A stretch of 64,000 bases of DNA from Spirochaetia bacterium (GTDB taxonomy: Bacteria; Spirochaetota; Spirochaetia; SZUA-6; Bin103): the NCBI GenBank assembly GCA_965208575.1, contig CBDBOV010000004.1:480001-544000 (forward strand), read 5' to 3'. Below the pieces are notes generated by a model. It saw nothing but the letters and a program-made list of their open reading frames with translations, had not been told where the DNA came from and did no database searches. Both the position numbers and the translations under genes were made by a program. Shown here one piece after another: positions 1 to 64,000 of the stretch. Numbering within the stretch: position 1 is the first letter of the stretch; each line of letters opens with the position of its first letter.

Positions 1-1310
1 TCCTGCGACCAGCGCGAGAACATGGCGCCGGCGACCTGCGCCAACGGCATCTGCGGGTGCGTGGTGATCACCGCCACCTGACGACCGTTGGCCAGACGCC
101 GCCGGATCTGGCGCACCACCAGCCCGTTGCGCAGCATGATCGGCTGCTCGGCCAGATCAACCGCAGTCGTGCTGGTGCCGGCGGGACCATGGATCGGTAC
201 CTCGAAGGTGTGGAAGTCTTCCGGCAGCCAGTCCGCGCCGTTGAAGTTCTTGTGCCAGGTGATGCAGGCGATGCCACGCCGGGCCAGGCGCTTGAACAGG
301 TCCGGGCTCCAGCCCTCGCGGTCGAACACCAGGGTCAGCTGCGGGGTACCGGCCGGTGCTCCGGTCAGGTCGGGGGCCGCTTCGGTCACCACCCCCAGGT
401 GCTGCAACTGCGGCACCACGTCGTGCTTGATCGCATTCACCGGCTTCGGGTCCAGCGCCTTGTGCAGGCACAGCAGCGGTGCGCCGCCGAGGGCGTTGAT
501 CCAGTAGCTCACCGACGCCGGCAGACACAGCTTCTGGCGTGCGACGAAGTGTTTCGGCAACCGCCCGTTGCGCCCGGTGTACACCTTCACGTGGCCATCC
601 ACGGCCAGCGTCGTCCAGTCGTCGTCGTGCTCGCTGGCCCAGGTACGCGCCAGTACCGATTGCCAATCGCGCACGGTGTGCTCGGCGCTGGCCAGCAGCC
701 TGATCTTGCGGCGCAGCGTCTTGGTCTCCGGACAGCGGTCGAGGCCGAGGATGGCGCCCCACTCGCCGGGTGCCTGGTAGCGCAGGCTCTCGGGGTTGCG
801 CACCCGGGCCAGGGTCATGCAGGCGACGAACAGGAGGATGGTGGTCAGGCCGTAGAATCCGGCCGGCAGGCGGAACAGGCGGTTGGCGGCGGTGAGCAGG
901 CCCTCGCGCAGCAGCATCGCCAGTGCGGCCAGCACGCCGCCGCCAGCGACCGCGTGGGCGGGCTCGACGAACGCTGGTGTGGCCTCGGTCAGCAGGCCGG
1001 CTCTGGCGAGCGTGCGGCGTTCCACGTCGCGCGCCGCGCGGCCCATGGGCGCGTGCTTGTCGCGGGCGTCGCGGCTGGCGCGCTCAGTGGCGACCGCCGG
1101 GTCGCTGACCGCGGCGGCGGTGCTGACCGGGTGATCAGTGGTGGTGGCCGCCGGCGCAACCTCGGCGCTGGCGGCGGGCTCCCGGGTGGGATCTGTGATG
1201 ACGCCGGCGCGGCGGTTCTCGTTGAAGGTGCTCACCGGGATGCCGAGTTCGCGAGCGCAGGCTGAGCCGCTCATCCCGGAAGCGAGCAGCTTGGCTGCCT
1301 GGTCCGCCAT
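1..1310 (-). CDS. Putative DDE transposase with N-terminal HTH; runs off the left edge of the window
   Basis: Manual minus-strand translation from ATG 1310: MADQAAKLLASGMSGSACARELGIPVSTF...VDGHVKVYTG...LVFDREGWSP...MFSRWSQ. This ORF is absent from the supplied track because it is open-ended. Confidence 0.75.
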   Translation of the reverse strand, partial: MADQAAKLLASGMSGSACARELGIPVSTFNENRRAGVITDPTREPAASAEVAPAATTTDHPVSTAAAVSDPAVATERASRDARDKHAPMGRAARDVERRTLARAGLLTEATPAFVEPAHAVAGGGVLAALAMLLREGLLTAANRLFRLPAGFYGLTTILLFVACMTLARVRNPESLRYQAPGEWGAILGLDRCPETKTLRRKIRLLASAEHTVRDWQSVLARTWASEHDDDWTTLAVDGHVKVYTGRNGRLPKHFVARQKLCLPASVSYWINALGGAPLLCLHKALDPKPVNAIKHDVVPQLQHLGVVTEAAPDLTGAPAGTPQLTLVFDREGWSPDLFKRLARRGIACITWHKNFNGADWLPEDFHTFEVPIHGPAGTSTTAVDLAEQPIMLRNGLVVRQIRRRLANGRQVAVITTHPQMPLAQVAGAMFSRWSQ

Positions 1311-1956
1311 CTCGGCGTCGTCCACGGTGGCCTCCACGGCACCGCGCCGGCTGACTCCGGTCGGGCTACGCCCTCCGTCCGTCAGCGGGGTACAGCATCT
1401 CCTCCGCCCCGTTCGATCCCGACGGCTCCGGTGTCGCAACCTCGTCGCCTACCCCGTCCCGGCGGTGGGGAATTGTCATGACCCTGCCCCGGGCAACGCA
1501 CCTCGGTGCAGTTGTCCGGGGCGCCTCGCTCCGTGCGCTCCGCAGCAACCTGCGCGCCGCTCGCGGCGTGGGCGGCATCACCCGGCTCGGCAAATGACTT
1601 CTGAGCGTCTCTGACGCCCGTATATCCGTGAGCCAGACGGTCGGCGTCAAGAAATGTCGCCTCAGCCGCGCTGTAAGGCCTCTCCGCGACACGAGGTGGT
1701 GTCTGGACATCCCCGTGTCACCAGCACCGAAGTCGCCTCCAGACCCGTCCGCCCCCTCTTCGGTCAGCGACACGACACGGCACCGACCACCTCCCTGCCG
1801 TTGACGCCTCCTCATCCGCGCCGACCAACCAGATACGCCCCCGGTCGCGTTGGTGTGCTTGAATCAACCCGGCCGGTCGCCCAGCAGCCTATCCACTTAT
1901 CCACAATTTATGAGTCTCCCCCCTCGCGCTCCCCCCTCGTTCTCCGCCTCCCTTTC

Positions 1957-2012
1957 GGTTAGATTCTTACGTGAGGCACGCTCACCGTAAGGTTAGATTT
2001 TTACGTGAGGCA
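1957..2012 (+). repeat. Two 22-bp direct repeats GGTTAGATTyTTACGTGAGGCA, probably a mobile-element end
   Basis: Copies at 1957-1978 and 1991-2012 with 1 mismatch. A TTATCCACA (DnaA-box) sits at 1897-1905. Confidence 0.5.
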
Positions 2013-2295
2013 ATAGGTGGGGCGTAGGCGGCGTAGGCGAGGCGACCACGCAACGATGGGATGGTCTGCCCAATGGACAGTCAACGACCCCACGCCTGAT
2101 GAGGAGCGGCCAACATCAGGTCTCGGCTCATATCGGGTATCGGGCCAGATCCACGCAGATTGTCGAACTGGCAAAGGGAGCACCGTGCGCGAGGATCGTC
2201 GCAAGTACTCACGGGCCGCCGGGGAGCCGGGACCCCCTGAGAGATCGGCGCCGTGCGAAAAATGCCTCTAAAGGGCGCGTTCCTTTATGGCTCTC

Positions 2296-2620
2296 TTACG
2301 CCGACCGGGGGGCATCGGCACCCAGGCGGCCGCCACTACCTCGCAGCCGCGGGTCTAACAGGTCGCGCACCGCGTCGCCGAACATGTTCAGGCGGTAGGC
2401 CACGATGGTCAGGCACAGGCCCGGCCAGAGCGCCAGCAGCAATCCGGTGGCACGCCCACAGCCGCAGCAGCGACCCGGCAAGCACCGGTGTCGAGCGACG
2501 CCGCACACCGGGAGCGCCGTGCGCTCTGGCGCGAGGTCAAGAAGAACCGCGCCCTGCTCTACCTGATCACGCCCGGCGTGCTCTACTTCGTCATTTCCAC
2601 TACCTGTCGATCTACGCCAT
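2296..2620. pseudogene. Fused ABC permease fragments: OppC-like C-terminus on minus, sugar-permease-like N-terminus on plus
   Basis: Minus: LALWPGLCLTIVAYRLNMFGDAVRDLLDPRLRG. Plus: RRALWREVKKNRALLYLITPGVLYFVI. Confidence 0.65.
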
Positions 2621-2825
2621 CTCGCTCTCCGCCCGAGCTGCCGGAGCAGGCGCGCCGATTCGGCCGCAGGCGGTTGTACGCGGCGCGCTGCCGGGCACCC
2701 CACGCCGATTCGCCGAGCCTTCCGGGCCCCTCGATCTCCGTGAGCGATACCATGTAGCCGGTTCGCTGTTCGCCGCGTACGCGGGTTCTACCTCATGCTT
2801 CCCCCAGACACGCCATTTCTGAGGG

Positions 2826-4732
2826 GAGCCAATTGCGCTGTCGGTAAGTTCCAAGCGGGCAGCGAGATAGAAGTGGGCGATTTTTTCTTTACCCCGTGAC
2901 CGAGGCAATTGCGCTTGCTGCAAGCCCGATGCAGGCGATCAGAAACCAGGGGGAGGTATTTCTTACCCCACGACCTGCTGATCCCCTGTACGCGCGTCGG
3001 GAGCGCCGGTCAAGGCCCCGATGATACATCGCAACTGTTTGTCTACAAAATAATTGACGGTTCTCCTGTAACTCGCCATAGTGGCAAGTGAACAGTAATT
3101 CACAACAGGAGAACCGCCGATGGCCACTATACCACATCCGTTTCTGTTCCGCTGGGACAGCGTCGACCAGTTGGGTGATCTCGAACGCCTGACGCTGGTG
3201 CTCGACGCGCTCCCCGACGAGCCGCTGATGCAACTGCTGGAAGCCGGTCGCGGTCGCGGTCGCAACGATTATCCGGTGCGCCCGATGTGGAACTCGCTGA
3301 TCGCCGGCTTCGTGTTCCAGCATCCCAGCATCGCCGCCTTGCGGCGCGAGTTGCTGCGCAACGCGCAGTTGCGAGACCTGTGCGGGTTCGACCCGTTCGA
3401 CGGCGCACGGGCGGTGCCCAGCGAATACGCCTATACCCGCTTCCAGCGCCGGCTGCGCAAGCATCAGGGGCAGATCGATGAGCTGTTCCACAGCACCCTC
3501 GACGAACTCCGGATTGAGCTGCCGGACCTGGGCCAGGTACAGGCGCTGGACGGCAAGGAGCTGCACTCCCTGGCCAACGGTCCGAGCAGCTATCCGGTGC
3601 CGAAGGATAACAAGGAAGACACCGACGGGCGCCGCGACCGCGATGCCGATTGGGGCGTCAAGGGTTCCGGCGAGAAGAAGGGCGAGAAGGGCGAGAAGAA
3701 AGGCAAGAAGAAACACTACTGGTTCGGCTACCTGTTGCACTTGGTCGTGGACGCCACCTACGAGGTGCCGCTGGCGTTCGAGGTCACCAAGGCGTCGACC
3801 GGTGAGCAGCCGCAGGCACAGCGACTGCTTGATCAGATGCAGGATCGTCATCCCGAGCTGCTGCAACGGTGCGATCGCCTGAGCGCCGACAAGGGCTACG
3901 ACGACCAAAAGCTGATCAATCGGCTGTGGCAACAGCATCAGATCAAGCCGGTCATCGACATTCGAAACTGCTGGAAGGACGGAGAGGCGGAGCAGGATGG
4001 CGTCCTCACCAAGCGGGTGAGCGGTCAGGAGAACGTGATCTATACCCACGACGGCCAGGTATCCTGCATGTGCCCGCGGACCGGTGAACTGCACCGCATG
4101 GCCTACGGCGGCTTCGAGCAGGCTCGCGAGTCGCTCAAGTATCGCTGTCCGGCGCGCTACTCGGGGGTCACCTGCAAGGGCATGGATCGGTGCCCGGTGA
4201 GCGACGCGGTGCGCATCCCGCTGGCCGAGGATCGGCGCGTGTTCACGCCGGTGGCGCGGTCCAGCTACCGGTGGCAGGACTTCTACGACCAGCGCGGTGC
4301 CGTGGAGCGGGTCAACAGCCGGTTGGCCGGCGGCTTCGGGTTCGAGCGACCGGGCATCCGCGGGCTGGCGAAGATGCAGCTGCGCGTCACCATGGCGCTG
4401 ACGATCATGCTGGCGATGGCCGTGGGGCGCATCCGCGCCGGCCAACCAGAGAACCTGCGGAGTCTGGTCAAACCCGCCTGACCGACGGCCACTCGCCGGT
4501 CACCAAGAAACCCAATCCCACCGGCTCCTCAGCGAGACCGGTCTGTCCCGATCTGTGCATTGAGCCACGGATGAGGCTTGATCCCACCTCGCGGACCCCA
4601 CTCAGCACACTCGATAGAGCCGTCATTCGGCGCCGGGCGAGCGTCAGCGACGCCGTCAACGTCCCGGGCGCGTGCTCTCTGGTGTGACCGGCTGCTCAAC
4701 GGCCCAAAAAACCGCTACAGCGCAATTGGCTC
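2826..4732 (+). mobile_element. IS1182/IS5-like insertion sequence, copy 1 (1907 bp)
   Basis: 16-bp terminal IR GAGCCAATTGCGCTGT / ACAGCGCAATTGGCTC; 5-bp direct repeat GAGGG at 2821-2825 and 4733-4737. Confidence 0.9.
3120..4481 (+). CDS. DDE transposase (DUF772 + DDE_Tnp_1-like)
   Basis: Motifs ALDGK, YWFGYLLHLVVDA, ADKGYDD, RGAVERVNSRL; lies inside terminal IRs. Confidence 0.9.
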   Translation: MATIPHPFLFRWDSVDQLGDLERLTLVLDALPDEPLMQLLEAGRGRGRNDYPVRPMWNSLIAGFVFQHPSIAALRRELLRNAQLRDLCGFDPFDGARAVPSEYAYTRFQRRLRKHQGQIDELFHSTLDELRIELPDLGQVQALDGKELHSLANGPSSYPVPKDNKEDTDGRRDRDADWGVKGSGEKKGEKGEKKGKKKHYWFGYLLHLVVDATYEVPLAFEVTKASTGEQPQAQRLLDQMQDRHPELLQRCDRLSADKGYDDQKLINRLWQQHQIKPVIDIRNCWKDGEAEQDGVLTKRVSGQENVIYTHDGQVSCMCPRTGELHRMAYGGFEQARESLKYRCPARYSGVTCKGMDRCPVSDAVRIPLAEDRRVFTPVARSSYRWQDFYDQRGAVERVNSRLAGGFGFERPGIRGLAKMQLRVTMALTIMLAMAVGRIRAGQPENLRSLVKPA

Positions 4733-4737
4733 GAGGG

Positions 4738-6644
4738 GAGCCAATTGCGCTGTCGGTAAGTTCCAAGCGGGCAGCGAGATAGAAGTGGGCGATTTTTTCT
4801 TTACCCCGTGACCGAGGCAATTGCGCTTGCTGCAAGCCCGATGCAGGCGATCAGAAACCAGGGGGAGGTATTTCTTACCCCACGACCTGCTGATCCCCTG
4901 TACGCGCGTCGGGAGCGCCGGTCAAGGCCCCGATGATACATCGCAACTGTTTGTCTACAAAATAATTGACGGTTCTCCTGTAACTCGCCATAGTGGCAAG
5001 TGAACAGTAATTCACAACAGGAGAACCGCCGATGGCCACTATACCACATCCGTTTCTGTTCCGCTGGGACAGCGTCGACCAGTTGGGTGATCTCGAACGC
5101 CTGACGCTGGTGCTCGACGCGCTCCCCGACGAGCCGCTGATGCAACTGCTGGAAGCCGGTCGCGGTCGCGGTCGCAACGATTATCCGGTGCGCCCGATGT
5201 GGAACTCGCTGATCGCCGGCTTCGTGTTCCAGCATCCCAGCATCGCCGCCTTGCGGCGCGAGTTGCTGCGCAACGCGCAGTTGCGAGACCTGTGCGGGTT
5301 CGACCCGTTCGACGGCGCACGGGCGGTGCCCAGCGAATACGCCTATACCCGCTTCCAGCGCCGGCTGCGCAAGCATCAGGGGCAGATCGATGAGCTGTTC
5401 CACAGCACCCTCGACGAACTCCGGATTGAGCTGCCGGACCTGGGCCAGGTACAGGCGCTGGACGGCAAGGAGCTGCACTCCCTGGCCAACGGTCCGAGCA
5501 GCTATCCGGTGCCGAAGGATAACAAGGAAGACACCGACGGGCGCCGCGACCGCGATGCCGATTGGGGCGTCAAGGGTTCCGGCGAGAAGAAGGGCGAGAA
5601 GGGCGAGAAGAAAGGCAAGAAGAAACACTACTGGTTCGGCTACCTGTTGCACTTGGTCGTGGACGCCACCTACGAGGTGCCGCTGGCGTTCGAGGTCACC
5701 AAGGCGTCGACCGGTGAGCAGCCGCAGGCACAGCGACTGCTTGATCAGATGCAGGATCGTCATCCCGAGCTGCTGCAACGGTGCGATCGCCTGAGCGCCG
5801 ACAAGGGCTACGACGACCAAAAGCTGATCAATCGGCTGTGGCAACAGCATCAGATCAAGCCGGTCATCGACATTCGAAACTGCTGGAAGGACGGAGAGGC
5901 GGAGCAGGATGGCGTCCTCACCAAGCGGGTGAGCGGTCAGGAGAACGTGATCTATACCCACGACGGCCAGGTATCCTGCATGTGCCCGCGGACCGGTGAA
6001 CTGCACCGCATGGCCTACGGCGGCTTCGAGCAGGCTCGCGAGTCGCTCAAGTATCGCTGTCCGGCGCGCTACTCGGGGGTCACCTGCAAGGGCATGGATC
6101 GGTGCCCGGTGAGCGACGCGGTGCGCATCCCGCTGGCCGAGGATCGGCGCGTGTTCACGCCGGTGGCGCGGTCCAGCTACCGGTGGCAGGACTTCTACGA
6201 CCAGCGCGGTGCCGTGGAGCGGGTCAACAGCCGGTTGGCCGGCGGCTTCGGGTTCGAGCGACCGGGCATCCGCGGGCTGGCGAAGATGCAGCTGCGCGTC
6301 ACCATGGCGCTGACGATCATGCTGGCGATGGCCGTGGGGCGCATCCGCGCCGGCCAACCAGAGAACCTGCGGAGTCTGGTCAAACCCGCCTGACCGACGG
6401 CCACTCGCCGGTCACCAAGAAACCCAATCCCACCGGCTCCTCAGCGAGACCGGTCTGTCCCGATCTGTGCATTGAGCCACGGATGAGGCTTGATCCCACC
6501 TCGCGGACCCCACTCAGCACACTCGATAGAGCCGTCATTCGGCGCCGGGCGAGCGTCAGCGACGCCGTCAACGTCCCGGGCGCGTGCTCTCTGGTGTGAC
6601 CGGCTGCTCAACGGCCCAAAAAACCGCTACAGCGCAATTGGCTC
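4738..6644 (+). mobile_element. IS1182/IS5-like insertion sequence, copy 2 (apparently identical tandem copy)
   Basis: Same IRs; third GAGGG at 6645-6649; 1912-bp period. Confidence 0.9.
5032..6393 (+). CDS. DDE transposase, identical to 3120-4481
   Basis: Identical 453-aa translation. Confidence 0.9.
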   Translation: MATIPHPFLFRWDSVDQLGDLERLTLVLDALPDEPLMQLLEAGRGRGRNDYPVRPMWNSLIAGFVFQHPSIAALRRELLRNAQLRDLCGFDPFDGARAVPSEYAYTRFQRRLRKHQGQIDELFHSTLDELRIELPDLGQVQALDGKELHSLANGPSSYPVPKDNKEDTDGRRDRDADWGVKGSGEKKGEKGEKKGKKKHYWFGYLLHLVVDATYEVPLAFEVTKASTGEQPQAQRLLDQMQDRHPELLQRCDRLSADKGYDDQKLINRLWQQHQIKPVIDIRNCWKDGEAEQDGVLTKRVSGQENVIYTHDGQVSCMCPRTGELHRMAYGGFEQARESLKYRCPARYSGVTCKGMDRCPVSDAVRIPLAEDRRVFTPVARSSYRWQDFYDQRGAVERVNSRLAGGFGFERPGIRGLAKMQLRVTMALTIMLAMAVGRIRAGQPENLRSLVKPA

Positions 6645-6918
6645 GAGGGGGTGATCGGTTGACAATGTCGCACCTTGCGTGCCACCCTTGTAGACGCGGT
6701 TCACGCTATCCTCTATGAGTGCCCCTCCTGAACACCAGCACGCTGGCGCTGTCGGGGCATGGAGCAGGCGATCCGGCACTACAAGGCGCCCGGTATACGC
6801 GACTATGGGATCAGAATTGGCATGAGTCAGCACAGTCACTCCGTGACACCCAAGACCATGAAAGCGAACGAAGGCATCGCCAGCCGGCCAGCTTTTTCGG
6901 ACCAGGACCTAGCTAAGC

Positions 6919-7155
6919 ATGGGTGAGCCAGAAGAGAGATTCCGCACATATCCAGGGTATCGCTGGGTCGTCTCCCATCCTGATTTGTTGGGTGGCAGAC
7001 CGACGGTGCGAGGGACGCGGATATCCGTATCGCATGTCTTGGAATGCCTTTCCATCGGGATGACGGCACAAGAGATTGCCGATGATTTTCCTGGTTTCCC
7101 TGCAGAGAGTGTGCCTGAGGTGCTGAGATTCGCTTCAGCCCATGTGGCTGCTTGA
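6919..7155 (+). CDS. DUF433 family antitoxin (VapB45-like)
   Basis: HPDLLGGRPTVRGTRISV...GMTAQEIADDFP; overlaps the PIN gene. Confidence 0.85.
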   Translation: MGEPEERFRTYPGYRWVVSHPDLLGGRPTVRGTRISVSHVLECLSIGMTAQEIADDFPGFPAESVPEVLRFASAHVAA

Positions 7156-7480
7156 CCACAATCTTCCGAAGCAACTGGTCGGTTCACTGAAGTTCCTCGG
7201 AATCGACTGTGATACGACCGCACATCGGGGTTGGAACGATCTGGATAATGGTGCGCTCGTGGCTGTCGCGAGTCGTGCTGAATTCACCTGTATCCTGACC
7301 AGAGATGTGCTGTTTGCTGAGTCTGCATCGAAGGCCATGGATCGGTTTCCTCAGATGGCTATCGTATTGATTACGATACCTCAGACCAGAGGACAGGAAT
7401 ATGCAGCGCAATTCCTCAAGCACTGGAGACGCTCTCCCATTTCGCCAGAACCACACGGGATGATTCGTTGGCCATCGTAG
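7142..7480 (+). CDS. DUF5615 PIN-like toxin (VapC45-like)
   Basis: LLDHNLP...GWNDLDNG...ILTRD PIN motifs. Confidence 0.85.
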   Translation: MWLLDHNLPKQLVGSLKFLGIDCDTTAHRGWNDLDNGALVAVASRAEFTCILTRDVLFAESASKAMDRFPQMAIVLITIPQTRGQEYAAQFLKHWRRSPISPEPHGMIRWPS

Positions 7481-7714
7481 ATCAGGCGGCCCAGCAGATG
7501 TTAGCTTAGCGCACAACGGGCTACTACCCTGGCTCCCGCGTGCCGTCGCGTGCCGTGCTGTGGCAGGTCGGGCTTCCGCGGCCACCACTGCGAGCCACAT
7601 GCCGCCGAGCCAACGCGTTGACAGCAGCGCCGCGCTCGTGCCAGCTTATCTCACGTCAGCCCACGCGCGCTGACGACTACCTGCGCTTCACCGCGAGTGC
7701 ACAAAGGAGCAGAC

Positions 7715-9700
7715 ATGAAGCCGATTTCCCTGATCGTGGGTGTGTTGACCTGCCTTGCCGCGCCGCTTGCCGTTGCCGGGGGCGACGGAGATACCGACGA
7801 CGGCGCCGCCACGGGCGCGGCGTCGGACACGCGCTACAAGGAGGCGCCGATGCTGGCCGCGCTGGTGGCCGCGGGCGAACTGCCGCCGGTCGACGAGAGA
7901 CTCCCGGAGGTTCCGGCACTGTTCGAGCCGCTGGAGGCGGTCGGGAAGTATGGCGGTACACTGAATTCCTTCTCCATGGACGCCAATCCCTGGCACGACC
8001 TGGGCGACGAACCGGAGCGTGGCGGGTACCTGGGCAACTTCGCCGCCGACAACCAGACCGTGGTCGGCAATCTGGCTCAAACCGTGGAATACAGCGACGA
8101 CCGGACAACCATCACCGTGGGGCTGCGGCGTGGCGCCAAGTGGTCCGACGGAGCGCCGTTTACTGCCGACGACATCCTGTTCATGTTTCACGACATGCAC
8201 TGGAACGAAGGGGTCACCACCTGGGGTGGCTCGGCATTCGTCAAGGATGTGCGCAAATTGGACGACTTCACCGTCGTCTACGAGGCCGATCTGGAAAGCC
8301 CTTCACCGATCATGTACTACCAGATGGGGCAGTGGTTTACCAGCGACTGGCAGGGCTACCATCCGAAGCATTACCTGGAGCAATACCACATCGAGTACAA
8401 TCCGGATGCCGACACGCTGGCCAAGGAGCAGGGCTTCGAAGACTGGACCAAACTGCTGCACAGCCACTACTGGTGGAGTCCGATGAACGACGTCGAAAAG
8501 CCGACCATGCAGCCGTGGATGTTCACCCAGATCGATACCACGGTCAAGGTGTTCGAACGCAACCCGTATTACTGGAAGGTCGACGCCGAGGGACAGCAGC
8601 TTCCGTACGTCGACCGGATCCTCAACACGATCATCGACTCGGAGTTGTACGACGTCAAGATCGTCACCGGCGAGGCGGATTTCGCCTGGATGAACACGTC
8701 GTTCGAAAACATCACCCTGTACAAGGAGAGCGAACAAGAGGGCGACTACCGGGTCGTACTGCTACCCGGCTTTCACGGATCGGAAGCGATCTTCGGTATC
8801 AACCTGAACCACTCCGATCCGGTGGAGCGGGAGATCAACAACGACATCAGGTTCCGGCAGGCGCTGTCTCTCGCCATCAACCGCGACGAGATCAACGAAG
8901 TGGTGTACTCCGGGCAGGCTGTGCCGCGGCAGGCGACCATATTGCCGTCGGTCAGCTACTTCAAGCCGGAATGGGCGGAGTCATTCGCCGAGTACGATCC
9001 GGACCGCGCGAATGCTCTGCTCGACGAGATGGGTCTGACCGAGCGCGACAGGAACGGCATCCGCCTGCGTCCGGATGGCAAGCCGGTACACCTGGTCATA
9101 GAGACCGCCGTGAGCGTCGGCGCCACCATATCGAGCAAGCTGTTCGAATTGGTGCAGGAGTACTGGAAGGCGTTGGGTTTCGAAGTCACGATCAAGTTTC
9201 AGGAAGCAGCCTTGTGGACCCAGCGGCGCGACTCGCCCGAACATGGTGTCATGGTGGCTCCGCTGTACTTCTCCACCGAGGTTTTCGCCTACACGGAACC
9301 GTACTACAACGTGAGTCGGCGCCAGAAGGATGTTTCCTGGGGCGTCGAGTGGCGCCGGTGGTTGACCGCGCACTACGCCATCGAAGCGGGCACGGCCACG
9401 CTGGACGATTACGAGGGCGGCAAGATGCCCGGTGAGGAGCCCCCCGACTGGGTAATGGACCTGGAGAATTGGGACCGGGAGTCTCAGAAGCATCTGCTCG
9501 GGTCACCGGAGTACAACTCGTTGCGCCAGAAGGTACACGATTGGCACGCCAGGAACCTGGTGGTCATCGGCACCGTCGGGATGGTCCCCGTTCCGCTGAT
9601 CGCCAAGAACAGCCTCGGCAACGTGCCGACCGAGTTCCTGCCCTGGATGGGCTGGCGCGGTGATCTGAACTACTTCGCCGAGGGGTTGTACTTCAAGTAG
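7715..9700 (+). CDS. ABC transporter substrate-binding protein, family 5
   Basis: Signal peptide; EAPMLAALVAAGELPPVDERLP, KWSDGAPFTADD, RNPYYWKVD..LPYVD; RBS AAGGAG; TTGACA at 7618. Confidence 0.92.
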   Translation: MKPISLIVGVLTCLAAPLAVAGGDGDTDDGAATGAASDTRYKEAPMLAALVAAGELPPVDERLPEVPALFEPLEAVGKYGGTLNSFSMDANPWHDLGDEPERGGYLGNFAADNQTVVGNLAQTVEYSDDRTTITVGLRRGAKWSDGAPFTADDILFMFHDMHWNEGVTTWGGSAFVKDVRKLDDFTVVYEADLESPSPIMYYQMGQWFTSDWQGYHPKHYLEQYHIEYNPDADTLAKEQGFEDWTKLLHSHYWWSPMNDVEKPTMQPWMFTQIDTTVKVFERNPYYWKVDAEGQQLPYVDRILNTIIDSELYDVKIVTGEADFAWMNTSFENITLYKESEQEGDYRVVLLPGFHGSEAIFGINLNHSDPVEREINNDIRFRQALSLAINRDEINEVVYSGQAVPRQATILPSVSYFKPEWAESFAEYDPDRANALLDEMGLTERDRNGIRLRPDGKPVHLVIETAVSVGATISSKLFELVQEYWKALGFEVTIKFQEAALWTQRRDSPEHGVMVAPLYFSTEVFAYTEPYYNVSRRQKDVSWGVEWRRWLTAHYAIEAGTATLDDYEGGKMPGEEPPDWVMDLENWDRESQKHLLGSPEYNSLRQKVHDWHARNLVVIGTVGMVPVPLIAKNSLGNVPTEFLPWMGWRGDLNYFAEGLYFK

Positions 9701-9828
9701 AAGGCTTCACGTAGAGCGCACAGCACTTCAAGTAGAAGCGCAAGCGCAAAGGAAGTCTTCCTGAGAGTGCGAGCTGCGGGCACCGTTCCGGGGTCTGCGG
9801 CTCGCGTCTTTTGGCAGGCAGAGGAACC

Positions 9829-10833
9829 ATGCTGAGTTACATCATTCGTCGCATCATCTACATGATCGTCGTGCTCCTGGTCCTGTCCGTGGTGTCGTTC
9901 TTCATCATCCAGCTTCCTCCGGGTGACTTCCTGACCGCGTTCATCGAGAACATGCGCGCCCAGGGGACGGTGGTGGGCGAAGAACAGATCCTGTTGCTCA
10001 AGACGTACTACGGACTCGATCGGCCGATGTACCTGCAATACCTCAGGTGGCTCGGCAACCTGCTGCAGGGCGACCTGGGGCAATCGTTCCAGTGGAACCA
10101 GCCGGTCACCGAGCTGATCAAGGAGCGCTTGGCGCTCACCGTGACCATCTCCCTGATCTCGCTCGTCCTGACCTATCTGATTGCGATCCCGATCGGCATC
10201 TACTCGGCCACCCACCAATACTCGTTCGGCGACTACGCGTTCACGGTGTTCGGCTTCATGGGGCTGGCAACGCCCAATTTCCTGCTCGCGCTGGTGCTCA
10301 TGTTCCTGCTGTACAAGTACGCCGGGTGGAGCGTCGGCGGGCTGTTCTCGCCGGAGTACGTGGTCGCACCCTGGAGCCTGGGGAAGGTGGTGGATCTGCT
10401 CAAACATCTGCCGATTCCGCTGGTGGTCATCAGCACGGCCGGCACCGCCTGGACGATCCGGGTGATGCGCGGCTGTCTGCTCGACGAGCTGAAGAAACAG
10501 TACGTTATTACCGCCCGCTCCAAGGGCCTTACTGAGCGTTCCCTGCTGATGAAATACCCGATCCGGATCGCCATCAACCCGGTGATCAGCACCATCGGCG
10601 GGTTGCTGCCGACCATCATTTCGGGAGCCACCCTGACCTCGATCGTGATCAGCCTGCCCACCATCGGACCGCTGCTGCTGCGCGCGTTGCGGGCCCAGGA
10701 CATGTTCCTTGCCGGCAGCATGCTGATGCTGCTCAGCGCCCTCGGCATCATCGGCAATCTGATCTCCGACATGCTGCTGGTGGCGATCGACCCCCGCATC
10801 AGGTTCGAGAACCAGGCACAGGTGCGTTCATGA
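9829..10833 (+). CDS. ABC peptide/nickel permease (OppB/DppB-like)
   Basis: TM helices; YVITARSKGL EAA loop; ends IDPRIR. Confidence 0.92.
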   Translation: MLSYIIRRIIYMIVVLLVLSVVSFFIIQLPPGDFLTAFIENMRAQGTVVGEEQILLLKTYYGLDRPMYLQYLRWLGNLLQGDLGQSFQWNQPVTELIKERLALTVTISLISLVLTYLIAIPIGIYSATHQYSFGDYAFTVFGFMGLATPNFLLALVLMFLLYKYAGWSVGGLFSPEYVVAPWSLGKVVDLLKHLPIPLVVISTAGTAWTIRVMRGCLLDELKKQYVITARSKGLTERSLLMKYPIRIAINPVISTIGGLLPTIISGATLTSIVISLPTIGPLLLRALRAQDMFLAGSMLMLLSALGIIGNLISDMLLVAIDPRIRFENQAQVRS

Positions 10834-11957
10834 CCTCGGAGGCCGCCGCGCCCGCATCGGTCGACAACGCCGCGGAAGAAGCCTACTTCACCGCTTCCAG
10901 TTGGGCCCTGATGCGGCGCAACCTGCTCAAGCACCGGCTGGCGATTCTCGGCGGCTCGGTGCTGGCCCTGCTGTACCTGACCGGCGCCATCGCGCCCGGA
11001 TTCTTCTCCGCGTACGATACCCTGCAGCGCAACAACGACTTCATTCTGGCGCCGCCGCAGCGGATCCGCGTACTGCACGAGGGCCGGCCCCACCGTCCGT
11101 TCGTCTACGGCCTCGAAACGACGCGCGATCCGGAGACCTTCCGCCGCATCTACGTCGCCGACAAGGAGGCGGTGTACCCGATCCGTTTCCTGGTGCGGGG
11201 CGCCGACTACAAGCTGTTCGGATTCGTCCCCACCAACATCCGCCTGCTGGGAGTGGCGGAACCCGGCGTATTGTTCCTGTTCGGCACCGACGAGCTGGGC
11301 CGCGACATGTATTCCCGCACGCTCCACGGTGCGCGCATATCGCTGACCATCGGCCTGGTGGGTGTCGCGATCAGCTTCATCCTCGGCTGCCTGCTGGGCG
11401 GCATTTCCGGCTACTTCGGCGGCGCGGCGGACATGTTCATCCAACGCGTAATCGAGTTCTTCAGTTCGATCCCGACGCTACCGCTGTGGATGGCGCTGGC
11501 GGCCGCCGTACCGACCGCGTGGCCGCCGATACGCATCTACTTCATGATCACCGTGATTCTCTCGATAGTCGGGTGGACCGGGTTGGCGCGCGTGGTGCGG
11601 GGCAAGATGCTGCAACTCCGGGAAGAGGACTACGTGCTGTCGGCAAAGATCTCCAACACCGGCGAAATGCGCATCATCGGCAAGCACCTGCTGCCGGGGT
11701 TCATGACCTACCTGATCGTCCACCTGACCCTGGCGGTACCGTCGATGATCCTGGGCGAGACCGCGCTGAGCTTCATCGGCATCGGGCTGCGGCCGCCGGC
11801 GGTGAGTTGGGGCGTGCTGCTGCAGCAGGCGCAGAACATCAGGTCCGTGGCGCTGAGCCCCTGGCTGCTGACTCCCGCCCTGTTCGTGGTGGCGACCGTG
11901 CTGTGCTTCAACTTCCTCGGCGACGGCCTGCGGGACGCGGCGGATCCGTACAAGTAG
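10830..11957 (+). CDS. ABC peptide/nickel permease (OppC/DppC-like)
   Basis: FGTDELGRD; GDGLRDAADPY. Confidence 0.92.
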   Translation: MTSEAAAPASVDNAAEEAYFTASSWALMRRNLLKHRLAILGGSVLALLYLTGAIAPGFFSAYDTLQRNNDFILAPPQRIRVLHEGRPHRPFVYGLETTRDPETFRRIYVADKEAVYPIRFLVRGADYKLFGFVPTNIRLLGVAEPGVLFLFGTDELGRDMYSRTLHGARISLTIGLVGVAISFILGCLLGGISGYFGGAADMFIQRVIEFFSSIPTLPLWMALAAAVPTAWPPIRIYFMITVILSIVGWTGLARVVRGKMLQLREEDYVLSAKISNTGEMRIIGKHLLPGFMTYLIVHLTLAVPSMILGETALSFIGIGLRPPAVSWGVLLQQAQNIRSVALSPWLLTPALFVVATVLCFNFLGDGLRDAADPYK

Positions 11958-11973
11958 CCTCCCCTGACCGCGA

Positions 11974-13179
11974 TCAGTCGGCGTACGGGTCTGCCGCATC
12001 ACGGAGCCCATCCCCCACGAAATTGAAGGCGAGAACCGTGGCGATCACGAACAGCCCGGGAATCATCAGCCACGGCGCCAACGCCAGCGTATGGACGTTC
12101 TGGGCCGCCTTCAACAGCACACCCCAGCTAATCGCAGGCGCCTGCATGCCCAGCCCGAGGAAGCTGAGCGACGTCTCGGCCAGAATCATGCCGGGGATGG
12201 TGAGGGTGAGCGCGGCGATGATATGGCTCAAGAACGACGGCACCATGTGAATGAAGATGATCGGCATATCACGCCGACCGGCGATCCGGGCGGCCACCAC
12301 GAAGTCGGATTCGCGCAGCGCCAGGAACTTGCCCCGCACCACGCGCGCCAGAGTGGTCCATCCGAGCAGCGAGAGGATGATGGTAATGGCCAGGTAGGTC
12401 TGTGCCACCGGCCAGCCGCGGGGCAACGCTGCGCTCAGACCCATCCACAGCGGCAAACTGGGAATCGAAATGAGGAGGTCGATGAGGCGGTTCACCACCT
12501 CGTCCACGGTACCGCCGAAGTAGCCGGCCACCCCGCCGATCAGGATGCCCAGGAAGAAGCTGATGGCCACTCCAACCAGCCCGATCGACAGTGAGATCTG
12601 CGCTCCGTGCAGGGTGCGCGCGAGCACGTCGCGGCCCAGAGCGTCGGCCCCGAACAGGTGCACCGGGACCCCCTCGACGCCGGTGCCGAACAGGTGGACC
12701 TGCATCGGGACCAGGCCGAACAGGCGGTAGTCGTATCCCTGGACGAAGAGACGGATCGGGTAGATCCGTGAACGGTCTGCCCGGTACACGGTCTTGTAGG
12801 TCTCGCGGTCCTTTTCCCCGATCAAGGCGTAGACGAAGGGTCCTCGCAGGCGCCCATCCGCGAACAGGCGCACCCGCTGCGGCGGTGCTTCACGGTAGGC
12901 GACGTTCCTCTGCGTGGGGTCGTGCGGGCTCAGGAAGGGGGCGAACAGCGCGGCAAGGTACATCACCACCAGCACCACCGACCCGATGATGGCCAGCCGG
13001 TGCCTGAGGAAGCGACGCCGCATGAGCTGCCACTGCGAGGCGAAGTCGTCCCTGTTTTCTGCTGCCTCGTCCCCGCCGCCCTCCGGGCGAGGCGATACGG
13101 CAGGGGGAAACGGGCGCCGGATGCGCAGTCTTACTTCACGACCCGCCTCGGCGCCTGCCGCGCCGCCGTTCGCGGCCAC
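11974..13179 (-). CDS. ABC permease (OppC-like)
   Basis: Probable GTG start at 13179 just after the upstream stop; FGADALGRD; GDGLRDAADPY. Confidence 0.88.
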   Translation of the reverse strand: MAANGGAAGAEAGREVRLRIRRPFPPAVSPRPEGGGDEAAENRDDFASQWQLMRRRFLRHRLAIIGSVVLVVMYLAALFAPFLSPHDPTQRNVAYREAPPQRVRLFADGRLRGPFVYALIGEKDRETYKTVYRADRSRIYPIRLFVQGYDYRLFGLVPMQVHLFGTGVEGVPVHLFGADALGRDVLARTLHGAQISLSIGLVGVAISFFLGILIGGVAGYFGGTVDEVVNRLIDLLISIPSLPLWMGLSAALPRGWPVAQTYLAITIILSLLGWTTLARVVRGKFLALRESDFVVAARIAGRRDMPIIFIHMVPSFLSHIIAALTLTIPGMILAETSLSFLGLGMQAPAISWGVLLKAAQNVHTLALAPWLMIPGLFVIATVLAFNFVGDGLRDAADPYAD

Positions 13180-13181
13180 CC

Positions 13182-14177
13182 TCAGGCCGCCTGCTTCGCG
13201 TATCGTATCCGCGGATCGAGCAGCACGAGGAGACAATCGGAAAGCAACGTGCCCACGACGGTGAGGATGCTCAGCAGCATGATGAAACTGCCGGCCAGGA
13301 ACATGTCCTGCGACAGCAGCGCGCCGACCAGGAACGGGCCGGTGGTGGGCAGGTTGAGCACGATGGCGGTGATGGTGGCCCCCGATATCAGCGTCGGCAG
13401 GGTCCAGCCCACGGTGCTGATGAACGGGTTGAGTGCCACGCGGACGGGGTACTTCATGATCAACGTGGTCTCGGTCAGCCCCTTGGCGCGCGCCGTGACG
13501 ACATACTGCTTGCGCAGCTCGTCGAGCAGATTGGCGCGCATGATTCGCACCAACCCGGCGGTGCCCGCCGTGCCGAGCACGACCGTCGGGATCCACAGGT
13601 GCGCGAGCAGGTCCACGACCTTGGCGAACGACCACGGCGCCTCCCGGTACTCGAGCGAGAACAGGCCGCCGATGTCGAGGCCGAGGTAACGAAACGACAC
13701 GTACATCAAGATGAGTGCGAGCAGGAAGTTGGGCGTGGCGAGTCCAATGTAGCTGAAGAACGTGGCGGTATGGTCACCCCATGAGTACTGCCGCACCGCG
13801 GAGTAGATGCCCACCGGAAACGCCACTATCCAGACGAACAGCAGCGACGAGACCGCGATGACGAAGGTCAGGGCAATTCGCTCTCCCACCAGCTCGTTTA
13901 CCGGTGCGTTCCATACGAACGACCTTCCCATGTCGCCCTGCACGAACCTGCTGATCCAGTGGACGTATTGCAGCACGGGCGGCTTGTCGAGTCCGTACTG
14001 CCGCCTGAGTTCATCGACCAGGTCGTCGGTGATTTCGACACCGCGCTGTTCGAGCGCAATAAGCGTGGCGGTCAACAGATCACCCGGGGGAAGCTGGATG
14101 ATGATGAAAGAAACGACAGAGATGAGCCACAACACGATCAACATGTTGATGACTCTTCTGGTCAGCCAACGAATCAT
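13182..14177 (-). CDS. ABC permease (OppB-like)
   Basis: YVVTARAKGL; LDPRIRY. Confidence 0.92.
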   Translation of the reverse strand: MIRWLTRRVINMLIVLWLISVVSFIIIQLPPGDLLTATLIALEQRGVEITDDLVDELRRQYGLDKPPVLQYVHWISRFVQGDMGRSFVWNAPVNELVGERIALTFVIAVSSLLFVWIVAFPVGIYSAVRQYSWGDHTATFFSYIGLATPNFLLALILMYVSFRYLGLDIGGLFSLEYREAPWSFAKVVDLLAHLWIPTVVLGTAGTAGLVRIMRANLLDELRKQYVVTARAKGLTETTLIMKYPVRVALNPFISTVGWTLPTLISGATITAIVLNLPTTGPFLVGALLSQDMFLAGSFIMLLSILTVVGTLLSDCLLVLLDPRIRYAKQAA

Positions 14178-14272
14178 GGCAGTCCCTGCTCAGGAACGAA
14201 ACGAGCCGCACCTCCGAACGAAAGTGCGGCTGCTGCTGACCAGTGCCAAGCGGCGCTGGACGACAGGATAGG

Positions 14273-16333
14273 CTATTCGCGGATGAACCACTGAGCCGGT
14301 GTCGTGTTTACCCAGAGAACGGTTTCCCACGCGAACGGCAGCGTCTCGGGCACATTGTGAATTCTGTTGTTGATCAGGATCGGACGCAGCGCATATCCGA
14401 CCGTGCCGATCACCGGAATGAGCTCCGCCTGCATCGCCCAGTACTCCCTGCCGAACCGGTTGAACTCGGCATCGCTCTGGGCACTGACCCATGCGTTCTT
14501 CGTCTCGACGAATTTCTTCCACTTCTCCGGTGGTTCTTGCCCGCGTGCCGGCTCGTCGCCTTTGCGGCCGGCGTCAACCCAGTACTGGTAGCTCGTCCAG
14601 TCCCGCCAATTCAGCGCGTAGCCGGTTGCACCGGTCGTGAAGTTGCCGGGGACGGAGACCCGCGTCGGCATGTAGCCCTCGGCAACACCGACATGGACAT
14701 CGAGCTGGTTGGCATCGCGCAACTCGCGGTTGAGGTCCGAGGAGATTTGCCGGTAATCGGTCCTGATACCGACTTCCTGCCAATACTCGGCGACCAGCTC
14801 GGTGGTGCTGAAGCCCATGGTTCCCATGACCGATGAAGTATTGATGTTCAACTCGATCAGGAACGGCTCACCGCCGGGGCCTTCGCGGAAACCGTCGCCA
14901 TCGACATCGCGCAGATCCAACTCATCGAGGAGCCGCATCGCGCGCTCGGGATCGTAATCCGCATAGGCTCTGGCCCAGGAGGGATCATAGAACTCCGCTG
15001 CCGAAGTCACGGTGAACTGCTGCGGCGTGGCCAGGCCCTGGAACGCGAACTCATTGATCTCTTCTCGATTGATGGCCAGCGACATGGCGTGCCGGAAACG
15101 ATCGTCCTGGAAAATCGCGGCCTTGACCGGGTCTTCGATGTTGAGGTTGAACCCGTAGACCACGCGGCCCGTCTTCGTATCCTGCCACTCCCGGATGCTG
15201 TAATCGCCAATCCCCTCGTTCTCCTTGTACAGCGGAAAGTCAGCGGGATTCATCAAGCGACCGCCGATATCGATCGAGCCCTGCATCATGTTGAGGATGG
15301 CCACCTCGGAATCCGCGAAGAACTCGGCGTACAGGCTGTCGATGTAGGGAAGCTGGTTGCCTTCCGTGTCGACCGCCCAATAGTAGGGATTGCGCACGTG
15401 CTGAATGCCGGACGAGTCCCGGCTTTCGATGATCCAGGTGGTCATCTCCGGCTGCACGTAGCTCTGGCTGGGCTGGGTATCGATCGCCGCAAGGAACAGC
15501 GCAGGCCAAGATTCATGGCCCTCCTCCTTGGCCAGCTTCTCCACCTCCGGGTTGAATGCCTTGTGGTAATCTTGCGCCCAGTGCGCGGCGGTGAACAGGA
15601 AGGATTGCCGGGTTCTGAACCAATTCAGATGAGACTTCCACAGGGCTGGCGACACCGGCACCGGAAACGTGATGCGCACGGTATGGTCGTCTATCTTGTT
15701 GAACTTTGAAAGTTCTCCCTCGAATGTCCATCCGCGTGTCACCCAATAATTCACATCGGGGTCTGCCATGACATAGGTGTACATGAACATGATGTCGTCG
15801 GCAGTGAACGGCATGCCGTCGGACCACTTCGCACCCTCGCGCAGATAGATGGTCAGCGTTCGGTTGTCGCTCGAAGCCTCGTATCCCTTGGCCAGCGAAG
15901 GAATGATTTCCGCGCTGCTTGGATCGGCTCGGAACAGAAACACGTGCTTGCCGCGGAGCATGTCACCGTAGTCCCTCGGTCCCTTGCGGGCCACCCGCAG
16001 CTCGCCGCCGTACTCACCGATCTCGCTGTACGGACCGATCACCAGGGGATCGTCCGGAAGCCGCTCCTCTACCGGTGGCAGCTCTCCTTGGGCCACCATC
16101 GCCGCCAACATCGGAGCCTCGCTGAACTCGGTGATGCCGAGCTCGGAAGCAGTCGGGGCCTGCAGCCAGTTGGCAGGCCAGGTGAAACGGCCTCCCACCA
16201 GGACGATATCGGTATCGGCGGTCATCGCCGCCGCCTCTTCGGTGGCGCTCTCCTGCTCGGAACCTGCCGCTACAATTGTTGCACCTGCAACGAAAAAGAG
16301 AACCACCAGACACACAACCAACGATTTTTTCAT
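14273..16333 (-). CDS. ABC transporter substrate-binding protein, family 5
   Basis: Signal peptide; EAPMLAAMVAQGELPPVEERLP; KWSDGMPFTADD; RNPYYWAVD. Confidence 0.92.
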   Translation of the reverse strand: MKKSLVVCLVVLFFVAGATIVAAGSEQESATEEAAAMTADTDIVLVGGRFTWPANWLQAPTASELGITEFSEAPMLAAMVAQGELPPVEERLPDDPLVIGPYSEIGEYGGELRVARKGPRDYGDMLRGKHVFLFRADPSSAEIIPSLAKGYEASSDNRTLTIYLREGAKWSDGMPFTADDIMFMYTYVMADPDVNYWVTRGWTFEGELSKFNKIDDHTVRITFPVPVSPALWKSHLNWFRTRQSFLFTAAHWAQDYHKAFNPEVEKLAKEEGHESWPALFLAAIDTQPSQSYVQPEMTTWIIESRDSSGIQHVRNPYYWAVDTEGNQLPYIDSLYAEFFADSEVAILNMMQGSIDIGGRLMNPADFPLYKENEGIGDYSIREWQDTKTGRVVYGFNLNIEDPVKAAIFQDDRFRHAMSLAINREEINEFAFQGLATPQQFTVTSAAEFYDPSWARAYADYDPERAMRLLDELDLRDVDGDGFREGPGGEPFLIELNINTSSVMGTMGFSTTELVAEYWQEVGIRTDYRQISSDLNRELRDANQLDVHVGVAEGYMPTRVSVPGNFTTGATGYALNWRDWTSYQYWVDAGRKGDEPARGQEPPEKWKKFVETKNAWVSAQSDAEFNRFGREYWAMQAELIPVIGTVGYALRPILINNRIHNVPETLPFAWETVLWVNTTPAQWFIRE

Positions 16334-16462
16334 GGGACACCCTCCCCCTGTGAAATTCCTGCTCCGACCGATTCACACGGCAGACGTCTATCGCAATCCA
16401 CCCAGTATCCTCCCCTCCCCCCGGCATGTCAAACTGTCGTCCGATCTGCCATACTGAGGTCC

Positions 16463-18055
16463 ATGCGGTTCTTCAACACCGAGGGACCGGTCGTCGCTCA
16501 GCGGCACTACTGCATCCCGCCGCTGGAGCGGTTCGATCTCGACGAGGTCCTGGCGCTGATCGGGCGCATGCGCTACTTCGTGCTGCACGCGCCGCGGCAG
16601 ACCGGCAAGACCTCGGCCCTGCTCGCCTTGCGTGATCTGCTCAACAGCGGCGCCGCGGGCGACTACCGCTGCGTGTACGTGAACGTCGAGGCGGCCCAGG
16701 CGGTGCGCGAAGACGTGGGCCGCGCGATGCGCGTGATCGTGGGCGGGCTGGCCTCGCGGGCGCGGCTGCTGGGCGACGGATTCCTGTACGATACCTGGTC
16801 CGACATCGTGGCCCACTTCGGCGACGGCGCCCTCGTGGAGGCCTTGACCCGCTGGTGCGAAGCCGATTCGAAACCGCTGGTGCTGCTGATCGACGAGATC
16901 GACACCCTGATCGGCGACACCCTGATATCGGTGCTGCGCCAGTTGCGCTCGGGCTACGACCAGCGTCCCGAGAGCTTCCCGCATAGCGTGGTGCTGTGCG
17001 GCGTGCGCGACGTGCGCGACTACCGCATCCGTTCCAGCGCGGAGCAGGTCACGATCACGGGCGGCAGCGCCTTCAACATCAAGGCGGGCTCATTGCGCTT
17101 GGGAGAGTTCTCGGAGGCCGAGGTGCGCGCGTTGCTGGCGCAGCATACCGCGGAAACCGGACAGCCGTTCACGGCCGACGCGTTGTATACGGTGTGGCGG
17201 CAGACCCAGGGCCAGCCGTGGCTGGTGAACGCCCTGTGCCAGGAAGTCTGTGACCGCACCGCGACCGGCAGCGGCGAGAGCCCCGCGATCACCGGCGACG
17301 CCATCCTCGACGCGCAGGAGCAGCTCATCCTGAACCGGGTGACGCATCTCGATCAGCTCACCGACAAGCTCCAGGAGGCGCGCGTGCGGCGCGTGATCGA
17401 GCCGCTGCTGAGTGGCGCCAGCGTGGACGAGTCGTCGACCCGCGACCTGGAGTACGTGCGCGACCTCGGCCTCGTTGCCCGTGAGGCGCCGCCGCGCATG
17501 GCCAACCCGATCTACGCCGAGGTGGTGCCCCGAGAGCTCACCTATGCCGTCCAGGAGAAGCTGCTGCAGGATCCGGTGTGGTACGTGGACGCAGACGGCG
17601 GCCTCGACCTGGACAAGCTGCTGGCCGACTTCCAGGGCTTCTTCCGCGAGCACTCCGAGCACTGGGTGGCGCGTTTCGACTACGCCGAGGCGGGGCCGCA
17701 GCTCCTGCTGCAGTCGTTCCTGCAACGAATCGTGAACAGCGGCGGGCGCATCGAGCGCGAGTACGGCCTGGGGCGTGGACGCACCGACCTGCTGATCATC
17801 TGGCCGCGACCAGGCGACGCGGGGCCGCACGCCGCGAGCAGATTCGTGATCGAGTGCAAGGTGCTGCACGGGAGCCTGGAGCGCACGATACGCGAGGGGC
17901 TGCTGCAGACCGCCGAATACATGGACCGGTGCGCGGCGCAGGCGGGCCACCTGGTCATCTTCGACCGTGGCGCCGGCAAACGGTGGGAGGACAAGATCTT
18001 CCGCCGCGACGAACGCACCGAGGACGGGCACCGGATCACGGTTTGGGGGATGTGA
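16463..18055 (+). CDS. P-loop ATPase (AAA-like) with C-terminal PD-(D/E)XK-like domain
   Basis: Starts MRFFNTEGP; Walker A APRQTGKT; Walker B LLIDEID; C-terminal REYGLGRGRTDL...VIECK. Confidence 0.85.
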   Translation: MRFFNTEGPVVAQRHYCIPPLERFDLDEVLALIGRMRYFVLHAPRQTGKTSALLALRDLLNSGAAGDYRCVYVNVEAAQAVREDVGRAMRVIVGGLASRARLLGDGFLYDTWSDIVAHFGDGALVEALTRWCEADSKPLVLLIDEIDTLIGDTLISVLRQLRSGYDQRPESFPHSVVLCGVRDVRDYRIRSSAEQVTITGGSAFNIKAGSLRLGEFSEAEVRALLAQHTAETGQPFTADALYTVWRQTQGQPWLVNALCQEVCDRTATGSGESPAITGDAILDAQEQLILNRVTHLDQLTDKLQEARVRRVIEPLLSGASVDESSTRDLEYVRDLGLVAREAPPRMANPIYAEVVPRELTYAVQEKLLQDPVWYVDADGGLDLDKLLADFQGFFREHSEHWVARFDYAEAGPQLLLQSFLQRIVNSGGRIEREYGLGRGRTDLLIIWPRPGDAGPHAASRFVIECKVLHGSLERTIREGLLQTAEYMDRCAAQAGHLVIFDRGAGKRWEDKIFRRDERTEDGHRITVWGM

Positions 18056-18189
18056 GCGGCCTCGCGCTTCCCGAGACGACCGAGGAGCTCTACCAGGTGC
18101 TCAAGGCGCTCAAGGACCAGGATCCCCGCGACACGGAGGCCACCGCTCATCCGGCGTGGCCCCGGGCGCGGAGCCGCACGCGGGCTCCC

Positions 18190-19110
18190 TTAAACGGACG
18201 TGGCGCCGTCGGCACCCAGACGCCCCCCACCACCCCTGAGCCGCGGGTCGAGCAGGTCCCTGAGGGCGTCGCCAAACATGTTGAAACTGTAAACGGTAAT
18301 AGTCAGGGCAAGACCGGGCCAGATAGCCAGCCACGGCGCCGCCTCCATGTACTTGCGCCCTTCCCGGCTGAGGAGACCTCCCCAGCTAGGAATGTTGACT
18401 GGCAGACCGAATCCCAGGAAGCTCAGAGAGGCCTCGGCAATAATCACCCCCCCGACGCTGATGCTGAATATGATGATCATGACAGGCATAATATTGGGCA
18501 GGACATGCCGCATCAGTGTTGCGGTGCCGCGGCTGCCGATTGCCGGGGCCGCCAGAAAATAGTCATTCTCCTTAATGCCGATCACGGCGCCCCTGACTAC
18601 TCTTGAGGTGCCGATGCCTCCTGATATCCCCAGGACCACGATTATCTGCGGGATACCCCGCCCCACTATCGACATTATGGTCAGCAACAGGATCAGTCCC
18701 GGGAAGGCTATCCAAGCATCAACAAACCTCTGCACTATGATGTCATACTTACCGCCCAAGTATCCCGAAGGGACGCCTATTATTGCGGCGACCACAACAT
18801 TAACAGTGGTCGCTGAAAGACCGACGACTAACGAAAGACGAGCCCCGACGATGATGCGGCTCAATAAGTCTCGCCCCAAATGGTCGGTACCCAGCAGATA
18901 CTGGGCTGATGAGGCCTGCAGCCTGTCTATCGTGTGCACTTCATAATATGGATAAGGAGCCACAGCATCGGCAAAGATACTGACAAGAATCAATATCAAT
19001 ATGATAATCCCGCTGGCAGTACCCAGCCGCTTCTCCCTGACCATCCTGATAGATAAATCAGCCAGCATGGAACGTCTCTTTGGCTCGATTACCGGTGTGT
19101 CATCACTCAT
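18190..19110 (-). CDS. ABC permease (OppC-like), cassette 1
   Basis: LGTDHLGRD; GDALRDLLDPRLRG. Confidence 0.92.
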   Translation of the reverse strand: MSDDTPVIEPKRRSMLADLSIRMVREKRLGTASGIIILILILVSIFADAVAPYPYYEVHTIDRLQASSAQYLLGTDHLGRDLLSRIIVGARLSLVVGLSATTVNVVVAAIIGVPSGYLGGKYDIIVQRFVDAWIAFPGLILLLTIMSIVGRGIPQIIVVLGISGGIGTSRVVRGAVIGIKENDYFLAAPAIGSRGTATLMRHVLPNIMPVMIIIFSISVGGVIIAEASLSFLGFGLPVNIPSWGGLLSREGRKYMEAAPWLAIWPGLALTITVYSFNMFGDALRDLLDPRLRGGGGRLGADGATSV

Positions 19111-19128
19111 AGTGTCGAATTGTCCCTT

Positions 19129-20136
19129 CTATTTATATCGGATCCTGGGGTCTAAATAGGGATAAATCATGTCGACAAGTAGAAAGTTAAGCATAACGAA
19201 TGCAGATATAAACAGGTTTAGTCCTTGGATCCTCGGATAGTCTCTACTATTGAGGGCGGTCAGAAATAACCTACCTACCCCCGGCAGGTTGAATATATTC
19301 TCCATGATAACGGAGCCGCCTACCAGGATAGGCAACTGCATGCCTATCAACGTAACCACCGGGATGAGAGCATTCTTGACGGCGTGCCTCATAATAACCA
19401 CCCTCTCATGGAGACCCTTGGACCAGGCGGTCCTGACGTAGTCTTGCCTGAGCACCTCCAGCATCATGGTGCGTGTCATCCGCATGGTGCCGGCAGACAT
19501 GGCTGTCCCCAGAATCAGGCTGGGAATGAGGAACATCCCCAGGTTCCCCAGCGGGTCTTCCGTGAAGGGAATCAGCTTCAGCGGTGGCGACCATCCCCAC
19601 CAGATTGCCGGGAAGATCATGACCATCAGGGCCAGCCAGAAGTTAGGCATTGCCATGCCGATGACGGCCGCGGTGCGCCCCACGTAGTCGGCGGCCGTAT
19701 CCTGGCGAATCGCCGAGTAGATGCCCACCGGCAGGGCTATGACGAGCCCGATTACGATTGCCAGGAAACCAAGCTCAAAGGTTACTGGTAGTCTATCTAT
19801 TATATCCTTCTCTATCGAAACAACGCCGCCAAACAGTGATTCGCCAAAGGTGCCCTGGAGGAGACCGTTGTAGTGGGACTCACCGGTAACCCAGTCAGGG
19901 GTAGGCAACACTCCTATCCAGCGTCCGTACTGTACGTGCACAGGCACGTCTAATCCCAGCATACGCTCAAGAGCTTCACGGTCAATCTCGCCATGCCCGC
20001 CGTACTGCGTTGTTCTAGCCACCATTTCGTCTACTATATCGCCGGGGAGAAAGCGGACCGAGAGAAAGACCAGCATGGTAAGGATAAACAGGGTGGGAAT
20101 TATCAGCAATAACCGCCTGATGAGATAGGATCTCAT
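19129..20136 (-). CDS. ABC permease (OppB-like), cassette 1
   Basis: MRSYLIRRLLLIIPTL; QDYVRTAWSKGL. Confidence 0.92.
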   Translation of the reverse strand: MRSYLIRRLLLIIPTLFILTMLVFLSVRFLPGDIVDEMVARTTQYGGHGEIDREALERMLGLDVPVHVQYGRWIGVLPTPDWVTGESHYNGLLQGTFGESLFGGVVSIEKDIIDRLPVTFELGFLAIVIGLVIALPVGIYSAIRQDTAADYVGRTAAVIGMAMPNFWLALMVMIFPAIWWGWSPPLKLIPFTEDPLGNLGMFLIPSLILGTAMSAGTMRMTRTMMLEVLRQDYVRTAWSKGLHERVVIMRHAVKNALIPVVTLIGMQLPILVGGSVIMENIFNLPGVGRLFLTALNSRDYPRIQGLNLFISAFVMLNFLLVDMIYPYLDPRIRYK

Positions 20137-20274
20137 GTGACACACCTCATTGCGATTTCCCCCGCCATTTCTTTCGTCATTGCCAACCCTCTTTTGTCAT
20201 TGCGAGCCCCGATTCTATTGTCCCGACTCGGAAGTTCGTTGCATAAATCGCATCGTGTTCTGGAGGGGACCTGT

Positions 20275-20338
20275 GGTTCGACAGGCTCACCACGAACGGG
20301 AAATCCAGCACTCCGTTCGCCCTGAGCCCGTCGAACGG
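20275..20338. repeat. REP-like palindromic doublet (TTCGACAGGCTCA... family)
   Basis: 20275-20300 and 20313-20338; same family flanks the GIY-YIG gene at 41931 and 42263. Confidence 0.7.
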
Positions 20339-20498
20339 CCGCCGAAGGCTTTCTGTTTGTTAAGCGCACTTCTGAGACCGTAGACTATCGGGGCTTCCTC
20401 AAGTTCCTTCCCTGCCTCTTCACTTGGGTTAAAGCTTCGGTTCAGGACAAGCCTCCTAATGACAGTAATAAAGGCCTCCTCTCATTATTCAATGAGTG

Positions 20499-20540
20499 AG
20501 GGAGCTGAGAAGCCTGAACCTCCCAGCTCCCTTTTTCCCT
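20499..20540 (-). terminator. Conserved stem-loop after the SBP stop (stabiliser or terminator)
   Basis: AGGGAGCTG...CAGCTCCCT; homologs at about 27009-27045, 42634-42668 and 63280-63314. Confidence 0.6.
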
Positions 20541-20566
20541 GAGCTAAGCCACAAGGGCTGTAACCC

Positions 20567-22408
20567 CTAATGACCCATTGCTTTCTTCAGCTCACTATCA
20601 ATCCAGAGGCGTGGGAAAATAGTAAAGTGTTGCCTTCCTCCCATGCCGGCTTCGCCGTTATAACCTATCACCCACGGCTAGTGCACCTGATACTGCGGGG
20701 ACAAAAGCCCCCAGAGCGCCCAGTGCTGCTCTATCGCGCGCATGCTCATATCTTTCGCCAGCCTCCGCTCCTCCTCCACGGTGATGGTAGCAGCTTGCAG
20801 CGCTTCCCACCCGGCGTCAAATTGCGCGTCGCGGACGGAGGCGTTCCTATTATGGCCGCTCCAATACCATCCCAGCTGATATTGGCTCCTGGCTGGGTTA
20901 CCAAAGGCAGAGTACGTATAGGCGCACGATTCTGATGTTATCTCATAATTTCCAGATACCTCGTCAGCGAACCATTCCGCAGATGGCAGAGCAAAAATAT
21001 CCACATCGACGCCAATCTCACGCCAGTATTCAGCCTGTAATTCTATAAAGCTCGAATCATACACATCCCGGAAGCTGCGCCTGACCTTGAATCTAATGCC
21101 GTCGGCACCGCCAGGATATCCCGCCTCGTCAAGCAGCTTCTCGGCCCCTGCCACGTCATAGGTATAGTATCCCTTGAGCTCTTCGGACCACTCTTCAAAC
21201 GGGACGACATGCTCCTTGAAAACCCTGCCTATAAACCCCTGAGGTATCGTATCCCCAGCACCGTCATATAGGGCACGGTTGATTGTCTCCATGTCAATTG
21301 CCATCTGCAGTGCGCGGCGCACCCGGACGTCGTCAAGGGGCGGCTTGCTCACGTTAATCAAACCACAATTATTGGACCGGTCTAAATACAGATGCGCCAC
21401 GAGTTCCGGGTTGGTCCGCAAGAGGCTCTCTAGCTGGTCTACCTCCCTTAATTGAGAGTCGCCCGCGAAACCTACGAAATCGATCTTAGCCGTGCGCAGT
21501 CCCGCCACCGTTGTTGCCGTTTCCGTGATAGTAAGGGCCTCTACCTCGTCAATATAGGGCAAACGGTTCTCCGGGTATTTTTCGTCGAAGCCCCAGTAGT
21601 TAGGATTCTTGGTATAGGTTATAGAGCTGGCCGCGACGAAGTCAGTTATCGTATAGGGCCCGGTGCCGACCACATTCCTCCAATCCTTCATGTCCCCGTA
21701 TTGCTCGATTACCTCGGGGGGCTGTATAACACCGTTCCACCAGTCCAAGATCCTCTCCAGGACGTGATGCTGTGGCTCCTTTAGCTTAAAGACAACCGTA
21801 TATTTGTCGGTGGCCGTTACCGATTCCCAAGGCAAAGTTGCGAAGTCACCCCACGATTGATTAGGTTCGGCTGCACTGAACTCGGTCCCTGTCAACTTAT
21901 TCCCCAATAAACGGTGAAAGGTATGTTCTACATCATAGGCAGTTAGCTCCCGACCGTTCATCGGTGGCTTATCATGCCATTTAACGCCCTGGCGGATGTT
22001 GACGATATAGGTTGTGTCGTCGGGCTGCTCCCAGCTTTCCGCCAGCGCTCCCCTTATGGCGTTTAGAGGCAGTAAGTCGCCGCTAGCGAAGGAATACGTG
22101 TCCCTATCTATTGCCCAGTCCCCGATGCCCAGTTTCTCTACAACGCCACTGGTGGCGAAAAGTGCACTCGCGGTAAACCAGGCGTCAAAACCAAAAGCGC
22201 TTAAGTCCCATCTAATGACGTGGGTTAATTTCCCGCCGTACTGTGGCGCGGACACCGCCTTGCCGGTGACGGGGTCGGTCACATACCTCTTGTCGGCAGC
22301 GGCTGCCGGTGCCTCTTCCGCCCCAGTGGCCCACAGGCCGGTTGCGGTCAGAATCAGGACCAACGCTACCGCGAAGGTCCTTGTAATTGTATTCTGTACA
22401 AGAATCAT
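20567..22408 (-). pseudogene. Family-5 SBP of cassette 1 with a premature TAG 37 codons before its end
   Basis: TAG at 20678-20680 where paralogs have CAG (QPWV); the frame continues PWVIGYNGE...RLWIDSELKKAMGH* to 20567. Confidence 0.85.
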
Positions 22409-22419
22409 ACGTAGCTCCG

Positions 22420-22602
22420 TATGTAGATTTTTCGAGAGTATTGCGTAGCGGATTGCCGCTCCCTGGCTACTCTCGCGCCCGCAACGCAGACGGCCGGCCA
22501 GACAGAGTCAGATTTGTGAAGCGCGCGGCGTGTGAGTCACCGGGTTCACCCCGGCTCACGCCGCGCGCGCGTGCGGTTCTTTGAGTATCATTCGAACCGC
22601 CT
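22420..22602 (-). promoter_or_regulatory. Conserved structured 5' leader of the SBP operon, copy 1; intron-free allele
   Basis: Homologous to 28890-29076, 44522-44708, 56090-56285 and 61281-61465. Confidence 0.7.
22556..22591 (-). CDS. Putative leader peptide MILKEPHARAA (also the C-terminus of a 140-aa ORF starting at 22978)
   Basis: AGGCGG-N5-ATG; peptide conserved in 5 copies. Confidence 0.55.
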   Translation of the reverse strand: MILKEPHARAA

Positions 22603-22935
22603 TCTTCTCTAGATCTAGGTCGGGATCTGCGTTCCAATGCCACGCGTGGCGGTGATCTGAGCAGCAGTGAGTCTGAATGGCCGGCAACGCCGGCGGTGGG
22701 TTTTGCGGGCAGTCAGTCGCGGGCAGCGATCCGGGACGGCTGCCCTCGCCGCCGGGAAGGGTGGGGGCGGCCCGCATGCCGGTTCGGCGATGGACGGAGC
22801 CGGTGCCACCGACAGCTACGGCGGTGGTGAAGGCGACGGCGTGCGCGGGGTCGCGTAGGGGGCGATCAGCCCGAGCGGTTAGTTGTTTCTCGGTTCGAAA
22901 AGTAAGGGGGGGTACATCGGCTGCGTCACCGCCAA

Positions 22936-23152
22936 CCCGGTCACGGCGCTGACTGTCGTCGTCACGCTTCTTCCTCATCCATCCAACCCCAAGCGGTGAA
23001 CCGTCGCACGCGGGCGGAAACCTGTCAACGGGTCGGACGTCACTGACCGTCACTGACAAACCGGCCACTGTGCTGACTGTCATGGCGCTTCGTCATCGAT
23101 CCGTCGAACGCCAAGCTAAGCAAGCTTGCTGTGGGCGCGGGCACCCTGTCAA
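22936..23152 (-). promoter_or_regulatory. Tandem TTGACA promoter + micro-ORF units
   Basis: -35 TTGACA at 23028-23023 and 23152-23147, each followed by the conserved ~70-nt unit. Confidence 0.55.
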
Positions 23153-23735
23153 TAGGGCCGACCCGTGGGACCCCGTGGGACCCGTGCGTGCGCGGCGGAC
23201 CGGCAGCCCCGCGGCGTCACGCCGGATGCGCCCACCCGTGGCTCCGTCCTGGCCCCATGGGTGCGCATGCGCCGTCGGCTGCTCCGGAGGCGCGCCCGGA
23301 ACGCGCCCGACCAGGTCCACGAGCGTCGGGCTGGGTATGGGCGTGAGCTCACCCGTCAGCCCGAAGCAGCGCCTGGGCACCGCGTCACCGCAGACCGAGT
23401 CGCCGAAGTGTACTGAGTTAGGTGGTCCCGTCGGGCTGGCTCCGTAGGGCTGGCTCCGAGAAGCGTGGCCCGGGCGACCGGCGACCCCACCGATCTTGAC
23501 GCTGATTTCTCGTACGTCTCCCATCGGTGCACTTTCAATACTCGTCGTCACAGCGAAGCCGGGCACCAGGTATCTCATCACACGACTGACGCGTCGCCGT
23601 TCGTGGGCCCCGTGACCGGACAGTGCGGGCCATCGGAGAGATGTGGCGCTCTCGGACGAGCGACGCTGACCAAAAACATCGGTCGGTGTCGTTCGCTGGC
23701 GCGACTGCGGACCGCAGGTCGAGGTTGGTCTGCAC

Positions 23736-24098
23736 GGTCCGCAGCTCCTGCTGCAGGCGTTCCTGCAACGGATCGTGAACAGCGGCGGGCGCATCGAGCG
23801 CGAGTACGGCCTGGGGCGCGGGCGCACCGATCTGCTGATCATCTGGCCGCGACCCGGTGGCGCGGGACCGCACGCGGCGGGCAGATTCGTCATCGAGTGC
23901 AAGGTGCTGCACGGGAGCCTGGAGCGCACGATACGCGAAGGGTTGCTGCAGACCGCCGAATACATGGATCGGTGCGCGGCGCAGGCGGGGCACCTGGTCA
24001 TCTTCGACCGCGGCGCAGGCAAGCGGTGGGAGGACAAGATCTTCCGCCGCGACGAACGCACCGATGACCGGCACGGGATCACGGTGTGGGGGATGTGA
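23736..24098 (+). pseudogene. 3' fragment of the AAA/PD-(D/E)XK gene
   Basis: Near-identical to about 17693-18055. Confidence 0.85.
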
Positions 24099-24314
24099 GC
24101 CGCCGAAGTGCCACCGTTGGGGTGGCTGTCTCCGGGGCGGTGACGGTGTAGATTCAGACGTTGCCCGGCGGGCAAAGCGTCAGTTGTCCCCCACTCCGCC
24201 CATTTGGCCGGGCCGCCCACTGCTGGCCCACTTCGACGAAGCCGCGCGGGCCGCGGACGCCGTGCTCGAACGGGTCTTCGGTAGCCTCCATCCAGCGGTG
24301 CAGCCGGCCGGCTT

Positions 24315-24610
24315 TTCGGACCAGGGAACAGTATACGTCGATTGCGTTCGGGCTACGCTGTAAAGAGGCCGCCGTGCGCCCGTCGATGGGTTCAGTGGGC
24401 GATGCGTACGACAATGCAATGTGCGAGAGTTTCTTCGCGACCCTGGAGTGCGAGTTGCTGGAGCGGAACAGATTCCGCAACCGCGACCAAGCGCGGCTGG
24501 CAGTATTCGAGTTCATCGAGGGATTCTACAACCGGCGGCGGCGCCACTCGGCGCTGGGCTACCAGTCGCCAGTCGAGTTCGAGGCCGCTCGCGCAGGAAC
24601 GGCAGCATGA
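24315..24610 (+). pseudogene. IS3-family transposase C-terminal remnant
   Basis: SMGSVGDAYDNAMCESFFATLECE...FYNRRRRHSALGYQSP. Confidence 0.85.
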
Positions 24611-24689
24611 GTTGCGCCGCGGCGCGGATCCTGGCGTCTGGCCCCCTGTCGGGCCGTAATTTGCCGGCCCTGGGCCGTCTGTGGCTCGT

Positions 24690-24900
24690 TCGGTCTTTGA
24701 TTGCCTTGGCGAGAATCCGCTCTGAGCGTCCGGGCCCGAGCGATCTGTCGTCGTACGGGGCGTAGGTGTTGGCGCAGTCGAAGAAGTTGATGCCCCGATC
24801 GATCGCTGCCTCAACGGCAGTCAGCGCCTTCGTCTCGTCGGTCTGCTCGATAAACGACATTCCGAAGCCAATCGACTTACCTTGAAACCGGTCGAGCCAA
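24690..24900 (-). pseudogene. Aldo/keto reductase N-terminal fragment
   Basis: AIDRGINFFDCANTY...GRSERILAKAIKDR. Confidence 0.7.
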
Positions 24901-25001
24901 ATTGAATCCAGATTAGCGCGACACCCTGAGGCTGGCACAGCGAACCGAAGGGCATAGCGGCTAGCGGCCGCTCCGGCTCATCCAGCGCCAGTCGTTTCGA
25001 C

Positions 25002-25940
25002 CTAACCGGACTTGGCGACAGCGGCACCCAGCCGGCCCTCACCACCAGCGCCCCTTAGCCTGGGATCAAGCAGGTCGCGCACCCCGTCGCCGAACATGTT
25101 TAGACTGTAAATGGTAATCGTCAGGCAAAGACCAGGCCAGAAAACCAGGTATGGCGCCATCTCCATGTAGAGACGCCCGTCCCGGCTGAGCAGACCTCCC
25201 CACTCAGGAACCGCGGGGGGCAGCCCAAATCCGAGAAAGCTCAGAGAAGCCGCACTCAGGATTACGCCACCGATGTTGATGCTAAATATGATGATGACAG
25301 GCGCCATAATATTGGGCAGGACATGGCGTAACAGGATCAGGCTCGTGGGGGTACCCACAGCCCTGGCTGCCAGAAAATAGTCATTCTCTTTAACACCAAT
25401 AACGGCGCCTCTGACGACTCGGGAGGCACCGATGCCTCCGGCGATCCCCAGGACCACTATGATCTGTGGCACACCCCGCCCCACTATGGACATGATGGTT
25501 AACAACAGGAGCAGTCCCGGGAAAGCAATCCAGGCATCGACAAATCTCTGCACACCCAGGTCCAACTTACCGCCAAGGAATCCTGAGGTGCCGCCGAGCA
25601 GGACGGCGACCAAAACATTGATAGTGGTCGCCGCCAGACCGACAAATAACGAAATACGAGCCCCATGGATCAGGCGGCTCAAGAGGTCTCGCCCCAACCC
25701 GTCGGTACCCAGCAGATACTGTGCTGATGGGCCCTGCAGCCGGTCTATCAGGTGTACTTCATTATATGGATAAGGGGCCAGAACATCAGCAAAGATAGCG
25801 ACTATAATCAATATCAATATGATAATCCCGCTGACAGTACCCAGTCGCTTCTCCTTCCACATCCTGACAAAGAAATCAGCCAGAGCGGCACGTCTCTTTG
25901 GCGCACTGGCTGCTGATGGTGTCTTTGTGGCGTTACTCAT
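25002..25940 (-). CDS. ABC permease (OppC-like), cassette 2
   Basis: LGTDGLGRD; GDGVRDLLDPRLRG. Confidence 0.92.
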   Translation of the reverse strand: MSNATKTPSAASAPKRRAALADFFVRMWKEKRLGTVSGIIILILIIVAIFADVLAPYPYNEVHLIDRLQGPSAQYLLGTDGLGRDLLSRLIHGARISLFVGLAATTINVLVAVLLGGTSGFLGGKLDLGVQRFVDAWIAFPGLLLLLTIMSIVGRGVPQIIVVLGIAGGIGASRVVRGAVIGVKENDYFLAARAVGTPTSLILLRHVLPNIMAPVIIIFSINIGGVILSAASLSFLGFGLPPAVPEWGGLLSRDGRLYMEMAPYLVFWPGLCLTITIYSLNMFGDGVRDLLDPRLRGAGGEGRLGAAVAKSG

Positions 25941-25955
25941 ACTCGCTGTTTTCCT

Positions 25956-26960
25956 TTATTTATAGCGGACCCTGGGGTCCAAGAAAGCATACATCAGGTC
26001 GATCATGAGATTGATCCCCACAACCGCCGTGGCGAAAAACAGGTTGATCCCGGAGATGATCGGATAGTCTCTGTCAGTCAGGGCATTCACCATGAGCTGA
26101 CCTAGCCCCGGCAGGTTGAAGATGTTCTCCATGATAACGGCGCCACCTACCACGATCGGCAACTGCAGGCCTATGAGGGTGATTACCGGGATGAGTGCAT
26201 TCTTCAGGGCGTGTCTCAGAACGACGACCCTCTCCTTGAGACCCTTGGACCAGGCGGTCCTGATATAGTCCTGCCTGAGCACCTCCAGCATCATGGTACG
26301 CGTCATCCGCATGGTGCTTGCAGCCATGGCTGTCCCCAGAATCAAGCTGGGAATGAGGAACACCCCGAGATTTCCCAGCGGGTCTTCGGTGAAAGGAATC
26401 AGCTTCAGCGGTGGCGACCAACCCCACCAGATTGCCGGGAAGATCATGACCATCATTCCCAGCCAGAAGTTGGGAGTTGCCAGGCCGATGATGGCGATTG
26501 AGCGCCCCAGGTAGTCGGCGGCGGTATCCTGGCGGATCGCCGAGTAGATGCCAACTGGCAGCGCTATCAACAGCCCGATTACGATTGCCAGGACACCGAG
26601 CTCAATGGTTACCGGCAGTCTACCCATTATCAACTCGGCGACCGGCTCCCTGCCGCGAATCATTGAGTGGCCAAGGTTGCCCTGGAGAAGACCTTTGAAG
26701 TGGGACTCACCGCTAACCCAGTCAGGAGTCGGCAACACTCCTATCCAGCGTCCATACTGCACGTAGACAGGCACGTCCAATCCCAGCATACGCTCCAAAG
26801 CTTCACGGTCAATCGTCGCGGCTTGGAAGAATTCCATCTGAGCCACCATCGCGTCTATTATATCGCCGGGGATGTAGCGGACCGAGAAAAAGACCAGGAT
26901 GGTTAGAATGATCAGGGTGGGGATTATGAGCAACAAGCGCCTGATGATATAGGCTCTCAT
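25956..26960 (-). CDS. ABC permease (OppB-like), cassette 2
   Basis: MRAYIIRRLLLIIPTL; QDYIRTAWSKGL. Confidence 0.92.
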   Translation of the reverse strand: MRAYIIRRLLLIIPTLIILTILVFFSVRYIPGDIIDAMVAQMEFFQAATIDREALERMLGLDVPVYVQYGRWIGVLPTPDWVSGESHFKGLLQGNLGHSMIRGREPVAELIMGRLPVTIELGVLAIVIGLLIALPVGIYSAIRQDTAADYLGRSIAIIGLATPNFWLGMMVMIFPAIWWGWSPPLKLIPFTEDPLGNLGVFLIPSLILGTAMAASTMRMTRTMMLEVLRQDYIRTAWSKGLKERVVVLRHALKNALIPVITLIGLQLPIVVGGAVIMENIFNLPGLGQLMVNALTDRDYPIISGINLFFATAVVGINLMIDLMYAFLDPRVRYK

Positions 26961-27077
26961 GTGACAGTACTGGTCTCTGAGGCAGTCACCCTCTCACTAT
27001 TCAATGAGTAGGGGAACCGAGAGCCTCAAGCCTCCCAGTTCCCCTTTCCCTAAGGTCAGTCACAAGGGGTGAAATCC

Positions 27078-28886
27078 CTAATGACCCATTGCCGCCTTCA
27101 GCTCACTATCAAGCCAGATGCGGGCCGCCATTAACTGACGGTCCACCTGTCCCAGCTCCAGTTCACCGTTAAAACCTATGACCCACGGCTGGAGCACGTT
27201 CATCCGTGGAACTCTAGAACCCCATATATACCAGTGCTTTTCTATAATGTACATATCTATCGGTTTAATCAGCCTCTTCCGCTCCTCAATGGTGGTAGCG
27301 GCTTGGGCATCTGCAACCATGGGGTCATAAACCGGGTCCCGGACGTTGGGGGGGTTGTAAGCAGAGTCCGACGTCTGCTGCATTATGAGCCCCATAGCCG
27401 GGCTATCCTGACCCGAATAAAAACGGATCAGATCAAAATCACCTTCTTCTCTCCTTGCCCTAAGCTCAGAAGATTCAGCCTCCCTAACCTCTACATCAAT
27501 GCCGATCTCAGTCCAGTAGGAGGCAGCTAATTCGTTATACTCTAACAAGGGTGACCCAAACGGGAGGGCCACTTCCAAGACGGTCTTGAATCTAATGCCG
27601 TCGGCGCCGCGCGGATATCCAGCCTCGTCAAGCAACGCTTCTGCCCCTTCCGGGTCATAGGTATAGTATCCCTTGACCTCTTCAGGCCAGTCTGCAAATG
27701 GGGTGACATACCCGACAATTCCTGCCCCTAAATAGCCCTGAGGTGTCGTATCTGCATAACCCTTCCAGTACGTAGCGTTAATTGTGTCAAGGTCCAGTGC
27801 CATCTGCAGTGCGTGGCGTACCCTGACGTCGTCAAAGGGCGGCCTCCTCGAGTTAGCAGTCCAAGACGTCGACGACCGAAATGAAAACGGCTCCAGCACC
27901 AGTTCGGGGTTGGTTTTCCTAAGGCTGTCTACCTGGTCCATGGAACTTAGGGCACTCCAGCCGAGAAACCCAGCCAGTAAATCAATCTTAGCCGAGCGTA
28001 ATGCCGCCACACGTGTTGCCTCTTCTGGCATAACCAGCATCTGTAACCCGTCAAGATAGGGCAAGCGATTCTCCGGGTATTTTTCGTCGTATCCCCAGTA
28101 GTTAGGATTCTTGATCCAGGTCATAGAGCTGCCCTCGACCCAGTCAGTCAGCTCAAAGGGCCCGGTGCCGACCACATTACGCCAATCGGAAAGGTCGCCG
28201 TGTTCCTTGATTACCTCGGGGGGGTATATAAAAGTCATGAAGCTATATAGAATTTCCCCTAGCGCGTTGGGGTCTGGCCTCGTCAGCTTACAAACAACCG
28301 TCCGATCGTCGGTGGCCGTTATCGATTCCCATGGCAGAATAGCGAACGATCCGTGGGCGTACTTGGGATTCGGTTCGGTGTAGCCACTGCCCAGACCCAA
28401 ATAACGGTGCAAGTTATATTCGATATCCTTGGCAGTTAGCTCCCGACCGTTCATCGGTGGCTTATCGTGCCAGTTAACGCCCTGGCGGATGTGCAAGATG
28501 ATCGTTGTATCGTCGGGCGTTTCCCAGCTTTCCGCCAGGTGCCCTCTCCAGACGGGGGCAGCAAATCCTTGTGTTCTATAGTTAAATACGTCCCTATCTA
28601 GTGCCCAGTCCGCGATGGCTAGCCTCTCTACAACCACACCGAGGGCTTCTGCCGCATCGTGATGGATATAGACGTCAGGACTCGGAGGGTTATAACCCTG
28701 CGAATAGGTGATTATCCCGCCATACTCTGGCGCCGTCACCACCTTGCCGGTGCTGGGGTCGGTAACGTACTTCTTGTCGGCAGCGGCTGCCGGCTCCTCT
28801 TCTGCGCCAGCGGCCCAGAGGCCGGTTGCGGTCAGGACCAGAACCAACGCAACCGCGAGGGTCCTGGTAATCTGTACAATATTCAT
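27078..28886 (-). CDS. Family-5 SBP, cassette 2
   Basis: Signal peptide; LAESWE, WHDKPPMNGRELTA, VGTGPF, YWGYDEKYPENRLPY. Confidence 0.92.
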   Translation of the reverse strand: MNIVQITRTLAVALVLVLTATGLWAAGAEEEPAAAADKKYVTDPSTGKVVTAPEYGGIITYSQGYNPPSPDVYIHHDAAEALGVVVERLAIADWALDRDVFNYRTQGFAAPVWRGHLAESWETPDDTTIILHIRQGVNWHDKPPMNGRELTAKDIEYNLHRYLGLGSGYTEPNPKYAHGSFAILPWESITATDDRTVVCKLTRPDPNALGEILYSFMTFIYPPEVIKEHGDLSDWRNVVGTGPFELTDWVEGSSMTWIKNPNYWGYDEKYPENRLPYLDGLQMLVMPEEATRVAALRSAKIDLLAGFLGWSALSSMDQVDSLRKTNPELVLEPFSFRSSTSWTANSRRPPFDDVRVRHALQMALDLDTINATYWKGYADTTPQGYLGAGIVGYVTPFADWPEEVKGYYTYDPEGAEALLDEAGYPRGADGIRFKTVLEVALPFGSPLLEYNELAASYWTEIGIDVEVREAESSELRARREEGDFDLIRFYSGQDSPAMGLIMQQTSDSAYNPPNVRDPVYDPMVADAQAATTIEERKRLIKPIDMYIIEKHWYIWGSRVPRMNVLQPWVIGFNGELELGQVDRQLMAARIWLDSELKAAMGH

Positions 28887-29029
28887 ACGTTCCTCCGTAT
28901 GTGGATTCTCGAGAGTATTGCGTAGCGGCTTGCCGCTCCCTGGCTACTCTCGCGCCCGCAACGCAGGCGGCCAGACAGAGTCGAATGGGTGACGCGCGCG
29001 GCGTGTGACTCAGCGGGTTCATACCCGGC

Positions 29030-29065
29030 TCACGCCGCGCGCGCGTGCGGTTCTTTGAGTATCAT
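29030..29065 (-). CDS. Putative leader peptide MILKEPHARAA
   Basis: AGGAGG-N5-ATG; stop codon lies inside the hairpin. Confidence 0.6.
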   Translation of the reverse strand: MILKEPHARAA

Positions 29066-29076
29066 TCGAGCCTCCT

Positions 29077-29227
29077 GTGCGCCGGTAAAACCGGCAAGGT
29101 GTTGTGAATGGAAGAGTCATACGTCGAAGGGTTAGCGACCCACGGCGGCTCCGAGTCATGCGCCGCCGCCCGCGAGGGCGGGGGTGAAGCGTTGACAGGG
29201 GTACGTGCGGGCCGGGTATCAAGCCGC
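29077..29227 (+). mobile_element. Group II intron 5' remnant (~150 nt)
   Basis: Starts GTGCG after CCTCCT; matches 56286-56437. Confidence 0.8.
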
Positions 29228-29485
29228 CACGCGTGGCGGTGGTCTGAGCAGCAGTGAGTCTGAATGGCCGCCAACGCCGGCGGTGGGTTTTGCGCGCAGT
29301 TAGTCGCGGGCGGGGATCCGGCACGGTCGCGGTCGCCGACAACGGCATGGGCGGCCCGCATGCCGGTTCGGCTATGGACGGAGCCGGTGCCACCGATAGC
29401 TACGGCGGTAGTGGAGGCGATGGCGTGCGCGGGGGCGCGTAGGGGGCGATCAGCCTGAGCGGTTAATGCTTTTTCTAATAAAGAG

Positions 29486-29543
<58 letters not shown>

Positions 29544-29630
29544 TATGCACCGGTCGCGTCACAGCGAACCGGTCACTGCGCTGCCTGTCACCATGGCGCT
29601 TCATCGGCATCCGTCGACCTCAAGCCAAGT

Positions 29631-29659
29631 ATGATAGCGTGGGCGCGGCGCACTGTCAA
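29631..29659 (-). promoter_or_regulatory. Sigma70-type promoter TTGACA-N17-TATCAT facing the SBP operon
   Basis: Near-consensus; same promoter at 45263-45235. Confidence 0.75.
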
Positions 29660-29674
29660 CGACTCGGAACTCAC

Positions 29675-31209
29675 GGGGTGCATTCCGTCAGTGTGGTAGC
29701 GGTCAGGCAGCCTCAAGCTGGATCTGGTTGGATTCTGGGGTGGGCGATGAGGGCAACAGGCTCTCGAAATCGTCCCAGAAGCGACGGCTCTTCGCCGAAG
29801 CGCGGAGCTGAAGCATCTCCTTGGCTCCGTCCAGCGACCAAGTCATCCCACTCTGCTTCATGCGCTTGGCGACGACGTTCTTGCAGGCTCCCTCGACTAT
29901 ACCGCTGCCGATCGGCAGACCGCACGATCGATACAGCGGGTAGTCCATGCGGTGCTGGTTGGCCGTGAAGTAGTTGATCTCGCCCTGGAGGTCGTAGCAC
30001 TGCTTCTCGCTGTAGCGGCCACTGACGTGCAGTTCCTGCAGTTCCTTGATTACGGCGGCGACGCAGCCCTTGCGCAGCAGGCTGCGCCAGCGCTTGAAGG
30101 ATCTCTTGAACTGCTCGCTGCCCTCGCCGTACAACACCTTGCCGATCTTCCCCAAGTGGTCGCAGGCATGCCAGAAATCGAGGATGTGCCAGACCTTCTG
30201 CCCGGGTTCGGACAGCTGGGAGACCCGGTCCCATATCCAATGCGCTCCATCGCCCAGAATCACCAGCACCAGCGCTGCCAGGTGAGCGCTGCGCCGGCTC
30301 ATTTCCACCTCGATCCGGGGAAAGAACTCATCAGCATGCTCGATCCCGGTGACACAGGAGGTCTTGGTGCAGTGCGCTGCACCCTCCCGGTCCACCTTCA
30401 CCGCTGATACCGTCGCTACCTTGGAGTCCCGAAACACGCGATCGTAACTCTTTTTCCCATCTTCAGTTACCCGCTCGTTCGCGCGTGTCGCCACCTTCCC
30501 CGCGTCGATGCCCACGACCATCGTCCCGGTGATCTCTTCGCGCACCGCCACCGGCTCGTCGGCACGCTCGACAATCTCCCGCTGGCGTTGCTCCGCCAAC
30601 CCGTCAGTAACCGCCCGCACCATCTCGAACGCCTTGTTCATCGACACCAGCTCCCGCCCGTCAGGCCGCAACACCTCGTGGAATTGCGCCAGACCCTGCT
30701 CGTAGGACTGCTCGGCGCACCACCGCGCCATGAAGTACTGGCACCCAGGCGTGTACCCGCCCGCGATACCCAGTTGCTCTGTCAGCGGCACCCACCCCTT
30801 GCCACCGCCACCGAGCGGCGCGTAGTAGGCGCGCACCAAGGTGATCACGCCGAACAGCCCATGCAGCGTCTTCCGCCGTCTCCCGACAAAGCGGTACCGA
30901 ACCTCGCCGCGGGTTGCGCGCGCACCGACATACCCATCACCGACTTGCTCACACCAGCGTTGCATCGCTGCACGTCCCGCAGCCACCAGGCACTTCAGCA
31001 TACCGAGCTCCGCGGCGAGCAGATCCCGTGGTCCGCTGCACGGGTTCAGGTCAATCCCGCACCGGGTCTTGCAAAACCGGAGCAACTCCGTTACCAAGGT
31101 CTCACTCATTTTGGTCCCCTCCCAGAGACAGGTCGATGTTTACCACATCACCGAATCTCTGGTCTCTGGGAGGGTTCCTATTCCGCTACCACAGAGAAAG
31201 AATGCACCC
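29675..31209 (-). mobile_element. ISKra4/ISLre2-like (IS256/Mutator-related) element A
   Basis: IR GGGTGCATTC...GTGGTAGCGG / CCGCTACCAC...GAATGCACCC; 8-bp DR GAACTCAC at 29667 and 31210. Confidence 0.88.
29703..31109 (-). CDS. ISKra4/ISLre2-family transposase
   Basis: GDGAHWIW, LDFWHA, PIGSGIVEGACK. Confidence 0.9.
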   Translation of the reverse strand: MSETLVTELLRFCKTRCGIDLNPCSGPRDLLAAELGMLKCLVAAGRAAMQRWCEQVGDGYVGARATRGEVRYRFVGRRRKTLHGLFGVITLVRAYYAPLGGGGKGWVPLTEQLGIAGGYTPGCQYFMARWCAEQSYEQGLAQFHEVLRPDGRELVSMNKAFEMVRAVTDGLAEQRQREIVERADEPVAVREEITGTMVVGIDAGKVATRANERVTEDGKKSYDRVFRDSKVATVSAVKVDREGAAHCTKTSCVTGIEHADEFFPRIEVEMSRRSAHLAALVLVILGDGAHWIWDRVSQLSEPGQKVWHILDFWHACDHLGKIGKVLYGEGSEQFKRSFKRWRSLLRKGCVAAVIKELQELHVSGRYSEKQCYDLQGEINYFTANQHRMDYPLYRSCGLPIGSGIVEGACKNVVAKRMKQSGMTWSLDGAKEMLQLRASAKSRRFWDDFESLLPSSPTPESNQIQLEAA

Positions 31210-31217
31210 GAACTCAC

Positions 31218-32655
31218 GGGTGCGAACGCCGAAAGCGGTAGCAAATCATTGACTCTGAGGCGGAAAAAAGGTCTACCTACCCCACGACACCACACCATGG
31301 GGAGGTAGACCATGAATACGGAAGGACTTATAACGGCCGCCGAGGGCCTTGTCAAGGAGTTGCAAGGGCGCATCAACGGCGGCCGGATGGATCTCCAGGA
31401 GGCGGAAGCCAAGATCCTTGAGATGGTGAACTGGATCGGCGACGAGATGGTGCAGGAAGTGGTAGCCGGACTCGCGGAGCCGACATCCGCCAACCAGATC
31501 ACGGTTGGCGGTGAGGTGGCAGTGTTCGAGCGGGTGCGTAACCTGCGGTTCATCAACCGCTTCGGCGAAGAAGTGGTGCACCCGCGGCGCTGCTACCGGT
31601 ACCGGCACCGGAGCGGAGGCGTGGCGCCGCTGGATGTGAAGCTGGGGATCGACGGGTGCTTCGGATTCTCACCGCTGATGACGTACCTGATCTGCATGCT
31701 GGGCGCGGATGAGTCGTATGCCGGTGCAGCGGCAAAACTGGAGGCGATGCTCGGGTTCAAGGTGAGCTCGACGGCGGTGCAGCGCACTACCGAGAAGACG
31801 GGAGAGCGGATACCCGATACCCCCGACGATCTAATTGATGAGCAGCGTCAGCGGCAGCCATGTTCCCTGATGGTGGTCGAGGTAGACGGAACGACGAGCC
31901 CGCAGATCACGGAGCAGGAAGGGATTACTGGTCTTGCCAGCCTCCGGGCGCCGACCTGTTACAAGGAGTGCAACCTGATAGTCATCGAGAAGCACGATGA
32001 TGGCAAGGTGATCGACCGCTGGACCGGAGGACGCTATGGACCACGCGGTGAGTTTGCCGGCTACGCCGAGCAGGCTGGACTGCGAATGGGCTTCCTGGAC
32101 GCTCCACGAACGCTGTTCCTCGGTGATGGTGCACACCACAACTGGGAACTGCAGCAGACCCACTTCCCCGGCGCGATACCGATCCTGGACTACTACCACG
32201 CGGCTGAGCACCTCGCCGATTACTGCAAGCTGCTGTCTGCTACGCTACGCGATGCCGTCGAGCGCAGCTTGTCCACGATGATGTGGGAAGGCGAGGTGCT
32301 GCAGATGATCCACGAGATGAAGCGTTCACTGTCGAAGGTCACCGATACTGACGAAGCGTGGAAGCAGATCAACTACTTCACGAACAACCAGGACCGTATG
32401 GACTATGCCCGTTACCGCGATCTCGGGTGGCCGATCGGCAGTGGCTTGGTCGAAGGGCAGTGCAAATTGGTTGTCGGTCGACGCTTCAAGGGCAACGGGA
32501 TGAGATGGCGACCGCACGACAACCGCTGCGTGCTACGCACCCGTCTGGCTCTGCTCAACGGCGACCTCAAGCGCTATTTCAGTCCTCCTGACGACTGCGA
32601 GATCAAAGCGGCCTGATCGTGTCAACCCCTGTTACCGCTTTTGGCATTGGCACCC
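31218..32655 (+). mobile_element. ISKra4/ISLre2-like element B, copy 1
   Basis: IR GGGTGCGAACGCCGAAAGCGGTA / TACCGCTTTTGGCATTGGCACCC; DR GAACTCAC at 31210 and 32656. Confidence 0.88.
31312..32616 (+). CDS. ISKra4/ISLre2-family transposase
   Basis: GDGAHHNW, LDYYHA, PIGSGLVEGQCK. Confidence 0.9.
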   Translation: MNTEGLITAAEGLVKELQGRINGGRMDLQEAEAKILEMVNWIGDEMVQEVVAGLAEPTSANQITVGGEVAVFERVRNLRFINRFGEEVVHPRRCYRYRHRSGGVAPLDVKLGIDGCFGFSPLMTYLICMLGADESYAGAAAKLEAMLGFKVSSTAVQRTTEKTGERIPDTPDDLIDEQRQRQPCSLMVVEVDGTTSPQITEQEGITGLASLRAPTCYKECNLIVIEKHDDGKVIDRWTGGRYGPRGEFAGYAEQAGLRMGFLDAPRTLFLGDGAHHNWELQQTHFPGAIPILDYYHAAEHLADYCKLLSATLRDAVERSLSTMMWEGEVLQMIHEMKRSLSKVTDTDEAWKQINYFTNNQDRMDYARYRDLGWPIGSGLVEGQCKLVVGRRFKGNGMRWRPHDNRCVLRTRLALLNGDLKRYFSPPDDCEIKAA

Positions 32656-32663
32656 GAACTCAC

Positions 32664-34102
32664 GGGTGCGAACGCCGAAAGCGGTAGCAAATCATTGACT
32701 CTGAGGCGGAAAAAAGGTCTACCTACCCCACGACACCACACCATGGGGAGGTAGACCATGAATACGGAAGGACTTATAACGGCCGCCGAGGGCCTTGTCA
32801 AGGAGTTGCAAGGGCGCATCAACGGCGGCCGGATGGATCTCCAGGAGGCGGAAGCCAAGATCCTTGAGATGGTGAACTGGATCGGCGACGAGATGGTGCA
32901 GGAAGTGGTAGCCGGACTCGCGGAGCCGACATCCGCCAACCAGATCACGGTTGGCGGTGAGGTGGCAGTGTTCGAGCGGGTGCGTAACCTGCGGTTCATC
33001 AACCGCTTCGGCGAAGAAGTGGTGCACCCGCGGCGCTGCTACCGGTACCGGCACCGGAGCGGAGGCGTGGCGCCGCTGGATGTGAAGCTGGGGATCGACG
33101 GGTGCTTCGGATTCTCACCGCTGATGACGTACCTGATCTGCATGCTGGGCGCGGATGAGTCGTATGCCGGTGCAGCGGCAAAACTGGAGGCGATGCTCGG
33201 GTTCAAGGTGAGCTCGACGGCGGTGCAGCGCACTACCGAGAAGACGGGAGAGCGGATACCCGATACCCCCGACGATCTAATTGATGAGCAGCGTCAGCGG
33301 CAGCCATGTTCCCTGATGGTGGTCGAGGTAGACGGAACGACGAGCCCGCAGATCACGGAGCAGGAAGGGATTACTGGTCTTGCCAGCCTCCGGGCGCCGA
33401 CCTGTTACAAGGAGTGCAACCTGATAGTCATCGAGAAGCACGATGATGGCAAGGTGATCGACCGCTGGACCGGAGGACGCTATGGACCACGCGGTGAGTT
33501 TGCCGGCTACGCCGAGCAGGCTGGACTGCGAATGGGCTTCCTGGACGCTCCACGAACGCTGTTCCTCGGTGATGGTGCACACCACAACTGGGAACTGCAG
33601 CAGACCCACTTCCCCGGCGCGATACCGATCCTGGACTACTACCACGCGGCTGAGCACCTCGCCGATTACTGCAAGCTGCTGTCTGCTACGCTACGCGATG
33701 CCGTCGAGCGCAGCTTGTCCACGATGATGTGGGAAGGCGAGGTGCTGCAGATGATCCACGAGATGAAGCGTTCACTGTCGAAGGTCACCGATACTGACGA
33801 AGCGTGGAAGCAGATCAACTACTTCACGAACAACCAGGACCGTATGGACTATGCCCGTTACCGCGATCTCGGGTGGCCGATCGGCAGTGGCTTGGTCGAA
33901 GGGCAGTGCAAATTGGTTGTCGGTCGACGCTTCAAGGGCAACGGGATGAGATGGCGACCGCACGACAACCGCTGCGTGCTACGCACCCGTCTGGCTCTGC
34001 TCAACGGCGACCTCAAGCGCTATTTCAGTCCTCCTGACGACTGCGAGATCAAAGCGGCCTGATCGTGTCAACCCCTGTTACCGCTTTTGGCATTGGCACC
34101 CC
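32664..34102 (+). mobile_element. ISKra4/ISLre2-like element B, copy 2
   Basis: Tandem copy with 1446-bp period; DR GAACTCAC at 34103. Confidence 0.88.
32758..34062 (+). CDS. ISKra4/ISLre2-family transposase, identical copy
   Basis: Identical translation to 31312-32616. Confidence 0.9.
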   Translation: MNTEGLITAAEGLVKELQGRINGGRMDLQEAEAKILEMVNWIGDEMVQEVVAGLAEPTSANQITVGGEVAVFERVRNLRFINRFGEEVVHPRRCYRYRHRSGGVAPLDVKLGIDGCFGFSPLMTYLICMLGADESYAGAAAKLEAMLGFKVSSTAVQRTTEKTGERIPDTPDDLIDEQRQRQPCSLMVVEVDGTTSPQITEQEGITGLASLRAPTCYKECNLIVIEKHDDGKVIDRWTGGRYGPRGEFAGYAEQAGLRMGFLDAPRTLFLGDGAHHNWELQQTHFPGAIPILDYYHAAEHLADYCKLLSATLRDAVERSLSTMMWEGEVLQMIHEMKRSLSKVTDTDEAWKQINYFTNNQDRMDYARYRDLGWPIGSGLVEGQCKLVVGRRFKGNGMRWRPHDNRCVLRTRLALLNGDLKRYFSPPDDCEIKAA

Positions 34103-34509
34103 GAACTCACTCACCAAATCCGGCCGTTCCGGCCGCCCGCCAGCGTCGCCGCCACCGGAGGCGGTGAGGTTGAGGTGACCGCCAACGGGCGACTGCGCTG
34201 ACTGTCATCATGGCGCGTCATCATCGATCCGTCGAACCCCAGGCGAGGCAAGCTTGCTGTGGGCGCGGGTACCCTGTCATTGGGGCCGACCCGTGGGACC
34301 TGTGCGTACGCGGCGGACCGGCAGCCCCGCGGTGTCACGCCGGATGCGCCCACCCGTGGCTCCGTCCTGGCCCCATGGGTGGGCATGCGCCGTCGGCTAC
34401 TCCGGAGTCGCGCCCGGAACGCGCCCGACCAGGTCCACGAGCGTCGGGCTGGGTATGGGCGTGAGCTCACCCGTCAGCCCGAAGCAGCGCCTGGACACCG
34501 CGTCGCGGA

Positions 34510-34900
34510 GGTGGCGCGCTTCGACTACGCCGAGGCGGGTCCGCAACTCCTGCTGCAGTCGTTCCTGCAACGGATCGTGAACAGCGGCGGGCGCATCGAG
34601 CGCGAGTACGGCCTGGGGCGGGGGCGCACCGATCTGCTGATCATCTGGCCGCACCCTGGTGGCGCGGGACCGCACGCCGCGGGCAGATTCGTCATCGAGT
34701 GCAAGGTGCTGCACGGGAGCCTGGAGCGCACGATACGCGAGGGGCTGCTGCAGACCGCCGAATACATGGACCGGTGCGCGGCGCAGGCGGGCCACCTGGT
34801 CATCTTCGACCGCGGCGCAGGCAAGCGGTGGGAGGACAAGATCTTCCGCCGCGACGAACGCACCGATGACCGGCACCAGATCACGGTGTGGGGGATGTGA
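34510..34900 (+). pseudogene. 3' fragment of the AAA/PD-(D/E)XK gene
   Basis: Near-identical to about 17665-18055. Confidence 0.85.
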
Positions 34901-35148
34901 GCAGTATTCGACCGGCAGCCGCCGACGTTCGGCTGACAGTCTCACCCGGCAATATGGGCATTGCTGAGAGTACGAGCCTCCTCCCTCGTTCCCGGTGACC
35001 CACGCATGTGTTGGAGGTCCATGCCGGTGCGACGATTATATTTGATATGTAACACGTGCCTTCAAGGGGCACGAACGAAAGTCGGAAGATAGTTTCCACT
35101 TTACGGAGTTCTATCCTCGACTTAGAATGTGTCCCTGAAGGGCACGAA

Positions 35149-35982
35149 ATGCTCATGAACAGTACACCGCTCAAGACCCTGGGGCCCCAGGCGGCGAAGT
35201 TGTTGACGGCGCTCCACGAACGGAGCCGTGCTGTTTTCCGCCTTGAGGATGTCCGGGACATCACGGGTCTCTCCGAAACCTCCGCGAGGAGCTTCACCCG
35301 CAAGCTCGTGAACCGGGGTGTGGCGGCCCGGCTCAAGTCCGGTCTCTACGTCCTGGTCCCCTTCGAGCTGGGAAGGGAGCGGCACTACCTGGGAAACCCT
35401 CTCGTCGTCGCCCGAGAGATCATGCACGGGGAGGACTACTACCTCTCGCACGCCACCGCCATGGAGATCCACGGCATGACGACCCAGCCCCAACTGGTAG
35501 TCATAGTCAGCACCCTGAAGCCCCGGCGATCCCTGACCGCGCTGGGCGTGGAATTCCGGTTCGTTTGCTGCCGGCACAAGCACCTCTTCGGGCTCACTGA
35601 CCACTGGGCGACCAAGCAGGAGAAAGTGCGCGTGAGCGACCTGGAGAGGACGATTATCGACGGACTCAAGCAGCCCGAGCATTGCGGCGGGCTGACCGAG
35701 GTCGCCAAGGGCCTTTGGATGCGGCGCGAGGACGTGAAGGTCGACCGGCTTGTCCAGTACGCCGAGCGGATCGGTGTCGGCGCCGTCGTGCGCCGGCTGG
35801 GGTTCCTGCTGGAGACCTACGAGATAGCCGCGCCGCCGGATCTGGACCGTGTTCGCGCCGGCTTGACGGCGACCTACGTCCGCCTCGACCCGGTCCTTCC
35901 GGCCGAGGGGAAACACCTGCGCCGCTGGCGCCTTCAACTCAACGTCGATCCCCAAGAGCTCCGCGCCGTCGTGAGGACCTGA
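35149..35982 (+). CDS. Type IV TA antitoxin, AbiEi family
   Basis: N-terminal wHTH, RLKSGLY, YYLSHATAM, SDLERTIID; upstream imperfect palindromes at about 35055-35074 and 35128-35147. Confidence 0.85.
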   Translation: MLMNSTPLKTLGPQAAKLLTALHERSRAVFRLEDVRDITGLSETSARSFTRKLVNRGVAARLKSGLYVLVPFELGRERHYLGNPLVVAREIMHGEDYYLSHATAMEIHGMTTQPQLVVIVSTLKPRRSLTALGVEFRFVCCRHKHLFGLTDHWATKQEKVRVSDLERTIIDGLKQPEHCGGLTEVAKGLWMRREDVKVDRLVQYAERIGVGAVVRRLGFLLETYEIAAPPDLDRVRAGLTATYVRLDPVLPAEGKHLRRWRLQLNVDPQELRAVVRT

Positions 35983-35985
35983 TCC

Positions 35986-36825
35986 ATGATCGCGCAGCGC
36001 GATCTCTCGCTTCTTTCCAACCGACTCGCCCAGCGGGGAGGCCGGCGTATCCCGGAGACCGTCCTGGAGCGCGACTACTGCCTCTCGTGGCTTCTGGTCG
36101 GACTGTCCCGCAGCCCGCTGCGGGAGCGCCTGGCGTTCAAGGGCGGGACCGCGCTCAAGAAGTGCTACTTCGCGGATTACCGGTTCTCGGAGGATCTGGA
36201 CTTCATGTTGACCCAGGAGACGCCGTGGGAGAAGATCGAACGGAACCTGGCGAGGGCGTTCGAGGAGACACGCAGCGTTTCCGGCGTGGAGTTCCGTCTC
36301 GACCACCTCGACCGTCGTGCCCACGAGAACAGCTACACGTTCTACCTGGCCTACGAAGGACCGCTTCCGCGGGCGCGCGGCAAGACCGTCAAGATCGACA
36401 TCACGATCCGGGAGCGCATCGTCCTGCCTCTGGAGGACCGCCCGGTCCTGCGCGGGTACGAGGAGTACCGCGATCTACCCGAGGACGTCCGGGTCCGGGT
36501 CTACTCCCTGAACGAGACGGCACTCGAGAAGATCGTCGCGCTCCTGGACCGGGCCCGGAACGAGCCGCGCGACCTTTACGACCTGTGGTTCCTCACGTCG
36601 GGCGGCCACGTGAACCTGTCCGACTTGGTCAATCCCGTGGCGCAGAAGCTGGAGTTCCGGGGGTTGACACTGGCGCAGGTGGGCAAAGAGTTCACCGCCA
36701 AGGAGGCACGCTACAAGAAGCTGTGGCAGGTCCGCCTCGCGGCGCAGATGGCCGAGCTCCCCGAGTTCAACGCGGTCTACCGCGAGGTCCGGCGCGCCCT
36801 CCGGCAGGGAGGCCTCAGCGGATAA
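35986..36825 (+). CDS. Type IV TA toxin, AbiEii nucleotidyltransferase
   Basis: LERDY, FKGGTALKK, RFSEDLDF, EK..A, RDLYDL. Confidence 0.92.
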   Translation: MIAQRDLSLLSNRLAQRGGRRIPETVLERDYCLSWLLVGLSRSPLRERLAFKGGTALKKCYFADYRFSEDLDFMLTQETPWEKIERNLARAFEETRSVSGVEFRLDHLDRRAHENSYTFYLAYEGPLPRARGKTVKIDITIRERIVLPLEDRPVLRGYEEYRDLPEDVRVRVYSLNETALEKIVALLDRARNEPRDLYDLWFLTSGGHVNLSDLVNPVAQKLEFRGLTLAQVGKEFTAKEARYKKLWQVRLAAQMAELPEFNAVYREVRRALRQGGLSG

Positions 36826-37159
36826 CCGAGTCGCTCACAGGGCGTTCTGCCGCCACCGTACGCTATCTCCATCCCTTGGTCGTTGCAGAACAGGAGTCGC
36901 ACCGACCGGCGAATGTGACATTCCGGAGATTCGGACCCCACCGGACTGCGAAGCGCCGGTGCCACCGTCGGGGTGGCTGTCTCCGGGGCTGCGACGGCGT
37001 CGATTCAGCCGATACCCGGCGGGGATCGCGTCAGCTCGTCCCCCACTCCGCCCACTTGTCCGGGTCGGCCCACTGCTGACCCACCTCGACGAAGCCGCGC
37101 GGAACGCGGACGCCGTGCTCGAACGGATCGCCGGTGGCCTCCATCCAGCGGTGCGCGCG

Positions 37160-37398
37160 CCCTCCGGCGAGACCCTGGTCGACTTCGGCCAGAACCTGGT
37201 GGGCCGGGTGCGCATTCGCTTGGCGGCGGAGCCGGGCACCGAGGTGCCGGCGGGCACTGAAGTGACCGTGCGCCACGCCGAGGTGCTGGAGAACGGCGAG
37301 CTGGGGGTGCGCCCGCTGCGCTCGGCCGAGGCCACCGACCGCTACGTCGCCCGCGGCGGCGGCACCGAGGTGTGGGAGCCGCGCTTCACGTTCCACGG
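37160..37398 (+). pseudogene. Alpha-L-rhamnosidase (GH78) internal fragment
   Basis: VDFGQNLVGRVR...RHAEVL..G.L..RPLRSAEATDRY...WEPRFTFHG. Confidence 0.8.
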
Positions 37399-38070
37399 CG
37401 CGGAGTTGCTCAGGGAGGTGAAGCGCGCCGCGGCGGAGGACGGGAAGCGGCTGTGCGATCTGTTCGCCGAGGCACTTGCCGGATACCCCGCGGAGCGTGC
37501 TCCGGAGCCTCGCCGCGCGATGCAGGCGTATCGCCGCTTCTGCAGCAACCCCATAGGCGGTATGGGCGCGGGCATGGATGATCTGCGCGAGATCGTCGAC
37601 GACGACCTGCTGGCGCGGTGAAGGATACGGACATCGCCGACGGCTCTCGGTGCGTGCTGGGACACTCGAAGCAGGCGACGGCCCTGCTCGCACGGTGTGC
37701 CGAGGGTGCGGTCAGCGGAATCCTCCCGTTCGCAGCGCTCCTGGAGGTGTGCCACAAGCTCATGCTGATCGAAGCGCGCGCCGGGAACAAGATCTCGGGG
37801 TCGAACCCTGCCCGCAAGTTGTCCGCCCAGCCGGAGGTCGTCAAGGGGCTGCATGCCTATCGGGCCAAGGTGGACGCACTGCTCGAGATGGGTATTCGCG
37901 TCGAGGAACATCGCGTGGCGGACTATACTCGTTGCCTGGAGTTGCAATCCGCTTACGGTCTGCTCGCCATCGACTCCGTGATACTCGCCACGGCCCTTGC
38001 AGGTCCGCGCCGATCACCTGGTGACCACCGATTCTGGCTTCGAAGGAATCGACGAATTGAGTGTAGTCAT
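37399..38070 (+). pseudogene. Degenerate RHH antitoxin + PIN toxin pair
   Basis: ELLREVKRAAAEDGKRLCDLFAEAL, then a PIN-like ORF at 37618 (EVCHKLM...YGLLAIDSVILA) lacking the first catalytic D motif. Confidence 0.6.
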
Positions 38071-38522
38071 GGTCGACGACGTAGACGTCCCGGCCACGGT
38101 TCAACACCGGTCCCCGTGACGGTAGCAGGCGTGGTGGCGTGGCGCTTCACGCGGGCGTGAGGCACGTTGGGACTGGCGGGATCGACCGTGAGCTGCCGGC
38201 GGCCGGGGTTCACGACCAGGTCCATGTCTTCCATGGGAACGGACCCCAACAACACTTCGTCGCCGATCACCAGCGCGCCGACGTAGCAGAACCGCTTTCC
38301 GAAGGCGACCTTCAGCGGCCCGACGTAGGGTACGGTCGCCGTCCTGCCGTCCGCGACCGATACCTCCCGCACCGATTCCGTTTCGAGGTCGAGCTGCCGT
38401 GCCACGTGCTCCGGAATGCACAGCATCAGGGCCCCCGTATCAACCAGCGCGTCCACCTGTACCGGTACGAAGTCGGGGCGCCGGGGATTGCTCAATTCCA
38501 GTTCCGCAAATACGTGGCCCAC
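38067..38522 (-). CDS. Clan AA aspartic protease (retropepsin-like)
   Basis: ALVDTGA; VLLGSVPMEDMDLVVNP; GGAGG RBS before GTG 38522. Confidence 0.88.
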   Translation of the reverse strand: MGHVFAELELSNPRRPDFVPVQVDALVDTGALMLCIPEHVARQLDLETESVREVSVADGRTATVPYVGPLKVAFGKRFCYVGALVIGDEVLLGSVPMEDMDLVVNPGRRQLTVDPASPNVPHARVKRHATTPATVTGTGVEPWPGRLRRRP

Positions 38523-38934
38523 GCGTCCTCCCCACTCCCGCAATCATATCATCTCGTTCCCGTGGTTACCTGACTCCCCTGTCGAAGGGCCGCGCCGTCA
38601 TGCGCAACGCTCCCGGCACGCCGCGCAACGACTGGGCGCGTTGACAGCGGCGCCGCGCACAACGGCGTCGATGAAATGCTCCAACGGCCGCGGCAGTGCC
38701 TCCGGCAGGTATGACTGGAACTCCAGGGCTCGCGCTCCGCCAGCCCACGCTGGCACTCGCCAGCGATCATCGCCTTGGTCTCCTCCCAGTCGCTGCCCAG
38801 CGCATCGACGAGCTACCTACTGGGGGTTTGCGGCGGACTGGACCAGGTGGCGGCGAGCATCTCGCCAGCGGTGGATGAAGATCGGGCCCACTACTGTCAG
38901 GACTAATGTGCCCCAAGGCCCCTTGTTCGCGACC

Positions 38935-39720
38935 GACCGTGTCTGCCCACGAACGGACGACGCGTCAGTCGTGTGAAGAGTTTACCTGGTGCCCGGCTTC
39001 CCCGCCGGACTCACCCCGAGGTCAGTGGTGTGTTCCCCGAGCGGCCTGCCGACGGTCGGTGGGGAGCGGGTTCACGGCTCGTGTGGCGTGGCCTCCGACC
39101 TTCGCCACGATGATGCTCAGACCCTGCGATGCCAGTTCGCTGCTTTCAGACTGACCGGTTCGGTCAGCGGGTTCCATGACTCGGCGCTGGTGAGCGTGAT
39201 GGTGCACGTGACTCCGGACGCGCCCAATTCGCCCGCGCCCTCCATGGCGCGGGAACGCCTGTGTCTGTGCGCGCGGCGGACCGCGTCGGACGGGGCCCAC
39301 GAACGGACGACGCGTCAGTCGTGTGACCTGCGCACTTCACCGATTGGTCTGCGGTGCCCGATGATGCGCAGACACTACGATGCCAGGCGCTGCTTCGAGC
39401 TGACCGGCCAGGTCATGCCCATCCACAGCCCGGCGCTCGTCGACTTGGTCGGACGCGTTCCGGGCGCGCCTCCGGAGTAGGACGCGGATGTTACTCCGGA
39501 AGTGCGAAGGTATTGTAAACAGCCGGTGCAGCTCTGACTCGCGCAGTGGATCGAGAATAGCCAACGGGCTCCCAGCCCACGACGTCCCTGTCGCGGGCCG
39601 GGAGCTACATGCCACCCGTGGCGCCAGGGAGGGAGCCACAGGTGGAGGTCACCGCGCATCCGGCGTGACACCGCCCCGGCTGCCGGTCGGCCACGCGAAC
39701 TTCGGTCCCCGCACACCCAC
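38935..39720. repeat. Diverged inverted copy of the cassette-distal module (23165-23615), with a 31-bp direct repeat
   Basis: CCCACGAACGGACGACGCGTCAGTCGTGTGA at about 38946 and 39296; reverse-complement homology to 23165-23385 and 23555-23610. Confidence 0.6.
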
Positions 39721-39904
39721 CGGTCGGCGCGGCGGTAGCGAAGCTGAAGCATGGCGGCGGCGGGGTGATCGAGCGTGAGGAGATCTAGGGCCGACCCGTT
39801 CGCACATTGGCGGGTGGGGTCGGACGGCCGCCATGCGCAGGCGCGCGTGGCCACCTGGGCCGCCGCAGGCGCGCATCCGTACTGGGAGCGCCATAGGCAC
39901 CCAT

Positions 39905-40807
39905 TCACCCCTCGCCGCCCCTGAGCCTGGGGTCGAGGAGGTCCCGCATGGCGTCGCCGAGCATGTTGAGACTGTAAACGGTAATAGTTAGGGCAAGACC
40001 GGGCCAGAGGGCCAGCCATGGCGCCGCCTCCATGTATAGACGCCCTTCCCTGCTGAGCATACCTCCCCAGCTCGGAACCCCGATTGGCAGACCGAATCCG
40101 AGGAAGCTCAGAGAAGCCTCAGACATAATCACCCCCCCGATGTTGATGCTAAATATGACGATTATGGGAGCCGCAATATTGGGCAGGACATGTCGGATAA
40201 GAGTTCTCCATTTTGAGCTGCCAATCGCCGCCGCCGCCTGAAAATAGACTTTCTCTTTGACACCAATCACGGCGCTGCGAACGATTCTTGAGCTGCCGAT
40301 ACCTCCTGATATCCCCAGGACCAAGATGATCTGGAGCAGACCCCGCCCTGATATGCTCATGATGGTTAACAACAAGAGCAGTCCCGGGAAGGCCATCCAG
40401 GCATCGACAAATCTCTGTACGGCCAGGTCAGATTTACCGCCAAGGAATCCTGAGATTCCACCTATCAGGAGAGCGACGACAACATTAATACTGGTCGCCG
40501 CCATGCCGACAATTATGGAAAGACGAGCCCCGTGGATAAGGCGGCTCAATAAGTCTCGCCCCGCGTAGTCGGTACCCAGCAGATGCCGGGCTGATGAGCT
40601 CTGCATCCTGTCTGCCAGGTTTATTTCCGTGTAGCGATAAGGAGCCAGAGCATCAGCGAAGATAGCCACCAGAATCAACATCAATATGATAATCGCGCAG
40701 GCAGTACCCAGTGGCTTCTCCTTCCACAGCCTGATAAAGAAATCAGCCAGCTTGTTACGTCTCTTTGGCTCACCTACTGCTGATGCTATCCCTGTGACAT
40801 TACTCAT
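39905..40807 (-). CDS. ABC permease (OppC-like), cassette 3
   Basis: LGTDYAGRD; GDAMRDLLDPRLRG. Confidence 0.92.
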   Translation of the reverse strand: MSNVTGIASAVGEPKRRNKLADFFIRLWKEKPLGTACAIIILMLILVAIFADALAPYRYTEINLADRMQSSSARHLLGTDYAGRDLLSRLIHGARLSIIVGMAATSINVVVALLIGGISGFLGGKSDLAVQRFVDAWMAFPGLLLLLTIMSISGRGLLQIILVLGISGGIGSSRIVRSAVIGVKEKVYFQAAAAIGSSKWRTLIRHVLPNIAAPIIVIFSINIGGVIMSEASLSFLGFGLPIGVPSWGGMLSREGRLYMEAAPWLALWPGLALTITVYSLNMLGDAMRDLLDPRLRGGEG

Positions 40808-40825
40808 ACTCGTGATTTTTCCCGT

Positions 40826-41824
40826 TTATCTGTAACGGACCCTGGGGTCTAAATAAGGATAAATCAGGTCGATCATTAGATTGTTCCCTACAACCGCCGT
40901 GGCAAAAACCAAGTTTACTCCGGAGACCACCGGGTAGTCTCTGTTTATGAGTGAATCCAGTATGAGGCGACCCAACCCCGGCAGGTTGAATATGTTCTCC
41001 ATGATAACGGAGCCACCTACCAGGATAGGCAACTGCAGGCCTACCAGGGTAACTACCGGGATGAGGGCATTCTTGATGGCGTGTCTGATAACAACTGCCC
41101 TCTCCTTGAGGCCCTTGGACCAGGCCGTCCTGATATAGTCCTGCCTGAGCACCTCCAGCATCATAGTGCGCGTCATCCGCATGGTGGCTGCAGAAGCAGC
41201 CGTACCCAGAATCAGGCTGGGAATGATGAACACCCCGAGATTCCCCAGCGGGTCTTCGGTGAAAGGAATCAGCCGCATCGGTGGCGACCAGCCCCACCAG
41301 ATTGCCGGGTAGAGCATGACCATAAGTGCCAGCCAGAAGTTAGGCGTTGCCAGGCCGATGATGGCGATGGAACGCCCCACATAATCGGCGGCCGTATCCT
41401 GGCGAATCGCCGAGTAGATGCCGACGGGCAGGGCTATCACCAGCCCGATTACGATTGCCATGACGCCAAGCTCAACGGTTACTGGCAAACGATCTATTAT
41501 CCTCTCCTCTATCGTAAAAGCGCCCATCAGTGATTCGCCAAGCGTGCCCTGGAAGAGACCTTTGAAATGGGACTCACCGGTAACCCAGTCAGGGGTCGAC
41601 AACACTCCTATCCAGCGTCCATACTGCACCCAGACAGGCACGTCTAATCCCAGCTTACGCTCCACAACTTCACGGTCAACCTCCCCCCCGAACGATTCCA
41701 TCTTCCCAACCATTATGTCTATTACATCGCCGGGGATGAAGCGGACCGAGAGAAAGACAAGGATGCTCAATATAAACAAGGTAGGGATTATGAGTAATAA
41801 CCGCCTGATGATATAGGCTCTCAT
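40826..41824 (-). CDS. ABC permease (OppB-like), cassette 3
   Basis: MRAYIIRRLLLIIPTL; QDYIRTAWSKGL. Confidence 0.92.
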   Translation of the reverse strand: MRAYIIRRLLLIIPTLFILSILVFLSVRFIPGDVIDIMVGKMESFGGEVDREVVERKLGLDVPVWVQYGRWIGVLSTPDWVTGESHFKGLFQGTLGESLMGAFTIEERIIDRLPVTVELGVMAIVIGLVIALPVGIYSAIRQDTAADYVGRSIAIIGLATPNFWLALMVMLYPAIWWGWSPPMRLIPFTEDPLGNLGVFIIPSLILGTAASAATMRMTRTMMLEVLRQDYIRTAWSKGLKERAVVIRHAIKNALIPVVTLVGLQLPILVGGSVIMENIFNLPGLGRLILDSLINRDYPVVSGVNLVFATAVVGNNLMIDLIYPYLDPRVRYR

Positions 41825-41959
41825 GCAACGCTCCTCATTTCAATTTGCCCCGTCATTGCGAGCCCCGATTCTATCGGGGCTTCCTCAAGTTCCTTCACAA
41901 TACTTCCTTGCGATAGTCGGCGTTACCACACCCGTTCGTGGTGAGCCCGTCGAACCACC

Positions 41960-42234
41960 CCCCCCCCTGGCAAGCGTCTGTAAAAGATCCCAATCTCCGC
42001 GAATCAGCGCCCCCTTCTTCTGCCTGGTCCAGCCCTTGATCTGCCTTCCCGTTCCAGAGCTTCGGCTCTCGTCGAAAAACTCTCCGAAAAAACGAGTGTA
42101 ACTGGACGCTTGTCGCGGGTGTAGCCCGGTAACGCGCCGGCGTCATGAGCCGCCAACCTCGATTCAAGGTTGTCTGTGTGCCCGGTGTAATATGAGCCAT
42201 CCACGCAACGAAGCATGTAAACGAAGAAGCTTAC
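41960..42234 (-). pseudogene. Frameshifted GIY-YIG endonuclease (UPF0213-like) flanked by REP-like repeats
   Basis: FVYMLRCVDGSYYTGHTDNLESRL..H; continues in another frame as RQIKGWTRQKK; REPs at 41931-41956 and 42263-42288. Confidence 0.8.
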
Positions 42235-42328
42235 TCGCTGACTCTCGTGTGTCCGTGGACCGCCCTTCGACCGGCTCAGGGCGAACGGTTACAGGGCGAA
42301 CGGACTATCCTAACGGCTATTTCTAAAA

Positions 42329-42606
42329 CTAGGTGGCTCTTCACTTCAGGGTTTCGTGTGGGTAGCGCGGTGTTCGACTCCCGTCCGAGTCGGGAAGTAG
42401 TGATGGGCGATGCCCTCAAGCGTCTCAAATTCTGTCCGGGTAGTCGTCTGGGGCGCAGAATCCTGCCCTACAGGGTCTTTTCGGGGCAATCGGACGTGCT
42501 GATCCACGATTACGCCACCAGTCGGATAGCACCGCCTCACCAACCATCCGATTCTGGCAACGGCCGACTGGGAGTTACCCACACGATTTCCTGAAGAGCC
42601 AACTAG
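42329..42606. mobile_element. MITE-like remnant with 15-bp imperfect terminal IR
   Basis: CTAGGTGGCTCTTCA (42329) vs TGAAGAGCCAACTAG (42592). Confidence 0.45.
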
Positions 42607-42703
42607 GTAAAGTGAAGGACGATGACAACAGGTAAGGGAGCTGGGAAGCCTGAGCCTCCCAGCTCCCTTTTTCCCTGAGCTAAGCCACAAGGGGTGAACC
42701 CCT

Positions 42704-44518
42704 CTAATAACCCATGGATTCCTTCAGCTCGGAATCAATCCAGACGCGGGCGTGGATGCTATTAAACCGTATATCTCCAAACCTCATTTCACCGTTAAAA
42801 CCTTTCACCCACGGCTGGCTTGCCTGATACCATGCAGCCACAGGAGCCCATATCTGAAAGTGCTGCTTTAGTGCTTCCATACCAAACTCTTTTGCCGCCT
42901 TCATCTGCTCATCGATGTTAGTGGCACCGAAAAAGGCATCTTGGGCGGCGGCCAGCACAGGGTTCTCGACTCCTCCGCCCACGCTTGCCCTTCGCCAAAG
43001 CTGTTCCGCGCCATAATGTCCCATGCCCCAGCTCGGGCCCTCTATGGCCATGTAGCCATAAATCGACTCATAGGTATTTTCCCTCTTGGCAGCGGCTAGA
43101 GTCGCCCATTCGACAACACTAATCGATACATCAACGCCAATATCAGCCCAGTAGCCGGCGACTATTTCATATAAGCCCACATCTCCGACGTCACGGTGCT
43201 GATGTTCGACCTTGAATCGGACGCCGTCCGCGCCGCGCGGATATCCTGCCTCATCGAGGAGCCTCTCAGCACCTTCCGGGTCGTAGGTGTAGTATTGCTT
43301 GAGCTCTGCGGGCCACTCTTCCCATTCGGTGTAATACCCCTTGGCGCCGATGAAGCGAGGTTGATCCCACTGGGCGAAACCGCCAAAGTAGGTATCGCTA
43401 ATCGTCTCCAGGTCCAGTGCCATCTGCAGTGCGTGGCGTACTCTGATGTCGTCAAAGGGGGCGTTGTGCGTGTTCAGTATCGCAGCCTCCGACCGCAGCT
43501 CAAATGGCCATGTCGCGATTTCGGGGTTGGTCCGCTGGAGGCTATTTATCACGTCGATGGATCTTATCTCATCAGCAGCGCTGCGTATCATATCAATCTT
43601 ACCCGAGCGCAGTGCCGATAGACGCGTCGCTTCTTCCGCCATATGCAGGCCCACTAACTTGTCAATATAGGGCAAGCGGTTCTCCGGGTATTTTTCGTCG
43701 TAGCCCCAGTAGTCAGGATTCTTGTCAAAGGTTAGAGAGCTGCCCTCGACGTAGTCGGTCAGCATAAAGGGCCCGGTGCCTACCACGTTCTTCCAGTCCG
43801 TATAGTCGCCGTATTTCTCGATTACCTCGGGGGGCAATATCCAGACCAAAAAACCTTGGGTGATGATAGCCTCCAGCACAGCGAAAACAGGGCGTGGCTC
43901 CGTCAACTTCATAACAACCGTATATTTGTCGGTGGCCTCTATCGATTCCCATGGCAGATCGATAGCTGGTCTTTTCTCGAAAGGAGGTTCGGTGAAGTCG
44001 CCCAGAACCAAATTACGCTGATAGTTATAGACGACATCCTGGGCAGTTAGCTCCCGACCACCTACCAGGCGGCTGGCCTCACTGTCTGGGTCAAGGGCGT
44101 AGTGAACGCCCTGGCGGATGTGGAATACGTACGTCAGTGGGTCGGGCGTTTCCCAGCTTTCCGCCAGCTGCCCGGTGAAAGTAGACAGAGGGATGTAAGG
44201 GGTTCTAAAGGCGAATTCGTCCCTATCTATTCCCCAGTCCGGGACGGCGAGAGCCTCATTGACACCGTCTATGATGAAGCCCGCATAGCTGCCAGTAACA
44301 AAGGGGGCGGTAGTTTCGCCTATTAAGGCATACGAATAGGTCAATGTCCCGCCATACTCTGGCGCGGTCACCACCTTGCCGGTGGTGGGGTCGGTCACAT
44401 ACTTCTTGTCGGCAGCGGCTGCCGGCTCCTCTTCTGCGCCAGCGGCCCAGAGGCCGGTTGCGGTCAGGACCAGAACCAACGCAACCGCGAGGGTCCTGGT
44501 AATCTGTACAATATTCAT
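42704..44518 (-). CDS. Family-5 SBP, cassette 3
   Basis: Same N-terminus as the 28886 SBP; YWGYDEKYPENRLPY. Confidence 0.92.
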   Translation of the reverse strand: MNIVQITRTLAVALVLVLTATGLWAAGAEEEPAAAADKKYVTDPTTGKVVTAPEYGGTLTYSYALIGETTAPFVTGSYAGFIIDGVNEALAVPDWGIDRDEFAFRTPYIPLSTFTGQLAESWETPDPLTYVFHIRQGVHYALDPDSEASRLVGGRELTAQDVVYNYQRNLVLGDFTEPPFEKRPAIDLPWESIEATDKYTVVMKLTEPRPVFAVLEAIITQGFLVWILPPEVIEKYGDYTDWKNVVGTGPFMLTDYVEGSSLTFDKNPDYWGYDEKYPENRLPYIDKLVGLHMAEEATRLSALRSGKIDMIRSAADEIRSIDVINSLQRTNPEIATWPFELRSEAAILNTHNAPFDDIRVRHALQMALDLETISDTYFGGFAQWDQPRFIGAKGYYTEWEEWPAELKQYYTYDPEGAERLLDEAGYPRGADGVRFKVEHQHRDVGDVGLYEIVAGYWADIGVDVSISVVEWATLAAAKRENTYESIYGYMAIEGPSWGMGHYGAEQLWRRASVGGGVENPVLAAAQDAFFGATNIDEQMKAAKEFGMEALKQHFQIWAPVAAWYQASQPWVKGFNGEMRFGDIRFNSIHARVWIDSELKESMGY

Positions 44519-44661
44519 ACGTTCCTCCGTATGTGGATTCTCGAGAGTATTGCGTAGCGGCTTGCCGCTCCCTGGCTACTCTCGCGCCCGCAACGCAGGC
44601 GGCCAGACAGAGTCGAATGGGTGACGCGCGCGGCGTGTGACTCAGCGGGTGCATACCCGGC

Positions 44662-44697
44662 TCACGCCGCGCGCGCGTGCGGTTCTTTGAGTATCAT
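44662..44697 (-). CDS. Putative leader peptide MILKEPHARAA
   Basis: AGGAGG-N5-ATG. Confidence 0.6.
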   Translation of the reverse strand: MILKEPHARAA

Positions 44698-44708
44698 TCG
44701 AGCCTCCT

Positions 44709-44860
44709 GTGCGCCGGTAAAAACCGGCAAGGTGTTGTGAATGGAAGAGTCATACGTCGAAGGGTTAGCGACCCACGGCGGCTCCGAGTCATGCGCCGCC
44801 GCCCGCGAGGGCGGGGGTGAAGCGTTGACAGGGGTACGTGCGGGCCGGGTATCGAGCCGC
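44709..44860 (+). mobile_element. Group II intron 5' remnant
   Basis: GTGCG start; same deletion breakpoint as the 29077 copy. Confidence 0.8.
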
Positions 44861-45119
44861 CACGCGTGGCGGTGGTCTGAGCAGCAGTGAGTCTGAATGG
44901 CCGCCAACGCCGGCGGTGGGTTTTGCGCGCAGTTAGTCGCGGGCGGGGATGCGGGACGGTTGCGGTCGCCTGGAAGGACGCGGGCGGCCAGCATGCCGGT
45001 TTGGCGATGGACCGAGCGGGCGCCACCGATAGCTACGGCGGTGGTGAAGGCGACGGTGTGCGCGCTTTCGCGTACGGGGCGATCAGCCCGAGCGGTTAGT
45101 TGTTCCTCGGTTTCTCGGT

Positions 45120-45150
45120 TTGAAAAAGTTGGGGGGGGGGGGGGTATGAT
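45120..45150 (+). promoter_or_regulatory. TTGAAA-(AAGTT+G14)-TATGAT: poly-G in a putative promoter spacer
   Basis: Spacer 19 nt; identical arrangement at 57700-57730. Confidence 0.45.
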
Positions 45151-45715
45151 GCACCGGTCGCGTCACAGCGAACCGGTCACTGCGCTGACTGTCATCAAGG
45201 CGCTTCATCGGCATCCGTCGACCCCAAGCCAAGTATGATAGCGTGGGCGCGGCGCACTGTCAACGACTCGGAACTCACCAAATCCGGCCGTTCCGGACGC
45301 CCGCCAGCGTCGCCGCCACCGGAGGTGGTGACGTTGAGGTGACCGCCAACGGGCGACTGCGCTGACTGTCATCATGGCGCGTCATCATCGATCCGTCGAA
45401 CCCCAGGCGAGGCAAGCTTGCTGTGGGCGCGGGCACCCTGTCATTAGGGCCGACCCGTGGGACCCGTGCGTGCGCGGCGGACCGGCAGCCCCGTGGTGTC
45501 ACGCCGGATGCGCCCACCCGTGGCTCCGTCCTGGCCCCATGGGTGTGCATGCGCCGTCGGCTGCTCCGGGAGGCGCGCCCGGAACGCGCCCGACCAGGTC
45601 CACGAGCGTCGGGCTGGGTATGGGCGTGAGCTCACCCGTCAGCCCGAAGCAGCGCCTGGGCACCGCGTCACCGCAGACCGAGTCGCCGAAGTGTACTGAG
45701 TTAGGTGGTCCCGTA

Positions 45716-45929
45716 GGGCACGGTCTATGAGCAGTTCGCCGGCAAGCTCGAGCACCTCCTTGGCCTGCCGGCGGGACACCGAGGGGAAGGAATCGAGGAA
45801 CTTGTCCAGGCTGTCGCCGGCTTCGAGATGGTCCCACAGACTCTGGACGGGTACCCGTGTGCCGGCGAATACGGGCGTTCCTGACATGATCTCTGAGTCC
45901 TGGATAACCAAGCCGGAGAGGCTACGCAT
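45716..45929 (-). pseudogene. Orphan DUF433 antitoxin whose 3' end is fused to a repeat module
   Basis: DSEIMSGTPVFAGTRVPV...DSFPSVSR; no toxin downstream. Confidence 0.75.
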
Positions 45930-46236
45930 CTGTGCTGGCTCCCTTGCTACGAGGATAAGGCAATCTCGGTGTTGGTGGAAGAAGAACGTTGACCGCTCTG
46001 AGGTTTCAGATCCACCGCACGGGAACAGCTCGCGTGGACGCGTTGCGCGTGGCGGCGAAGACGCCGCATGCGGTGTGGTCAAGCTGACCGCTCTCCAGGC
46101 TGGCGCGCGGCCGAACCGTTTGCCGGTCTCGCCAGCTGCCGAGCAAATGGATATTTGAATACTGGGACCGGATCGATGGGCGATCGGATCGTTGCCTCTA
46201 TTGACAGAGCAAAGACCTATTTGTACGTTGTACATT

Positions 46237-46497
46237 ATGAAACGCGTCAAAGCGTCGGAAGCGCGCACGCAGTGGTTCCGGTTGCTGGACGAGGTAGCAG
46301 CCGGTGAGGTGGTGGTGGTGGAGCGGCGTGGCCGGCAGATCGTGTTACGGCGCGAGGATCCGGCTGCGTCGGCGGCATCAGAGCCCGTTCCCGACTACAC
46401 AGAGCTGCTCAAGGTACCCGACGCGGACCAAGCCGATGCCTGGGGATGGGAGTGGGCGGCTGATGGTGAGGCCCTGCGGCTCACCGATCAGCCGTGA
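46237..46497 (+). CDS. Phd/YefM family antitoxin
   Basis: MKRVKASEARTQWFRLLDEVAAGEVVVVERRGR; promoter TTGACA(46201)-N17-TACGTT overlapping a TGTAC-N3-GTACA palindrome. Confidence 0.85.
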   Translation: MKRVKASEARTQWFRLLDEVAAGEVVVVERRGRQIVLRREDPAASAASEPVPDYTELLKVPDADQADAWGWEWAADGEALRLTDQP

Positions 46498-46868
46498 CGG
46501 TGCTTCTCGACACCCACTTTGTGATCTGGATCCTCACCGACTCGAGCCGACTCCGGAAGTATCGATGGATCGAGAGACATCGGCCGTGGGGCGTATCGCC
46601 GGTATCACTTCTCGAGCTTCAGTTTCTGTCGGAGGTCGGACGTATCAGTCTCAACACGTCACTGTTCTTCGCAGCCCTTGCTACGGACGCGAGGTTCGTC
46701 GTCGACGATCCACCTCTGTACTCAATCGTGCGCCACGCGTTGACCCTGAAATGGACGCGAGATCCGTTCGATCGCCTGCTTGCTGCGCACAGCGCCTCCC
46801 GGCGAGTGCCGCTGTGTACGGCTGACGCAACTCTGAGACGTCATCACTCACTTATCGCCCAGGAGTGA
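46494..46868 (+). CDS. vapC: VapC PIN-domain toxin
   Basis: LLDTHFVIW, S..E, RDPFDRLL. Confidence 0.88.
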   Translation: MTVLLDTHFVIWILTDSSRLRKYRWIERHRPWGVSPVSLLELQFLSEVGRISLNTSLFFAALATDARFVVDDPPLYSIVRHALTLKWTRDPFDRLLAAHSASRRVPLCTADATLRRHHSLIAQE

Positions 46869-47473
46869 CTCACCGCTGAGCGATGCCCTGCGGTCTTTCG
46901 CCACCGGCGCTACCCACAGGAGAGTCACGGGCACGCACGTTGCGGGCCTGCCCCACGCGGCATCAGCGAGTCGTCGCCGTTCGCGAGCTTGCGGCTGGGC
47001 AGTGGCGAGCAGGCGGCCAGGCAGTGCCGGACCGCAACAGCGCCGAGGCGTTCGTATAGCAATGAGATAATTGCAGCCGGACCCCTGAACCCCGTATTTG
47101 AACACACATACCCTGTTTCGAGTGTAGCAAAACGTGCCGCTGCTTAGATCCTCAACCACCTGGTAAGAACCGGTCGAGCACCGCCGGGACTGTCAGTCAC
47201 CGTCAGTCACCTCCGAGTGGTTGACAGGCTGGCCGCGTCCATAGCAAGCTGGCTCGTCTGGGGTTCGACGGATCGGTGATGAGGCGCCATGACGACAGTC
47301 GGCGCTGGCGGGCGGCCGGAGGCGCCGGAGTGCGCGCGCCAAGAACTTGACTCAGACTGGCCGTCCGCGTTGACGGACACGCCCGCGGTTGCGGGCATGA
47401 GAGCCGGTCGCGATGAAGTGCAATCTTCATGCTGCCTGTGATATACTATGATAGATAGTGGAGGATACCACCT

Positions 47474-48115
47474 GTGGTATATGACGTAAGGACGTACGAT
47501 TTGAAATTTGGGCTGGCCAAGGAATATGGCGAACATATCAAGGCTAACCTGCCCGGGAGGGAGAAGTTATCCCCGCTGGGCGGGTACTGGTACACCGAGA
47601 TAGGGCCTCTTAACCAGGTCATAAACATCTGGCCGTACAATGACGTGGACTCCTATGTAGACTTCCGTACCCGGTTCGATCCCGTTAAGGCGTGGGGGCC
47701 AATGCACGATTATGGCGTGAATGTCGCCATCGTCGGTGGCCACAACGAAGTCATGTTTGCAGCTCCATTCATGAAGCCCTTGGGAGAGCGCCGCATCGGT
47801 CCCATATACGATATGAGAATCGACACACACGCGCCGGGAGATATACCGAAAACTCTGGAGGCGTGGGGCAAAGTTATCGATGAAAGAGAGAAACTCTCCC
47901 CGCTTGCCGGCTTCTGGCACTCAGATATAACTGGCCTCAATCTACACTGTACCGGCAGGATTATTCACCTCTGGGCGTATAGTACCTTCGAAGACAGGAC
48001 GAGAGTACTGGCAGAAAGCCACAAGAGAGGCTACTGGTTGCCCCCGGGCGCTGCGATGCCGACCAAGTCGGAGAGCAAAATCATGCTGCCTTACGACTTC
48101 TCTCCAATGCAGTAA
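47474..48115 (+). CDS. NIPSNAP family protein
   Basis: Two repeats of YD.R.Y...SPL.G.W..EIGPLNQVINIWPY. Confidence 0.88.
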   Translation: MVYDVRTYDLKFGLAKEYGEHIKANLPGREKLSPLGGYWYTEIGPLNQVINIWPYNDVDSYVDFRTRFDPVKAWGPMHDYGVNVAIVGGHNEVMFAAPFMKPLGERRIGPIYDMRIDTHAPGDIPKTLEAWGKVIDEREKLSPLAGFWHSDITGLNLHCTGRIIHLWAYSTFEDRTRVLAESHKRGYWLPPGAAMPTKSESKIMLPYDFSPMQ

Positions 48116-48200
48116 TCTGGGGCTTCATTACTTCATTAGAGCATAACGAAGTCACGATTCCAGCTCACACGTACCGGGCATCTGGGAAGGGAGGCAGCAG

Positions 48201-49163
48201 ATGGCAGCAACACTCGAACAACGCCCCTTCGGCAACACCGGTGAGAAGGTAACCGTTATCGGTTTGGGAGGCGCTTTCGTCTACAAGCACTCCTTTGAGC
48301 AAGGGGTAGAAACAGTCAAACATGCCTTGGAGCTGGGTGTCAACTATTTCGATACCTCTCCAGCGTACGGAAGAATGAGGGATGGCAAGTGGATCAGCAG
48401 AGGTGAATCGCAGTTAATCATGGGTGAGGGCCTTGACGGGAGTACGAAACCGCATCTACTTGCGACCAAGCTACATAAGTGCAGTTCAGTAGAAGATTTT
48501 CGCGCCCAAATACAAGATAACCTACATGCCCTGCGTCGTGATAAGGTCGACGTACTCCAGGCGCACGACGTCGAGCGGGCATACCTCTGGAAGCCCGACA
48601 CACACTTCTGGAAGCCCGACCGTCAGCGTAATGACATCGTGAACCTTGATGAGGAGCTGGACTTTGAGAACGCCCCGGTGATGCAGGCGATGCGTGAAGC
48701 AAAGGAGCAAGGGCTCTGCCGTTTCATTGGTATCAGCTCACAGTGGTCGGAAATGATAGTCCACGTCCTGAAGCACGCAAAGCTGGACATGTGCCTCTCT
48801 GCCATGGAGTATTCGCTGCGGAACCGACGTTCCCCGCATGTCGTGTTGCCGTTCACTCGTGAGCAGGGGGTTGCTTATGTCGTAGGCGGGATATTCTCCG
48901 CAACAGGTGCAGTTGGAGGGGCATTCTCCGAGGAGCTTCTGCTCAAGTTGGCGCAGACGACGGGCATGTCGATCGCGACGTTGACGGTTCGTTTCTTGAT
49001 AGCGAATCAGGAGATTTCGACCATTCTGGTGGGTGCGTCCACACCCGAGGAGATCGAGGAGAGCGTCATGGCCGCGCAGGCAGGTCCGCTACCGTCCGAC
49101 CTCGTCAGGTCCCTTGAGGAACTGGGATCGAATACCGGCTACTACGAGAATCTCGTAGGATAA
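48201..49163 (+). CDS. Aldo/keto reductase
   Basis: GVNYFDTSPAYG, ATK, DVLQAH, RFIGIS. Confidence 0.9.
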   Translation: MAATLEQRPFGNTGEKVTVIGLGGAFVYKHSFEQGVETVKHALELGVNYFDTSPAYGRMRDGKWISRGESQLIMGEGLDGSTKPHLLATKLHKCSSVEDFRAQIQDNLHALRRDKVDVLQAHDVERAYLWKPDTHFWKPDRQRNDIVNLDEELDFENAPVMQAMREAKEQGLCRFIGISSQWSEMIVHVLKHAKLDMCLSAMEYSLRNRRSPHVVLPFTREQGVAYVVGGIFSATGAVGGAFSEELLLKLAQTTGMSIATLTVRFLIANQEISTILVGASTPEEIEESVMAAQAGPLPSDLVRSLEELGSNTGYYENLVG

Positions 49164-49202
49164 TAGTGACAAAATAGTGAAGGGCAGCAAGAGGATAACA
49201 CA

Positions 49203-50054
49203 ATGAAAGATTTCAGTGGAAAAGTGGCAGTGATAACGGGTGCTGGGCGCGGCATCGGGAGGGGTATTGCCTTGCGCTGCGCCAGCGAGGGGATGAGAGT
49301 CGTGCTGGCGGGCATCGGACCGGAGTCGCTGACCGGGACGGATGCCGACCTGCGAGACATGGGCGCGGAGACGCTGGTCGTGCAGGCGGATGTTTCCAAG
49401 CTGGAGGATGTGGAGAGGCTGGCACAGAAGACGGTTGAGGCGTTTGGTGAAGTCCACATGCTGGTCAACAACGCTGGGGTTGCCTCCCGGCCGGACACCT
49501 GGGACAGGAGCCTGGCTGATTGGGAATGGATAATGGGCGTGAATTTCTGGGGTGTGCTCTACGGGGTACGCACATTCATCCCCATCATGATGAAACAGGA
49601 GACCGACTGTCACATCATTAATGTCTCGTCAGGTGCTGGACTTGCACCGGGAGAACGGACTACGATCTATGCTGTTTCGAAGCACGGTGTAGTCGTCCTT
49701 TCGGAAGCGCTCTACTTTCAACTTGCCAAGCAGGCTCCTCATATCAAAGTGTCGGTCTATTGTCCGCTGTGGGTCAGTAGCGAGCTGGATGATACTGTTG
49801 CGCGTAACCGCCCTAGTGGCCCGCCGCCCCCTCCACTAACTCCAGAAGCGAAAGCAGAGTGGCGGACGTCACTCGCCACGGGTATATCTATCGAGGAATC
49901 GGCTGATGTTCTCTTCAGGGGTATTGTGGAAGACAAGTTGTACATCGGGCCGAAAGGATTCCCCGCCAGTGCCGACCCGGAATCGTTGATATCGGCGATA
50001 CGAACAAGGGCGGAGAACATTATCGACGAGCGCAACCCGGAACTGCCGTCCTGA
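49203..50054 (+). CDS. SDR family oxidoreductase
   Basis: TGAGRGIG, NNAGV, YAVSK. Confidence 0.92.
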   Translation: MKDFSGKVAVITGAGRGIGRGIALRCASEGMRVVLAGIGPESLTGTDADLRDMGAETLVVQADVSKLEDVERLAQKTVEAFGEVHMLVNNAGVASRPDTWDRSLADWEWIMGVNFWGVLYGVRTFIPIMMKQETDCHIINVSSGAGLAPGERTTIYAVSKHGVVVLSEALYFQLAKQAPHIKVSVYCPLWVSSELDDTVARNRPSGPPPPPLTPEAKAEWRTSLATGISIEESADVLFRGIVEDKLYIGPKGFPASADPESLISAIRTRAENIIDERNPELPS

Positions 50055-50083
50055 TGCAAACAACCAAACATGGAGGTAACACT

Positions 50084-51103
50084 ATGGCAAAGACAGTATC
50101 GACGCTTTCCGACGACCTTGCGTCGGCGATCGAATCGGCAGGACCCGCGGTCGTGCGGGTGGAGGCGACACGTCGCCTGGGGGCATGCGGCCTGGCAACT
50201 GGCTTCGTCTGGTCGCCTGATGGGGTCATCGTCACTGCTCACCACGTCGTTGAACGAGACGACGACATTAAGGTTGGCCTTGCCGACGACCCCGCCAGTT
50301 CGGTGCCCGCAACCCTTGTGGGGCGCGACCCGACTAGCGATATCGCGGTCCTGCGCACCGACGCCAGGGACCTCACGCCGCTAGCATGGGCCGATCACAG
50401 AGTCCCTGCCAACGATACTTCTACCGCCGGTTACACCGAATTCCCGGACAACATACGAGTCGGGCACGTGGTGTTCGCTCTGGGAAGACCCAGCAAGACC
50501 GTCCAGGCAAACCTGGGAATCGTCGGCTCGTTCGGGTTTGCGAGTCGCTACCTGGTGACCGATGTCGCGATGGACCCCGGGTTCTCCGGCGGGCCTCTGA
50601 TCGATGCCAACGGAGCGTTGTTGGGATTGAACACCACCGCTCGTCAGCGGTACGGATTCAACGTTGCAGTGGGGAGGCCCATGTTGAGCCCTGTCGTCGA
50701 TGCGCTGCTAGCCGAGGGGCGCATCCGCAGAGGCCAGATCGGAGTTGGGGCTCAGCCAGCCCGGTTGCCCGACGGGCTCGCCAAGGAGCTGGGTCAGGAG
50801 AGCGGACTGGTCCTGGTCTCGGTGGAGCCGGGCAGTCCTGCCGATACGGGCGGCCTGCTCGTGGGCGACATCATCGTCGGCCTGCACGGGGTTCCTGTGG
50901 GGAGCCATTATGACACTGGTCACAAGCTGGACGACCTCCTCAGTCACCAGGGTGCCCCAACCGCTCGGTGGTTATGGGCGATGACCTACTTGATCCAGTC
51001 ACAGTTGCTGAGCGACGCGACGACTGCAAAAGAACTGTCAGTAGAGATAGTGCGTGGAGGCACAGTCCGGGCGCTTCGGCTGGTAATCGACGAGCAGAAC
51101 TAG
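50084..51103 (+). CDS. Trypsin-like S1C serine protease with PDZ domain
   Basis: TAHHVV, SDIAVL, GFSGGPL; C-terminal VEPGSPA..GL..GDII; no signal peptide. Confidence 0.88.
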   Translation: MAKTVSTLSDDLASAIESAGPAVVRVEATRRLGACGLATGFVWSPDGVIVTAHHVVERDDDIKVGLADDPASSVPATLVGRDPTSDIAVLRTDARDLTPLAWADHRVPANDTSTAGYTEFPDNIRVGHVVFALGRPSKTVQANLGIVGSFGFASRYLVTDVAMDPGFSGGPLIDANGALLGLNTTARQRYGFNVAVGRPMLSPVVDALLAEGRIRRGQIGVGAQPARLPDGLAKELGQESGLVLVSVEPGSPADTGGLLVGDIIVGLHGVPVGSHYDTGHKLDDLLSHQGAPTARWLWAMTYLIQSQLLSDATTAKELSVEIVRGGTVRALRLVIDEQN

Positions 51104-51192
51104 GTGGGTCGCCGAGCTGGGGAGAATCTACGACCCGGACGGCAATATGCTCGTCGTGAACGAGCCGCGGAAAGCTGATACGGTGCGCGCAC

Positions 51193-52152
51193 ATGCTTGC
51201 ACCGCCAGCTGCCAATCTCCGCTCGCCGACGCCGTGGGCGCTGGCGGCAGCTTTGGGCCTGGCGCTGCTCTGGGGCGGGAATGCAGTGGCGATAAAGGTG
51301 GGCGTGGGCGGGTTGCCGTCGCTGTCCCTACAGACGGCTCGCACTGCCCTCGGTCTGATCTTCTTGCTCGGTTGGTCGGCGGTGGCGGGCGTATCGCTTC
51401 GCCTCAGGCCAGGCGAGCTGCTCCCCCTCTGCGGCCTCTCTTTGCTGTTCAGCCTTCAGGTTCTGGGGATGATCTACGGCACCAGCCTTACCCTTTCGGT
51501 GCGTTCCGTCGTGCTGGGGAACACCTTCCCCTTCTTCACGGCGGTCTTCGCCCACTTGTTCGTGGCCGGAGACAGGCTCACCTGGCGGACCAGCGCCGGC
51601 AGCCTGCTTGGACTCGCGGGCGTCGCCCTGGCGGCGGTCGCGGCTGCGCCGGCGAGCGACGACGCCACCGTGCTCTCCGACGCTTTGATTCTCGGCGACG
51701 CCGTGGTGCTGGCGTCGGCCGCTGGACTGGGACTGCGGCTGGCGGTGTCCAAGCGCCTTCTGTCCACCGTGCCGCCTGAGCGGCTGTTGGTGTGGATGAT
51801 GGCACTCAGCATCCCGCTGAGCGGATCCCTGGCCTGGGGTCTGGAGCGCCATCTGTGGCAACCGCTCAGCGGAGCACAGTGGATCGCCACCCTCTACACC
51901 GGCATCGTCATCTCGGGCTTTGGCTTCGCCGCCTTTCAGTCGCTGCTGCGCCGCTATCGCGCCAGTACGCTAGCGACACCCTCCTTGGCGGTACCCTTGT
52001 GCGGGATCGTGCTCGGATGGGCTATTCTCGGGGAAAGACTCCCGATCGCGCTAGCGGGGGGCGCGGCACTGGTGGCTGCGGGTATCTATATGGTCAACAG
52101 CGGCAAGAGGGGGGAACAGGGACATCGTCGCGGCGCCAGCCCGGCTCGGTGA
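51193..52152 (+). CDS. DMT/EamA family transporter
   Basis: LWGGNAVAIK; about 10 TM helices; ILGERL. Confidence 0.85.
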   Translation: MLAPPAANLRSPTPWALAAALGLALLWGGNAVAIKVGVGGLPSLSLQTARTALGLIFLLGWSAVAGVSLRLRPGELLPLCGLSLLFSLQVLGMIYGTSLTLSVRSVVLGNTFPFFTAVFAHLFVAGDRLTWRTSAGSLLGLAGVALAAVAAAPASDDATVLSDALILGDAVVLASAAGLGLRLAVSKRLLSTVPPERLLVWMMALSIPLSGSLAWGLERHLWQPLSGAQWIATLYTGIVISGFGFAAFQSLLRRYRASTLATPSLAVPLCGIVLGWAILGERLPIALAGGAALVAAGIYMVNSGKRGEQGHRRGASPAR

Positions 52153-52330
52153 TTATGGAGAGCATGTTCAGCCTGCCGGGGTTGGGGCGACTGATGGTGA
52201 CCGCCCTCGAAGACCGGGACTACCCGGTGGTTTCCGGGATCAACCTGTTCTTCGCCACCGCGGTGGTGCTGACCAATCTGCTGATCGACCTGCTCTACAC
52301 CTGGCTGGACCCGCGGGTGCGCCACGAGTA
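52146..52330 (+). pseudogene. OppB-like permease C-terminal fragment
   Basis: SVIMESMFSLPGLGRL...RDYPVVSGINLFFA...LDPRVR. Confidence 0.75.
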
Positions 52331-53197
52331 CGATCCCCCGAGACCACCTCTCAGCCTCGGGTCCAAGAGGTCTCTGACCGCATCGCCAAACATATTGATG
52401 CCGTAGACTACAATACTGATAGCAAGACCAGGCCATATGGCCATCCAAGGAGCCAGGAACATATAAGAGCGTCCAGAGCCGCTGAGCATACCTCCCCAGC
52501 TAGGCTGCGGTGGGGGGATGCCGAAACCAAGGAAGCTGAGGCCGGCTTCAGTCAGTATTGCAGAGGGCACCTGTGTCGAAAACACGATGAGCGCGGGAGC
52601 CATAGTATTGGGCAGCACATTCCGCCAGAGTATTCTCCTACGTGAACTGCCGATCGCCTTCGCCGCCGTAAGATACATATTCTCCTTAATGCCGATAACG
52701 GCGCTTCTCATTATCCTTGAAGTATGAATACCTAGTCCCACCCCTATAGCGATAATCAGCTGCAAGATACCTGCCCCCACTATAGAGACAACGGCTAAGA
52801 AAATGACTAACGAGGGAAAGCTGATCCAGCCATCAACGAACCGCTGCACCGCAGTATCGAACTTACCGCCGATAAACCCGGAAGGAACACCTATCAACAG
52901 GGCGATAAGTACAGCTATAGCGCCAGCAGCTAAACCCACAATCATCGAGATACGAGCCCCAAAGATAACACGACTTAACATGTCCCGCCCCAGGTTATCC
53001 GTACCGAGGAAATACTCGGTTGATGGTGGATGCAGGCCATCGGCAAGGTGAATTTCGTTCATTCCGTAAGGAGCCAGCCAATCGGCAAGAATACCAGTCA
53101 AAAGAAAGAGAAGCACTATGATCCCACTGATAAGACCCAGTGGTTTCTCCTTGGCCAGCCTGACAAGAAACGGGGAGTGCCTGTTCGACTCACTCAT
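52295..53197 (-). CDS. ABC permease (OppC-like), cassette 4
   Basis: LGTDNLGRD; GDAVRDLLDPRLRG. Confidence 0.9.
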   Translation of the reverse strand: MSESNRHSPFLVRLAKEKPLGLISGIIVLLFLLTGILADWLAPYGMNEIHLADGLHPPSTEYFLGTDNLGRDMLSRVIFGARISMIVGLAAGAIAVLIALLIGVPSGFIGGKFDTAVQRFVDGWISFPSLVIFLAVVSIVGAGILQLIIAIGVGLGIHTSRIMRSAVIGIKENMYLTAAKAIGSSRRRILWRNVLPNTMAPALIVFSTQVPSAILTEAGLSFLGFGIPPPQPSWGGMLSGSGRSYMFLAPWMAIWPGLAISIVVYGINMFGDAVRDLLDPRLRGGLGGSYSWRTRGSSQV

Positions 53198-54179
53198 ACG
53201 AACCCCGAACCCTGGGATCAAGAAAGCCGTAGGACAAGTCAATAACTAGATTGGCCAGCACCATAATGCCAGCCACAAACAACATTACTCCGGAGATTAT
53301 GGGATAGTCTCTATCGTTGATAGCCAGTAGCAGTAAAGTACCTATGCCGGGCATGCCGAATATCGTCTCTGTGACAACTGAACCCCCAACCACCGTAGGA
53401 AACACAGCTCCTGTCACGGTGACCACCGGAATCAGGGCGTTTTTCAGAGCATGCCGGAGGATTACCATCCTCTCCTTGAGTCCCTTTGCCCAGGCTGTCC
53501 TTATGTAATCTTGCCTTAGCACCTCCAGCGTCATGGTTCGCGTCATCCTCATGACCGCCCCTGCCATGTGCAGGCCCAAAACACTAGCCGGAATGATGAA
53601 CTGCCCCAGGTTTCCCAGCGGATCATCAGTGAACTTGATAAACTCCAGCGGCGGAGACCAACCCCACCAAATCGAGGGGACGACTACTACTATCGTCCCT
53701 AGCCAGAAGACGGGTACAGCGATAGCGAAAATGGCAAAGCTGCGCGCGATGTAGTCGCCAATGGTGTCCGGCCGCATCGCTGAATAGATACCTATAGGCA
53801 GGGCTACCAGTACGGCAATTGTCATACCCAAGATAGAAAGCTCCAAGGTTACTGGCCATCTATTGAGTATTATCCCAATCACGGGTTGCTGGCGCCATAG
53901 GGATGATCCAAGGCTGCCCTGCAAGAGTCCAGAAAATGAGCCTTGGTGGTCCCGAATAACTCCTATCCAGCGTCCGTATTGGACTGGGATTGGCACATCC
54001 AGTCCCAGGCTTTGTCGTAAAGCCGCCTCGTCCACTGCTTCCCCAACCACCGGATGCGAAGCCACCATCTTGGTAACTACATCGCCCGGAATAAAGCGAA
54101 GAAGGAAGAACACTATTAGACTCGCTACGAGTATAGTGGGTATAATCAGGAGTAATCTTCTGATTATGTAGGCTTGCAT
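53190..54179 (-). CDS. ABC permease (OppB-like), cassette 4
   Basis: MQAYIIRRLLLIIPT; QDYIRTAWAKGL. Confidence 0.92.
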   Translation of the reverse strand: MQAYIIRRLLLIIPTILVASLIVFFLLRFIPGDVVTKMVASHPVVGEAVDEAALRQSLGLDVPIPVQYGRWIGVIRDHQGSFSGLLQGSLGSSLWRQQPVIGIILNRWPVTLELSILGMTIAVLVALPIGIYSAMRPDTIGDYIARSFAIFAIAVPVFWLGTIVVVVPSIWWGWSPPLEFIKFTDDPLGNLGQFIIPASVLGLHMAGAVMRMTRTMTLEVLRQDYIRTAWAKGLKERMVILRHALKNALIPVVTVTGAVFPTVVGGSVVTETIFGMPGIGTLLLLAINDRDYPIISGVMLFVAGIMVLANLVIDLSYGFLDPRVRGSYE

Positions 54180-54290
54180 CCCTCTCTTGTATCTCCTCGC
54201 TTATCTTCCAAACCAAAAAAACGGGGGAGAGAGAAGCTACCCTCCCCCCGTCTGTCAGAGAAGAATCAACTCACACTAGTTCCCTATTTC

Positions 54291-56072
54291 CTATTGCCCT
54301 CCCACCAATTCTTGCTTCAAGGCGCTGTTGATCCAGACACGAGACATAACCGGGCCTACACCACCCGTCCCCGCCGCTGGAGCGAGTTCTCCGTAGTGGT
54401 TTTCCACCCATGGCCAGATACCCAGGTATACATATGGAGTTGGCAAAAGGGCGAAAGCCACAGTAGATAAGGCCTCCTGGTTCAACTCCTTGGTCAGCTT
54501 GTACTTTTCAACCAGGTCCCTTGTATCGTATGCCTGCTGCCATCGCTCTCTAATTTCAGCGTATTCAGGGTGATGCTCGAACATTGGTGTATTATATATC
54601 AGGGGCTCGATGTATCGTCCCTGTATTACACCAAGCGCATCAACACCTCCTCCAACGGTAAACATGGAAAGCGGCCCATGCTCCTTGGCTGTAAACATGG
54701 CATCCATAGTAGTCTTCTCAATCAAATCAATTGAAACGTCGACTCCGATATCAGCCCAGAAAGCTACCAGTAATGAAGCTATATCTTCCCAGGGCTCTAT
54801 TGCATATCCTTGCAGAGTAGCCTCGAAACCGTCCGCGAGTCCCGCCTCGGCTAATAGTTGCCTCGCACGCTCGGGGTTATATTCAAGCTGCTCCCTGATT
54901 GATTCCGGTAGCTTCTCCAGAGGAGTATAGACGGTCTCTGGCAGGTTCGAAGGTGCCGGAAAGTTTAAAATCTCTCCCGCACCACCCCATATATTGGCAA
55001 TAAAGCCTTGTCGATCTATAGCCATGCTCATTGCTTTCCGCACCTTCGGATCGTCAAAGGGCGCCGTATCCAGCCTCATGCCTATTAAGTAGGACCCGCC
55101 TGCTGGTCTCCCGATAAGCTTTATTTCGGGATTTGTATTTTGTAGCGACTGGACGTACTGCGCGCCAACTACATTTAGTTGGTCCAGCCTCCCTGTTCGT
55201 AACGCAGCGATCTGGGCGGCTCTATCCGGTGTCAGAATTTTAACCAGGCGGTCGATGAACGGAATCTCGTATTCCTTGCCATCGATGGTTTCAGTTTGCC
55301 AGTAATTGTCGTTCCTTACGTAACTTACCGAGGTGCCTTCCACGAAGTCATCGAGCAAAAACGGGCCTGTCCCTACCCCGCGATGATTCCTCCAGTCACT
55401 TGGTCCCGCCTCCACCAGCTCCGGAGGACTCGCGATCCACGTCGGTAAATGGCCCCTTCCTATGAGAAGCATCCAATCAGGCGTGTAAGAGGCCAACTTG
55501 AATTCAACCGTGTACTCATCCGTAGCGGTTACCGACTCAACTGCATCATATATGGTCCAGGCCTTGTCTGACGCTAGAGTACGAGTCCAGTGATAAGCTA
55601 CATCCTCCGCTGTCAGCTCCCTTGATGCCATTACTCCCGGCGCTTCATGCCACATGACTCCCCGACGTATGTTGAAAATAACGGTTGTGGCATCGGGCGT
55701 ACTCCAGCTTTCAGCTAACACACCTGATAGAAAATCATTAGGAGGACCTGAACGTACATTGAACGGCCACTCATTGGTGCCACGCGGCCCCCTATTCTGC
55801 CAGTCTCCACCAAGAAGCTGTTCGAAGTGTTCAACATAGACCATTAACGGCCAGACAAACTCAGCTGGGTCCCACTCTGTAGGCGGGAAGCGCCCGAGAT
55901 AAGCGTCCATCATGGTAATCGTCCCACCGTATTCCGGTCCAGCTTCCTCCACCATTTCCGTTTCCATCGCCGCTGCCGGCTCCTCTTCCGTGCTACCGCC
56001 GGCCCAGAGGCCGGTTGCGGAGACCACCAGGACCAACGCAACCGCGAAGGTCATTGTCAAAAGGTTTTTCAT
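54291..56072 (-). CDS. Family-5 SBP, cassette 4 (most divergent)
   Basis: Signal peptide; LAESWS, RELTAEDV, VGTGPF. Confidence 0.92.
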   Translation of the reverse strand: MKNLLTMTFAVALVLVVSATGLWAGGSTEEEPAAAMETEMVEEAGPEYGGTITMMDAYLGRFPPTEWDPAEFVWPLMVYVEHFEQLLGGDWQNRGPRGTNEWPFNVRSGPPNDFLSGVLAESWSTPDATTVIFNIRRGVMWHEAPGVMASRELTAEDVAYHWTRTLASDKAWTIYDAVESVTATDEYTVEFKLASYTPDWMLLIGRGHLPTWIASPPELVEAGPSDWRNHRGVGTGPFLLDDFVEGTSVSYVRNDNYWQTETIDGKEYEIPFIDRLVKILTPDRAAQIAALRTGRLDQLNVVGAQYVQSLQNTNPEIKLIGRPAGGSYLIGMRLDTAPFDDPKVRKAMSMAIDRQGFIANIWGGAGEILNFPAPSNLPETVYTPLEKLPESIREQLEYNPERARQLLAEAGLADGFEATLQGYAIEPWEDIASLLVAFWADIGVDVSIDLIEKTTMDAMFTAKEHGPLSMFTVGGGVDALGVIQGRYIEPLIYNTPMFEHHPEYAEIRERWQQAYDTRDLVEKYKLTKELNQEALSTVAFALLPTPYVYLGIWPWVENHYGELAPAAGTGGVGPVMSRVWINSALKQELVGGQ

Positions 56073-56238
56073 CCTGTCTTCCTTACATGTTATCTCCAGA
56101 GTATTGCGGAGCGAGTTGTCGCTCCCTGGCTACTTTCGGGCCCGCAACGCGGGCGCGCCCGCCAGAGCGGGCTGCCAGTCTGAGTCAGTCAAGTTTTCGG
56201 AAGCGCGCGGCGTGTGACTCACCCGGGTTCACGCCGGC

Positions 56239-56274
56239 TCACGCCGCACGCGCGTGCGGTTCTTTCAGTATCAT
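56239..56274 (-). CDS. Putative leader peptide MILKEPHARAA
   Basis: AGGAGG-N5-ATG; synonymous CTG and CGT variants relative to the other copies. Confidence 0.6.
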   Translation of the reverse strand: MILKEPHARAA

Positions 56275-56285
56275 CTTCACCTCCT

Positions 56286-57525
56286 GTGCGCCGGCACAAA
56301 CCGGCAGGGTGTTGTGAATGAAGGAGTCATACGTCGAAGGGCTAGCGACCCACGGCGGCCCCGAGTCATGCGCCGTCGCTCGTAAGGGCGGGGGTGTAGC
56401 GTTGACAGGGGTACGTGCGGGCCGGGTATCGAGCCGCGAAAGGAATTACTTTGGGGTGCCGACGCCGTAGGAGGATGCGGAAGGCCACACCCGGGGCGCC
56501 GATATCGCGAGGCGCCACGGGACCCTGCGCGGTCATAGACCCCGAGCACGTACGGAAACACCTTGCGCGGGAGCCGGGAGATCCCAGCTTCGTCTGTGGC
56601 GGATGGCGCCGCAGGCCGTGTCGGGAAGTCCAAGGACGTACGCCGACGTTGAACGGAGCTGGGAAGTCGGACAGGCCCATAGTACCTGGGAAACCCGCGA
56701 ACAAGGACGGGAGCTGCCGCAGGCGGCGCGGCTATGGTGAACCCTACACGGGCACGCAGGCGGAAACGCCGGATACAGCCAAGGGAGCACCTACGGCCAC
56801 GCCGGCCGGTAGCGACCGGGCCGCGGAGCGGGTGGAGGAAAGGGGCCTGGCCAAAGGGAATCCGCACCAGCAAAACGCGCCCCGGACACCGCGCCGGCAA
56901 TACGGAGGGGACCTGGAGGCCAACCTCCTGGACCTCTGTGGATGGCTGCAGCGAGGAGCGTACCGGGCGAAGCCGGTGCGGAGGGTGTTCGTCCCCAAGA
57001 GCGACGGGCGGCAACGACCGCTCGGCGTGACGGCGCTGGAAGACAAGATCGTCCAGCGTGCGACAGTCGAAGTGCTGAACACCATCTACGAGACTGACTT
57101 TCTCGGGTTCAGTTACGGGTTCCGACCGGGGCGCAGCAAGTACAATGCGTTGGACGCGCTCTATGTGGGCCTGCTGACACGGAAGGTGAACTGGGTGCTC
57201 GATATGGACATCCGTGGGTTCTTCGATGCCATCGACCACGGCTGGCTGGTGAAGACCGAGCTTCGGCGGCGCCTGCACGATCCGGTCCCGGAGGTGGGAA
57301 GCTGGCTGCGCTCGGTTGTGAGTGGGCACCTGCGTTACTACGGGGTGCCCAGGAACTCCCGCGCACTCCGCCTGTTCCGCCTCCGGGTTGGTCGGCTCTG
57401 GTATCGGTCGATGCGGCGGCGCAGTCAGAAAACCCGGCTTACCTGGGAGCGGATGAGCCGCCTGCTCGACCACTGGTTGCCACCGCCCCGAGTGTGCCAT
57501 CCCTATCCCTTGCACCGCCTTGGCG
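56286..57525 (+). mobile_element. Group II intron with internally deleted RT/maturase; 3' domains V-VI missing
   Basis: GTGCG start; PKSDGRQRPLGV..EDKIVQ, FSYGFRPGR, DMDIRGFFD joined directly to the maturase HLRYYGV..RRRSQK; no YADD. Confidence 0.88.
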
Positions 57526-58544
57526 GGACGGTTGCGGTCGCCTGGAAGGACGAGGGCGGCCAGCATGCCGGTTCGGCGATGGACCGAGCGGGCGCCACCG
57601 ATAGCTACGGCGGTGGTGAAGGCGACGGTGTGCGCGGGGCCGCGTACGGGGCGATCAGCCCGAGCGGTTAGTTGTTTCTCGGTTTCTCGGTTTCTCGGTT
57701 TGAAAAAGTTGGGGGGGGGGGGGGTATGATGCACCGGTCGCGTCACCGGTCGGAGCTTGTCGGCATTGCCGACGAGGTCCGAGCGTGTCGATGGGATGGG
57801 CCAAGAGCGACGCCTCTGGCGTCGGTTTTGGGGCGCGAACCGGTCACTGCGCTGCCTGTCATCGTGACGCTTCATGACCATCCGTCGAACCCCAAGTGAG
57901 GCACGCTAGCATAGGCGCGGCGCGCCGTCAACGACTCGAGGGGGTCACCGGGGTGAGCGAAGGTCACCGGCAACCCGTCACTGCGCTGACTGTCATCATG
58001 GCGCGTCATCATCGATCCGTCGAACCCCAGGCGAGGCAAGCTTGCTGTGGGCGCGGGCACCCTGTCATTTGGGCCGACCCGTGGGACCCGTGCGTGCGCG
58101 GCGGACCGGCAGCCCCGCGGTGTCACGCCGGATGCGCCCACCTGTGGCTCCGTCCTGGCCCCATGGGTGTGCATGCGCCGTCGGCTGCTCCGAAGGCGCG
58201 CCCGGAACGCGCCCGACCAAGTCCACGAGCGTCGGGCTGGGTATGGGCGTGAGCTCACCCGTCAGCCCGAAGCAGCGCCTGGGCACCGCGTCACCGCAGA
58301 CCGAGTCGCCGAAGTGTACTGAGTTAGTGGTCCCGTAGGGCTGGCTCCGAGAAGCGTGGCAGGTGTTGACCCGGGCGACCGGCGACCCCACCGATCTTGA
58401 CGCTGATTTCTCGTACGTCTCCCATCGGTGCACTTTCAATACTCGTCGTCACAGCGAAGCCGGGCACCAGGTATCTCATCACACGACTGACGCGTCGCCG
58501 TTTCGTGGGCCCCGTGACCGGACAGTGCGGGCCATCGGAGAGAT

Positions 58545-59095
58545 GCCGGAGGCACTGCCGCGGCCGCTGGAGCATTTCATGGACGCCGTTGTGCGCGGCG
58601 CCACGGCAAGCCGCCCAACGGGCCCGGAGACCCGTCGCCGCATCTACGTCGCGGACAAGGAGGCGGTGTTCCCGATCCGTCTCCTGGTGCGGGAAGCCGA
58701 TTACAAGCTGTTTGGATTCTTCCCCACCAACGTCCATCTGCTGGGGTGGCCGCATCCGTTCCAGCGCGGAGCAGGTCACGATCGCGGGCGTCGGCGCCTT
58801 CAATATCAAAGCGGGGTCGTTGAGAACTCACCTACGCCGTCCAGGAGAAGCTGCTGCAGGATCCGGTGTGGTACGTGGACGCCGACGGCGGCCTCGACCT
58901 GGACAAGCTGCTGGCGGACTTCCAGGCGTTCTTCCGCGAGCACCCCGAGCCCCCGCAGGGCCGCGAAGCGGGGTGGCGCGCTTCGACTACGTCGAGGCGG
59001 GTCCGCAGCTCCTGCTGCAGTCGTTCCTGCAACGGATCGTGAACTGCGGCGGGCGCATCGAGCGCGAGTACGGTCTGGGGCGGGGGCGCACCGAT
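58545..59095 (+). pseudogene. Telescoped mosaic of gene fragments (permease and AAA gene pieces)
   Basis: Pieces match 11130-11250, 17023-17095, 17530-17660 and 17664-17790, in that order. Confidence 0.8.
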
Positions 59096-59147
59096 CATCC
59101 GCAACAGGGGGCAAGGCGATTGACGCAGCGCGCGGGCCGCCGGTTCA

Positions 59148-60257
59148 ATGGGGAGCGTGGACGTCGCCAACCCGATCTACGACGTGGTGTTCAAGTACCT
59201 GATGCAGAACGACCGCGTCGCCCGCCTGCTGATCGGCAGGATCACCGGCCTCGCGGTGCGGTCGCTCACCGTCAGCCCGCAGGAGAGCGCCGTGCGCCGC
59301 ACTCCCGAAGACCCGGAGCGCGTCCAGCCGCTGACGCTGCTGCGCATGGACTTCGCCGCCCGCGTGCGCACTGCCGACGGCGGTGAGCGGCAGGTGCTGA
59401 TCGAGATTCAGAAGACCAGCGCGCCGACCGTGATCGAGCGCTTCCGGCGCTACCTGGGCCAGCAGATCGGCAGCGGCGACAACATCCTTACCCATCCGTC
59501 GGGCCGCACCGAGGCGGTGCCGATCGTGACCATCTACTTCCTGGGCTACGCCCTGGATGACCTGTCGGACGAGGCGGTGATCGACGTGTGCCCGCAGGTG
59601 ACCGAGCGGCGCACGGGGCGGGAGCTTGCGGCGAGCCATCCGCTGGTGGAGGGCATCCATCACCGCAGCCACATCATCCAGATACCGCGGCTGGCGAGCC
59701 GGCGGCGGGACGAGTTGGAGCGGCTGCTGGCGATCTTCGACCAGGGCTTGGTGAAGGGCAACGGGCGGGGTGACGCGCATGTGCTGACGATCGAAGAAGG
59801 GGAGTATCCGGCGGAGTGCGCCTTCGTGCTGCGGCAGTTGCGGGAGGCGATGGCGGAAGAAGAGGTGCGGCGCGACATGGAGGGAGAGGACCTGCTGTTG
59901 CGAGACTCGATGCTGCTGGCGCGGCAGGTGGAGCATCGCGACCGCCTTATAGCACAGGAGCGGGAGCAGGCGCAGCAGGAGCGGGAGCGGGCGCAGCGAG
60001 CGGAGCGGGCGCAACAGCAGGCGGAACGGGCACAGCAGCAGGCGGAACAGGCTCAACAACAGGCGCAGCAGGAGCGGCAGCAGGCGCAGCAGGAGCGGCA
60101 GCAGGCGGAACAGGCGCAGCAACAGGCGGAGCAGGAGCGGCGCTTGCTGCTCGCGCAGGCGATCCGCCGCCTGCATGGCCTGGGACAGGATGCCGAGGCG
60201 ATCGCCGCGGCGCTGGCGGTGGATGCGGACGAGGTGCGGCGAGTCCTGTCGGGGTGA
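59148..60257 (+). CDS. Rpn/PD-(D/E)XK_2-like protein with (A/E/Q/R)-rich coiled-coil tail
   Basis: ANPIYDVVFKYLM, RMDF, LIEIQK; AEQAQQQ/QQERQQ repeats; HTH-like end. Confidence 0.7.
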   Translation: MGSVDVANPIYDVVFKYLMQNDRVARLLIGRITGLAVRSLTVSPQESAVRRTPEDPERVQPLTLLRMDFAARVRTADGGERQVLIEIQKTSAPTVIERFRRYLGQQIGSGDNILTHPSGRTEAVPIVTIYFLGYALDDLSDEAVIDVCPQVTERRTGRELAASHPLVEGIHHRSHIIQIPRLASRRRDELERLLAIFDQGLVKGNGRGDAHVLTIEEGEYPAECAFVLRQLREAMAEEEVRRDMEGEDLLLRDSMLLARQVEHRDRLIAQEREQAQQERERAQRAERAQQQAERAQQQAEQAQQQAQQERQQAQQERQQAEQAQQQAEQERRLLLAQAIRRLHGLGQDAEAIAAALAVDADEVRRVLSG

Positions 60258-60710
60258 CGGCCGTGCGTAGGCGGGAGACTGAGGCCCGACGAATTCGCCG
60301 TCACGAACTTGCTTGCTCACCGAGTCGGCGCTTGTCCCTCCATCACGTCCGTCAGCATGGGATCACCCTGACCCAAGGGTCGGCGCTGTTGACAGGGTCG
60401 CCGCGCTCGTGAGACAGTGCACCGTTAGGGGTTCGGCGAATGCAGATGACGCGTTACGACCACCGCCAGCGCAGTGACCGGTTAGGGGTGAGGCACCCAA
60501 GTTCAGCCGATCGCCGCTCGGTCCATCGCCAAACCGGCATGCTGGCCGCCCGCGTCCTTCCAGGCGACCGCAACCGTCCCGCATCCCCGCCCGCGACTAA
60601 CTGCGCGCAAAACCCACCGCCGGCGTTGGCGGCCATTCAGACTCACTGCTGCTCAGACCACCGCCACGCGTGGCGTTGTAAAGCAGATCCCGACGTAAAT
60701 CTGGAGAAGA

Positions 60711-61280
60711 GTTGGAGTAGGCGATGACCATCGCTGATCACCCCCTCCACAGATCCCGGCGAGCGGAGCTACCGCACCGGGCTCCTGCCTCAGGTATGAC
60801 GCCAAGGCGGTGCAAGGGATAGGGATGGCACACTCGGGGCGGTGGCAACCAGTGGTCGAGCAGACGGCTCATCCGCTCCCAGGTAAGCCGGGTTTTTTGA
60901 CTGCGCCGCCGCATCGACCGATACCAGAGCCGACCAACCCGGAGGCGGAACAGGCGGAGTGCGCGGGGGTTCGTGGGCACCCCGTAGTATCGCAGGTGCC
61001 CACCCACAACCGAGCGCAGCCAGCTTCCCACCTCCGCGACCGAATCGTGCAGGCGCCGCCGAGGCTTGGTCTTCACCTGCCCCAGCTTGGCCTGCAACCG
61101 CTTCCGCATCGTCTGCCTGAGCGCCGTAACCGTCCGTCACTCCACTTCGTCGCGCAGATGTGCGTGAACCCCAGGAAGTCGTACGAGCGACGGCGCATGA
61201 CTCGGGGCCGCCGTGGGTCGGTAACCCTTCGACGTATGACTCTTCCATTCACAACACCTTGCCGGTTTTTGCCGGCGCAC
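60711..61280 (-). mobile_element. Miniaturised group II intron retaining both ends (570 nt)
   Basis: 5' GTGCG at 61280; domain V GAGCCCGGTGCGGTAGCTCCGCTCGCCGGGATC at about 60784-60752; domain VI ends ...CTACTCCAAC at 60711; maturase fragment inside. Confidence 0.88.
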
Positions 61281-61291
61281 AGGAGGTTCGA

Positions 61292-61327
61292 ATGATACTC
61301 AAAGACCCGCACGCGCGCGCGGCGTGA
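61292..61327 (+). CDS. Putative leader peptide MILKDPHARAA
   Basis: AGGAGG(61281)-N5-ATG. Confidence 0.6.
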   Translation: MILKDPHARAA

Positions 61328-61470
61328 GCCGGGGCGAACCCGGTGAGTCACACGCCGCGCGCGTCACCCATTCGACTCTGTCTGGCCGCCTGCGTTGCGG
61401 GCGCGAGACTAGCCAGGGAGCGGCAAGTCGCTCCGCAATACTCTCGAAAAATCCACATAGGGAGAAACCT

Positions 61471-63261
61471 ATGAACATTGTAAGAATTAGAATGACCTTC
61501 GCGTTTGCGTTGGTCCTGATTCTGAGCGCAACCGGCCTGTGGGCCGCCGGCGCAGAAGAGGCGCCGGCAGCCGCTGCCGACAAGAAGTACGTTACCGACC
61601 CCTCCACCGGCAAGGTGGTGACCGCGCCAGAGTACGGCGGGACAATAACCTACGCCAAAGCAGGAGAGCCGCCGAATCCTGACTACATGGTCTCTGCTCA
61701 CGGTCATGGTGCCTTTACCTCTGGCGTTTTAGGGAGGCTGGTAACCGCGGACTGGGCAACGCCCAGAGACAAACATGACTTCGTGTTTCACAACGTTCCA
61801 ACTAACACGATAGGGGGTCTGGCTGAAAGCTGGTCGCAGCCCGACCCACTGACTTATATCGTCAAAGTCCGCCAGGGCGTTCACTGGCACGACAAGGCAC
61901 CGATGAACGGTCGCGAGCTGACTGCCGATGATATCGAGTTCAACTATCACCGTATCTTGGGCCTTGGCAGCGGTTTCACCGAACGTAGTGAACGTGCTAG
62001 TAGCTGGAAGGGTATGCAATTTGAATCGATAACGGCCACCGACAACTGGACGGTTGTTTTTGAGCTAAAGGAGCTAAACCTCCGTGCGCTGGCTGTTATC
62101 CTCGACGACTGGAGTACTGCGATATATCCCCCCGAGGTAATCAGGGAACACGGCGACGCGACCGACTGGCGCAACCTGGTCGGCACCGGACCCTGGATGC
62201 TGACTGACTACGTCGAGGGCAGCTCTATCACCTGGGAAAAGAATCCTGACTACTGGGGCTTCGACGAAAAATACCCGCAGAACCGGCTGCCCTATATTGA
62301 CCGGTTAAGGGCACTGATTATGCCAGAGGCAGCGACACGCCTAGCGGCACTGCGCACGGGTGGGGTTGATTACATGGGTCTGATCGGGGGAACTCAAATG
62401 ACGAGTCTCGACCAGATAAGGAGCCTCCAGCGGACCAACCCCGAACTCGTGTGGTGGCCAATTTACAATCGGTCGGATAATGCGTTTGGTATGAACGTTC
62501 AGTTGCCTCCCTTCGACGACATCAGGGTGCGCAAAGCTATGCAAATGGCAATAAACCTCGAGGAAATTAACAACGCCTATTATGGAGGTACTGCAGATGT
62601 GATACCTCAGGGGCCTCTTACCGTGATGATGACAGAGATTGTCACCCACTTTGAAGATTGGCCCGAAGATGTCAAGAAGGTCTTTGACTACGACCCGGAA
62701 GGTGCCGAAGCGTTGCTTGATGAGGCCGGATATCCTCGCGGCGCGGACGGCATTAGATTTAAGACCGAGTTGCTGCACAGCGAGGCGTTCGATGTAAACT
62801 ATCTAGAATTAGTCGCTTCATACTGGAATAAGATTGGCGTTGATGTAGAGATTGACCTAGCGCCAAGAGCTGAAATTGTTGCTAGAAGTCGTGAGCGGGA
62901 TTTCGAAATGAAAGGTGCGAACGCGGCCCAGAAGTGGTTCCCAATGGTAATGCTAAATAACCTTACGTCGGGAATGCTATGGAACTCGTCCAATGTCGAC
63001 GACCCAGCTTATGACGCCATGTATGAAGCCGCCGGAGCCGCTACCACCCTCGAGGAGCAGAACAGGATAGCTGGAGAGATGAATCAGTATGCAATAGAGA
63101 AGTTCTGGACGATATGGGGTCCCATGCCCCCAAAGTTTCAGCCGACCCAGCCGTGGGTTAAAGGTTTTAACGGTGAATTCGCAATCGGAACCGGTCAACT
63201 ACACCAAGTCTTCGCCCGACTGTGGATTGATAGTGAGCTGAAGGAAGCAATGGGTCATTAG
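61471..63261 (+). CDS. Family-5 SBP, cassette 5 (inverted)
   Basis: Signal peptide; LAESWS, WHDKAPMNGRELTA, YWGFDEKYPQNRLPY. Confidence 0.92.
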   Translation: MNIVRIRMTFAFALVLILSATGLWAAGAEEAPAAAADKKYVTDPSTGKVVTAPEYGGTITYAKAGEPPNPDYMVSAHGHGAFTSGVLGRLVTADWATPRDKHDFVFHNVPTNTIGGLAESWSQPDPLTYIVKVRQGVHWHDKAPMNGRELTADDIEFNYHRILGLGSGFTERSERASSWKGMQFESITATDNWTVVFELKELNLRALAVILDDWSTAIYPPEVIREHGDATDWRNLVGTGPWMLTDYVEGSSITWEKNPDYWGFDEKYPQNRLPYIDRLRALIMPEAATRLAALRTGGVDYMGLIGGTQMTSLDQIRSLQRTNPELVWWPIYNRSDNAFGMNVQLPPFDDIRVRKAMQMAINLEEINNAYYGGTADVIPQGPLTVMMTEIVTHFEDWPEDVKKVFDYDPEGAEALLDEAGYPRGADGIRFKTELLHSEAFDVNYLELVASYWNKIGVDVEIDLAPRAEIVARSRERDFEMKGANAAQKWFPMVMLNNLTSGMLWNSSNVDDPAYDAMYEAAGAATTLEEQNRIAGEMNQYAIEKFWTIWGPMPPKFQPTQPWVKGFNGEFAIGTGQLHQVFARLWIDSELKEAMGH

Positions 63262-63349
63262 TGGCTGACCTTAGGGAAAAAGGGAGCTGGGAGGCTCAAG
63301 CTTCCCAGCTCCCTAACTCGTTGAATAATGAGAGGGGGCCCTTCTTACT

Positions 63350-63590
63350 GTCATCCCGGACTTGATCCGGGATCCAGGAGTGATTGGCCTAGATTCCGGG
63401 TCAAGCCCGGAATGACAAATCAAACCAATCACCACTCTTCGCAAGCGTCACCGTCATTCCGGCCCCGATTCCAATGCGGGGCAGGCTTTTCGCCGGAATG
63501 ACGAGAGCCTGCCCCGTACCTGATACCGGGGTTGGGATATACCGCAATGACAAAAGAGGGCTTGCAATGACGGGGGGAATCGCAATGAGG
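63350..63590. repeat. Cluster of REP/RPE-like palindromes
   Basis: GTCATCCCGGACTTGATCCGGGATC ... GATTCCGGGTCAAGCCCGGAATGAC; GTCATTCCGG..CCGGAATGAC; GCAATGAC repeats as at 20150-20210. Confidence 0.7.
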
Positions 63591-63598
63591 TGTAGCAC

Positions 63599-64000
63599 AT
63601 GAGAGCCTATATCATCAGGCGGCTATTGCTCATAATCCCCACCCTTTGGATATTGACCATCCTGGTCTTTCTCTCGGTCCGCTTCATCCCCGGCGATGTA
63701 ATAGACGCAATGGTGGCTAGGTTAGAATCGGAGAATTTCGGGCTGGTCGAGATTGACCGTGAAGCTCTTGAGCGTATGCTGGGATTAGACGTGCCGGTTC
63801 ACGTACAGTACGGACGCTGGATAGGAGTGTTGCCGACCCCTGACTGGTTTACCGGTGAGTATTACTACAACGGTCTCCTCCAGGGCACCTTTGGCGAATC
63901 ACTGATGGGCGTTTTTTCGGTAGAGGAGAAGATAATAGGTAGACTGCCAGTAACCATTGAGCTTGGTGTCCTGGCAATCGTAATCGGGCTCCTGATAGCG
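63599..64000 (+). CDS. ABC permease (OppB-like), cassette 5; truncated by the window edge
   Basis: MRAYIIRRLLLIIPTL...GLDVPVHVQYGRWIGVLPTPDWVTGE. Confidence 0.9.
   Translation, partial: MRAYIIRRLLLIIPTLWILTILVFLSVRFIPGDVIDAMVARLESENFGLVEIDREALERMLGLDVPVHVQYGRWIGVLPTPDWFTGEYYYNGLLQGTFGESLMGVFSVEEKIIGRLPVTIELGVLAIVIGLLIA

What the first reader, a model, noticed from the sequence alone, without database searches (positions are those of the whole stretch)
56275..56490. Group II intron whose EBS1 is AGGAGG inserts antisense exactly at a Shine-Dalgarno sequence
Seen: all four occupied sites read ...CCTCCT|GTGCG (29077, 44709, 56286, and 61280 on minus). CCTCCT is the reverse complement of the leader-peptide SD. 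The stem-loop at 56465-56480 (CCGT-AGGAGG-AT-GCGG, followed by AAGGC) lies where EBS1 is expected and is complementary to it. The empty allele (22602|22603) reads CCGCCT, a mismatch in IBS1. Established: EBS1-IBS1 pairing sets the target, and IIC introns target terminators or attC sites. Inference: an SD-directed rule would provide many insertion sites that leave the RBS and CDS intact.
Basis: partly seen in the sequence, partly recalled or inferred. Interest (0 to 1): 0.7.

Follow-up and report, generated by a model that had tools for sequence, protein, structure and literature searches.

The report
Group II introns that target ribosome-binding sites
The window holds dead copies of a mobile group II intron whose guide loop imitates a Shine-Dalgarno sequence, and its living relatives in many bacterial phyla sit backwards, immediately upstream of the ribosome-binding sites of unrelated genes, a targeting rule I could not find described.

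Summary
Four decayed group II intron copies (Rfam D1D4-6) start right after CCTCCT. This is the antisense of the AGGAGG Shine-Dalgarno (SD) of an 11-codon leader ORF upstream of paralogous SBP_bac_5 transporter genes. AGGAGG at 56469-56474 lies in the variable hairpin loop where EBS1 is expected.

- Across 89 distinct 5' junctions from a sister genus and other phyla, an antisense ATG lies 10-16 nt from the junction in 77. Controls gave 6-13.5%.
- The EBS1 loop covaries with exon positions -6 to -1: 97.5% of cells are paired, against 72.6% in shuffles, and all six pairs show compensatory changes.
- One sister-genus genome has 14 identical 2016-nt copies with intact reverse-transcriptase ORFs at unrelated genes, and 7 of 16 loci hold tandem copies.

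In the window's own genome the lineage is dead and confined to a leader family of about 59 copies. There, 9 of 17 leader CCTCCT+ATG sites are occupied, against 0 clear cases among 471 other such sites. The remnants are 89-100% alike, apart from two older copies, while the adjacent genes are 61-84% alike, so a single insertion copied by duplication is excluded. Empty CCTCCT leaders exist, so the CCGCCT mismatch explains little.

Eight literature searches found no description of this rule.

The parts
56280..56285 (+). IBS1 (CCTCCT), the last six bases of the 5' exon; on the minus strand this is the AGGAGG Shine-Dalgarno of the leader ORF
56286..57525 (+). Decayed group II intron copy. The 5' end GTGCG and domain I are intact, the RT ORF has an internal deletion (RT5-7), and domains V/VI and about 120 nt of 3' exon are deleted
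56323..56542 (+). Match to Rfam RF02005 group-II-D1D4-6 (179.7 bits, full model)
56469..56474 (+). EBS1 (AGGAGG) in the loop of the hairpin at 56465-56480
56415..57671 (+). 418-aa open frame. It is a remnant of the intron-encoded reverse transcriptase (RVT_1 positions 1-109 of 205 only) and runs past the end of the intron remnant
56239..56274 (-). 11-codon leader ORF (MILKEPHARAA plus stop), 5 nt downstream of the SD
54291..56072 (-). SBP_bac_5 solute-binding protein gene served by the leader; one of about 59 paralogous leader-gene units in the genome
29077..29225 (+). Short intron remnant after CCTCCT. The rest of the intron and about 36 nt of 3' exon are deleted
44709..44858 (+). Short intron remnant after CCTCCT. 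It is a copy of the 29077 remnant together with its leader (leader 99%, intron 100% alike), which points to conversion or duplication
60711..61280 (-). Intron remnant after CCTCCT. It keeps the first ~95 nt, the RT7-X part of the ORF, domains V/VI and the 3' end ...CTACTCCAAC
22597..22603 (+). Empty paralogous site CCGCCT|T

Best explanation
The window holds dead remnants of a group II intron retroelement that lacks an endonuclease domain (En-minus). Its RNA is of the Rfam D1D4-6 type and IIE/IIF-like. Its 6-nt EBS1 loop has the sequence of a Shine-Dalgarno site (NGGAGG, AAGGAG and similar).

In active relatives I infer the following mechanism. The excised intron RNA, bound to its reverse transcriptase, reverse-splices into the DNA strand that reads CCTCCN or CTCCTT. 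That strand is the antisense strand of a gene's ribosome-binding site. Only these six bases and the first 3' exon base appear to be recognised. The intron ends up backwards, directly 5' of the SD, so the SD, spacer, start codon and coding sequence stay intact.

The strong excess of true gene starts among occupied sites is most likely due to two things: SD hexamers are concentrated there, and antisense insertions inside coding sequence are lost by selection.

In the window's genus the lineage sits only at the AGGAGG SD of a small leader ORF. That leader is repeated about 59 times upstream of paralogous SBP_bac_5 genes. It spread among those leaders after they had diverged, and in this genome it has since decayed.

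Shown: the junctions, the pairing and its covariation, the gene-start context, copy identity, and the decay. Inferred: reverse splicing into DNA as the route, the role of selection, and any effect on the host gene.
For: Group II intron identity:
- RF02005 at 56323-56542, 179.7 bits.
- Intact relatives have domain V/VI matches to RF00029 of 46.9, 38.4 and 37.1 bits.
- Their IEP matches TIGR04416 at 334 bits (cut-off 300) and has no endonuclease domain.

EBS1:
- AGGAGG lies in the variable loop of the model.
- The loop and exon position -1 change together: UGGAGG with CCTCCA (G020), CGGAGG with CCTCCG (G018 and G023), GGGAGA with TCTCCC (G018), AGGAGG with CCTCCT (window and G003).
- Of 87 junctions where the loop could be parsed, 77 pair 6 of 6, 8 pair 5 of 6, and 2 pair fewer.
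- On alignment A1 97.5% of cells are paired against 72.6% in shuffles, and covariation is 0.831 against 0.336.

SD context:
- An antisense ATG lies 10-16 nt from the junction in 77 of 89 distinct junctions: 61 of 70 in other phyla and 16 of 19 in the sister genus.
- The same hexamers genome-wide in G000 give 6-13%. Other occurrences of each locus's own hexamer in its flanks give 15 of 111.
- 15 of 19 target ORFs tested have Pfam hits from different families. In several the domain begins at residue 1-7, which confirms the start codon.

Minimal target:
- 14 G020 copies are identical over 2016 nt, yet their exon positions -7 and beyond differ.
- 3' exon position +1 is T in 47 of 60 junctions, with no conservation beyond it.
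- In 7 of 16 G020 loci a second copy follows directly, with the next intron's own G at position +1.

Window genome:
- Remnants are 89-100% alike over the first 95 nt among eight of ten copies, while the adjacent SBP genes are 61-84% alike and group differently.
- No GIIM domain was found and no intact IEP of this lineage.
- An intact copy sits in a leader in the congener G003.
Against: - No experiment shows mobility or the route of insertion.
- In the window's own genome none of 471 non-leader CCTCCT+ATG sites carries a clear copy. An SD hexamer alone therefore does not explain where this lineage sits in this genus.
- 12 of 89 junctions lack an ATG at the expected distance. A few family members have non-SD EBS1 loops (AUGCAU in L072; UAGGGU in L085, L108 and L127).
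- The control frequencies come from one genome and from short flanks.
- Related copies are not independent observations, although every counted 5' exon is distinct.
- A terminator-like hairpin on the antisense strand of the intron (not above chance) could mean that the downstream gene is silenced rather than spared.
- How an intron lying antisense to its host gene gets transcribed is unexplained.
Confidence: 0.85

Rival explanations
1. There was one ancestral insertion into the SBP leader, copied passively by cassette duplication. On this view the SD match is an accident of that one site.
For: All clear copies in the window's genome lie in paralogous leaders. The 29077 and 44709 copies were copied together with their leader: leader 99% alike, intron 100% alike, and the same deletion.
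Against: Intron remnants are 89-100% alike, while the genes next to them are 61-84% alike and group differently. For example, the 56286 copy and the C4:563804 copy are 100% alike, but their genes are 64-68% alike. Relatives in other genomes sit at SDs of unrelated genes.
Confidence: 0.04
2. In the window's genus the true homing site is the leader itself. The target would be longer, read by extra RNA pairings or by the protein, and the SD would be only its last six bases.
For: In G000, 9 of 17 leader CCTCCT+ATG sites are occupied, against 0 clear cases of 471 other such sites. In five genomes of the genus, every listed hit that spans the junction also covers 80 nt or more of leader, as I read the rows. 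The one intact copy, in G003, is in a leader.
Against: Exon positions -7 to -12 differ among occupied leaders (TTCGAA, TCGAGC, CTTCA, TTTGCA). I found no lineage-specific intron segment complementary to the conserved leader, though this was by inspection only. The nearest sister lineage, at 82% IEP identity, has no such restriction. Spread by gene conversion among paralogous leaders, or better survival upstream of a redundant gene family, would give the same picture.
Confidence: 0.3
3. The excess at true gene starts is produced by the mechanism rather than by selection. For example, the ribonucleoprotein could be drawn to translation-initiation regions, or to DNA opened there, perhaps through its SD-like loop.
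For: The enrichment is about six-fold over the hexamer background. It already shows in G020, where the 14 copies are identical and therefore recent. Intron RNA association with ribosomes is reported for another group II intron; I saw only the title and abstract of PMC3851717 in the listing.
Against: Nothing was tested here. Three of 19 sister-genus junctions lack an ATG at the expected distance; L041 has only a CTG-initiated open frame and L049 only short ORFs. The spacer between SD and ATG varies (12-15 nt from the junction), so the start codon itself is not read.
Confidence: 0.15

Closest known systems
Class C (IIC) group II introns, which insert after intrinsic terminators or at integron attC sites
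   Same: The reverse transcriptase lacks an endonuclease domain. Base pairing to the exon is short. The target is a generic genomic punctuation mark rather than a unique homing site, so many sites are dispersed in one genome. Among solved structures the closest is GsI-IIC RT (E 2.6e-41).
   Different: No hairpin is needed: the 5' exons are antisense coding sequence of unrelated genes. EBS1 is six pairs, not three or four. The RNA matches Rfam D1D4-6 and has a 5-nt domain V loop. Insertion is antisense at gene starts, not sense after gene ends.
Group IIE / IIF (bacterial class E and F) introns
   Same: The ribozyme is compact and IIB-like. Domain V has a 5-nt loop. A second hairpin follows the EBS1 hairpin in domain Id3. 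The IEP is En-minus. In vitro, only EBS1-IBS1 matters for their splicing (passages of PMC3753933).
   Different: Those introns are described with an EBS2-IBS2 pairing and ordinary homing. Here exon positions -7 to -12 are unconserved among identical copies. I did not assign a class by IEP phylogeny.
[quoted passage not shown]
   Same: They are an intron lineage tied to translation signals of genes (Introduction of PMC12584367).
   Different: [quoted passage not shown] The family here is antisense, sits 5' of the SD, and is found at unrelated genes.
RmInt1 (class D), an En-minus intron homing into ISRm2011-2
   Same: It is En-minus and reaches high copy number in one genome.
   Different: RmInt1 uses EBS1, EBS2 and EBS3 on a long specific site (recalled, plus abstracts seen). 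No EBS2 pairing is seen here.

Membership tests
Group II intron (general) | 5' end GUGYG and a domain I-IV fold | tested here: met
   GTGCG at 56286. RF02005 gives 179.7 bits over the full model at 56323-56542.
Group II intron (general) | Catalytic domain V and domain VI with a bulged A, and a 3' end AY | tested here: not met
   The 56286 copy lacks them: it has no RF00029 match and its sequence jumps into the 3' flank at 57525. They are present in the 61280 remnant by reading. They are also present in relatives: RF00029 gives 46.9 bits in L076, and 38.4 in L041 and 37.1 in L141, both just under the cut-off of 40. The window copy is therefore a remnant, not a working intron.
Group II intron (general) | Intron-encoded reverse transcriptase/maturase in domain IV | tested here: inconclusive
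   The window ORF matches only RVT_1 positions 1-109 of 205. The intact relative L041 matches TIGR04416 at 334 bits (cut-off 300) and RVT_1 at 125 bits, and has no endonuclease domain.
Group II intron (general) | EBS1-IBS1 pairing that covaries | tested here: met
   97.5% of cells paired, 6 of 6 pairs compensatory, 0 of 500 shuffles as high.
Class C (IIC) | Insertion just after a terminator or attC hairpin | tested here: not met
   In 77 of 89 junctions the 5' exon is the antisense of SD plus ATG plus coding sequence of unrelated genes. I ran no formal hairpin scan of all exons. In the window a GC hairpin with TTCTTT lies about 27 nt upstream, but relatives do not share it.
Class C (IIC) | EBS1 of 3-4 pairs and no EBS2 | tested here: inconclusive
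   EBS1 here is six covarying pairs. No EBS2-IBS2 is evident, and that one point resembles IIC.
Group IIE/IIF | 5-nt loop in domain V instead of a tetraloop | tested here: met
   GCGG-UAGUC-CCGC in L041 and GCGG-UAGUC-CCGC in the C6 copy, read. The RF00029 alignment shows 5 unaligned loop bases. The trait itself is taken from passages of PMC3753933.
Group IIE/IIF | EBS2-IBS2 pairing next to IBS1 | tested here: not met
   Exon positions -7 to -12 differ among 14 identical G020 copies, and among L112, L121, L122 and L124, which share one intron sequence.
Group IIE/IIF | IEP falls in class E or F by phylogeny | not tested
   No reference set of classified IEPs was available. Which class Rfam D1D4-6 stands for is not stated in any output I saw.

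The most novel reading that the evidence does not exclude
A large clade of En-minus group II introns has turned EBS1 into a Shine-Dalgarno mimic. It is horizontally spread and has been seen in records labelled Acidobacteriota, Planctomycetota, Gemmatimonadota, Pseudomonadota, Thermodesulfobacteriota and Spirochaetota. It retrotransposes into the antisense strand of ribosome-binding sites, using about seven bases of target. That would be a fourth natural target strategy for bacterial group II introns, beside homing sites, terminators and attC sites. The landing spot exists upstream of most genes in most bacteria. It keeps the translation signals whole and is regenerated by the insertion itself, which would explain the tandem arrays. 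The SD-like loop might also let the intron RNA engage the 16S anti-SD.
Probability: 0.55. Interest if true: 0.85.

Novelty: new variant of a known kind. Interest (0 to 1): 0.8.

Why it matters
Passages of a 2015 review list three target specificities for bacterial group II introns: homing sites, terminators and attC sites (PMC4424553). The introduction of a 2025 paper adds only IIC hairpin targeting and IIB1 introns at start or stop codons (PMC12584367). A lineage aimed at the antisense strand of ribosome-binding sites would be a further way for a retroelement to find harmless, universal landing sites.

It also gives a natural example of target choice by a six-base guide with clear covariation. 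It poses testable questions:
- Does an antisense intron in the 5' UTR silence the gene?
- How is such an intron transcribed?
- Why is it restricted to one leader family in one genus?

It might also offer a compact retargetable element with very small sequence demands.

Tried and rejected
Tried without a result, or considered and rejected:
- **EBS2-IBS2.** I looked by eye for intron segments complementary to exon positions -7 to -20 in the window lineage. I found only GAAUG with CAUUC, which lies in a stretch conserved in the whole family, so I rejected it.
- **Outward promoter.** I asked whether the intron's 5' end carries a promoter that would drive the host gene. The sigma-70 scan of L044 found none. 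This scan does not cover other promoter types.
- **Antisense terminator.** One hairpin at intron position about 590-615 was reported three times, against 1.6 +/- 1.3 expected. This is not above chance.
- **16S rRNA 3' end as the ancestral home site.** The single assembled site in G000 (GGATCACCTCCTTT) is empty. None of the 89 exons reads GATCACCTCC by inspection.
- **Replication-strand bias.** I sampled GC skew in twenty 20-kb pieces of G020 contig C4. Of 8 copies that could be assigned, 6 have the intron sense strand on the G-rich strand, 2 do not, and 1 more lies at the switch. The sampling is crude and the result is not significant.
- **Older remnants.** These are my groups S2-S4 in G000, 10 sites. 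They have lost the EBS1 loop, so they cannot test covariation such as CCTCGC with GCGAGG.
- **ORF-length criterion.** My first criterion for true gene starts (an ORF of 60 aa or more) was useless in a 67% GC genome, where the control gave 17-25%. I replaced it with ATG at 10-16 nt from the junction.
- **Leader in Rfam.** The only match was a chance-level one (M23, E 0.93).
- **Tree.** The careful tree search did not finish, so the tree cited is the quick one.

Rows dropped:
- In one search, identical 45-nt exons were counted once.
- In one search, two junctions were set aside as tandem. One of them, L123, was wrongly flagged; its exon ends CTCCTT with CAT upstream.
- In one search, junctions with less than 30 nt of flank, or a 5' end not reached by BLAST, were left out. 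This removed L068, L083, L089, L092, L093, L105, L113, L116 and L137.

Literature: eight full-text searches found no paper on SD- or RBS-directed group II introns. Two other works were not held: Simon et al. 2008 (PMC2525955) and Dai & Zimmerly 2002 (PMC101233). Toro et al. 2002 (Gene) was not seen either. Supplementary files were not opened. Any of these could bear on the novelty claim.
Full report
**What is in the window**

The word CCTCCTGTGCG occurs exactly four times: at 29071, 44703 and 56280 on the plus strand, and at 61286-61276 on the minus strand. Three of the sites give Rfam hits to RF02005, group-II-D1D4-6. The best is 56323-56542, at 179.7 bits over the whole model.

All four copies are wrecks.
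- The 56286 copy keeps domain I. It has a reverse-transcriptase frame with an internal deletion (RVT_1 positions 1-109 only). It has lost domains V and VI, and its sequence runs into the distal 3' flank at 57525.
- The 29077 and 44709 copies are about 150-nt stumps.
- The 61280 copy keeps the first ~95 nt, the RT7-X part of the ORF, domains V/VI and the 3' end.

The whole genome (G000, 6.5 Mb in 6 contigs) has no GIIM-domain match and no intact reverse transcriptase of this lineage.

**The site**

Each copy lies antisense upstream of a gene for a family-5 solute-binding protein (SBP_bac_5). Between intron and gene lies a leader of about 210 nt. On the gene strand it starts with AGGAGG, then 5 nt, then ATG and an 11-codon frame, MILKEPHARAA.

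This leader is repeated 59 times in the genome. In 49 of the 59 cases an ORF of 576-623 aa follows, with the same signal-peptide-like N-terminus. The small frame is kept in most copies: 16 of 54 are exactly MILKEPHARAA and others are close variants. In 15 of the 54 the script found no ATG; several of those show GTG or TTG at the aligned position. The nucleotides are so conserved that I cannot tell constraint on a peptide from constraint on RNA.

**EBS1**

AGGAGG (56469-56474) sits in the 9-nt loop of a hairpin that the RF02005 model draws with a variable loop. Three tests support it as EBS1.
- *Other D1D4-6 introns of the same genome.* Their loops at the same place are complementary to their own 5' exons: UCUCAU with AUGAGA, and CGACAA with UUGUCG (read by eye).
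- *Close relatives.* The loop and exon position -1 change together: UGGAGG with CCTCCA, CGGAGG with CCTCCG, GGGAGA with TCTCCC, AGGAGG with CCTCCT.
- *Alignment of 88 junctions (A1).* The six proposed pairs are formed in 97.5% of 528 cells. Shuffles give 72.6 +/- 1.2% (0 of 500 as high), and sliding the partner gives 48-73%. All six pairs show changes on both sides, and the covariation score is 0.831 against 0.336.

**The decisive evidence comes from elsewhere**

A DNA search of 40 related genomes found the leader-plus-intron arrangement in the window's genus (g1). In a sister genus (g2) it found matches that begin only about six bases before the intron, that is, without the leader.

I fetched 20 such loci. 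They show the intron after CCTCC(A/G/C/T) at unrelated places, and most read ...CAT-N(4-10)-CCTCCN|GTGCG. That is the antisense of SD, spacer and ATG.

In genome G020, 14 copies are identical over all 2016 nt, and each has an open 542-codon frame. The protein matches the group II RT/maturase model TIGR04416 (334 bits against a cut-off of 300) and has no endonuclease domain. Seven of the 16 G020 loci carry a second copy directly behind the first. The first 3' exon base is G in the G020 copies with a readable 3' end. In tandem pairs that G is the next intron's own first base. An occupied site therefore still looks like a target, which argues that nothing beyond position +1 is read.

A protein-guided scan of one genome per species found at least 533 relatives. 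The 80 kept have 65-97% IEP identity. Their records are titled Acidobacteriota, Planctomycetota, Gemmatimonadota, Proteobacteria and others.

I located the 5' ends by BLAST and counted distinct junctions.
- Of 89 junctions, 77 have an antisense ATG 10-16 nt from the junction, mostly at 12-14. The split is 61 of 70 in the wider set and 16 of 19 in the sister genus.
- Controls: the same hexamers anywhere in G000 have such an ATG in 6-13% of cases. Other occurrences of each locus's own hexamer in its flanks have one in 15 of 111.
- EBS1 pairs 6 of 6 with the exon in 77 of 87 parsed cases. The loops are AAGGAG (35), UGGAGG (15), AGGAGG (6), AGGAGA (6) and several others.
- Nineteen target frames were put through Pfam and 15 had hits. 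The hits include nucleoside hydrolase, short-chain dehydrogenase, IS110 transposase, zinc dehydrogenase, sulfatase, a TraI-type helicase, periplasmic binding proteins, alpha/beta hydrolases, a phage-type integrase and DinB. In several the domain starts at residue 1-7.
- The 3' exon shows T at position +1 in 47 of 60 junctions and nothing conserved beyond it.

A quick IEP tree puts the window genus's lineage next to the sister genus. It shows the SD-type loop throughout the clade. Exceptions are nested within it (L072; L085, L108 and L127 together; L103 at the base), and host phyla are mixed (SH-aLRT support only, rooted at the midpoint). A lineage with 54% IEP identity in G005, also D1D4-6, is not SD-directed.

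**One event or many in the window's genome?**

Over the first 95 intron bases, eight of the ten copies are 89-100% alike. The genes beside them are 61-84% alike, and the groupings disagree. The 56286 copy is identical to a copy at C4:563804 whose gene is only 64-68% alike. The gene at 44709 is closest to the one at C6:936601 (84-89%), but its intron is identical to that at 29077.

The insertions are therefore younger than the divergence of the paralogs. The 29077 and 44709 pair is an exception: it was copied together with its leader (99% alike). Three copies share the same RT deletion, which points to spread of a defective derivative or to conversion.

About 23 of 54 leaders carry some remnant, including older and more diverged ones (counted by eye). 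About eight empty leaders read CCTCCT, so the CCGCCT mismatch at 22602 is not what keeps leaders empty.

**A restriction I cannot explain**

G000 has 488 CCTCCT sites with an antisense ATG at the right distance. Seventeen are in leaders and nine of those are occupied. Of the 471 others, two have an intron-like first seven bases. The one that looked most like a remnant has no further similarity to the intron, and the other is not intron-like by eye.

The same restriction appears to hold across the genus, and the one intact copy, in G003, is in a leader. Possible causes are a longer target in this lineage, spread by conversion among paralogous leaders, or survival only upstream of a redundant gene family. 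I give the first about 0.3.

**Mechanism**

Shown: the junctions, the pairing, the gene-start context, and the recent burst. Inferred from established group II intron biology: reverse splicing of the intron RNA into the strand reading CCTCCN, followed by reverse transcription primed without an endonuclease.

Antisense insertion 5' of the SD is the one placement at this motif that needs no splicing and leaves SD, spacer and start codon together. Whether the gene is still transcribed through about 1.9 kb of antisense intron, and how the intron itself is transcribed, was not tested.

**Comparison with known systems**

The element is a group II intron, and the window copies are remnants of one.
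- It works like class C introns in using a short guide and a generic landmark. It fails their defining hairpin context.
- Its RNA has the 5-nt domain V loop reported for IIE/IIF (passages of PMC3753933). It lacks the EBS2-IBS2 pairing described for them.
- IIB1 introns at start or stop codons are sense-oriented and specific to one gene (PMC12584367, Introduction).

**Novelty**

Passages of the 2015 review name three target specificities (PMC4424553). Eight full-text searches found nothing on SD- or RBS-directed group II introns. I rate this a new variant of a known kind, with interest 0.8.

Noticed in passing
window 56073-56285 (-); also 22409-22602, 28887-29076, 44519-44708 (-) and 61281-61500 (+): A ~160-210-nt leader is repeated 59 times in the genome. 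In 49 cases an ORF of 576-623 aa follows, SBP_bac_5 where tested. The leader holds an 11-codon ORF and two mutually exclusive GC-rich hairpins, one inside the ORF and one spanning its stop, like an attenuator. It has no Rfam match. This looks like an undescribed cis-regulatory leader of a greatly expanded transporter family.
   Followed up: partly
L043, L047, L050, L051, L052, L054, L056 (G020): Head-to-tail tandem pairs of the intron, with the second copy starting exactly 2016 nt after the first (2192 nt in L050). The insertion seems to regenerate its own target.
   Followed up: partly
G000 C2:295370, C1:507607, C2:585457, C6:488926, C5:154807: A second D1D4-6 intron family in about five near-identical copies. 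Its EBS1-like loop is CGACAA and its exons end in TTGTCG or TCGTCG. Each IEP frame (41% identical to the SD-type IEP) carries one in-frame TGA.
   Followed up: no
G000 C6:952203-952529 (inside the copy at C6:953166): An extra ~325-nt segment in this intron copy contains, in reverse orientation, a sequence like the 5' exon of the second intron family. This suggests nested mobile elements.
   Followed up: no
G005 (L142, L147, L151 and at least 10 more places): A third D1D4-6 lineage (IEP 54% identical, 538-aa open frames) in 13 or more copies. Its exons end in GGGTAC, GGGTAT or GGGTGC, so it is not SD-directed.
   Followed up: partly
window 57660-57725, 22870-22915; also in other cassettes: A conserved block, CGGTTAGTTGTTTCTCGGTT...AAAAAGT followed by a run of 7-20 G, recurs upstream of the leaders. 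The G-runs vary in length between copies.
   Followed up: no
window 2821-6393 and 31204-34062: Two pairs of 100% identical direct repeats. Each unit holds an ORF of 453 aa or 434 aa. They are probably tandem insertion-sequence copies.
   Followed up: no
L044 1096-1121 (-), intron position ~590-615; homologous stretch in window ~56870-56900: A terminator-like hairpin with a T-run on the antisense strand of the intron. It would face transcripts coming from the host gene's promoter. It is not above chance in the scan.
   Followed up: partly
window 59979-60146: A coding repeat with a 21-nt period (GCGGARCRGGCNCARCAGCAG-like) inside the ORF at 59145-60320 (-) or 59148-60257 (+). There is no Pfam match.
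   Followed up: no

Follow-up and report, generated by a model that had tools for sequence, protein, structure and literature searches.

In the translational attenuators of erm and cat genes, the leader carries an ORF of 6–14 codons with its own Shine-Dalgarno (SD) sequence, and the 3' part of this ORF forms the 5' arm of a stable hairpin, whose 3' arm masks the ribosome-binding site (RBS) of the gene under control. The hairpin is opened when a ribosome occupies the ORF, and the short nascent peptide ends near a stall-prone position. In the pyrBI, trp and his attenuators, the ribosome translating the leader peptide physically prevents a downstream hairpin from forming. In the metabolite-sensing arrest peptides TnaC and SpeFL (compare PMC8429421), a conserved short ORF is located before the regulated operon, and a proline occupies the critical position. 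For Sinorhizobium, upstream RBSs and uORFs have been predicted in which an SD and a start codon lie in the 5' leader, and the proposed mode of action is translational coupling or ribosome-mediated occlusion (PMC13285730).

We report here a leader of about 190 nt, whose 5' module is a short upstream ORF (uORF) and which is found on about 60 family-5 SBP genes of one Spirochaetia genome, with dozens more copies in sister genomes. This leader is a real, selected, multi-copy and undescribed element. A preliminary description of the window (the whole stretch of 64,000 nt that was analysed) had noted five uORF copies encoding an 11-residue peptide and had regarded them as candidate arrest peptides or attenuators; it had also proposed a motif search in related genomes and a dN/dS-type analysis, and had named frameshifts or nonsynonymous drift as signs against its reading. 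When the peptide pattern was searched for by degenerate back-translation, the window gave five matches against 0.00 expected from 100 shuffles, and all five copies lay where they had been placed. The SD of the uORF is located 5 nt 5' of the ATG and reads AGGAGG in four of the five window copies and AGGCGG in one, and the differences within the ORF are limited to CTC/CTG, CGC/CGT and GAA/GAC, again in agreement with that description. The features of the plus-strand copy and the positions of the other copies are as follows.

61281–61286, plus strand: SD of the uORF, AGGAGG, 5 nt before the ATG
61292–61327, plus strand: uORF, MILKDPHARAA and stop; codons 1–6 conserved as protein, codons 7–11 and the stop in the 5' arm of P1
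61315–61362, plus strand: hairpin P1, a 12-bp G+C stem of 61315–61326 with 61351–61362; 98% of cells paired
61329–61333 with 61339–61343, plus strand: small hairpin P1b, enclosed by P1
61345–61349, plus strand: conserved GAGTC within the P1 loop
61345–61378, plus strand: candidate pseudoknot PK1, GAGTC (61345–61349) with GACTC (61374–61378); 98% of cells paired
61382–61445, plus strand: pseudoknotted core P2–P4, conserved helices, two of them crossing
61382–61386 with 61412–61416, plus strand: P2, CTGGC with GCCAG
61388–61393 with 61397–61402, plus strand: P2a, 6 bp with a GTT loop; compensatory changes
61405–61411 with 61439–61445, plus strand: P3, GAGAGTA with TACTCTC, crossing P2; compensatory changes
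61419–61423 with 61428–61432, plus strand: P4; compensatory changes
61456–61473, plus strand: hairpin P5, CATAGG (61456–61461) with CCTATG (61468–61473); SD of the SBP gene in the loop, its ATG in the stem
61471–63261, plus strand: family-5 SBP gene, 596 aa (Pfam SBP_bac_5, E = 5.8e-66)
22556–22591, minus strand: uORF copy, MILKEPHARAA and stop, SD AGGCGG; no intron upstream of the leader
29030–29065, minus strand: uORF copy; intron remnant at 29113–29252 on the plus strand
44662–44697, minus strand: uORF copy; intron remnant at 44746–44885 on the plus strand
56239–56274, minus strand: uORF copy; the longest intron copy begins at 56286 on the plus strand
61100–61280, minus strand: degenerate 5' end of a group II intron, partial RF02005 match of 25.5 bits (gathering 49), E = 1.7e-5; abuts the SD of the uORF

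The 12-bp stem that had been noted, GCGCGCGGCGTG (61315–61326) with CACGCCGCGCGC (61351–61362), is present and includes the TG of the TGA stop, and in the plus-strand copy it is also part of the predicted minimum-energy fold; the 200-nt leader is predicted to fold at −88 kcal/mol (z = −3.7). The uORF also precedes an SBP gene as claimed, the SBP ATG at 61471 of the plus-strand copy being 144 nt past the uORF stop. The conservation of the ORF is there as well, but in the five-copy alignment it is no better than that of the following ~150 nt: conservation covers everything from the SD to the SBP start, with a mean column identity of 83% when the five window regions are aligned. In four of the five window copies the upstream ~110 nt is conserved too, because a group II intron on the opposite strand has its 5' end there. 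The preliminary description thus had the uORF and the stem, and overlooked the intron, the number of copies and the pseudoknotted core. In the plus-strand copy only, the SBP frame is open for 49 codons 5' of the ATG (61324–61470), back to a GTG in P1; a frameshift or an N-terminal SBP extension was rejected, because the four other window copies have no upstream-open frame.

An iterated nhmmer search gave 63 matches of the ~190-nt leader in the 6.5-Mb genome, 56 of which are followed by ORFs of 570–630 aa, namely ~600-aa SBP paralogs with a common signal-anchor sequence; the two downstream ORFs tested with Pfam were both identified as SBP_bac_5. The genome holds at least 133 SBP_bac_5 matches against these 63 leaders (56 with a full-length SBP ORF), and the remaining SBPs need other upstream regions. 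Elsewhere in the window, a pair of 518-aa and 453-aa ORFs is repeated 1912 nt apart (2889–6393) and a 434-aa ORF is repeated 1446 nt apart (31312–34062), which suggests tandem duplicated elements.

At the DNA level, the search of related genomes found the leader in 7 of the 10 further genomes from this genus and in none of 13 genomes of the sister genus. A covariance model built from the structured core alone, which recovers all copies, matched 8 of 92 genomes of the order including this one, all belonging to one genus; with this model the leader was absent from all 81 order genomes outside the genus, the DNA search being in agreement, and two genus genomes of ~95% completeness gave no leader match. 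At most 36 leader copies were scored per genome. Elsewhere, the most closely related SBPs come from MAGs that carry the labels Dehalococcoidia, "bacterium" or Spirochaetia, and most of these relatives have unrelated upstream sequence. Four SBP paralogs from lower-GC MAGs (L070, L072, L059 and L115) have unrelated leaders composed of tandem units; every unit combines an ATG and an SD-like motif with a conserved block resembling a hairpin, and upstream mini-ORFs may be a recurring theme before SBP genes. Four relatives from Dehalococcoidia MAGs (L060, L067, L075 and L106, at ~880–1215) carry long in-frame ~60-nt repeats, rich in GTC/GAG/AAG codons, before the matched SBP part; judging from its sequence, this array would be a repetitive N-terminal linker, not a leader.

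Because the genome is rich in repeats and introns and the leader is confined to one genus, the similarity of the copies could be attributed to young duplications, gene conversion or a mobile repeat having no function, and we hold this explanation to be highly improbable. Median identity is 46% at the amino acid level among the mature SBPs but 78% at the nucleotide level among the leaders, and therefore the leader is under selection. Third-codon-position identity in the adjacent signal-peptide region is 0.73, against 0.68 at identical residues of the mature part; neighbouring synonymous sites are thus not homogenised, and homogenisation or strong gene conversion does not explain the conservation of the leader. 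Its position, orientation and distance to the SBP start are also fixed among the copies, and variation is concentrated in the linkers, with the helices keeping their pairing.

An unbiased scan for conserved complementarity recovered P1, PK1, P2, P2a, P3 and P4, and for PK1 it found changes on both sides in five copies. Standard pairs occupy 95.4% of 2478 cells, against 27–52% when the partners are slid, and double changes affect seven pairs, the shuffled alignments giving 2.4 ± 1.2 (0 of 500 reach seven). The covariation score is 0.067 against 0.058 in shuffled alignments (again 0 of 500), a longer alignment gives the same picture, and covariation is limited in that all sequences are from one genus. 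The junction and loop bases of the core are near-invariant; in the consensus fold predicted by RNAalifold the SD/ORF region is unpaired, and 3' of the core there is an A-rich linker followed by the RBS of the SBP gene. A stem of at least 5 bp resembling P5 and ending at the SBP ATG is present in 34 of 84 copies, with at least four different stem sequences. When read on the minus strand, P5 and the A-rich linker score like an intrinsic terminator, a hairpin followed by a T-run (61456–61482), and the same antisense site is seen in other copies, e.g., at 22406–22433 on the plus strand; such a predicted site could stop antisense transcription leaving the SBP gene.

Other pairings were also considered. 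A helix P0 between the SD/ATG of the uORF and the linker after P1 has 7 bp in the plus-strand copy (61288–61294 with 61369–61375), and helices of this type with 7 or 8 bp and differing sequences occur in 18 of 92 copies; the complementarity within copies, 4.99, is barely above that of shuffled partners (4.85 ± 0.08; 17 of 300 reach it). Pairing of ACTCA in the ORF with TGAGT, or of TACTC with GAGTA, was rejected, since covariation is lacking and T>G and C>G changes, which are frequent, disrupt the pairing. When 4227 models of Rfam 15 were searched against 61100–61550, there was no match at E values up to 10 except for the opposite-strand intron, and nothing reached the gathering score in the leaders of the window. 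A self-cleaving ribozyme, HDV-like or otherwise, and a T-box were set aside because no Rfam model matched, and the helix order of the leader differs from the HDV ribozyme topology. Full-text literature searches found no description of such a leader in the text that these searches cover, so that the earlier view of a candidate undescribed element agrees both with the lack of an Rfam family match and with the literature as far as it was searchable.

Such a fold could stand on its own: the P1–P4 core would then work as an aptamer in the manner of a riboswitch, or would bind a protein or sRNA, and the uORF would be incidental or would merely keep the 5' end unfolded. We consider this rather unlikely. 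The high conservation of the core, its pseudoknots and near-invariant junction and loop bases, and the recovery of all copies by the core-only model would be expected from it, but no Rfam family matched even at E up to 10, and a search for an expression platform by which the core could act on a terminator or on the SBP SD gave none. A CsrA site at P5 was rejected because no CsrA homologue was found in the genome (95% complete). The uORF speaks against the RNA-only reading as well, and to this we now turn.

For the coding analysis we used 92 distinct copies in which neither the 5' part nor the core is missing; 53 belong to this genome, and sister genomes contribute 39. Within −15 to −4, 84 of the 92 carry an SD-like motif. 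The aligned start codon is ATG in 62, GTG in 9, TTG in 5 and CTG in 5, and 11 copies have no start codon; accordingly ATG, GTG or TTG is found in 76 of 92, and NTG in 81 of 92 if CTG is counted. Residues 2–6 are ILKEP in 63 of 92 copies, with variants that are mostly I>V or L>R. With a tree constructed from the remainder of the leader, substitution events were counted by parsimony. In codons 2–6 there are 48 synonymous and 35 nonsynonymous events (11 of the latter being I<->V), or 14.4 against 3.0 per site, and the resulting dN/dS-type ratio is 0.21. For K-E-P alone, hand arithmetic on the same table gives 36 synonymous against 10 nonsynonymous events and a ratio of ~0.06. The synonymous rate in codons 2–6 is about that of the variable linker columns (6–32 events), and the tolerated bases fit the genetic code: any base is accepted in CTN and CCN, and in AAR and GAR purines are kept in 21 of 23 events, the two exceptions being E>D. 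Less in favour of translation, raw three-base periodicity at the uORF, 0.615, is only marginally at the top, the next best of 149 other 15-column windows having 0.611.

Since an SD-like motif and a start codon are found in most copies and the ratio is 0.21, translation of the uORF is likely, and we regard it as quite probable that the uORF is translated. It is these same observations, the low ratio, the code-matched degeneracy and the frequent SD and NTG, that are hard to obtain without translation if the RNA alone mattered. Some points stay with an RNA-level role. The third base of codon 2, ATA, is nearly invariant (3 events) even though ATC and ATT are synonymous, so that the RNA itself must be under some constraint at this base; the degeneracy of AAR and GAR could also be mimicked if purines were required in the RNA. 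The 11 copies without a start codon would likewise be natural under an RNA-only reading, and several among these 11 and the five CTG copies retain intact SBP genes. P1 mismatches occur in 7 of the 11 start-less copies against 19 of 76 copies with a start (Fisher p = 0.014); a coupling between start codon and P1 was nevertheless rejected, because the start-less copies are degraded in every helix (3.18 vs 1.39) and the excess is not specific to P1.

After Pro6 the picture changes. Variation is now greatest at the first codon position (34 events, against 16 and 14 at the second and third), 1–2-nt indels occur, and six copies have TAG at codon 7. In the 92 copies the uORF has 11 aa in 65, 14 aa in 8 and 6 aa (MILKEP and stop) in 6, the others ranging from 4 to 48 aa. 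The 11-residue peptide therefore does not stand as one conserved unit: M-[I/V]-[L/R]-K-E-P is kept as protein, and the tail HARAA with its stop follows the hairpin P1, whose 5' arm approximately covers codons 8–11 and the TG of the stop in the plus-strand copy. Frameshifts, which had been named as a sign against the reading, are seen in this tail as indels and as varying frames and stops. The conserved property is an end within the hairpin and not the HARAA sequence: in 86 of 92 copies the stop is found at the P1 loop or 5' of it, and in 75 of 92 the foot of P1 is 23 nt past the start-codon A. Because the uORF ends inside P1, a ribosome would have to melt P1, as the preliminary description had pointed out.

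These findings bear directly on the reading of that description, in which an 11-residue arrest peptide senses a metabolite in the ribosome and controls a transcription attenuator formed by P1. The overlap of the uORF with the 5' arm of P1 suits it, and so do the invariant Pro at codon 6 and the six copies in which a stop follows directly, as a C-terminal Pro is known to slow termination. Residues 7–11 are, however, not conserved as peptide, with indels and lengths of 4–48 aa, and a chain of six residues is far shorter than TnaC or SpeFL. One identical sensor heads dozens of operons whose SBPs are 46% identical, which makes a substrate-specific sensor of the TnaC/SpeFL type unlikely. P1 also lacks the form of an attenuator. 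In 63 of 92 copies the 8 nt that follow P1 contain at most two T, and in 7 of 92 they contain five or more, and therefore P1 is not a canonical intrinsic terminator; no supported alternative (antiterminator) helix was seen in the leader copies, either in the unbiased scan or in folds with the ORF region forced open. We find the arrest-peptide attenuator quite unlikely. The metabolite-sensing attenuator is supported in part only: what stands is a uORF that is very probably translated and ends in P1.

A direct effect of P1 on the main RBS was sought in the same folds. When the ORF region was forced open in 82 copies, the unpaired probability from the SBP SD to the AUG moved from 0.425 to 0.433/0.434, in predictions that allow nested folds only. 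Opening P1 thus leaves the predicted accessibility of the SBP RBS unchanged, which speaks against the attenuator view and also against the switch favoured below; these predicted folds show no simple route leading from P1 to the main RBS. PK1 and P2/P3, which are outside such nested predictions, may be the link to the output. Another reading is that nothing is sensed and that the 5'-proximal RBS, mini-ORF and hairpin form a constitutive 5' stabiliser or translation booster, guarding long-lived and highly expressed SBP mRNAs from 5'-end-dependent decay in a manner resembling the ermC leader and the SD-type stabilisers of Bacillus. A very stable P1, the same leader on dozens of functionally different operons, and the failure to find an alternative fold tied to the main RBS all agree with this, as does the high summed depth of SBP regions in RNA libraries, depths that cannot rank genes. 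Against it, neither the conservation of K-E-P as peptide nor the 130-nt pseudoknotted core and its conserved loops would be required of a stabiliser, and a stabiliser of the RNase J type was rejected since the genome has no RNase J homologue at E <= 0.001, RNase J being the 5'-dependent nuclease searched for. In our judgement the stabiliser is unlikely.

As to transcription, a simple sigma-70 scan of the upstream region gave 0 sites around two copies. The block around ATGATACT was considered as a −10 box and dropped on this result, and also because the sequence 5' of the SD is not conserved among intron-free copies and the SD is present in RNA contigs of paralogs. Parts of the locus occur in sponge metatranscriptomes: the leader and the SBP gene are covered by contigs, and paralog contigs from sponge RNA libraries extend 11–39 nt 5' of the ATG with the SD included. 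Such contigs give no starts, ends, strand or levels, a gap in their cover proves nothing, and they may derive from DNA, so that they are a weak hint of leader transcription.

The opposite-strand introns give a separate view of the same junction. RF02005 (group II intron, domain I–IV) matched with 179.7, 103.3 and 100 bits on the opposite strand beside the copies at 56274, 44697 and 29065, and read on the intron strand the junction is CCTCCT|GTGCGCC, the intron start adjoining the reverse complement of the uORF SD. The copy at 22591 is intron-free, and its similarity to the other copies starts just 5' of the SD. Genome-wide there are 17 RF02005 matches, 9 of which abut a leader on the opposite strand at the SD. 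One intron copy (56286–57700, plus strand) contains a long RT ORF (56415–57671, RVT_1), the remaining copies have RT fragments only, and no further Rfam match such as domain V/VI was found in 56100–58900 at E up to 1; the intron copies therefore look degenerate. Right after the stop of the RT ORF, 57672–57725 holds three tandem 10-base units followed by ~15 G, which may be decayed intron interior or an assembly problem. The first 97–100 nt of the intron at 61100–61280 have 84–97% identity at nine other loci, and the SBPs adjoining the introns are 35–56% identical; from this disparity the introns look as if they had homed independently and repeatedly to a conserved target present in many copies. 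A candidate EBS1 partner for CCTCCT is AGGAGG at intron position 184, a weak one as a 6-mer.

Taking these results together, the best reading, in which we place about as much trust as doubt, is a ribosome-dependent leader switch that answers one global signal. Ribosomes would start on the short ORF and, by the geometry of the ribosomal helicase, meet the foot of P1, 23 nt past the A of the start codon, while adding Glu5/Pro6. They would then unwind P1, and PK1 if it is formed, and be released inside the hairpin; ribosome traffic or pausing at K-E-P would set the folding of P1/PK1 and of the core, and hence the output of the SBP operon. The input would be one global signal, for example translational status, or a shared ligand or factor that the core binds. 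Because the identical module precedes widely different SBPs, a global input is more plausible than sensing of the transporter substrate. A bolder form of the ribosome-dependent switch, rather improbable as a whole, is a hybrid device acting genus-wide on 60–100 uptake operons per genome, in which M-I-L-K-E-P would pause the ribosome at the foot of the hairpin and pseudoknot, a double-pseudoknot domain would sense a global cue, peptide, ribosome and aptamer would decide expression together, and a group II intron lineage would have evolved homing into the leader.

If the ribosome-dependent switch is true, an undescribed cis-regulatory leader would tie the expanded uptake family of a sponge-associated bacterium to a single control point, and would be a compact natural case of a conserved, very short nascent peptide physically coupled to a ribosome roadblock and to a pseudoknotted RNA. 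Its copy number per genome would be, to our knowledge, among the highest for such a cis-regulatory element. The alignment, with more than 90 natural variants, is a direct basis for mutational design, and the intron association indicates that a conserved regulatory sequence can become a landing site for a multi-copy retroelement; the weight of these points is limited by the restriction to one uncultured genus.

Among the described systems, the leader would by analogy work most like the short-ORF-plus-hairpin leaders of erm/cat and the ribosome-occlusion attenuators, yet it fails their defining features. It shares with erm/cat a short ORF having an SD-like motif (84/92) and ATG, GTG or TTG (76/92), and the overlap of this uORF with the 5' arm of a stable hairpin; unlike erm/cat, the 3' arm of P1 (61351–61362) is ~100 nt 5' of the SBP SD (~61460) with the 130-nt core between, the SBP RBS is not masked (predicted accessibility 0.425 to 0.433 on blocking the ORF region), and there is no antibiotic-resistance gene at the leader. 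As in the pyrBI, trp and his attenuators, the ribosome on the uORF would block P1, but M-I-L-K-E-P-H-A-R-A-A has no run of regulatory codons of the trp/his/leu kind, most P1 copies have no U-tract, and a conserved terminator/antiterminator alternative was not found in the leader copies. Like TnaC and SpeFL, the leader has a conserved short upstream ORF, with an invariant Pro6. It differs from them in that residues 1–6 only are conserved as protein (ratio 0.21) and residues 7–11 are not, and that an identical peptide stands before dozens of operons with different SBPs. Crossing helices, conserved junctions, some covariation and a fixed place before transporter genes are features common to this leader and the pseudoknotted riboswitches and cis-regulatory motifs of Rfam, from which it is set apart by its restriction to one genus and its unusually high copy number (63 in one genome). 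Finally, an SD and a start codon in the 5' leader are found here as in the Sinorhizobium uORF (PMC13285730); unlike those single-locus cases, the SBP leader is one uORF family common to a whole paralogous regulon and joined to a conserved fold.

Follow-up and report, generated by a model that had tools for sequence, protein, structure and literature searches.

A covarying leader with a mini-ORF precedes SBP_bac_5 importer operons in one genus of Spirochaetia

A repeated leader ahead of importer operons

The analysed window, by which we refer to the whole stretch of 64,000 nt, stems from a Spirochaetia genome of 6.5 Mb and 67% G+C, and encodes at 61471..63261 on the forward strand a solute-binding protein (SBP) of 596 aa that belongs to the SBP_bac_5 family (Pfam PF00496, E 5.8e-66). 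The substrate of this protein is left unassigned because its score lies below every NCBIfam equivalog cut-off. A sequence-only reading of the window had flagged the 91 nt preceding this gene (61375..61465) as one of five copies of an RNA element placed just 5' of each SBP ribosome-binding site. The IUPAC motif given there does yield five exact matches in the window, one on the forward strand (61392-61441) and four on the reverse strand (22438-22487, 28915-28964, 44547-44596 and 56101-56150), and it matches none of 100 dinucleotide shuffles. The core TAGCCAGGG is present exactly at all five sites. The placement also holds, with the 3' end of each copy lying 20-30 nt before the SD/ATG of the next gene. 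Pfam identifies this gene in each case as an SBP_bac_5 gene of about 600 aa followed by two permease genes, and the row formed by these operons contains no ATPase gene.

A flanked alignment of the five sites revealed that the flagged 91 nt constitute the 3' part of a longer repeat. The sites share about 190 nt that open with a purine-rich SD followed by an ATG, span two GC-rich regions and reach the SBP gene's own SD and ATG, and their similarity extends into the signal-peptide codons. The leader as a whole spans about 185 nt in the 5' region of the mRNA for an ABC importer operon made up of the SBP_bac_5 gene and the two permease genes. Using a covariance model of the whole leader (model R1), the four remaining copies were placed on the reverse strand at 22411..22598 (209.6 bits), 28889..29072 (204.5 bits), 44521..44704 (202.3 bits) and 56074..56281 (156.9 bits), preceding the Pfam-assigned SBP genes at 20678-22408, 27078-28886, 42704-44518 and 54291-56072, respectively; the sequence of the last copy contains an extra hairpin before the element described below as hairpin C. 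The upstream regions of two further SBP_bac_5 genes in the window are unrelated to the leader.

Searches of the source genome returned 61 leader copies with nhmmer and one query sequence, 63 with an nhmmer profile and 62 with model R1. A homologue of the window SBP lies immediately downstream and in the same orientation in 59 of the 63 profile hits, and 55 of those 59 homologues are full length. Since these 59 hits sit directly 5' of a single SBP family in a constant orientation, a dispersed repeat of the REP or MITE type was discarded. The family comprises 129 loci in this genome, of which 59 carry the leader and 70 carry other leaders. The named public relatives of the window SBP come from metagenome-assembled genomes labelled Spirochaetia bacterium and from sponge and coral metagenome bins.

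Organization of the leader

The leader comprises two modules, described here for the forward-strand copy. Module 1 combines an SD, a mini-ORF and a hairpin (P1). Its SD, AGGAGG (61281..61286), is positioned 5 nt ahead of the ATG and is kept as a purine-rich GGAGG in a 54-copy alignment. The mini-ORF (61292..61327) consists of 11 codons and a TGA stop and encodes MILKDPHARAA, the family consensus being MILKEPHARAA. P1 (61315..61362), obtained with RNAalifold and in the MFE fold, is a 12-bp GC hairpin formed by GCGCGCGGCGTG and CACGCCGCGCGC and capped by a variable stem-loop. The 5' arm, GCGCGCGGCGUG (61315-61326), corresponds to mini-ORF codons 8-11 and the stop and pairs with CACGCCGCGCGC at 61351-61362, and the apex of P1 is deleted or enlarged in some copies. 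Two conserved complementary hexamers, GAGUCA (61345-61350) and CGACUC or UGACUC (61373-61378), flank the 3' arm of P1 and define a candidate pairing in which two pairs changed on both sides, as many as are reached in 54 of 500 shuffles.

Module 2 corresponds to the flagged part. At its 5' side, CUGGC (61382..61386) is tentatively assigned as the 5' strand of a long-range, pseudoknot-type pairing with GCCAG (61412-61416). Hairpin C (CGCCUGC-GUU-GCGGGCG, 61387..61403) follows, and then helix A (61405..61445), in which GAGACUA (61405-61411; family consensus GAGAGUA) pairs with UACUCUC (61439-61445), with one mismatch in this copy caused by the C at 61409. Helix A is also present in the MFE folds of other copies. 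Inside this helix lie GCCAG, hairpin B (GGAGCGG-CAAG-UCGCUCC, 61417-61434) and GCAA, and the unpaired GCCAGGG and GCAA are invariant. The remainder (61446..61473) encompasses an A-rich spacer, the SBP SD GGGAG (61460-61464) and the ATG (61471-61473), with the SD/start codon of the SBP gene 15-25 nt beyond helix A. A local 6-bp hairpin, CAUAGG/CCUAUG, covers the SBP start codon, and appears in other copies in the compensated form CAUACG/CGUAUG. P1, hairpins B and C, helix A and this small SBP-start hairpin are all recovered by RNAalifold and by single-sequence folds. The two modules can also be found apart: three copies consist of module 2 alone and three of module 1 with hairpin C alone, and the SBP genes are intact in all six.

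Evidence for an RNA fold

Covariation was analysed in an alignment of 101 distinct copies, fitted to a covariance model and hence biased towards the structure of that model. Of the 33 pairs in this alignment, 19 had changed on both sides (shuffles, 7.6±1.8; 0/500), namely 5 of 12 in P1, 5 of 7 in hairpin C, 4 of 7 in helix A and 5 of 7 in hairpin B. The cells changed on both sides numbered 55, against 13.1±3.3 in shuffles, the aligned sequences being paralogues and close relatives in which evolutionary events are fewer than changed cells; slid controls reached at most 11 pairs and 16 cells. Pairing is possible in 96.3% of the P1 cells, and the compensations in helix A include one pair where A-U became C-G or G-C and an innermost pair where A-U became G-C. 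An alignment of 60 copies built with MAFFT only gave 9 pairs changed on both sides, compared with 4.3±1.4 in shuffles (2/500). The covariation of the four helices hence provides good, if not final, support for the proposed fold. Furthermore, the fold of the whole leader is unusually stable (z -3.63, 0/200 shuffles as good; antisense fold, z -2.40), and that of the flagged 91 nt on their own is not unusual (z -1.66, 13/200 shuffles as good).

The ratio of G-U to A-C cells was 61/3 in hairpin C, 25/5 in hairpin B, 13/6 in P1 and 5/6 in helix A. Because G-U cells far outnumber A-C cells in hairpins C and B, these two hairpins fold on the mRNA strand, in line with the earlier argument that substitutions compatible with G-U pairing on the transcribed strand favour an RNA structure over a DNA operator. 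Two of the local structures described in the sequence-only reading were likewise recovered. The closing pair of its covarying small stem is GC in 36, GU in 17, AU in 2 and CG in 1 of 60 sequences, and unpaired in 4, and its hairpin GYYYGC-GUU-GCGGGC is real, with two Y positions that alternate between C-G and U-G (32/28 and 34/24 of 60 sequences). The stem GUUGCG/CGCAAU, said to compete with hairpin C, gained no support. It shows no change on both sides in either the 60 or the 101 sequences, which equals the shuffles; it can pair in 97.5% of cells because both of its sides are conserved, and a divergent subfamily retains GUUGCG and has lost CGCAAU. Of the expression platform or new aptamer that had been suggested, the covarying element at the RNA level is supported, and the switch via GUUGCG/CGCAAU is not. 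Covariation points instead to a different architecture, in which the GAGAGUA/UACUCUC helix would form around the small hairpin.

APC-corrected mutual information, computed across every pair of columns, was set aside, the subfamily signal of the variable SD region being dominant. Two additional pairings were rejected by eye. The mini-ORF start region can pair with the linker (UUCGAAUG/CAUUCGA) in some copies and lacks compensation in others, and pairing of an upstream AUACUC with GAGUA is uncompensated where GAGAG varies in the alignment. Rfam 15 contains no match to the leader, either in the whole window at gathering thresholds, where the three hits obtained are all group II introns, or in 61200-61520 at E <= 10, where an intron fragment outside the leader was the sole hit. 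This covariance-model search bears out the judgement, originally made by eye, that the element does not correspond to cobalamin, SAH, SAM, TPP, glycine or c-di-nucleotide riboswitches.

A mini-ORF conserved at the amino acid level

The flagged element had been supposed to act together with a leader peptide, and the mini-ORF found upstream of it shows the third-position variation of a translated sequence. Among the 101 copies, the start codon is ATG in 63, GTG in 12 and TTG in 6, so that 81 of 101 are canonical and 20 of 101 lack a canonical start. Non-consensus counts in codons 3-6 are 3, 3, 4 and 3 at the first position, 9, 3, 3 and 4 at the second and 11, 13, 20 and 23 at the third. In the KEP codons (4-6), 42 variants are synonymous and 14 non-synonymous; about 19% of random single changes are expected to be synonymous (arithmetic from the code table). 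The concentration of variation at third codon positions argues for translation and for constraint on the first six residues, M-I-L-K-E-P. The copies retain the peptide core (I/V)(L/R)KEP, followed by a tail that ranges from 6 to 48 aa, with the stop directly after Pro in the shortest version; frameshifts make the ORF longer in some copies. Judging from this codon pattern, the mini-ORF is likely to be translated and functionally relevant.

The conservation of the KEP codons at the amino acid level (42 against 14) is of the kind associated with nascent-peptide arrest. The conserved part of MILKEPHARAA contains no tandem regulatory codons. When a ribosome stall at the Pro codon was simulated, the accessibility of the SBP SD responded inconsistently, with 12 copies more open and 9 less among 49, and a model in which a ribosome stalled at this codon opens the SBP SD was dropped for lack of a consistent effect. 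The literature on mini-ORF leaders includes work on TnaC (PMC8429421) and on uORFs (PMC10219788, PMC13285730). In those parts of the literature covered by our search, we found no mention of the peptide MILKEP and nothing on this leader or on introns homing to such leaders.

Distribution and conservation

Model R1 was searched against 11 genomes of the genus, yielding 62 copies in the source genome, 85, 43, 35, 33, 5, 2 and 1 in seven others, and none in the remaining three. The eight bearing genomes together hold about 270 copies, with 33-85 in each of the five richest. The same model gave no match in 13 genomes of the sister genus. A 47-position core model of the flagged domain (model R2) identified 68 places in the source genome and had matches in 8 of the 92 genomes of the order, all eight in one genus, with none in the 81 genomes from 26 other genera of the order. 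A 19-mer scan of the species collection produced two hits, in Streptomyces and Clostridiales, which lack the fold and were dismissed as chance.

Conservation of the leader greatly exceeds that of the proteins encoded behind it. Leader-bearing SBPs share a mean amino acid identity of 46%, and the leader cores a mean nucleotide identity of 79% (median 81%). Synonymous sites in the signal peptide are barely more uniform than those in the rest of the SBP gene (0.77 vs 0.70), so a gene-conversion tract reaching into the gene would not explain the pattern, and leader conservation as a by-product of such conversion was discarded. Given that the leader is confined to part of one genus, some of its uniformity could be due not to selection but to gene conversion or a recent spread. 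Conservation within the leader is also uneven, with variable linkers and P1 apex and constant stems, loops and junctions.

This pattern bears on the idea of a constitutive expression leader, whose hairpins would shield the 5' end from RNases while the mini-ORF and A-rich spacer load ribosomes, resulting in high, unregulated SBP output; such a leader would be retained simply for working well. SBPs are typically abundant proteins, with which high output would agree. Stable 5' hairpins and an A-rich tract ahead of the SD are indeed present, and modelling gave no consistent switch. However, stabilizing hairpins tolerate drift, and the present leader shows conserved loops, bulges and linkers together with a constrained peptide; moreover, 70 of the 129 paralogous SBP loci have other leaders. 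We hence regard a purely constitutive function as decidedly unlikely.

A diverged second family of leaders, termed R2 leaders, precedes 13 other SBP paralogues of the source genome. These leaders resemble the flagged leader in their SD and mini-ORF, in their place before sister SBP operons and in the GAGAG...CUCUC core, whose two strands are retained in this family, and differ from it in their 5' sequence and in mini-ORFs of only 1-3 codons. Their core reads GAGAG..G-GCGAGGG(A/G)(G/C)CGGCA-hairpin-(U/C)UCUC-GAA, with an upstream GCCCUCG complementary to GCGAGGG. The counterpart of CUGGC/GCCAG is CUCGC/GCGAG, in the same places, and this swap would be compatible with a hypothetical H-type pseudoknot. 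For pseudoknot stem 1 in this family, the best complementary run was no better than in shuffled flanks.

The second family lends itself to an interpretation of the leader as a binding platform, in which an RNA-binding protein or sRNA recognizing GUU, CAA, GCCAGGG and GCAA would co-regulate all the leader-bearing operons, by repression or activation, with the mini-ORF as an accessory. Loops and junction are conserved to the same extent as stems, which a plain stabilizing hairpin would not need, and GC(C/G)AGGG(A/G)(G/C)CGGCA survives in the R2 family despite a differently paired neighbouring hairpin. Tens of copies per genome are compatible with a regulon, and the GGA sites at the junction and the SD may be CsrA-like. 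The constraint on the mini-ORF at the amino acid level is left unexplained by such a platform, which we deem unlikely.

A new riboswitch appears less probable still. Module 2 would here be the aptamer, possibly an H-type pseudoknot with inserted hairpins, for a small molecule that reports on global state. It is a conserved, covarying structured domain in the 5' UTR, with a fixed place directly 5' of the ribosome-binding site, as is generic for riboswitches. It contains invariant unpaired junction bases, matches no known RNA family and is able to stand alone at an mRNA 5' end. CUGGC/GCCAG and GAGAGUA/UACUCUC could form the H-type pseudoknot, and the related family exchanges G-C for C-G in the putative pseudoknot stem. 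Stem 2 (helix A) of this pseudoknot is supported by covariation, but stem 1 pairs in 90.8% of cells with 2 pairs changed on both sides, as in 136 of 500 shuffles, and 0.085-0.82 of shuffles equal its analogue in the R2 family. Riboswitch classes are usually more widespread than an element found in 8 of 92 genomes of an order, all in one genus. In addition, the 33-85 copies in the five richest genomes precede paralogous importers of presumably different substrates, with no hint of a ligand and no ligand-linked set of genes, and the sole alternative pairing so far proposed, GUUGCG/CGCAAU, does not covary.

Transcription and an adjoining group II intron

Promoter scans detected no sigma-70-like site inside any of 58 leaders, and twelve such sites 142-387 nt ahead of 11 of them. 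A sigma-54 or sigma-70 promoter within the leader was accordingly rejected, sigma-54 sites having been assessed by eye only. One copy consisting of module 2 alone has TTGACA-16-TATGGT immediately ahead of CUGGC. Scans for sense-strand terminators within the leader were negative. Their only sense-strand terminator-like hit, in the copy at 22 kb, comprises the SD/start hairpin and the first coding bases, and the other sites are antisense.

RNA evidence was drawn from assembled contigs of sponge metatranscriptome libraries (four runs, three studies). These contigs cover the leader, and some, belonging to two studies, continue from it into the coding sequence (61428-61516 and 61430-61517). The leader is likewise joined to an adjacent intron remnant (61225-61301), and contigs from paralogues extend 25-83 nt upstream of the mini-ORF. 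The contigs attest to presence and contiguity, and not to a start or level, with a depth that sums many paralogues and possible DNA carry-over; bins lacking coverage carry no meaning.

The intron remnant corresponds to the 5' end of a group II intron (61067..61279, reverse strand), which abuts the 5' edge of the leader, antisense to it and outside of it. It is identified by partial matches to RF02005 at 61200-61243 (E 2.1e-6) and 61067-61243 (30.1 bits). The 5' domains of group II introns in the window lie directly upstream of leader copies and antisense to them, and a group II intron lineage homes to the leader edge. As the homing site of this lineage, the leader ties the spread of a mobile element to a putative regulatory RNA.

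These observations also bear on a DNA-level explanation, be it an operator or promoter before each operon or a selfish repeat propagated by gene conversion, in either case without a function for the RNA. The pseudo-palindromes TGAGTCA and TGACTCA located about 30 bp apart, the high copy number in one narrow clade and the intron lineage homing to the leader edge could all be accommodated by such an element. Against it stand the asymmetry of G-U over A-C cells (61/3 and 25/5), the compensatory changes in four helices, the third-position variation of the mini-ORF, the complete lack of promoter-like sites inside the 58 copies, the constant spacing and orientation that 59 of 63 hits keep relative to one gene family, and the RNA-library contigs that span the leader. 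An element acting at the DNA level is hence highly improbable.

A proposed mode of action

On this evidence, the element is probably a functional RNA leader. We tentatively propose, at somewhat short of even chances, that it is a lineage-specific, translated cis-regulatory leader, belonging to no described RNA family, through which importer operons come under shared control. The occurrence of the leader before 33-85 paralogous importers in each of the five richest genomes suggests a single global signal, rather than the substrate of each transporter, and all leader-bearing importer operons are probably under one shared control.

The proposed cis-regulatory leader would act post-transcriptionally, influencing how much the SBP operon yields. 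To translate the mini-ORF, a ribosome would have to melt P1, which buries the last codons and the UGA. In helix A, the SD-like GAGAGUA would hold the CU-rich, anti-SD-like UACUCUC. The closed helix would thus keep the CU-rich strand off the SBP SD, corresponding to an ON state, and its opening would allow the CU tract and local hairpins to mask the SBP start region. Helix A might be opened by ribosomes moving along the mini-ORF, or by the binding of a small molecule, protein or RNA at the conserved junction. Blocking GAGAG produced a small effect on SD accessibility, seen in silico only, with the probability of an unpaired SD falling from 0.62 to 0.50; among 34 copies, 11 dropped by more than 0.15 and 1 rose. 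This logic of SD, anti-SD and SD mimic is doubtful as a description of the mechanism.

Structured leaders with mini-ORFs are a known form of bacterial gene control, as a rule with one or a few copies in a genome. The leader described here is absent from Rfam and precedes 33-85 importer operons per genome in the five richest genomes of a clade of uncultivated spirochaetes of sponge type. If regulatory, it would delimit in a symbiont a very large nutrient-uptake regulon controlled post-transcriptionally, and its approximately 270 natural variants would provide material to dissect the interplay of mini-ORF, hairpin and SD-mimic helix. A more far-reaching interpretation, which we consider rather improbable, is that module 2 is a pseudoknotted sensor RNA, or the MILKEP mini-ORF a nascent-peptide sensor, of a kind not previously described. 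If this were true, a single signal would govern as many as 85 ABC importer operons in one genome of 4.9 Mb, or about one per 58 kb, and the sponge symbiont could switch its entire nutrient-uptake repertoire at once. To our knowledge, this would be the largest regulon of a single cis-acting RNA element in a bacterium. Even if merely stabilizing, the leader would still be useful for annotation, as a mark of true 5' UTRs and gene starts in a family of 129 members.

Comparison with known systems

Several established systems share features with the leader. The amino acid operon attenuators trpL and hisL likewise have a leader peptide that overlaps the 5' arm of a strong hairpin, encoded here by an ORF with its own SD (AGGAGG-N5-ATG), but the flagged leader has neither a run of regulatory codons nor a sense-strand U-tract terminator. 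In enterobacteria, the GcvB sRNA controls the SBP mRNAs dppA and oppA, and CsrA controls cstA, in both cases post-transcriptionally. The common element would be a global factor that acts at the 5' UTRs to co-regulate the mRNAs of peptide-type SBP_bac_5 importers. The targets of GcvB and CsrA present short C/A-rich or GGA sites, whereas the flagged leader presents a conserved fold of 185 nt with a mini-ORF.

SAM-II and preQ1-II are translational riboswitches built on H-type pseudoknots. The flagged leader resembles them in its compact fold directly 5' of the ribosome-binding site, in its invariant junction bases and, possibly, in a pseudoknot with an inserted hairpin. It differs from them in the absence of any Rfam match at E <= 10, in a 3' strand that resembles an anti-SD and not an SD, in its very narrow phylogenetic range and in a stem 1 that is putative.

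The tnaC-tnaAB, ermCL-ermC and speFL-speF systems are nascent-peptide or mini-ORF leaders, in which a long structured leader begins, as here, with a short ORF that has an SD of its own. The conserved peptide sequence, the UGA stop set against a stable structure and the regulated gene in cis are further points in common with leaders of the tnaC type. Unlike these, the flagged leader constrains six residues only and has no evident stall, effector, rut site or terminator. Its 33-85 copies per genome, in the five richest genomes, go far beyond any tnaC-, ermCL- or speFL-type system known to us.

Expansion of the SBP family and variants of its leader

A single family of SBP_bac_5 solute-binding proteins (SBPs), of about 600 aa, has expanded to an extreme degree in the 6.5-Mb source genome (G000), where it occupies 129 loci. 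Two permease genes, and no ATPase gene, are present in the operons observed within the window.

Natural variants of the structured leader preceding these operons were identified in the same genome. Three leaders (L235, G000:C6:43793-44033; L233, G000:C4:396203-396443; L234, G000:C6:791702-791942) comprise only the 3' domain, which encompasses hairpin C and helix A with the enclosed hairpin B, and one of the three is directly preceded by a good sigma-70-like promoter. Three others (G000:C6:140776-141032, G000:C6:963894-964151 and G000:C3:713513-713773) present the mini-ORF, the P1 hairpin and hairpin C, without helix A and hairpin B.

A diverged second leader family, R2, was detected upstream of 13 other SBP paralogues of this genome (L220-L232; for example, G000:C6:172574-172814). 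Both families share the core GAGAG..GCGAGGG(A/G)(G/C)CGGCA..CUCUC. The mini-ORFs of R2 span one to three codons (e.g. GUG AAG AAG UAA; AUG UAA), and its hairpin insertions are variable.

Some copies of the main leader carry an extra hairpin directly before or after hairpin C (window positions 56150-56185, minus strand; L170, L171 and L166), with a similar stem sequence and different loops (UCUG, CUUG). A lone 3'-domain fragment with no SBP gene behind it, located in a public MAG contig (L210, 229-297, minus strand), is apparently a relic of rearrangement. Another hairpin spans the SBP start codon (22406-22423 and 61456-61473). In the antisense orientation it has a T run after it and its score is terminator-like; on the sense strand, this T run is the A-rich tract preceding the SBP SD.

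A group II intron at the leader edge

Genome-wide, a single group II intron lineage, with 5' end GTGCGCCGG..., lies antisense to the leader, a few bases 5' of the leader SD. All nine Rfam-detected copies of this lineage share this insertion spot, and the intron is present at the edge of roughly 21 of 57 leaders, as counted by eye. The full-length copy (56300-58300, plus strand) encloses a 418-aa RT/maturase ORF (56415-57671). The other copies are remnants of 140-190 nt, including those antisense to the leader at 44705-44885 and 29075-29252 (plus strand) and at 61067-61279 (minus strand). SBP genes downstream of intron-bearing leaders are intact. The leader edge is evidently the homing site of this lineage.

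The stretches separating the window operons also hold mobile and defence genes: a DDE_Tnp_1 transposase gene present twice (3120-4481 and 5032-6393, plus strand), an ISKra4-family transposase (29703-31109, minus strand), a duplicated UPF0236-like ORF (31312-32616 and 32758-34062, plus strand) and an AbiEi/AbiEii toxin-antitoxin pair (35056-36825, plus strand).

SBP homologues in other genomes

Homologues of the SBP from other genomes (L057-L119, in public MAG contigs; L060, L066) differ in this respect. Dehalococcoidia SBP homologues present an N-terminal protein repeat, VPGETVVVEKEVVKE-like, in place of long leaders of the kind found in other, low-GC MAGs. In these MAGs, the SBP homologues are preceded by distinct leaders that are likewise long and conserved but AT-rich; these are 80-95% identical among paralogues and hold repeated modules of an SD and a short ORF, together with small hairpins.
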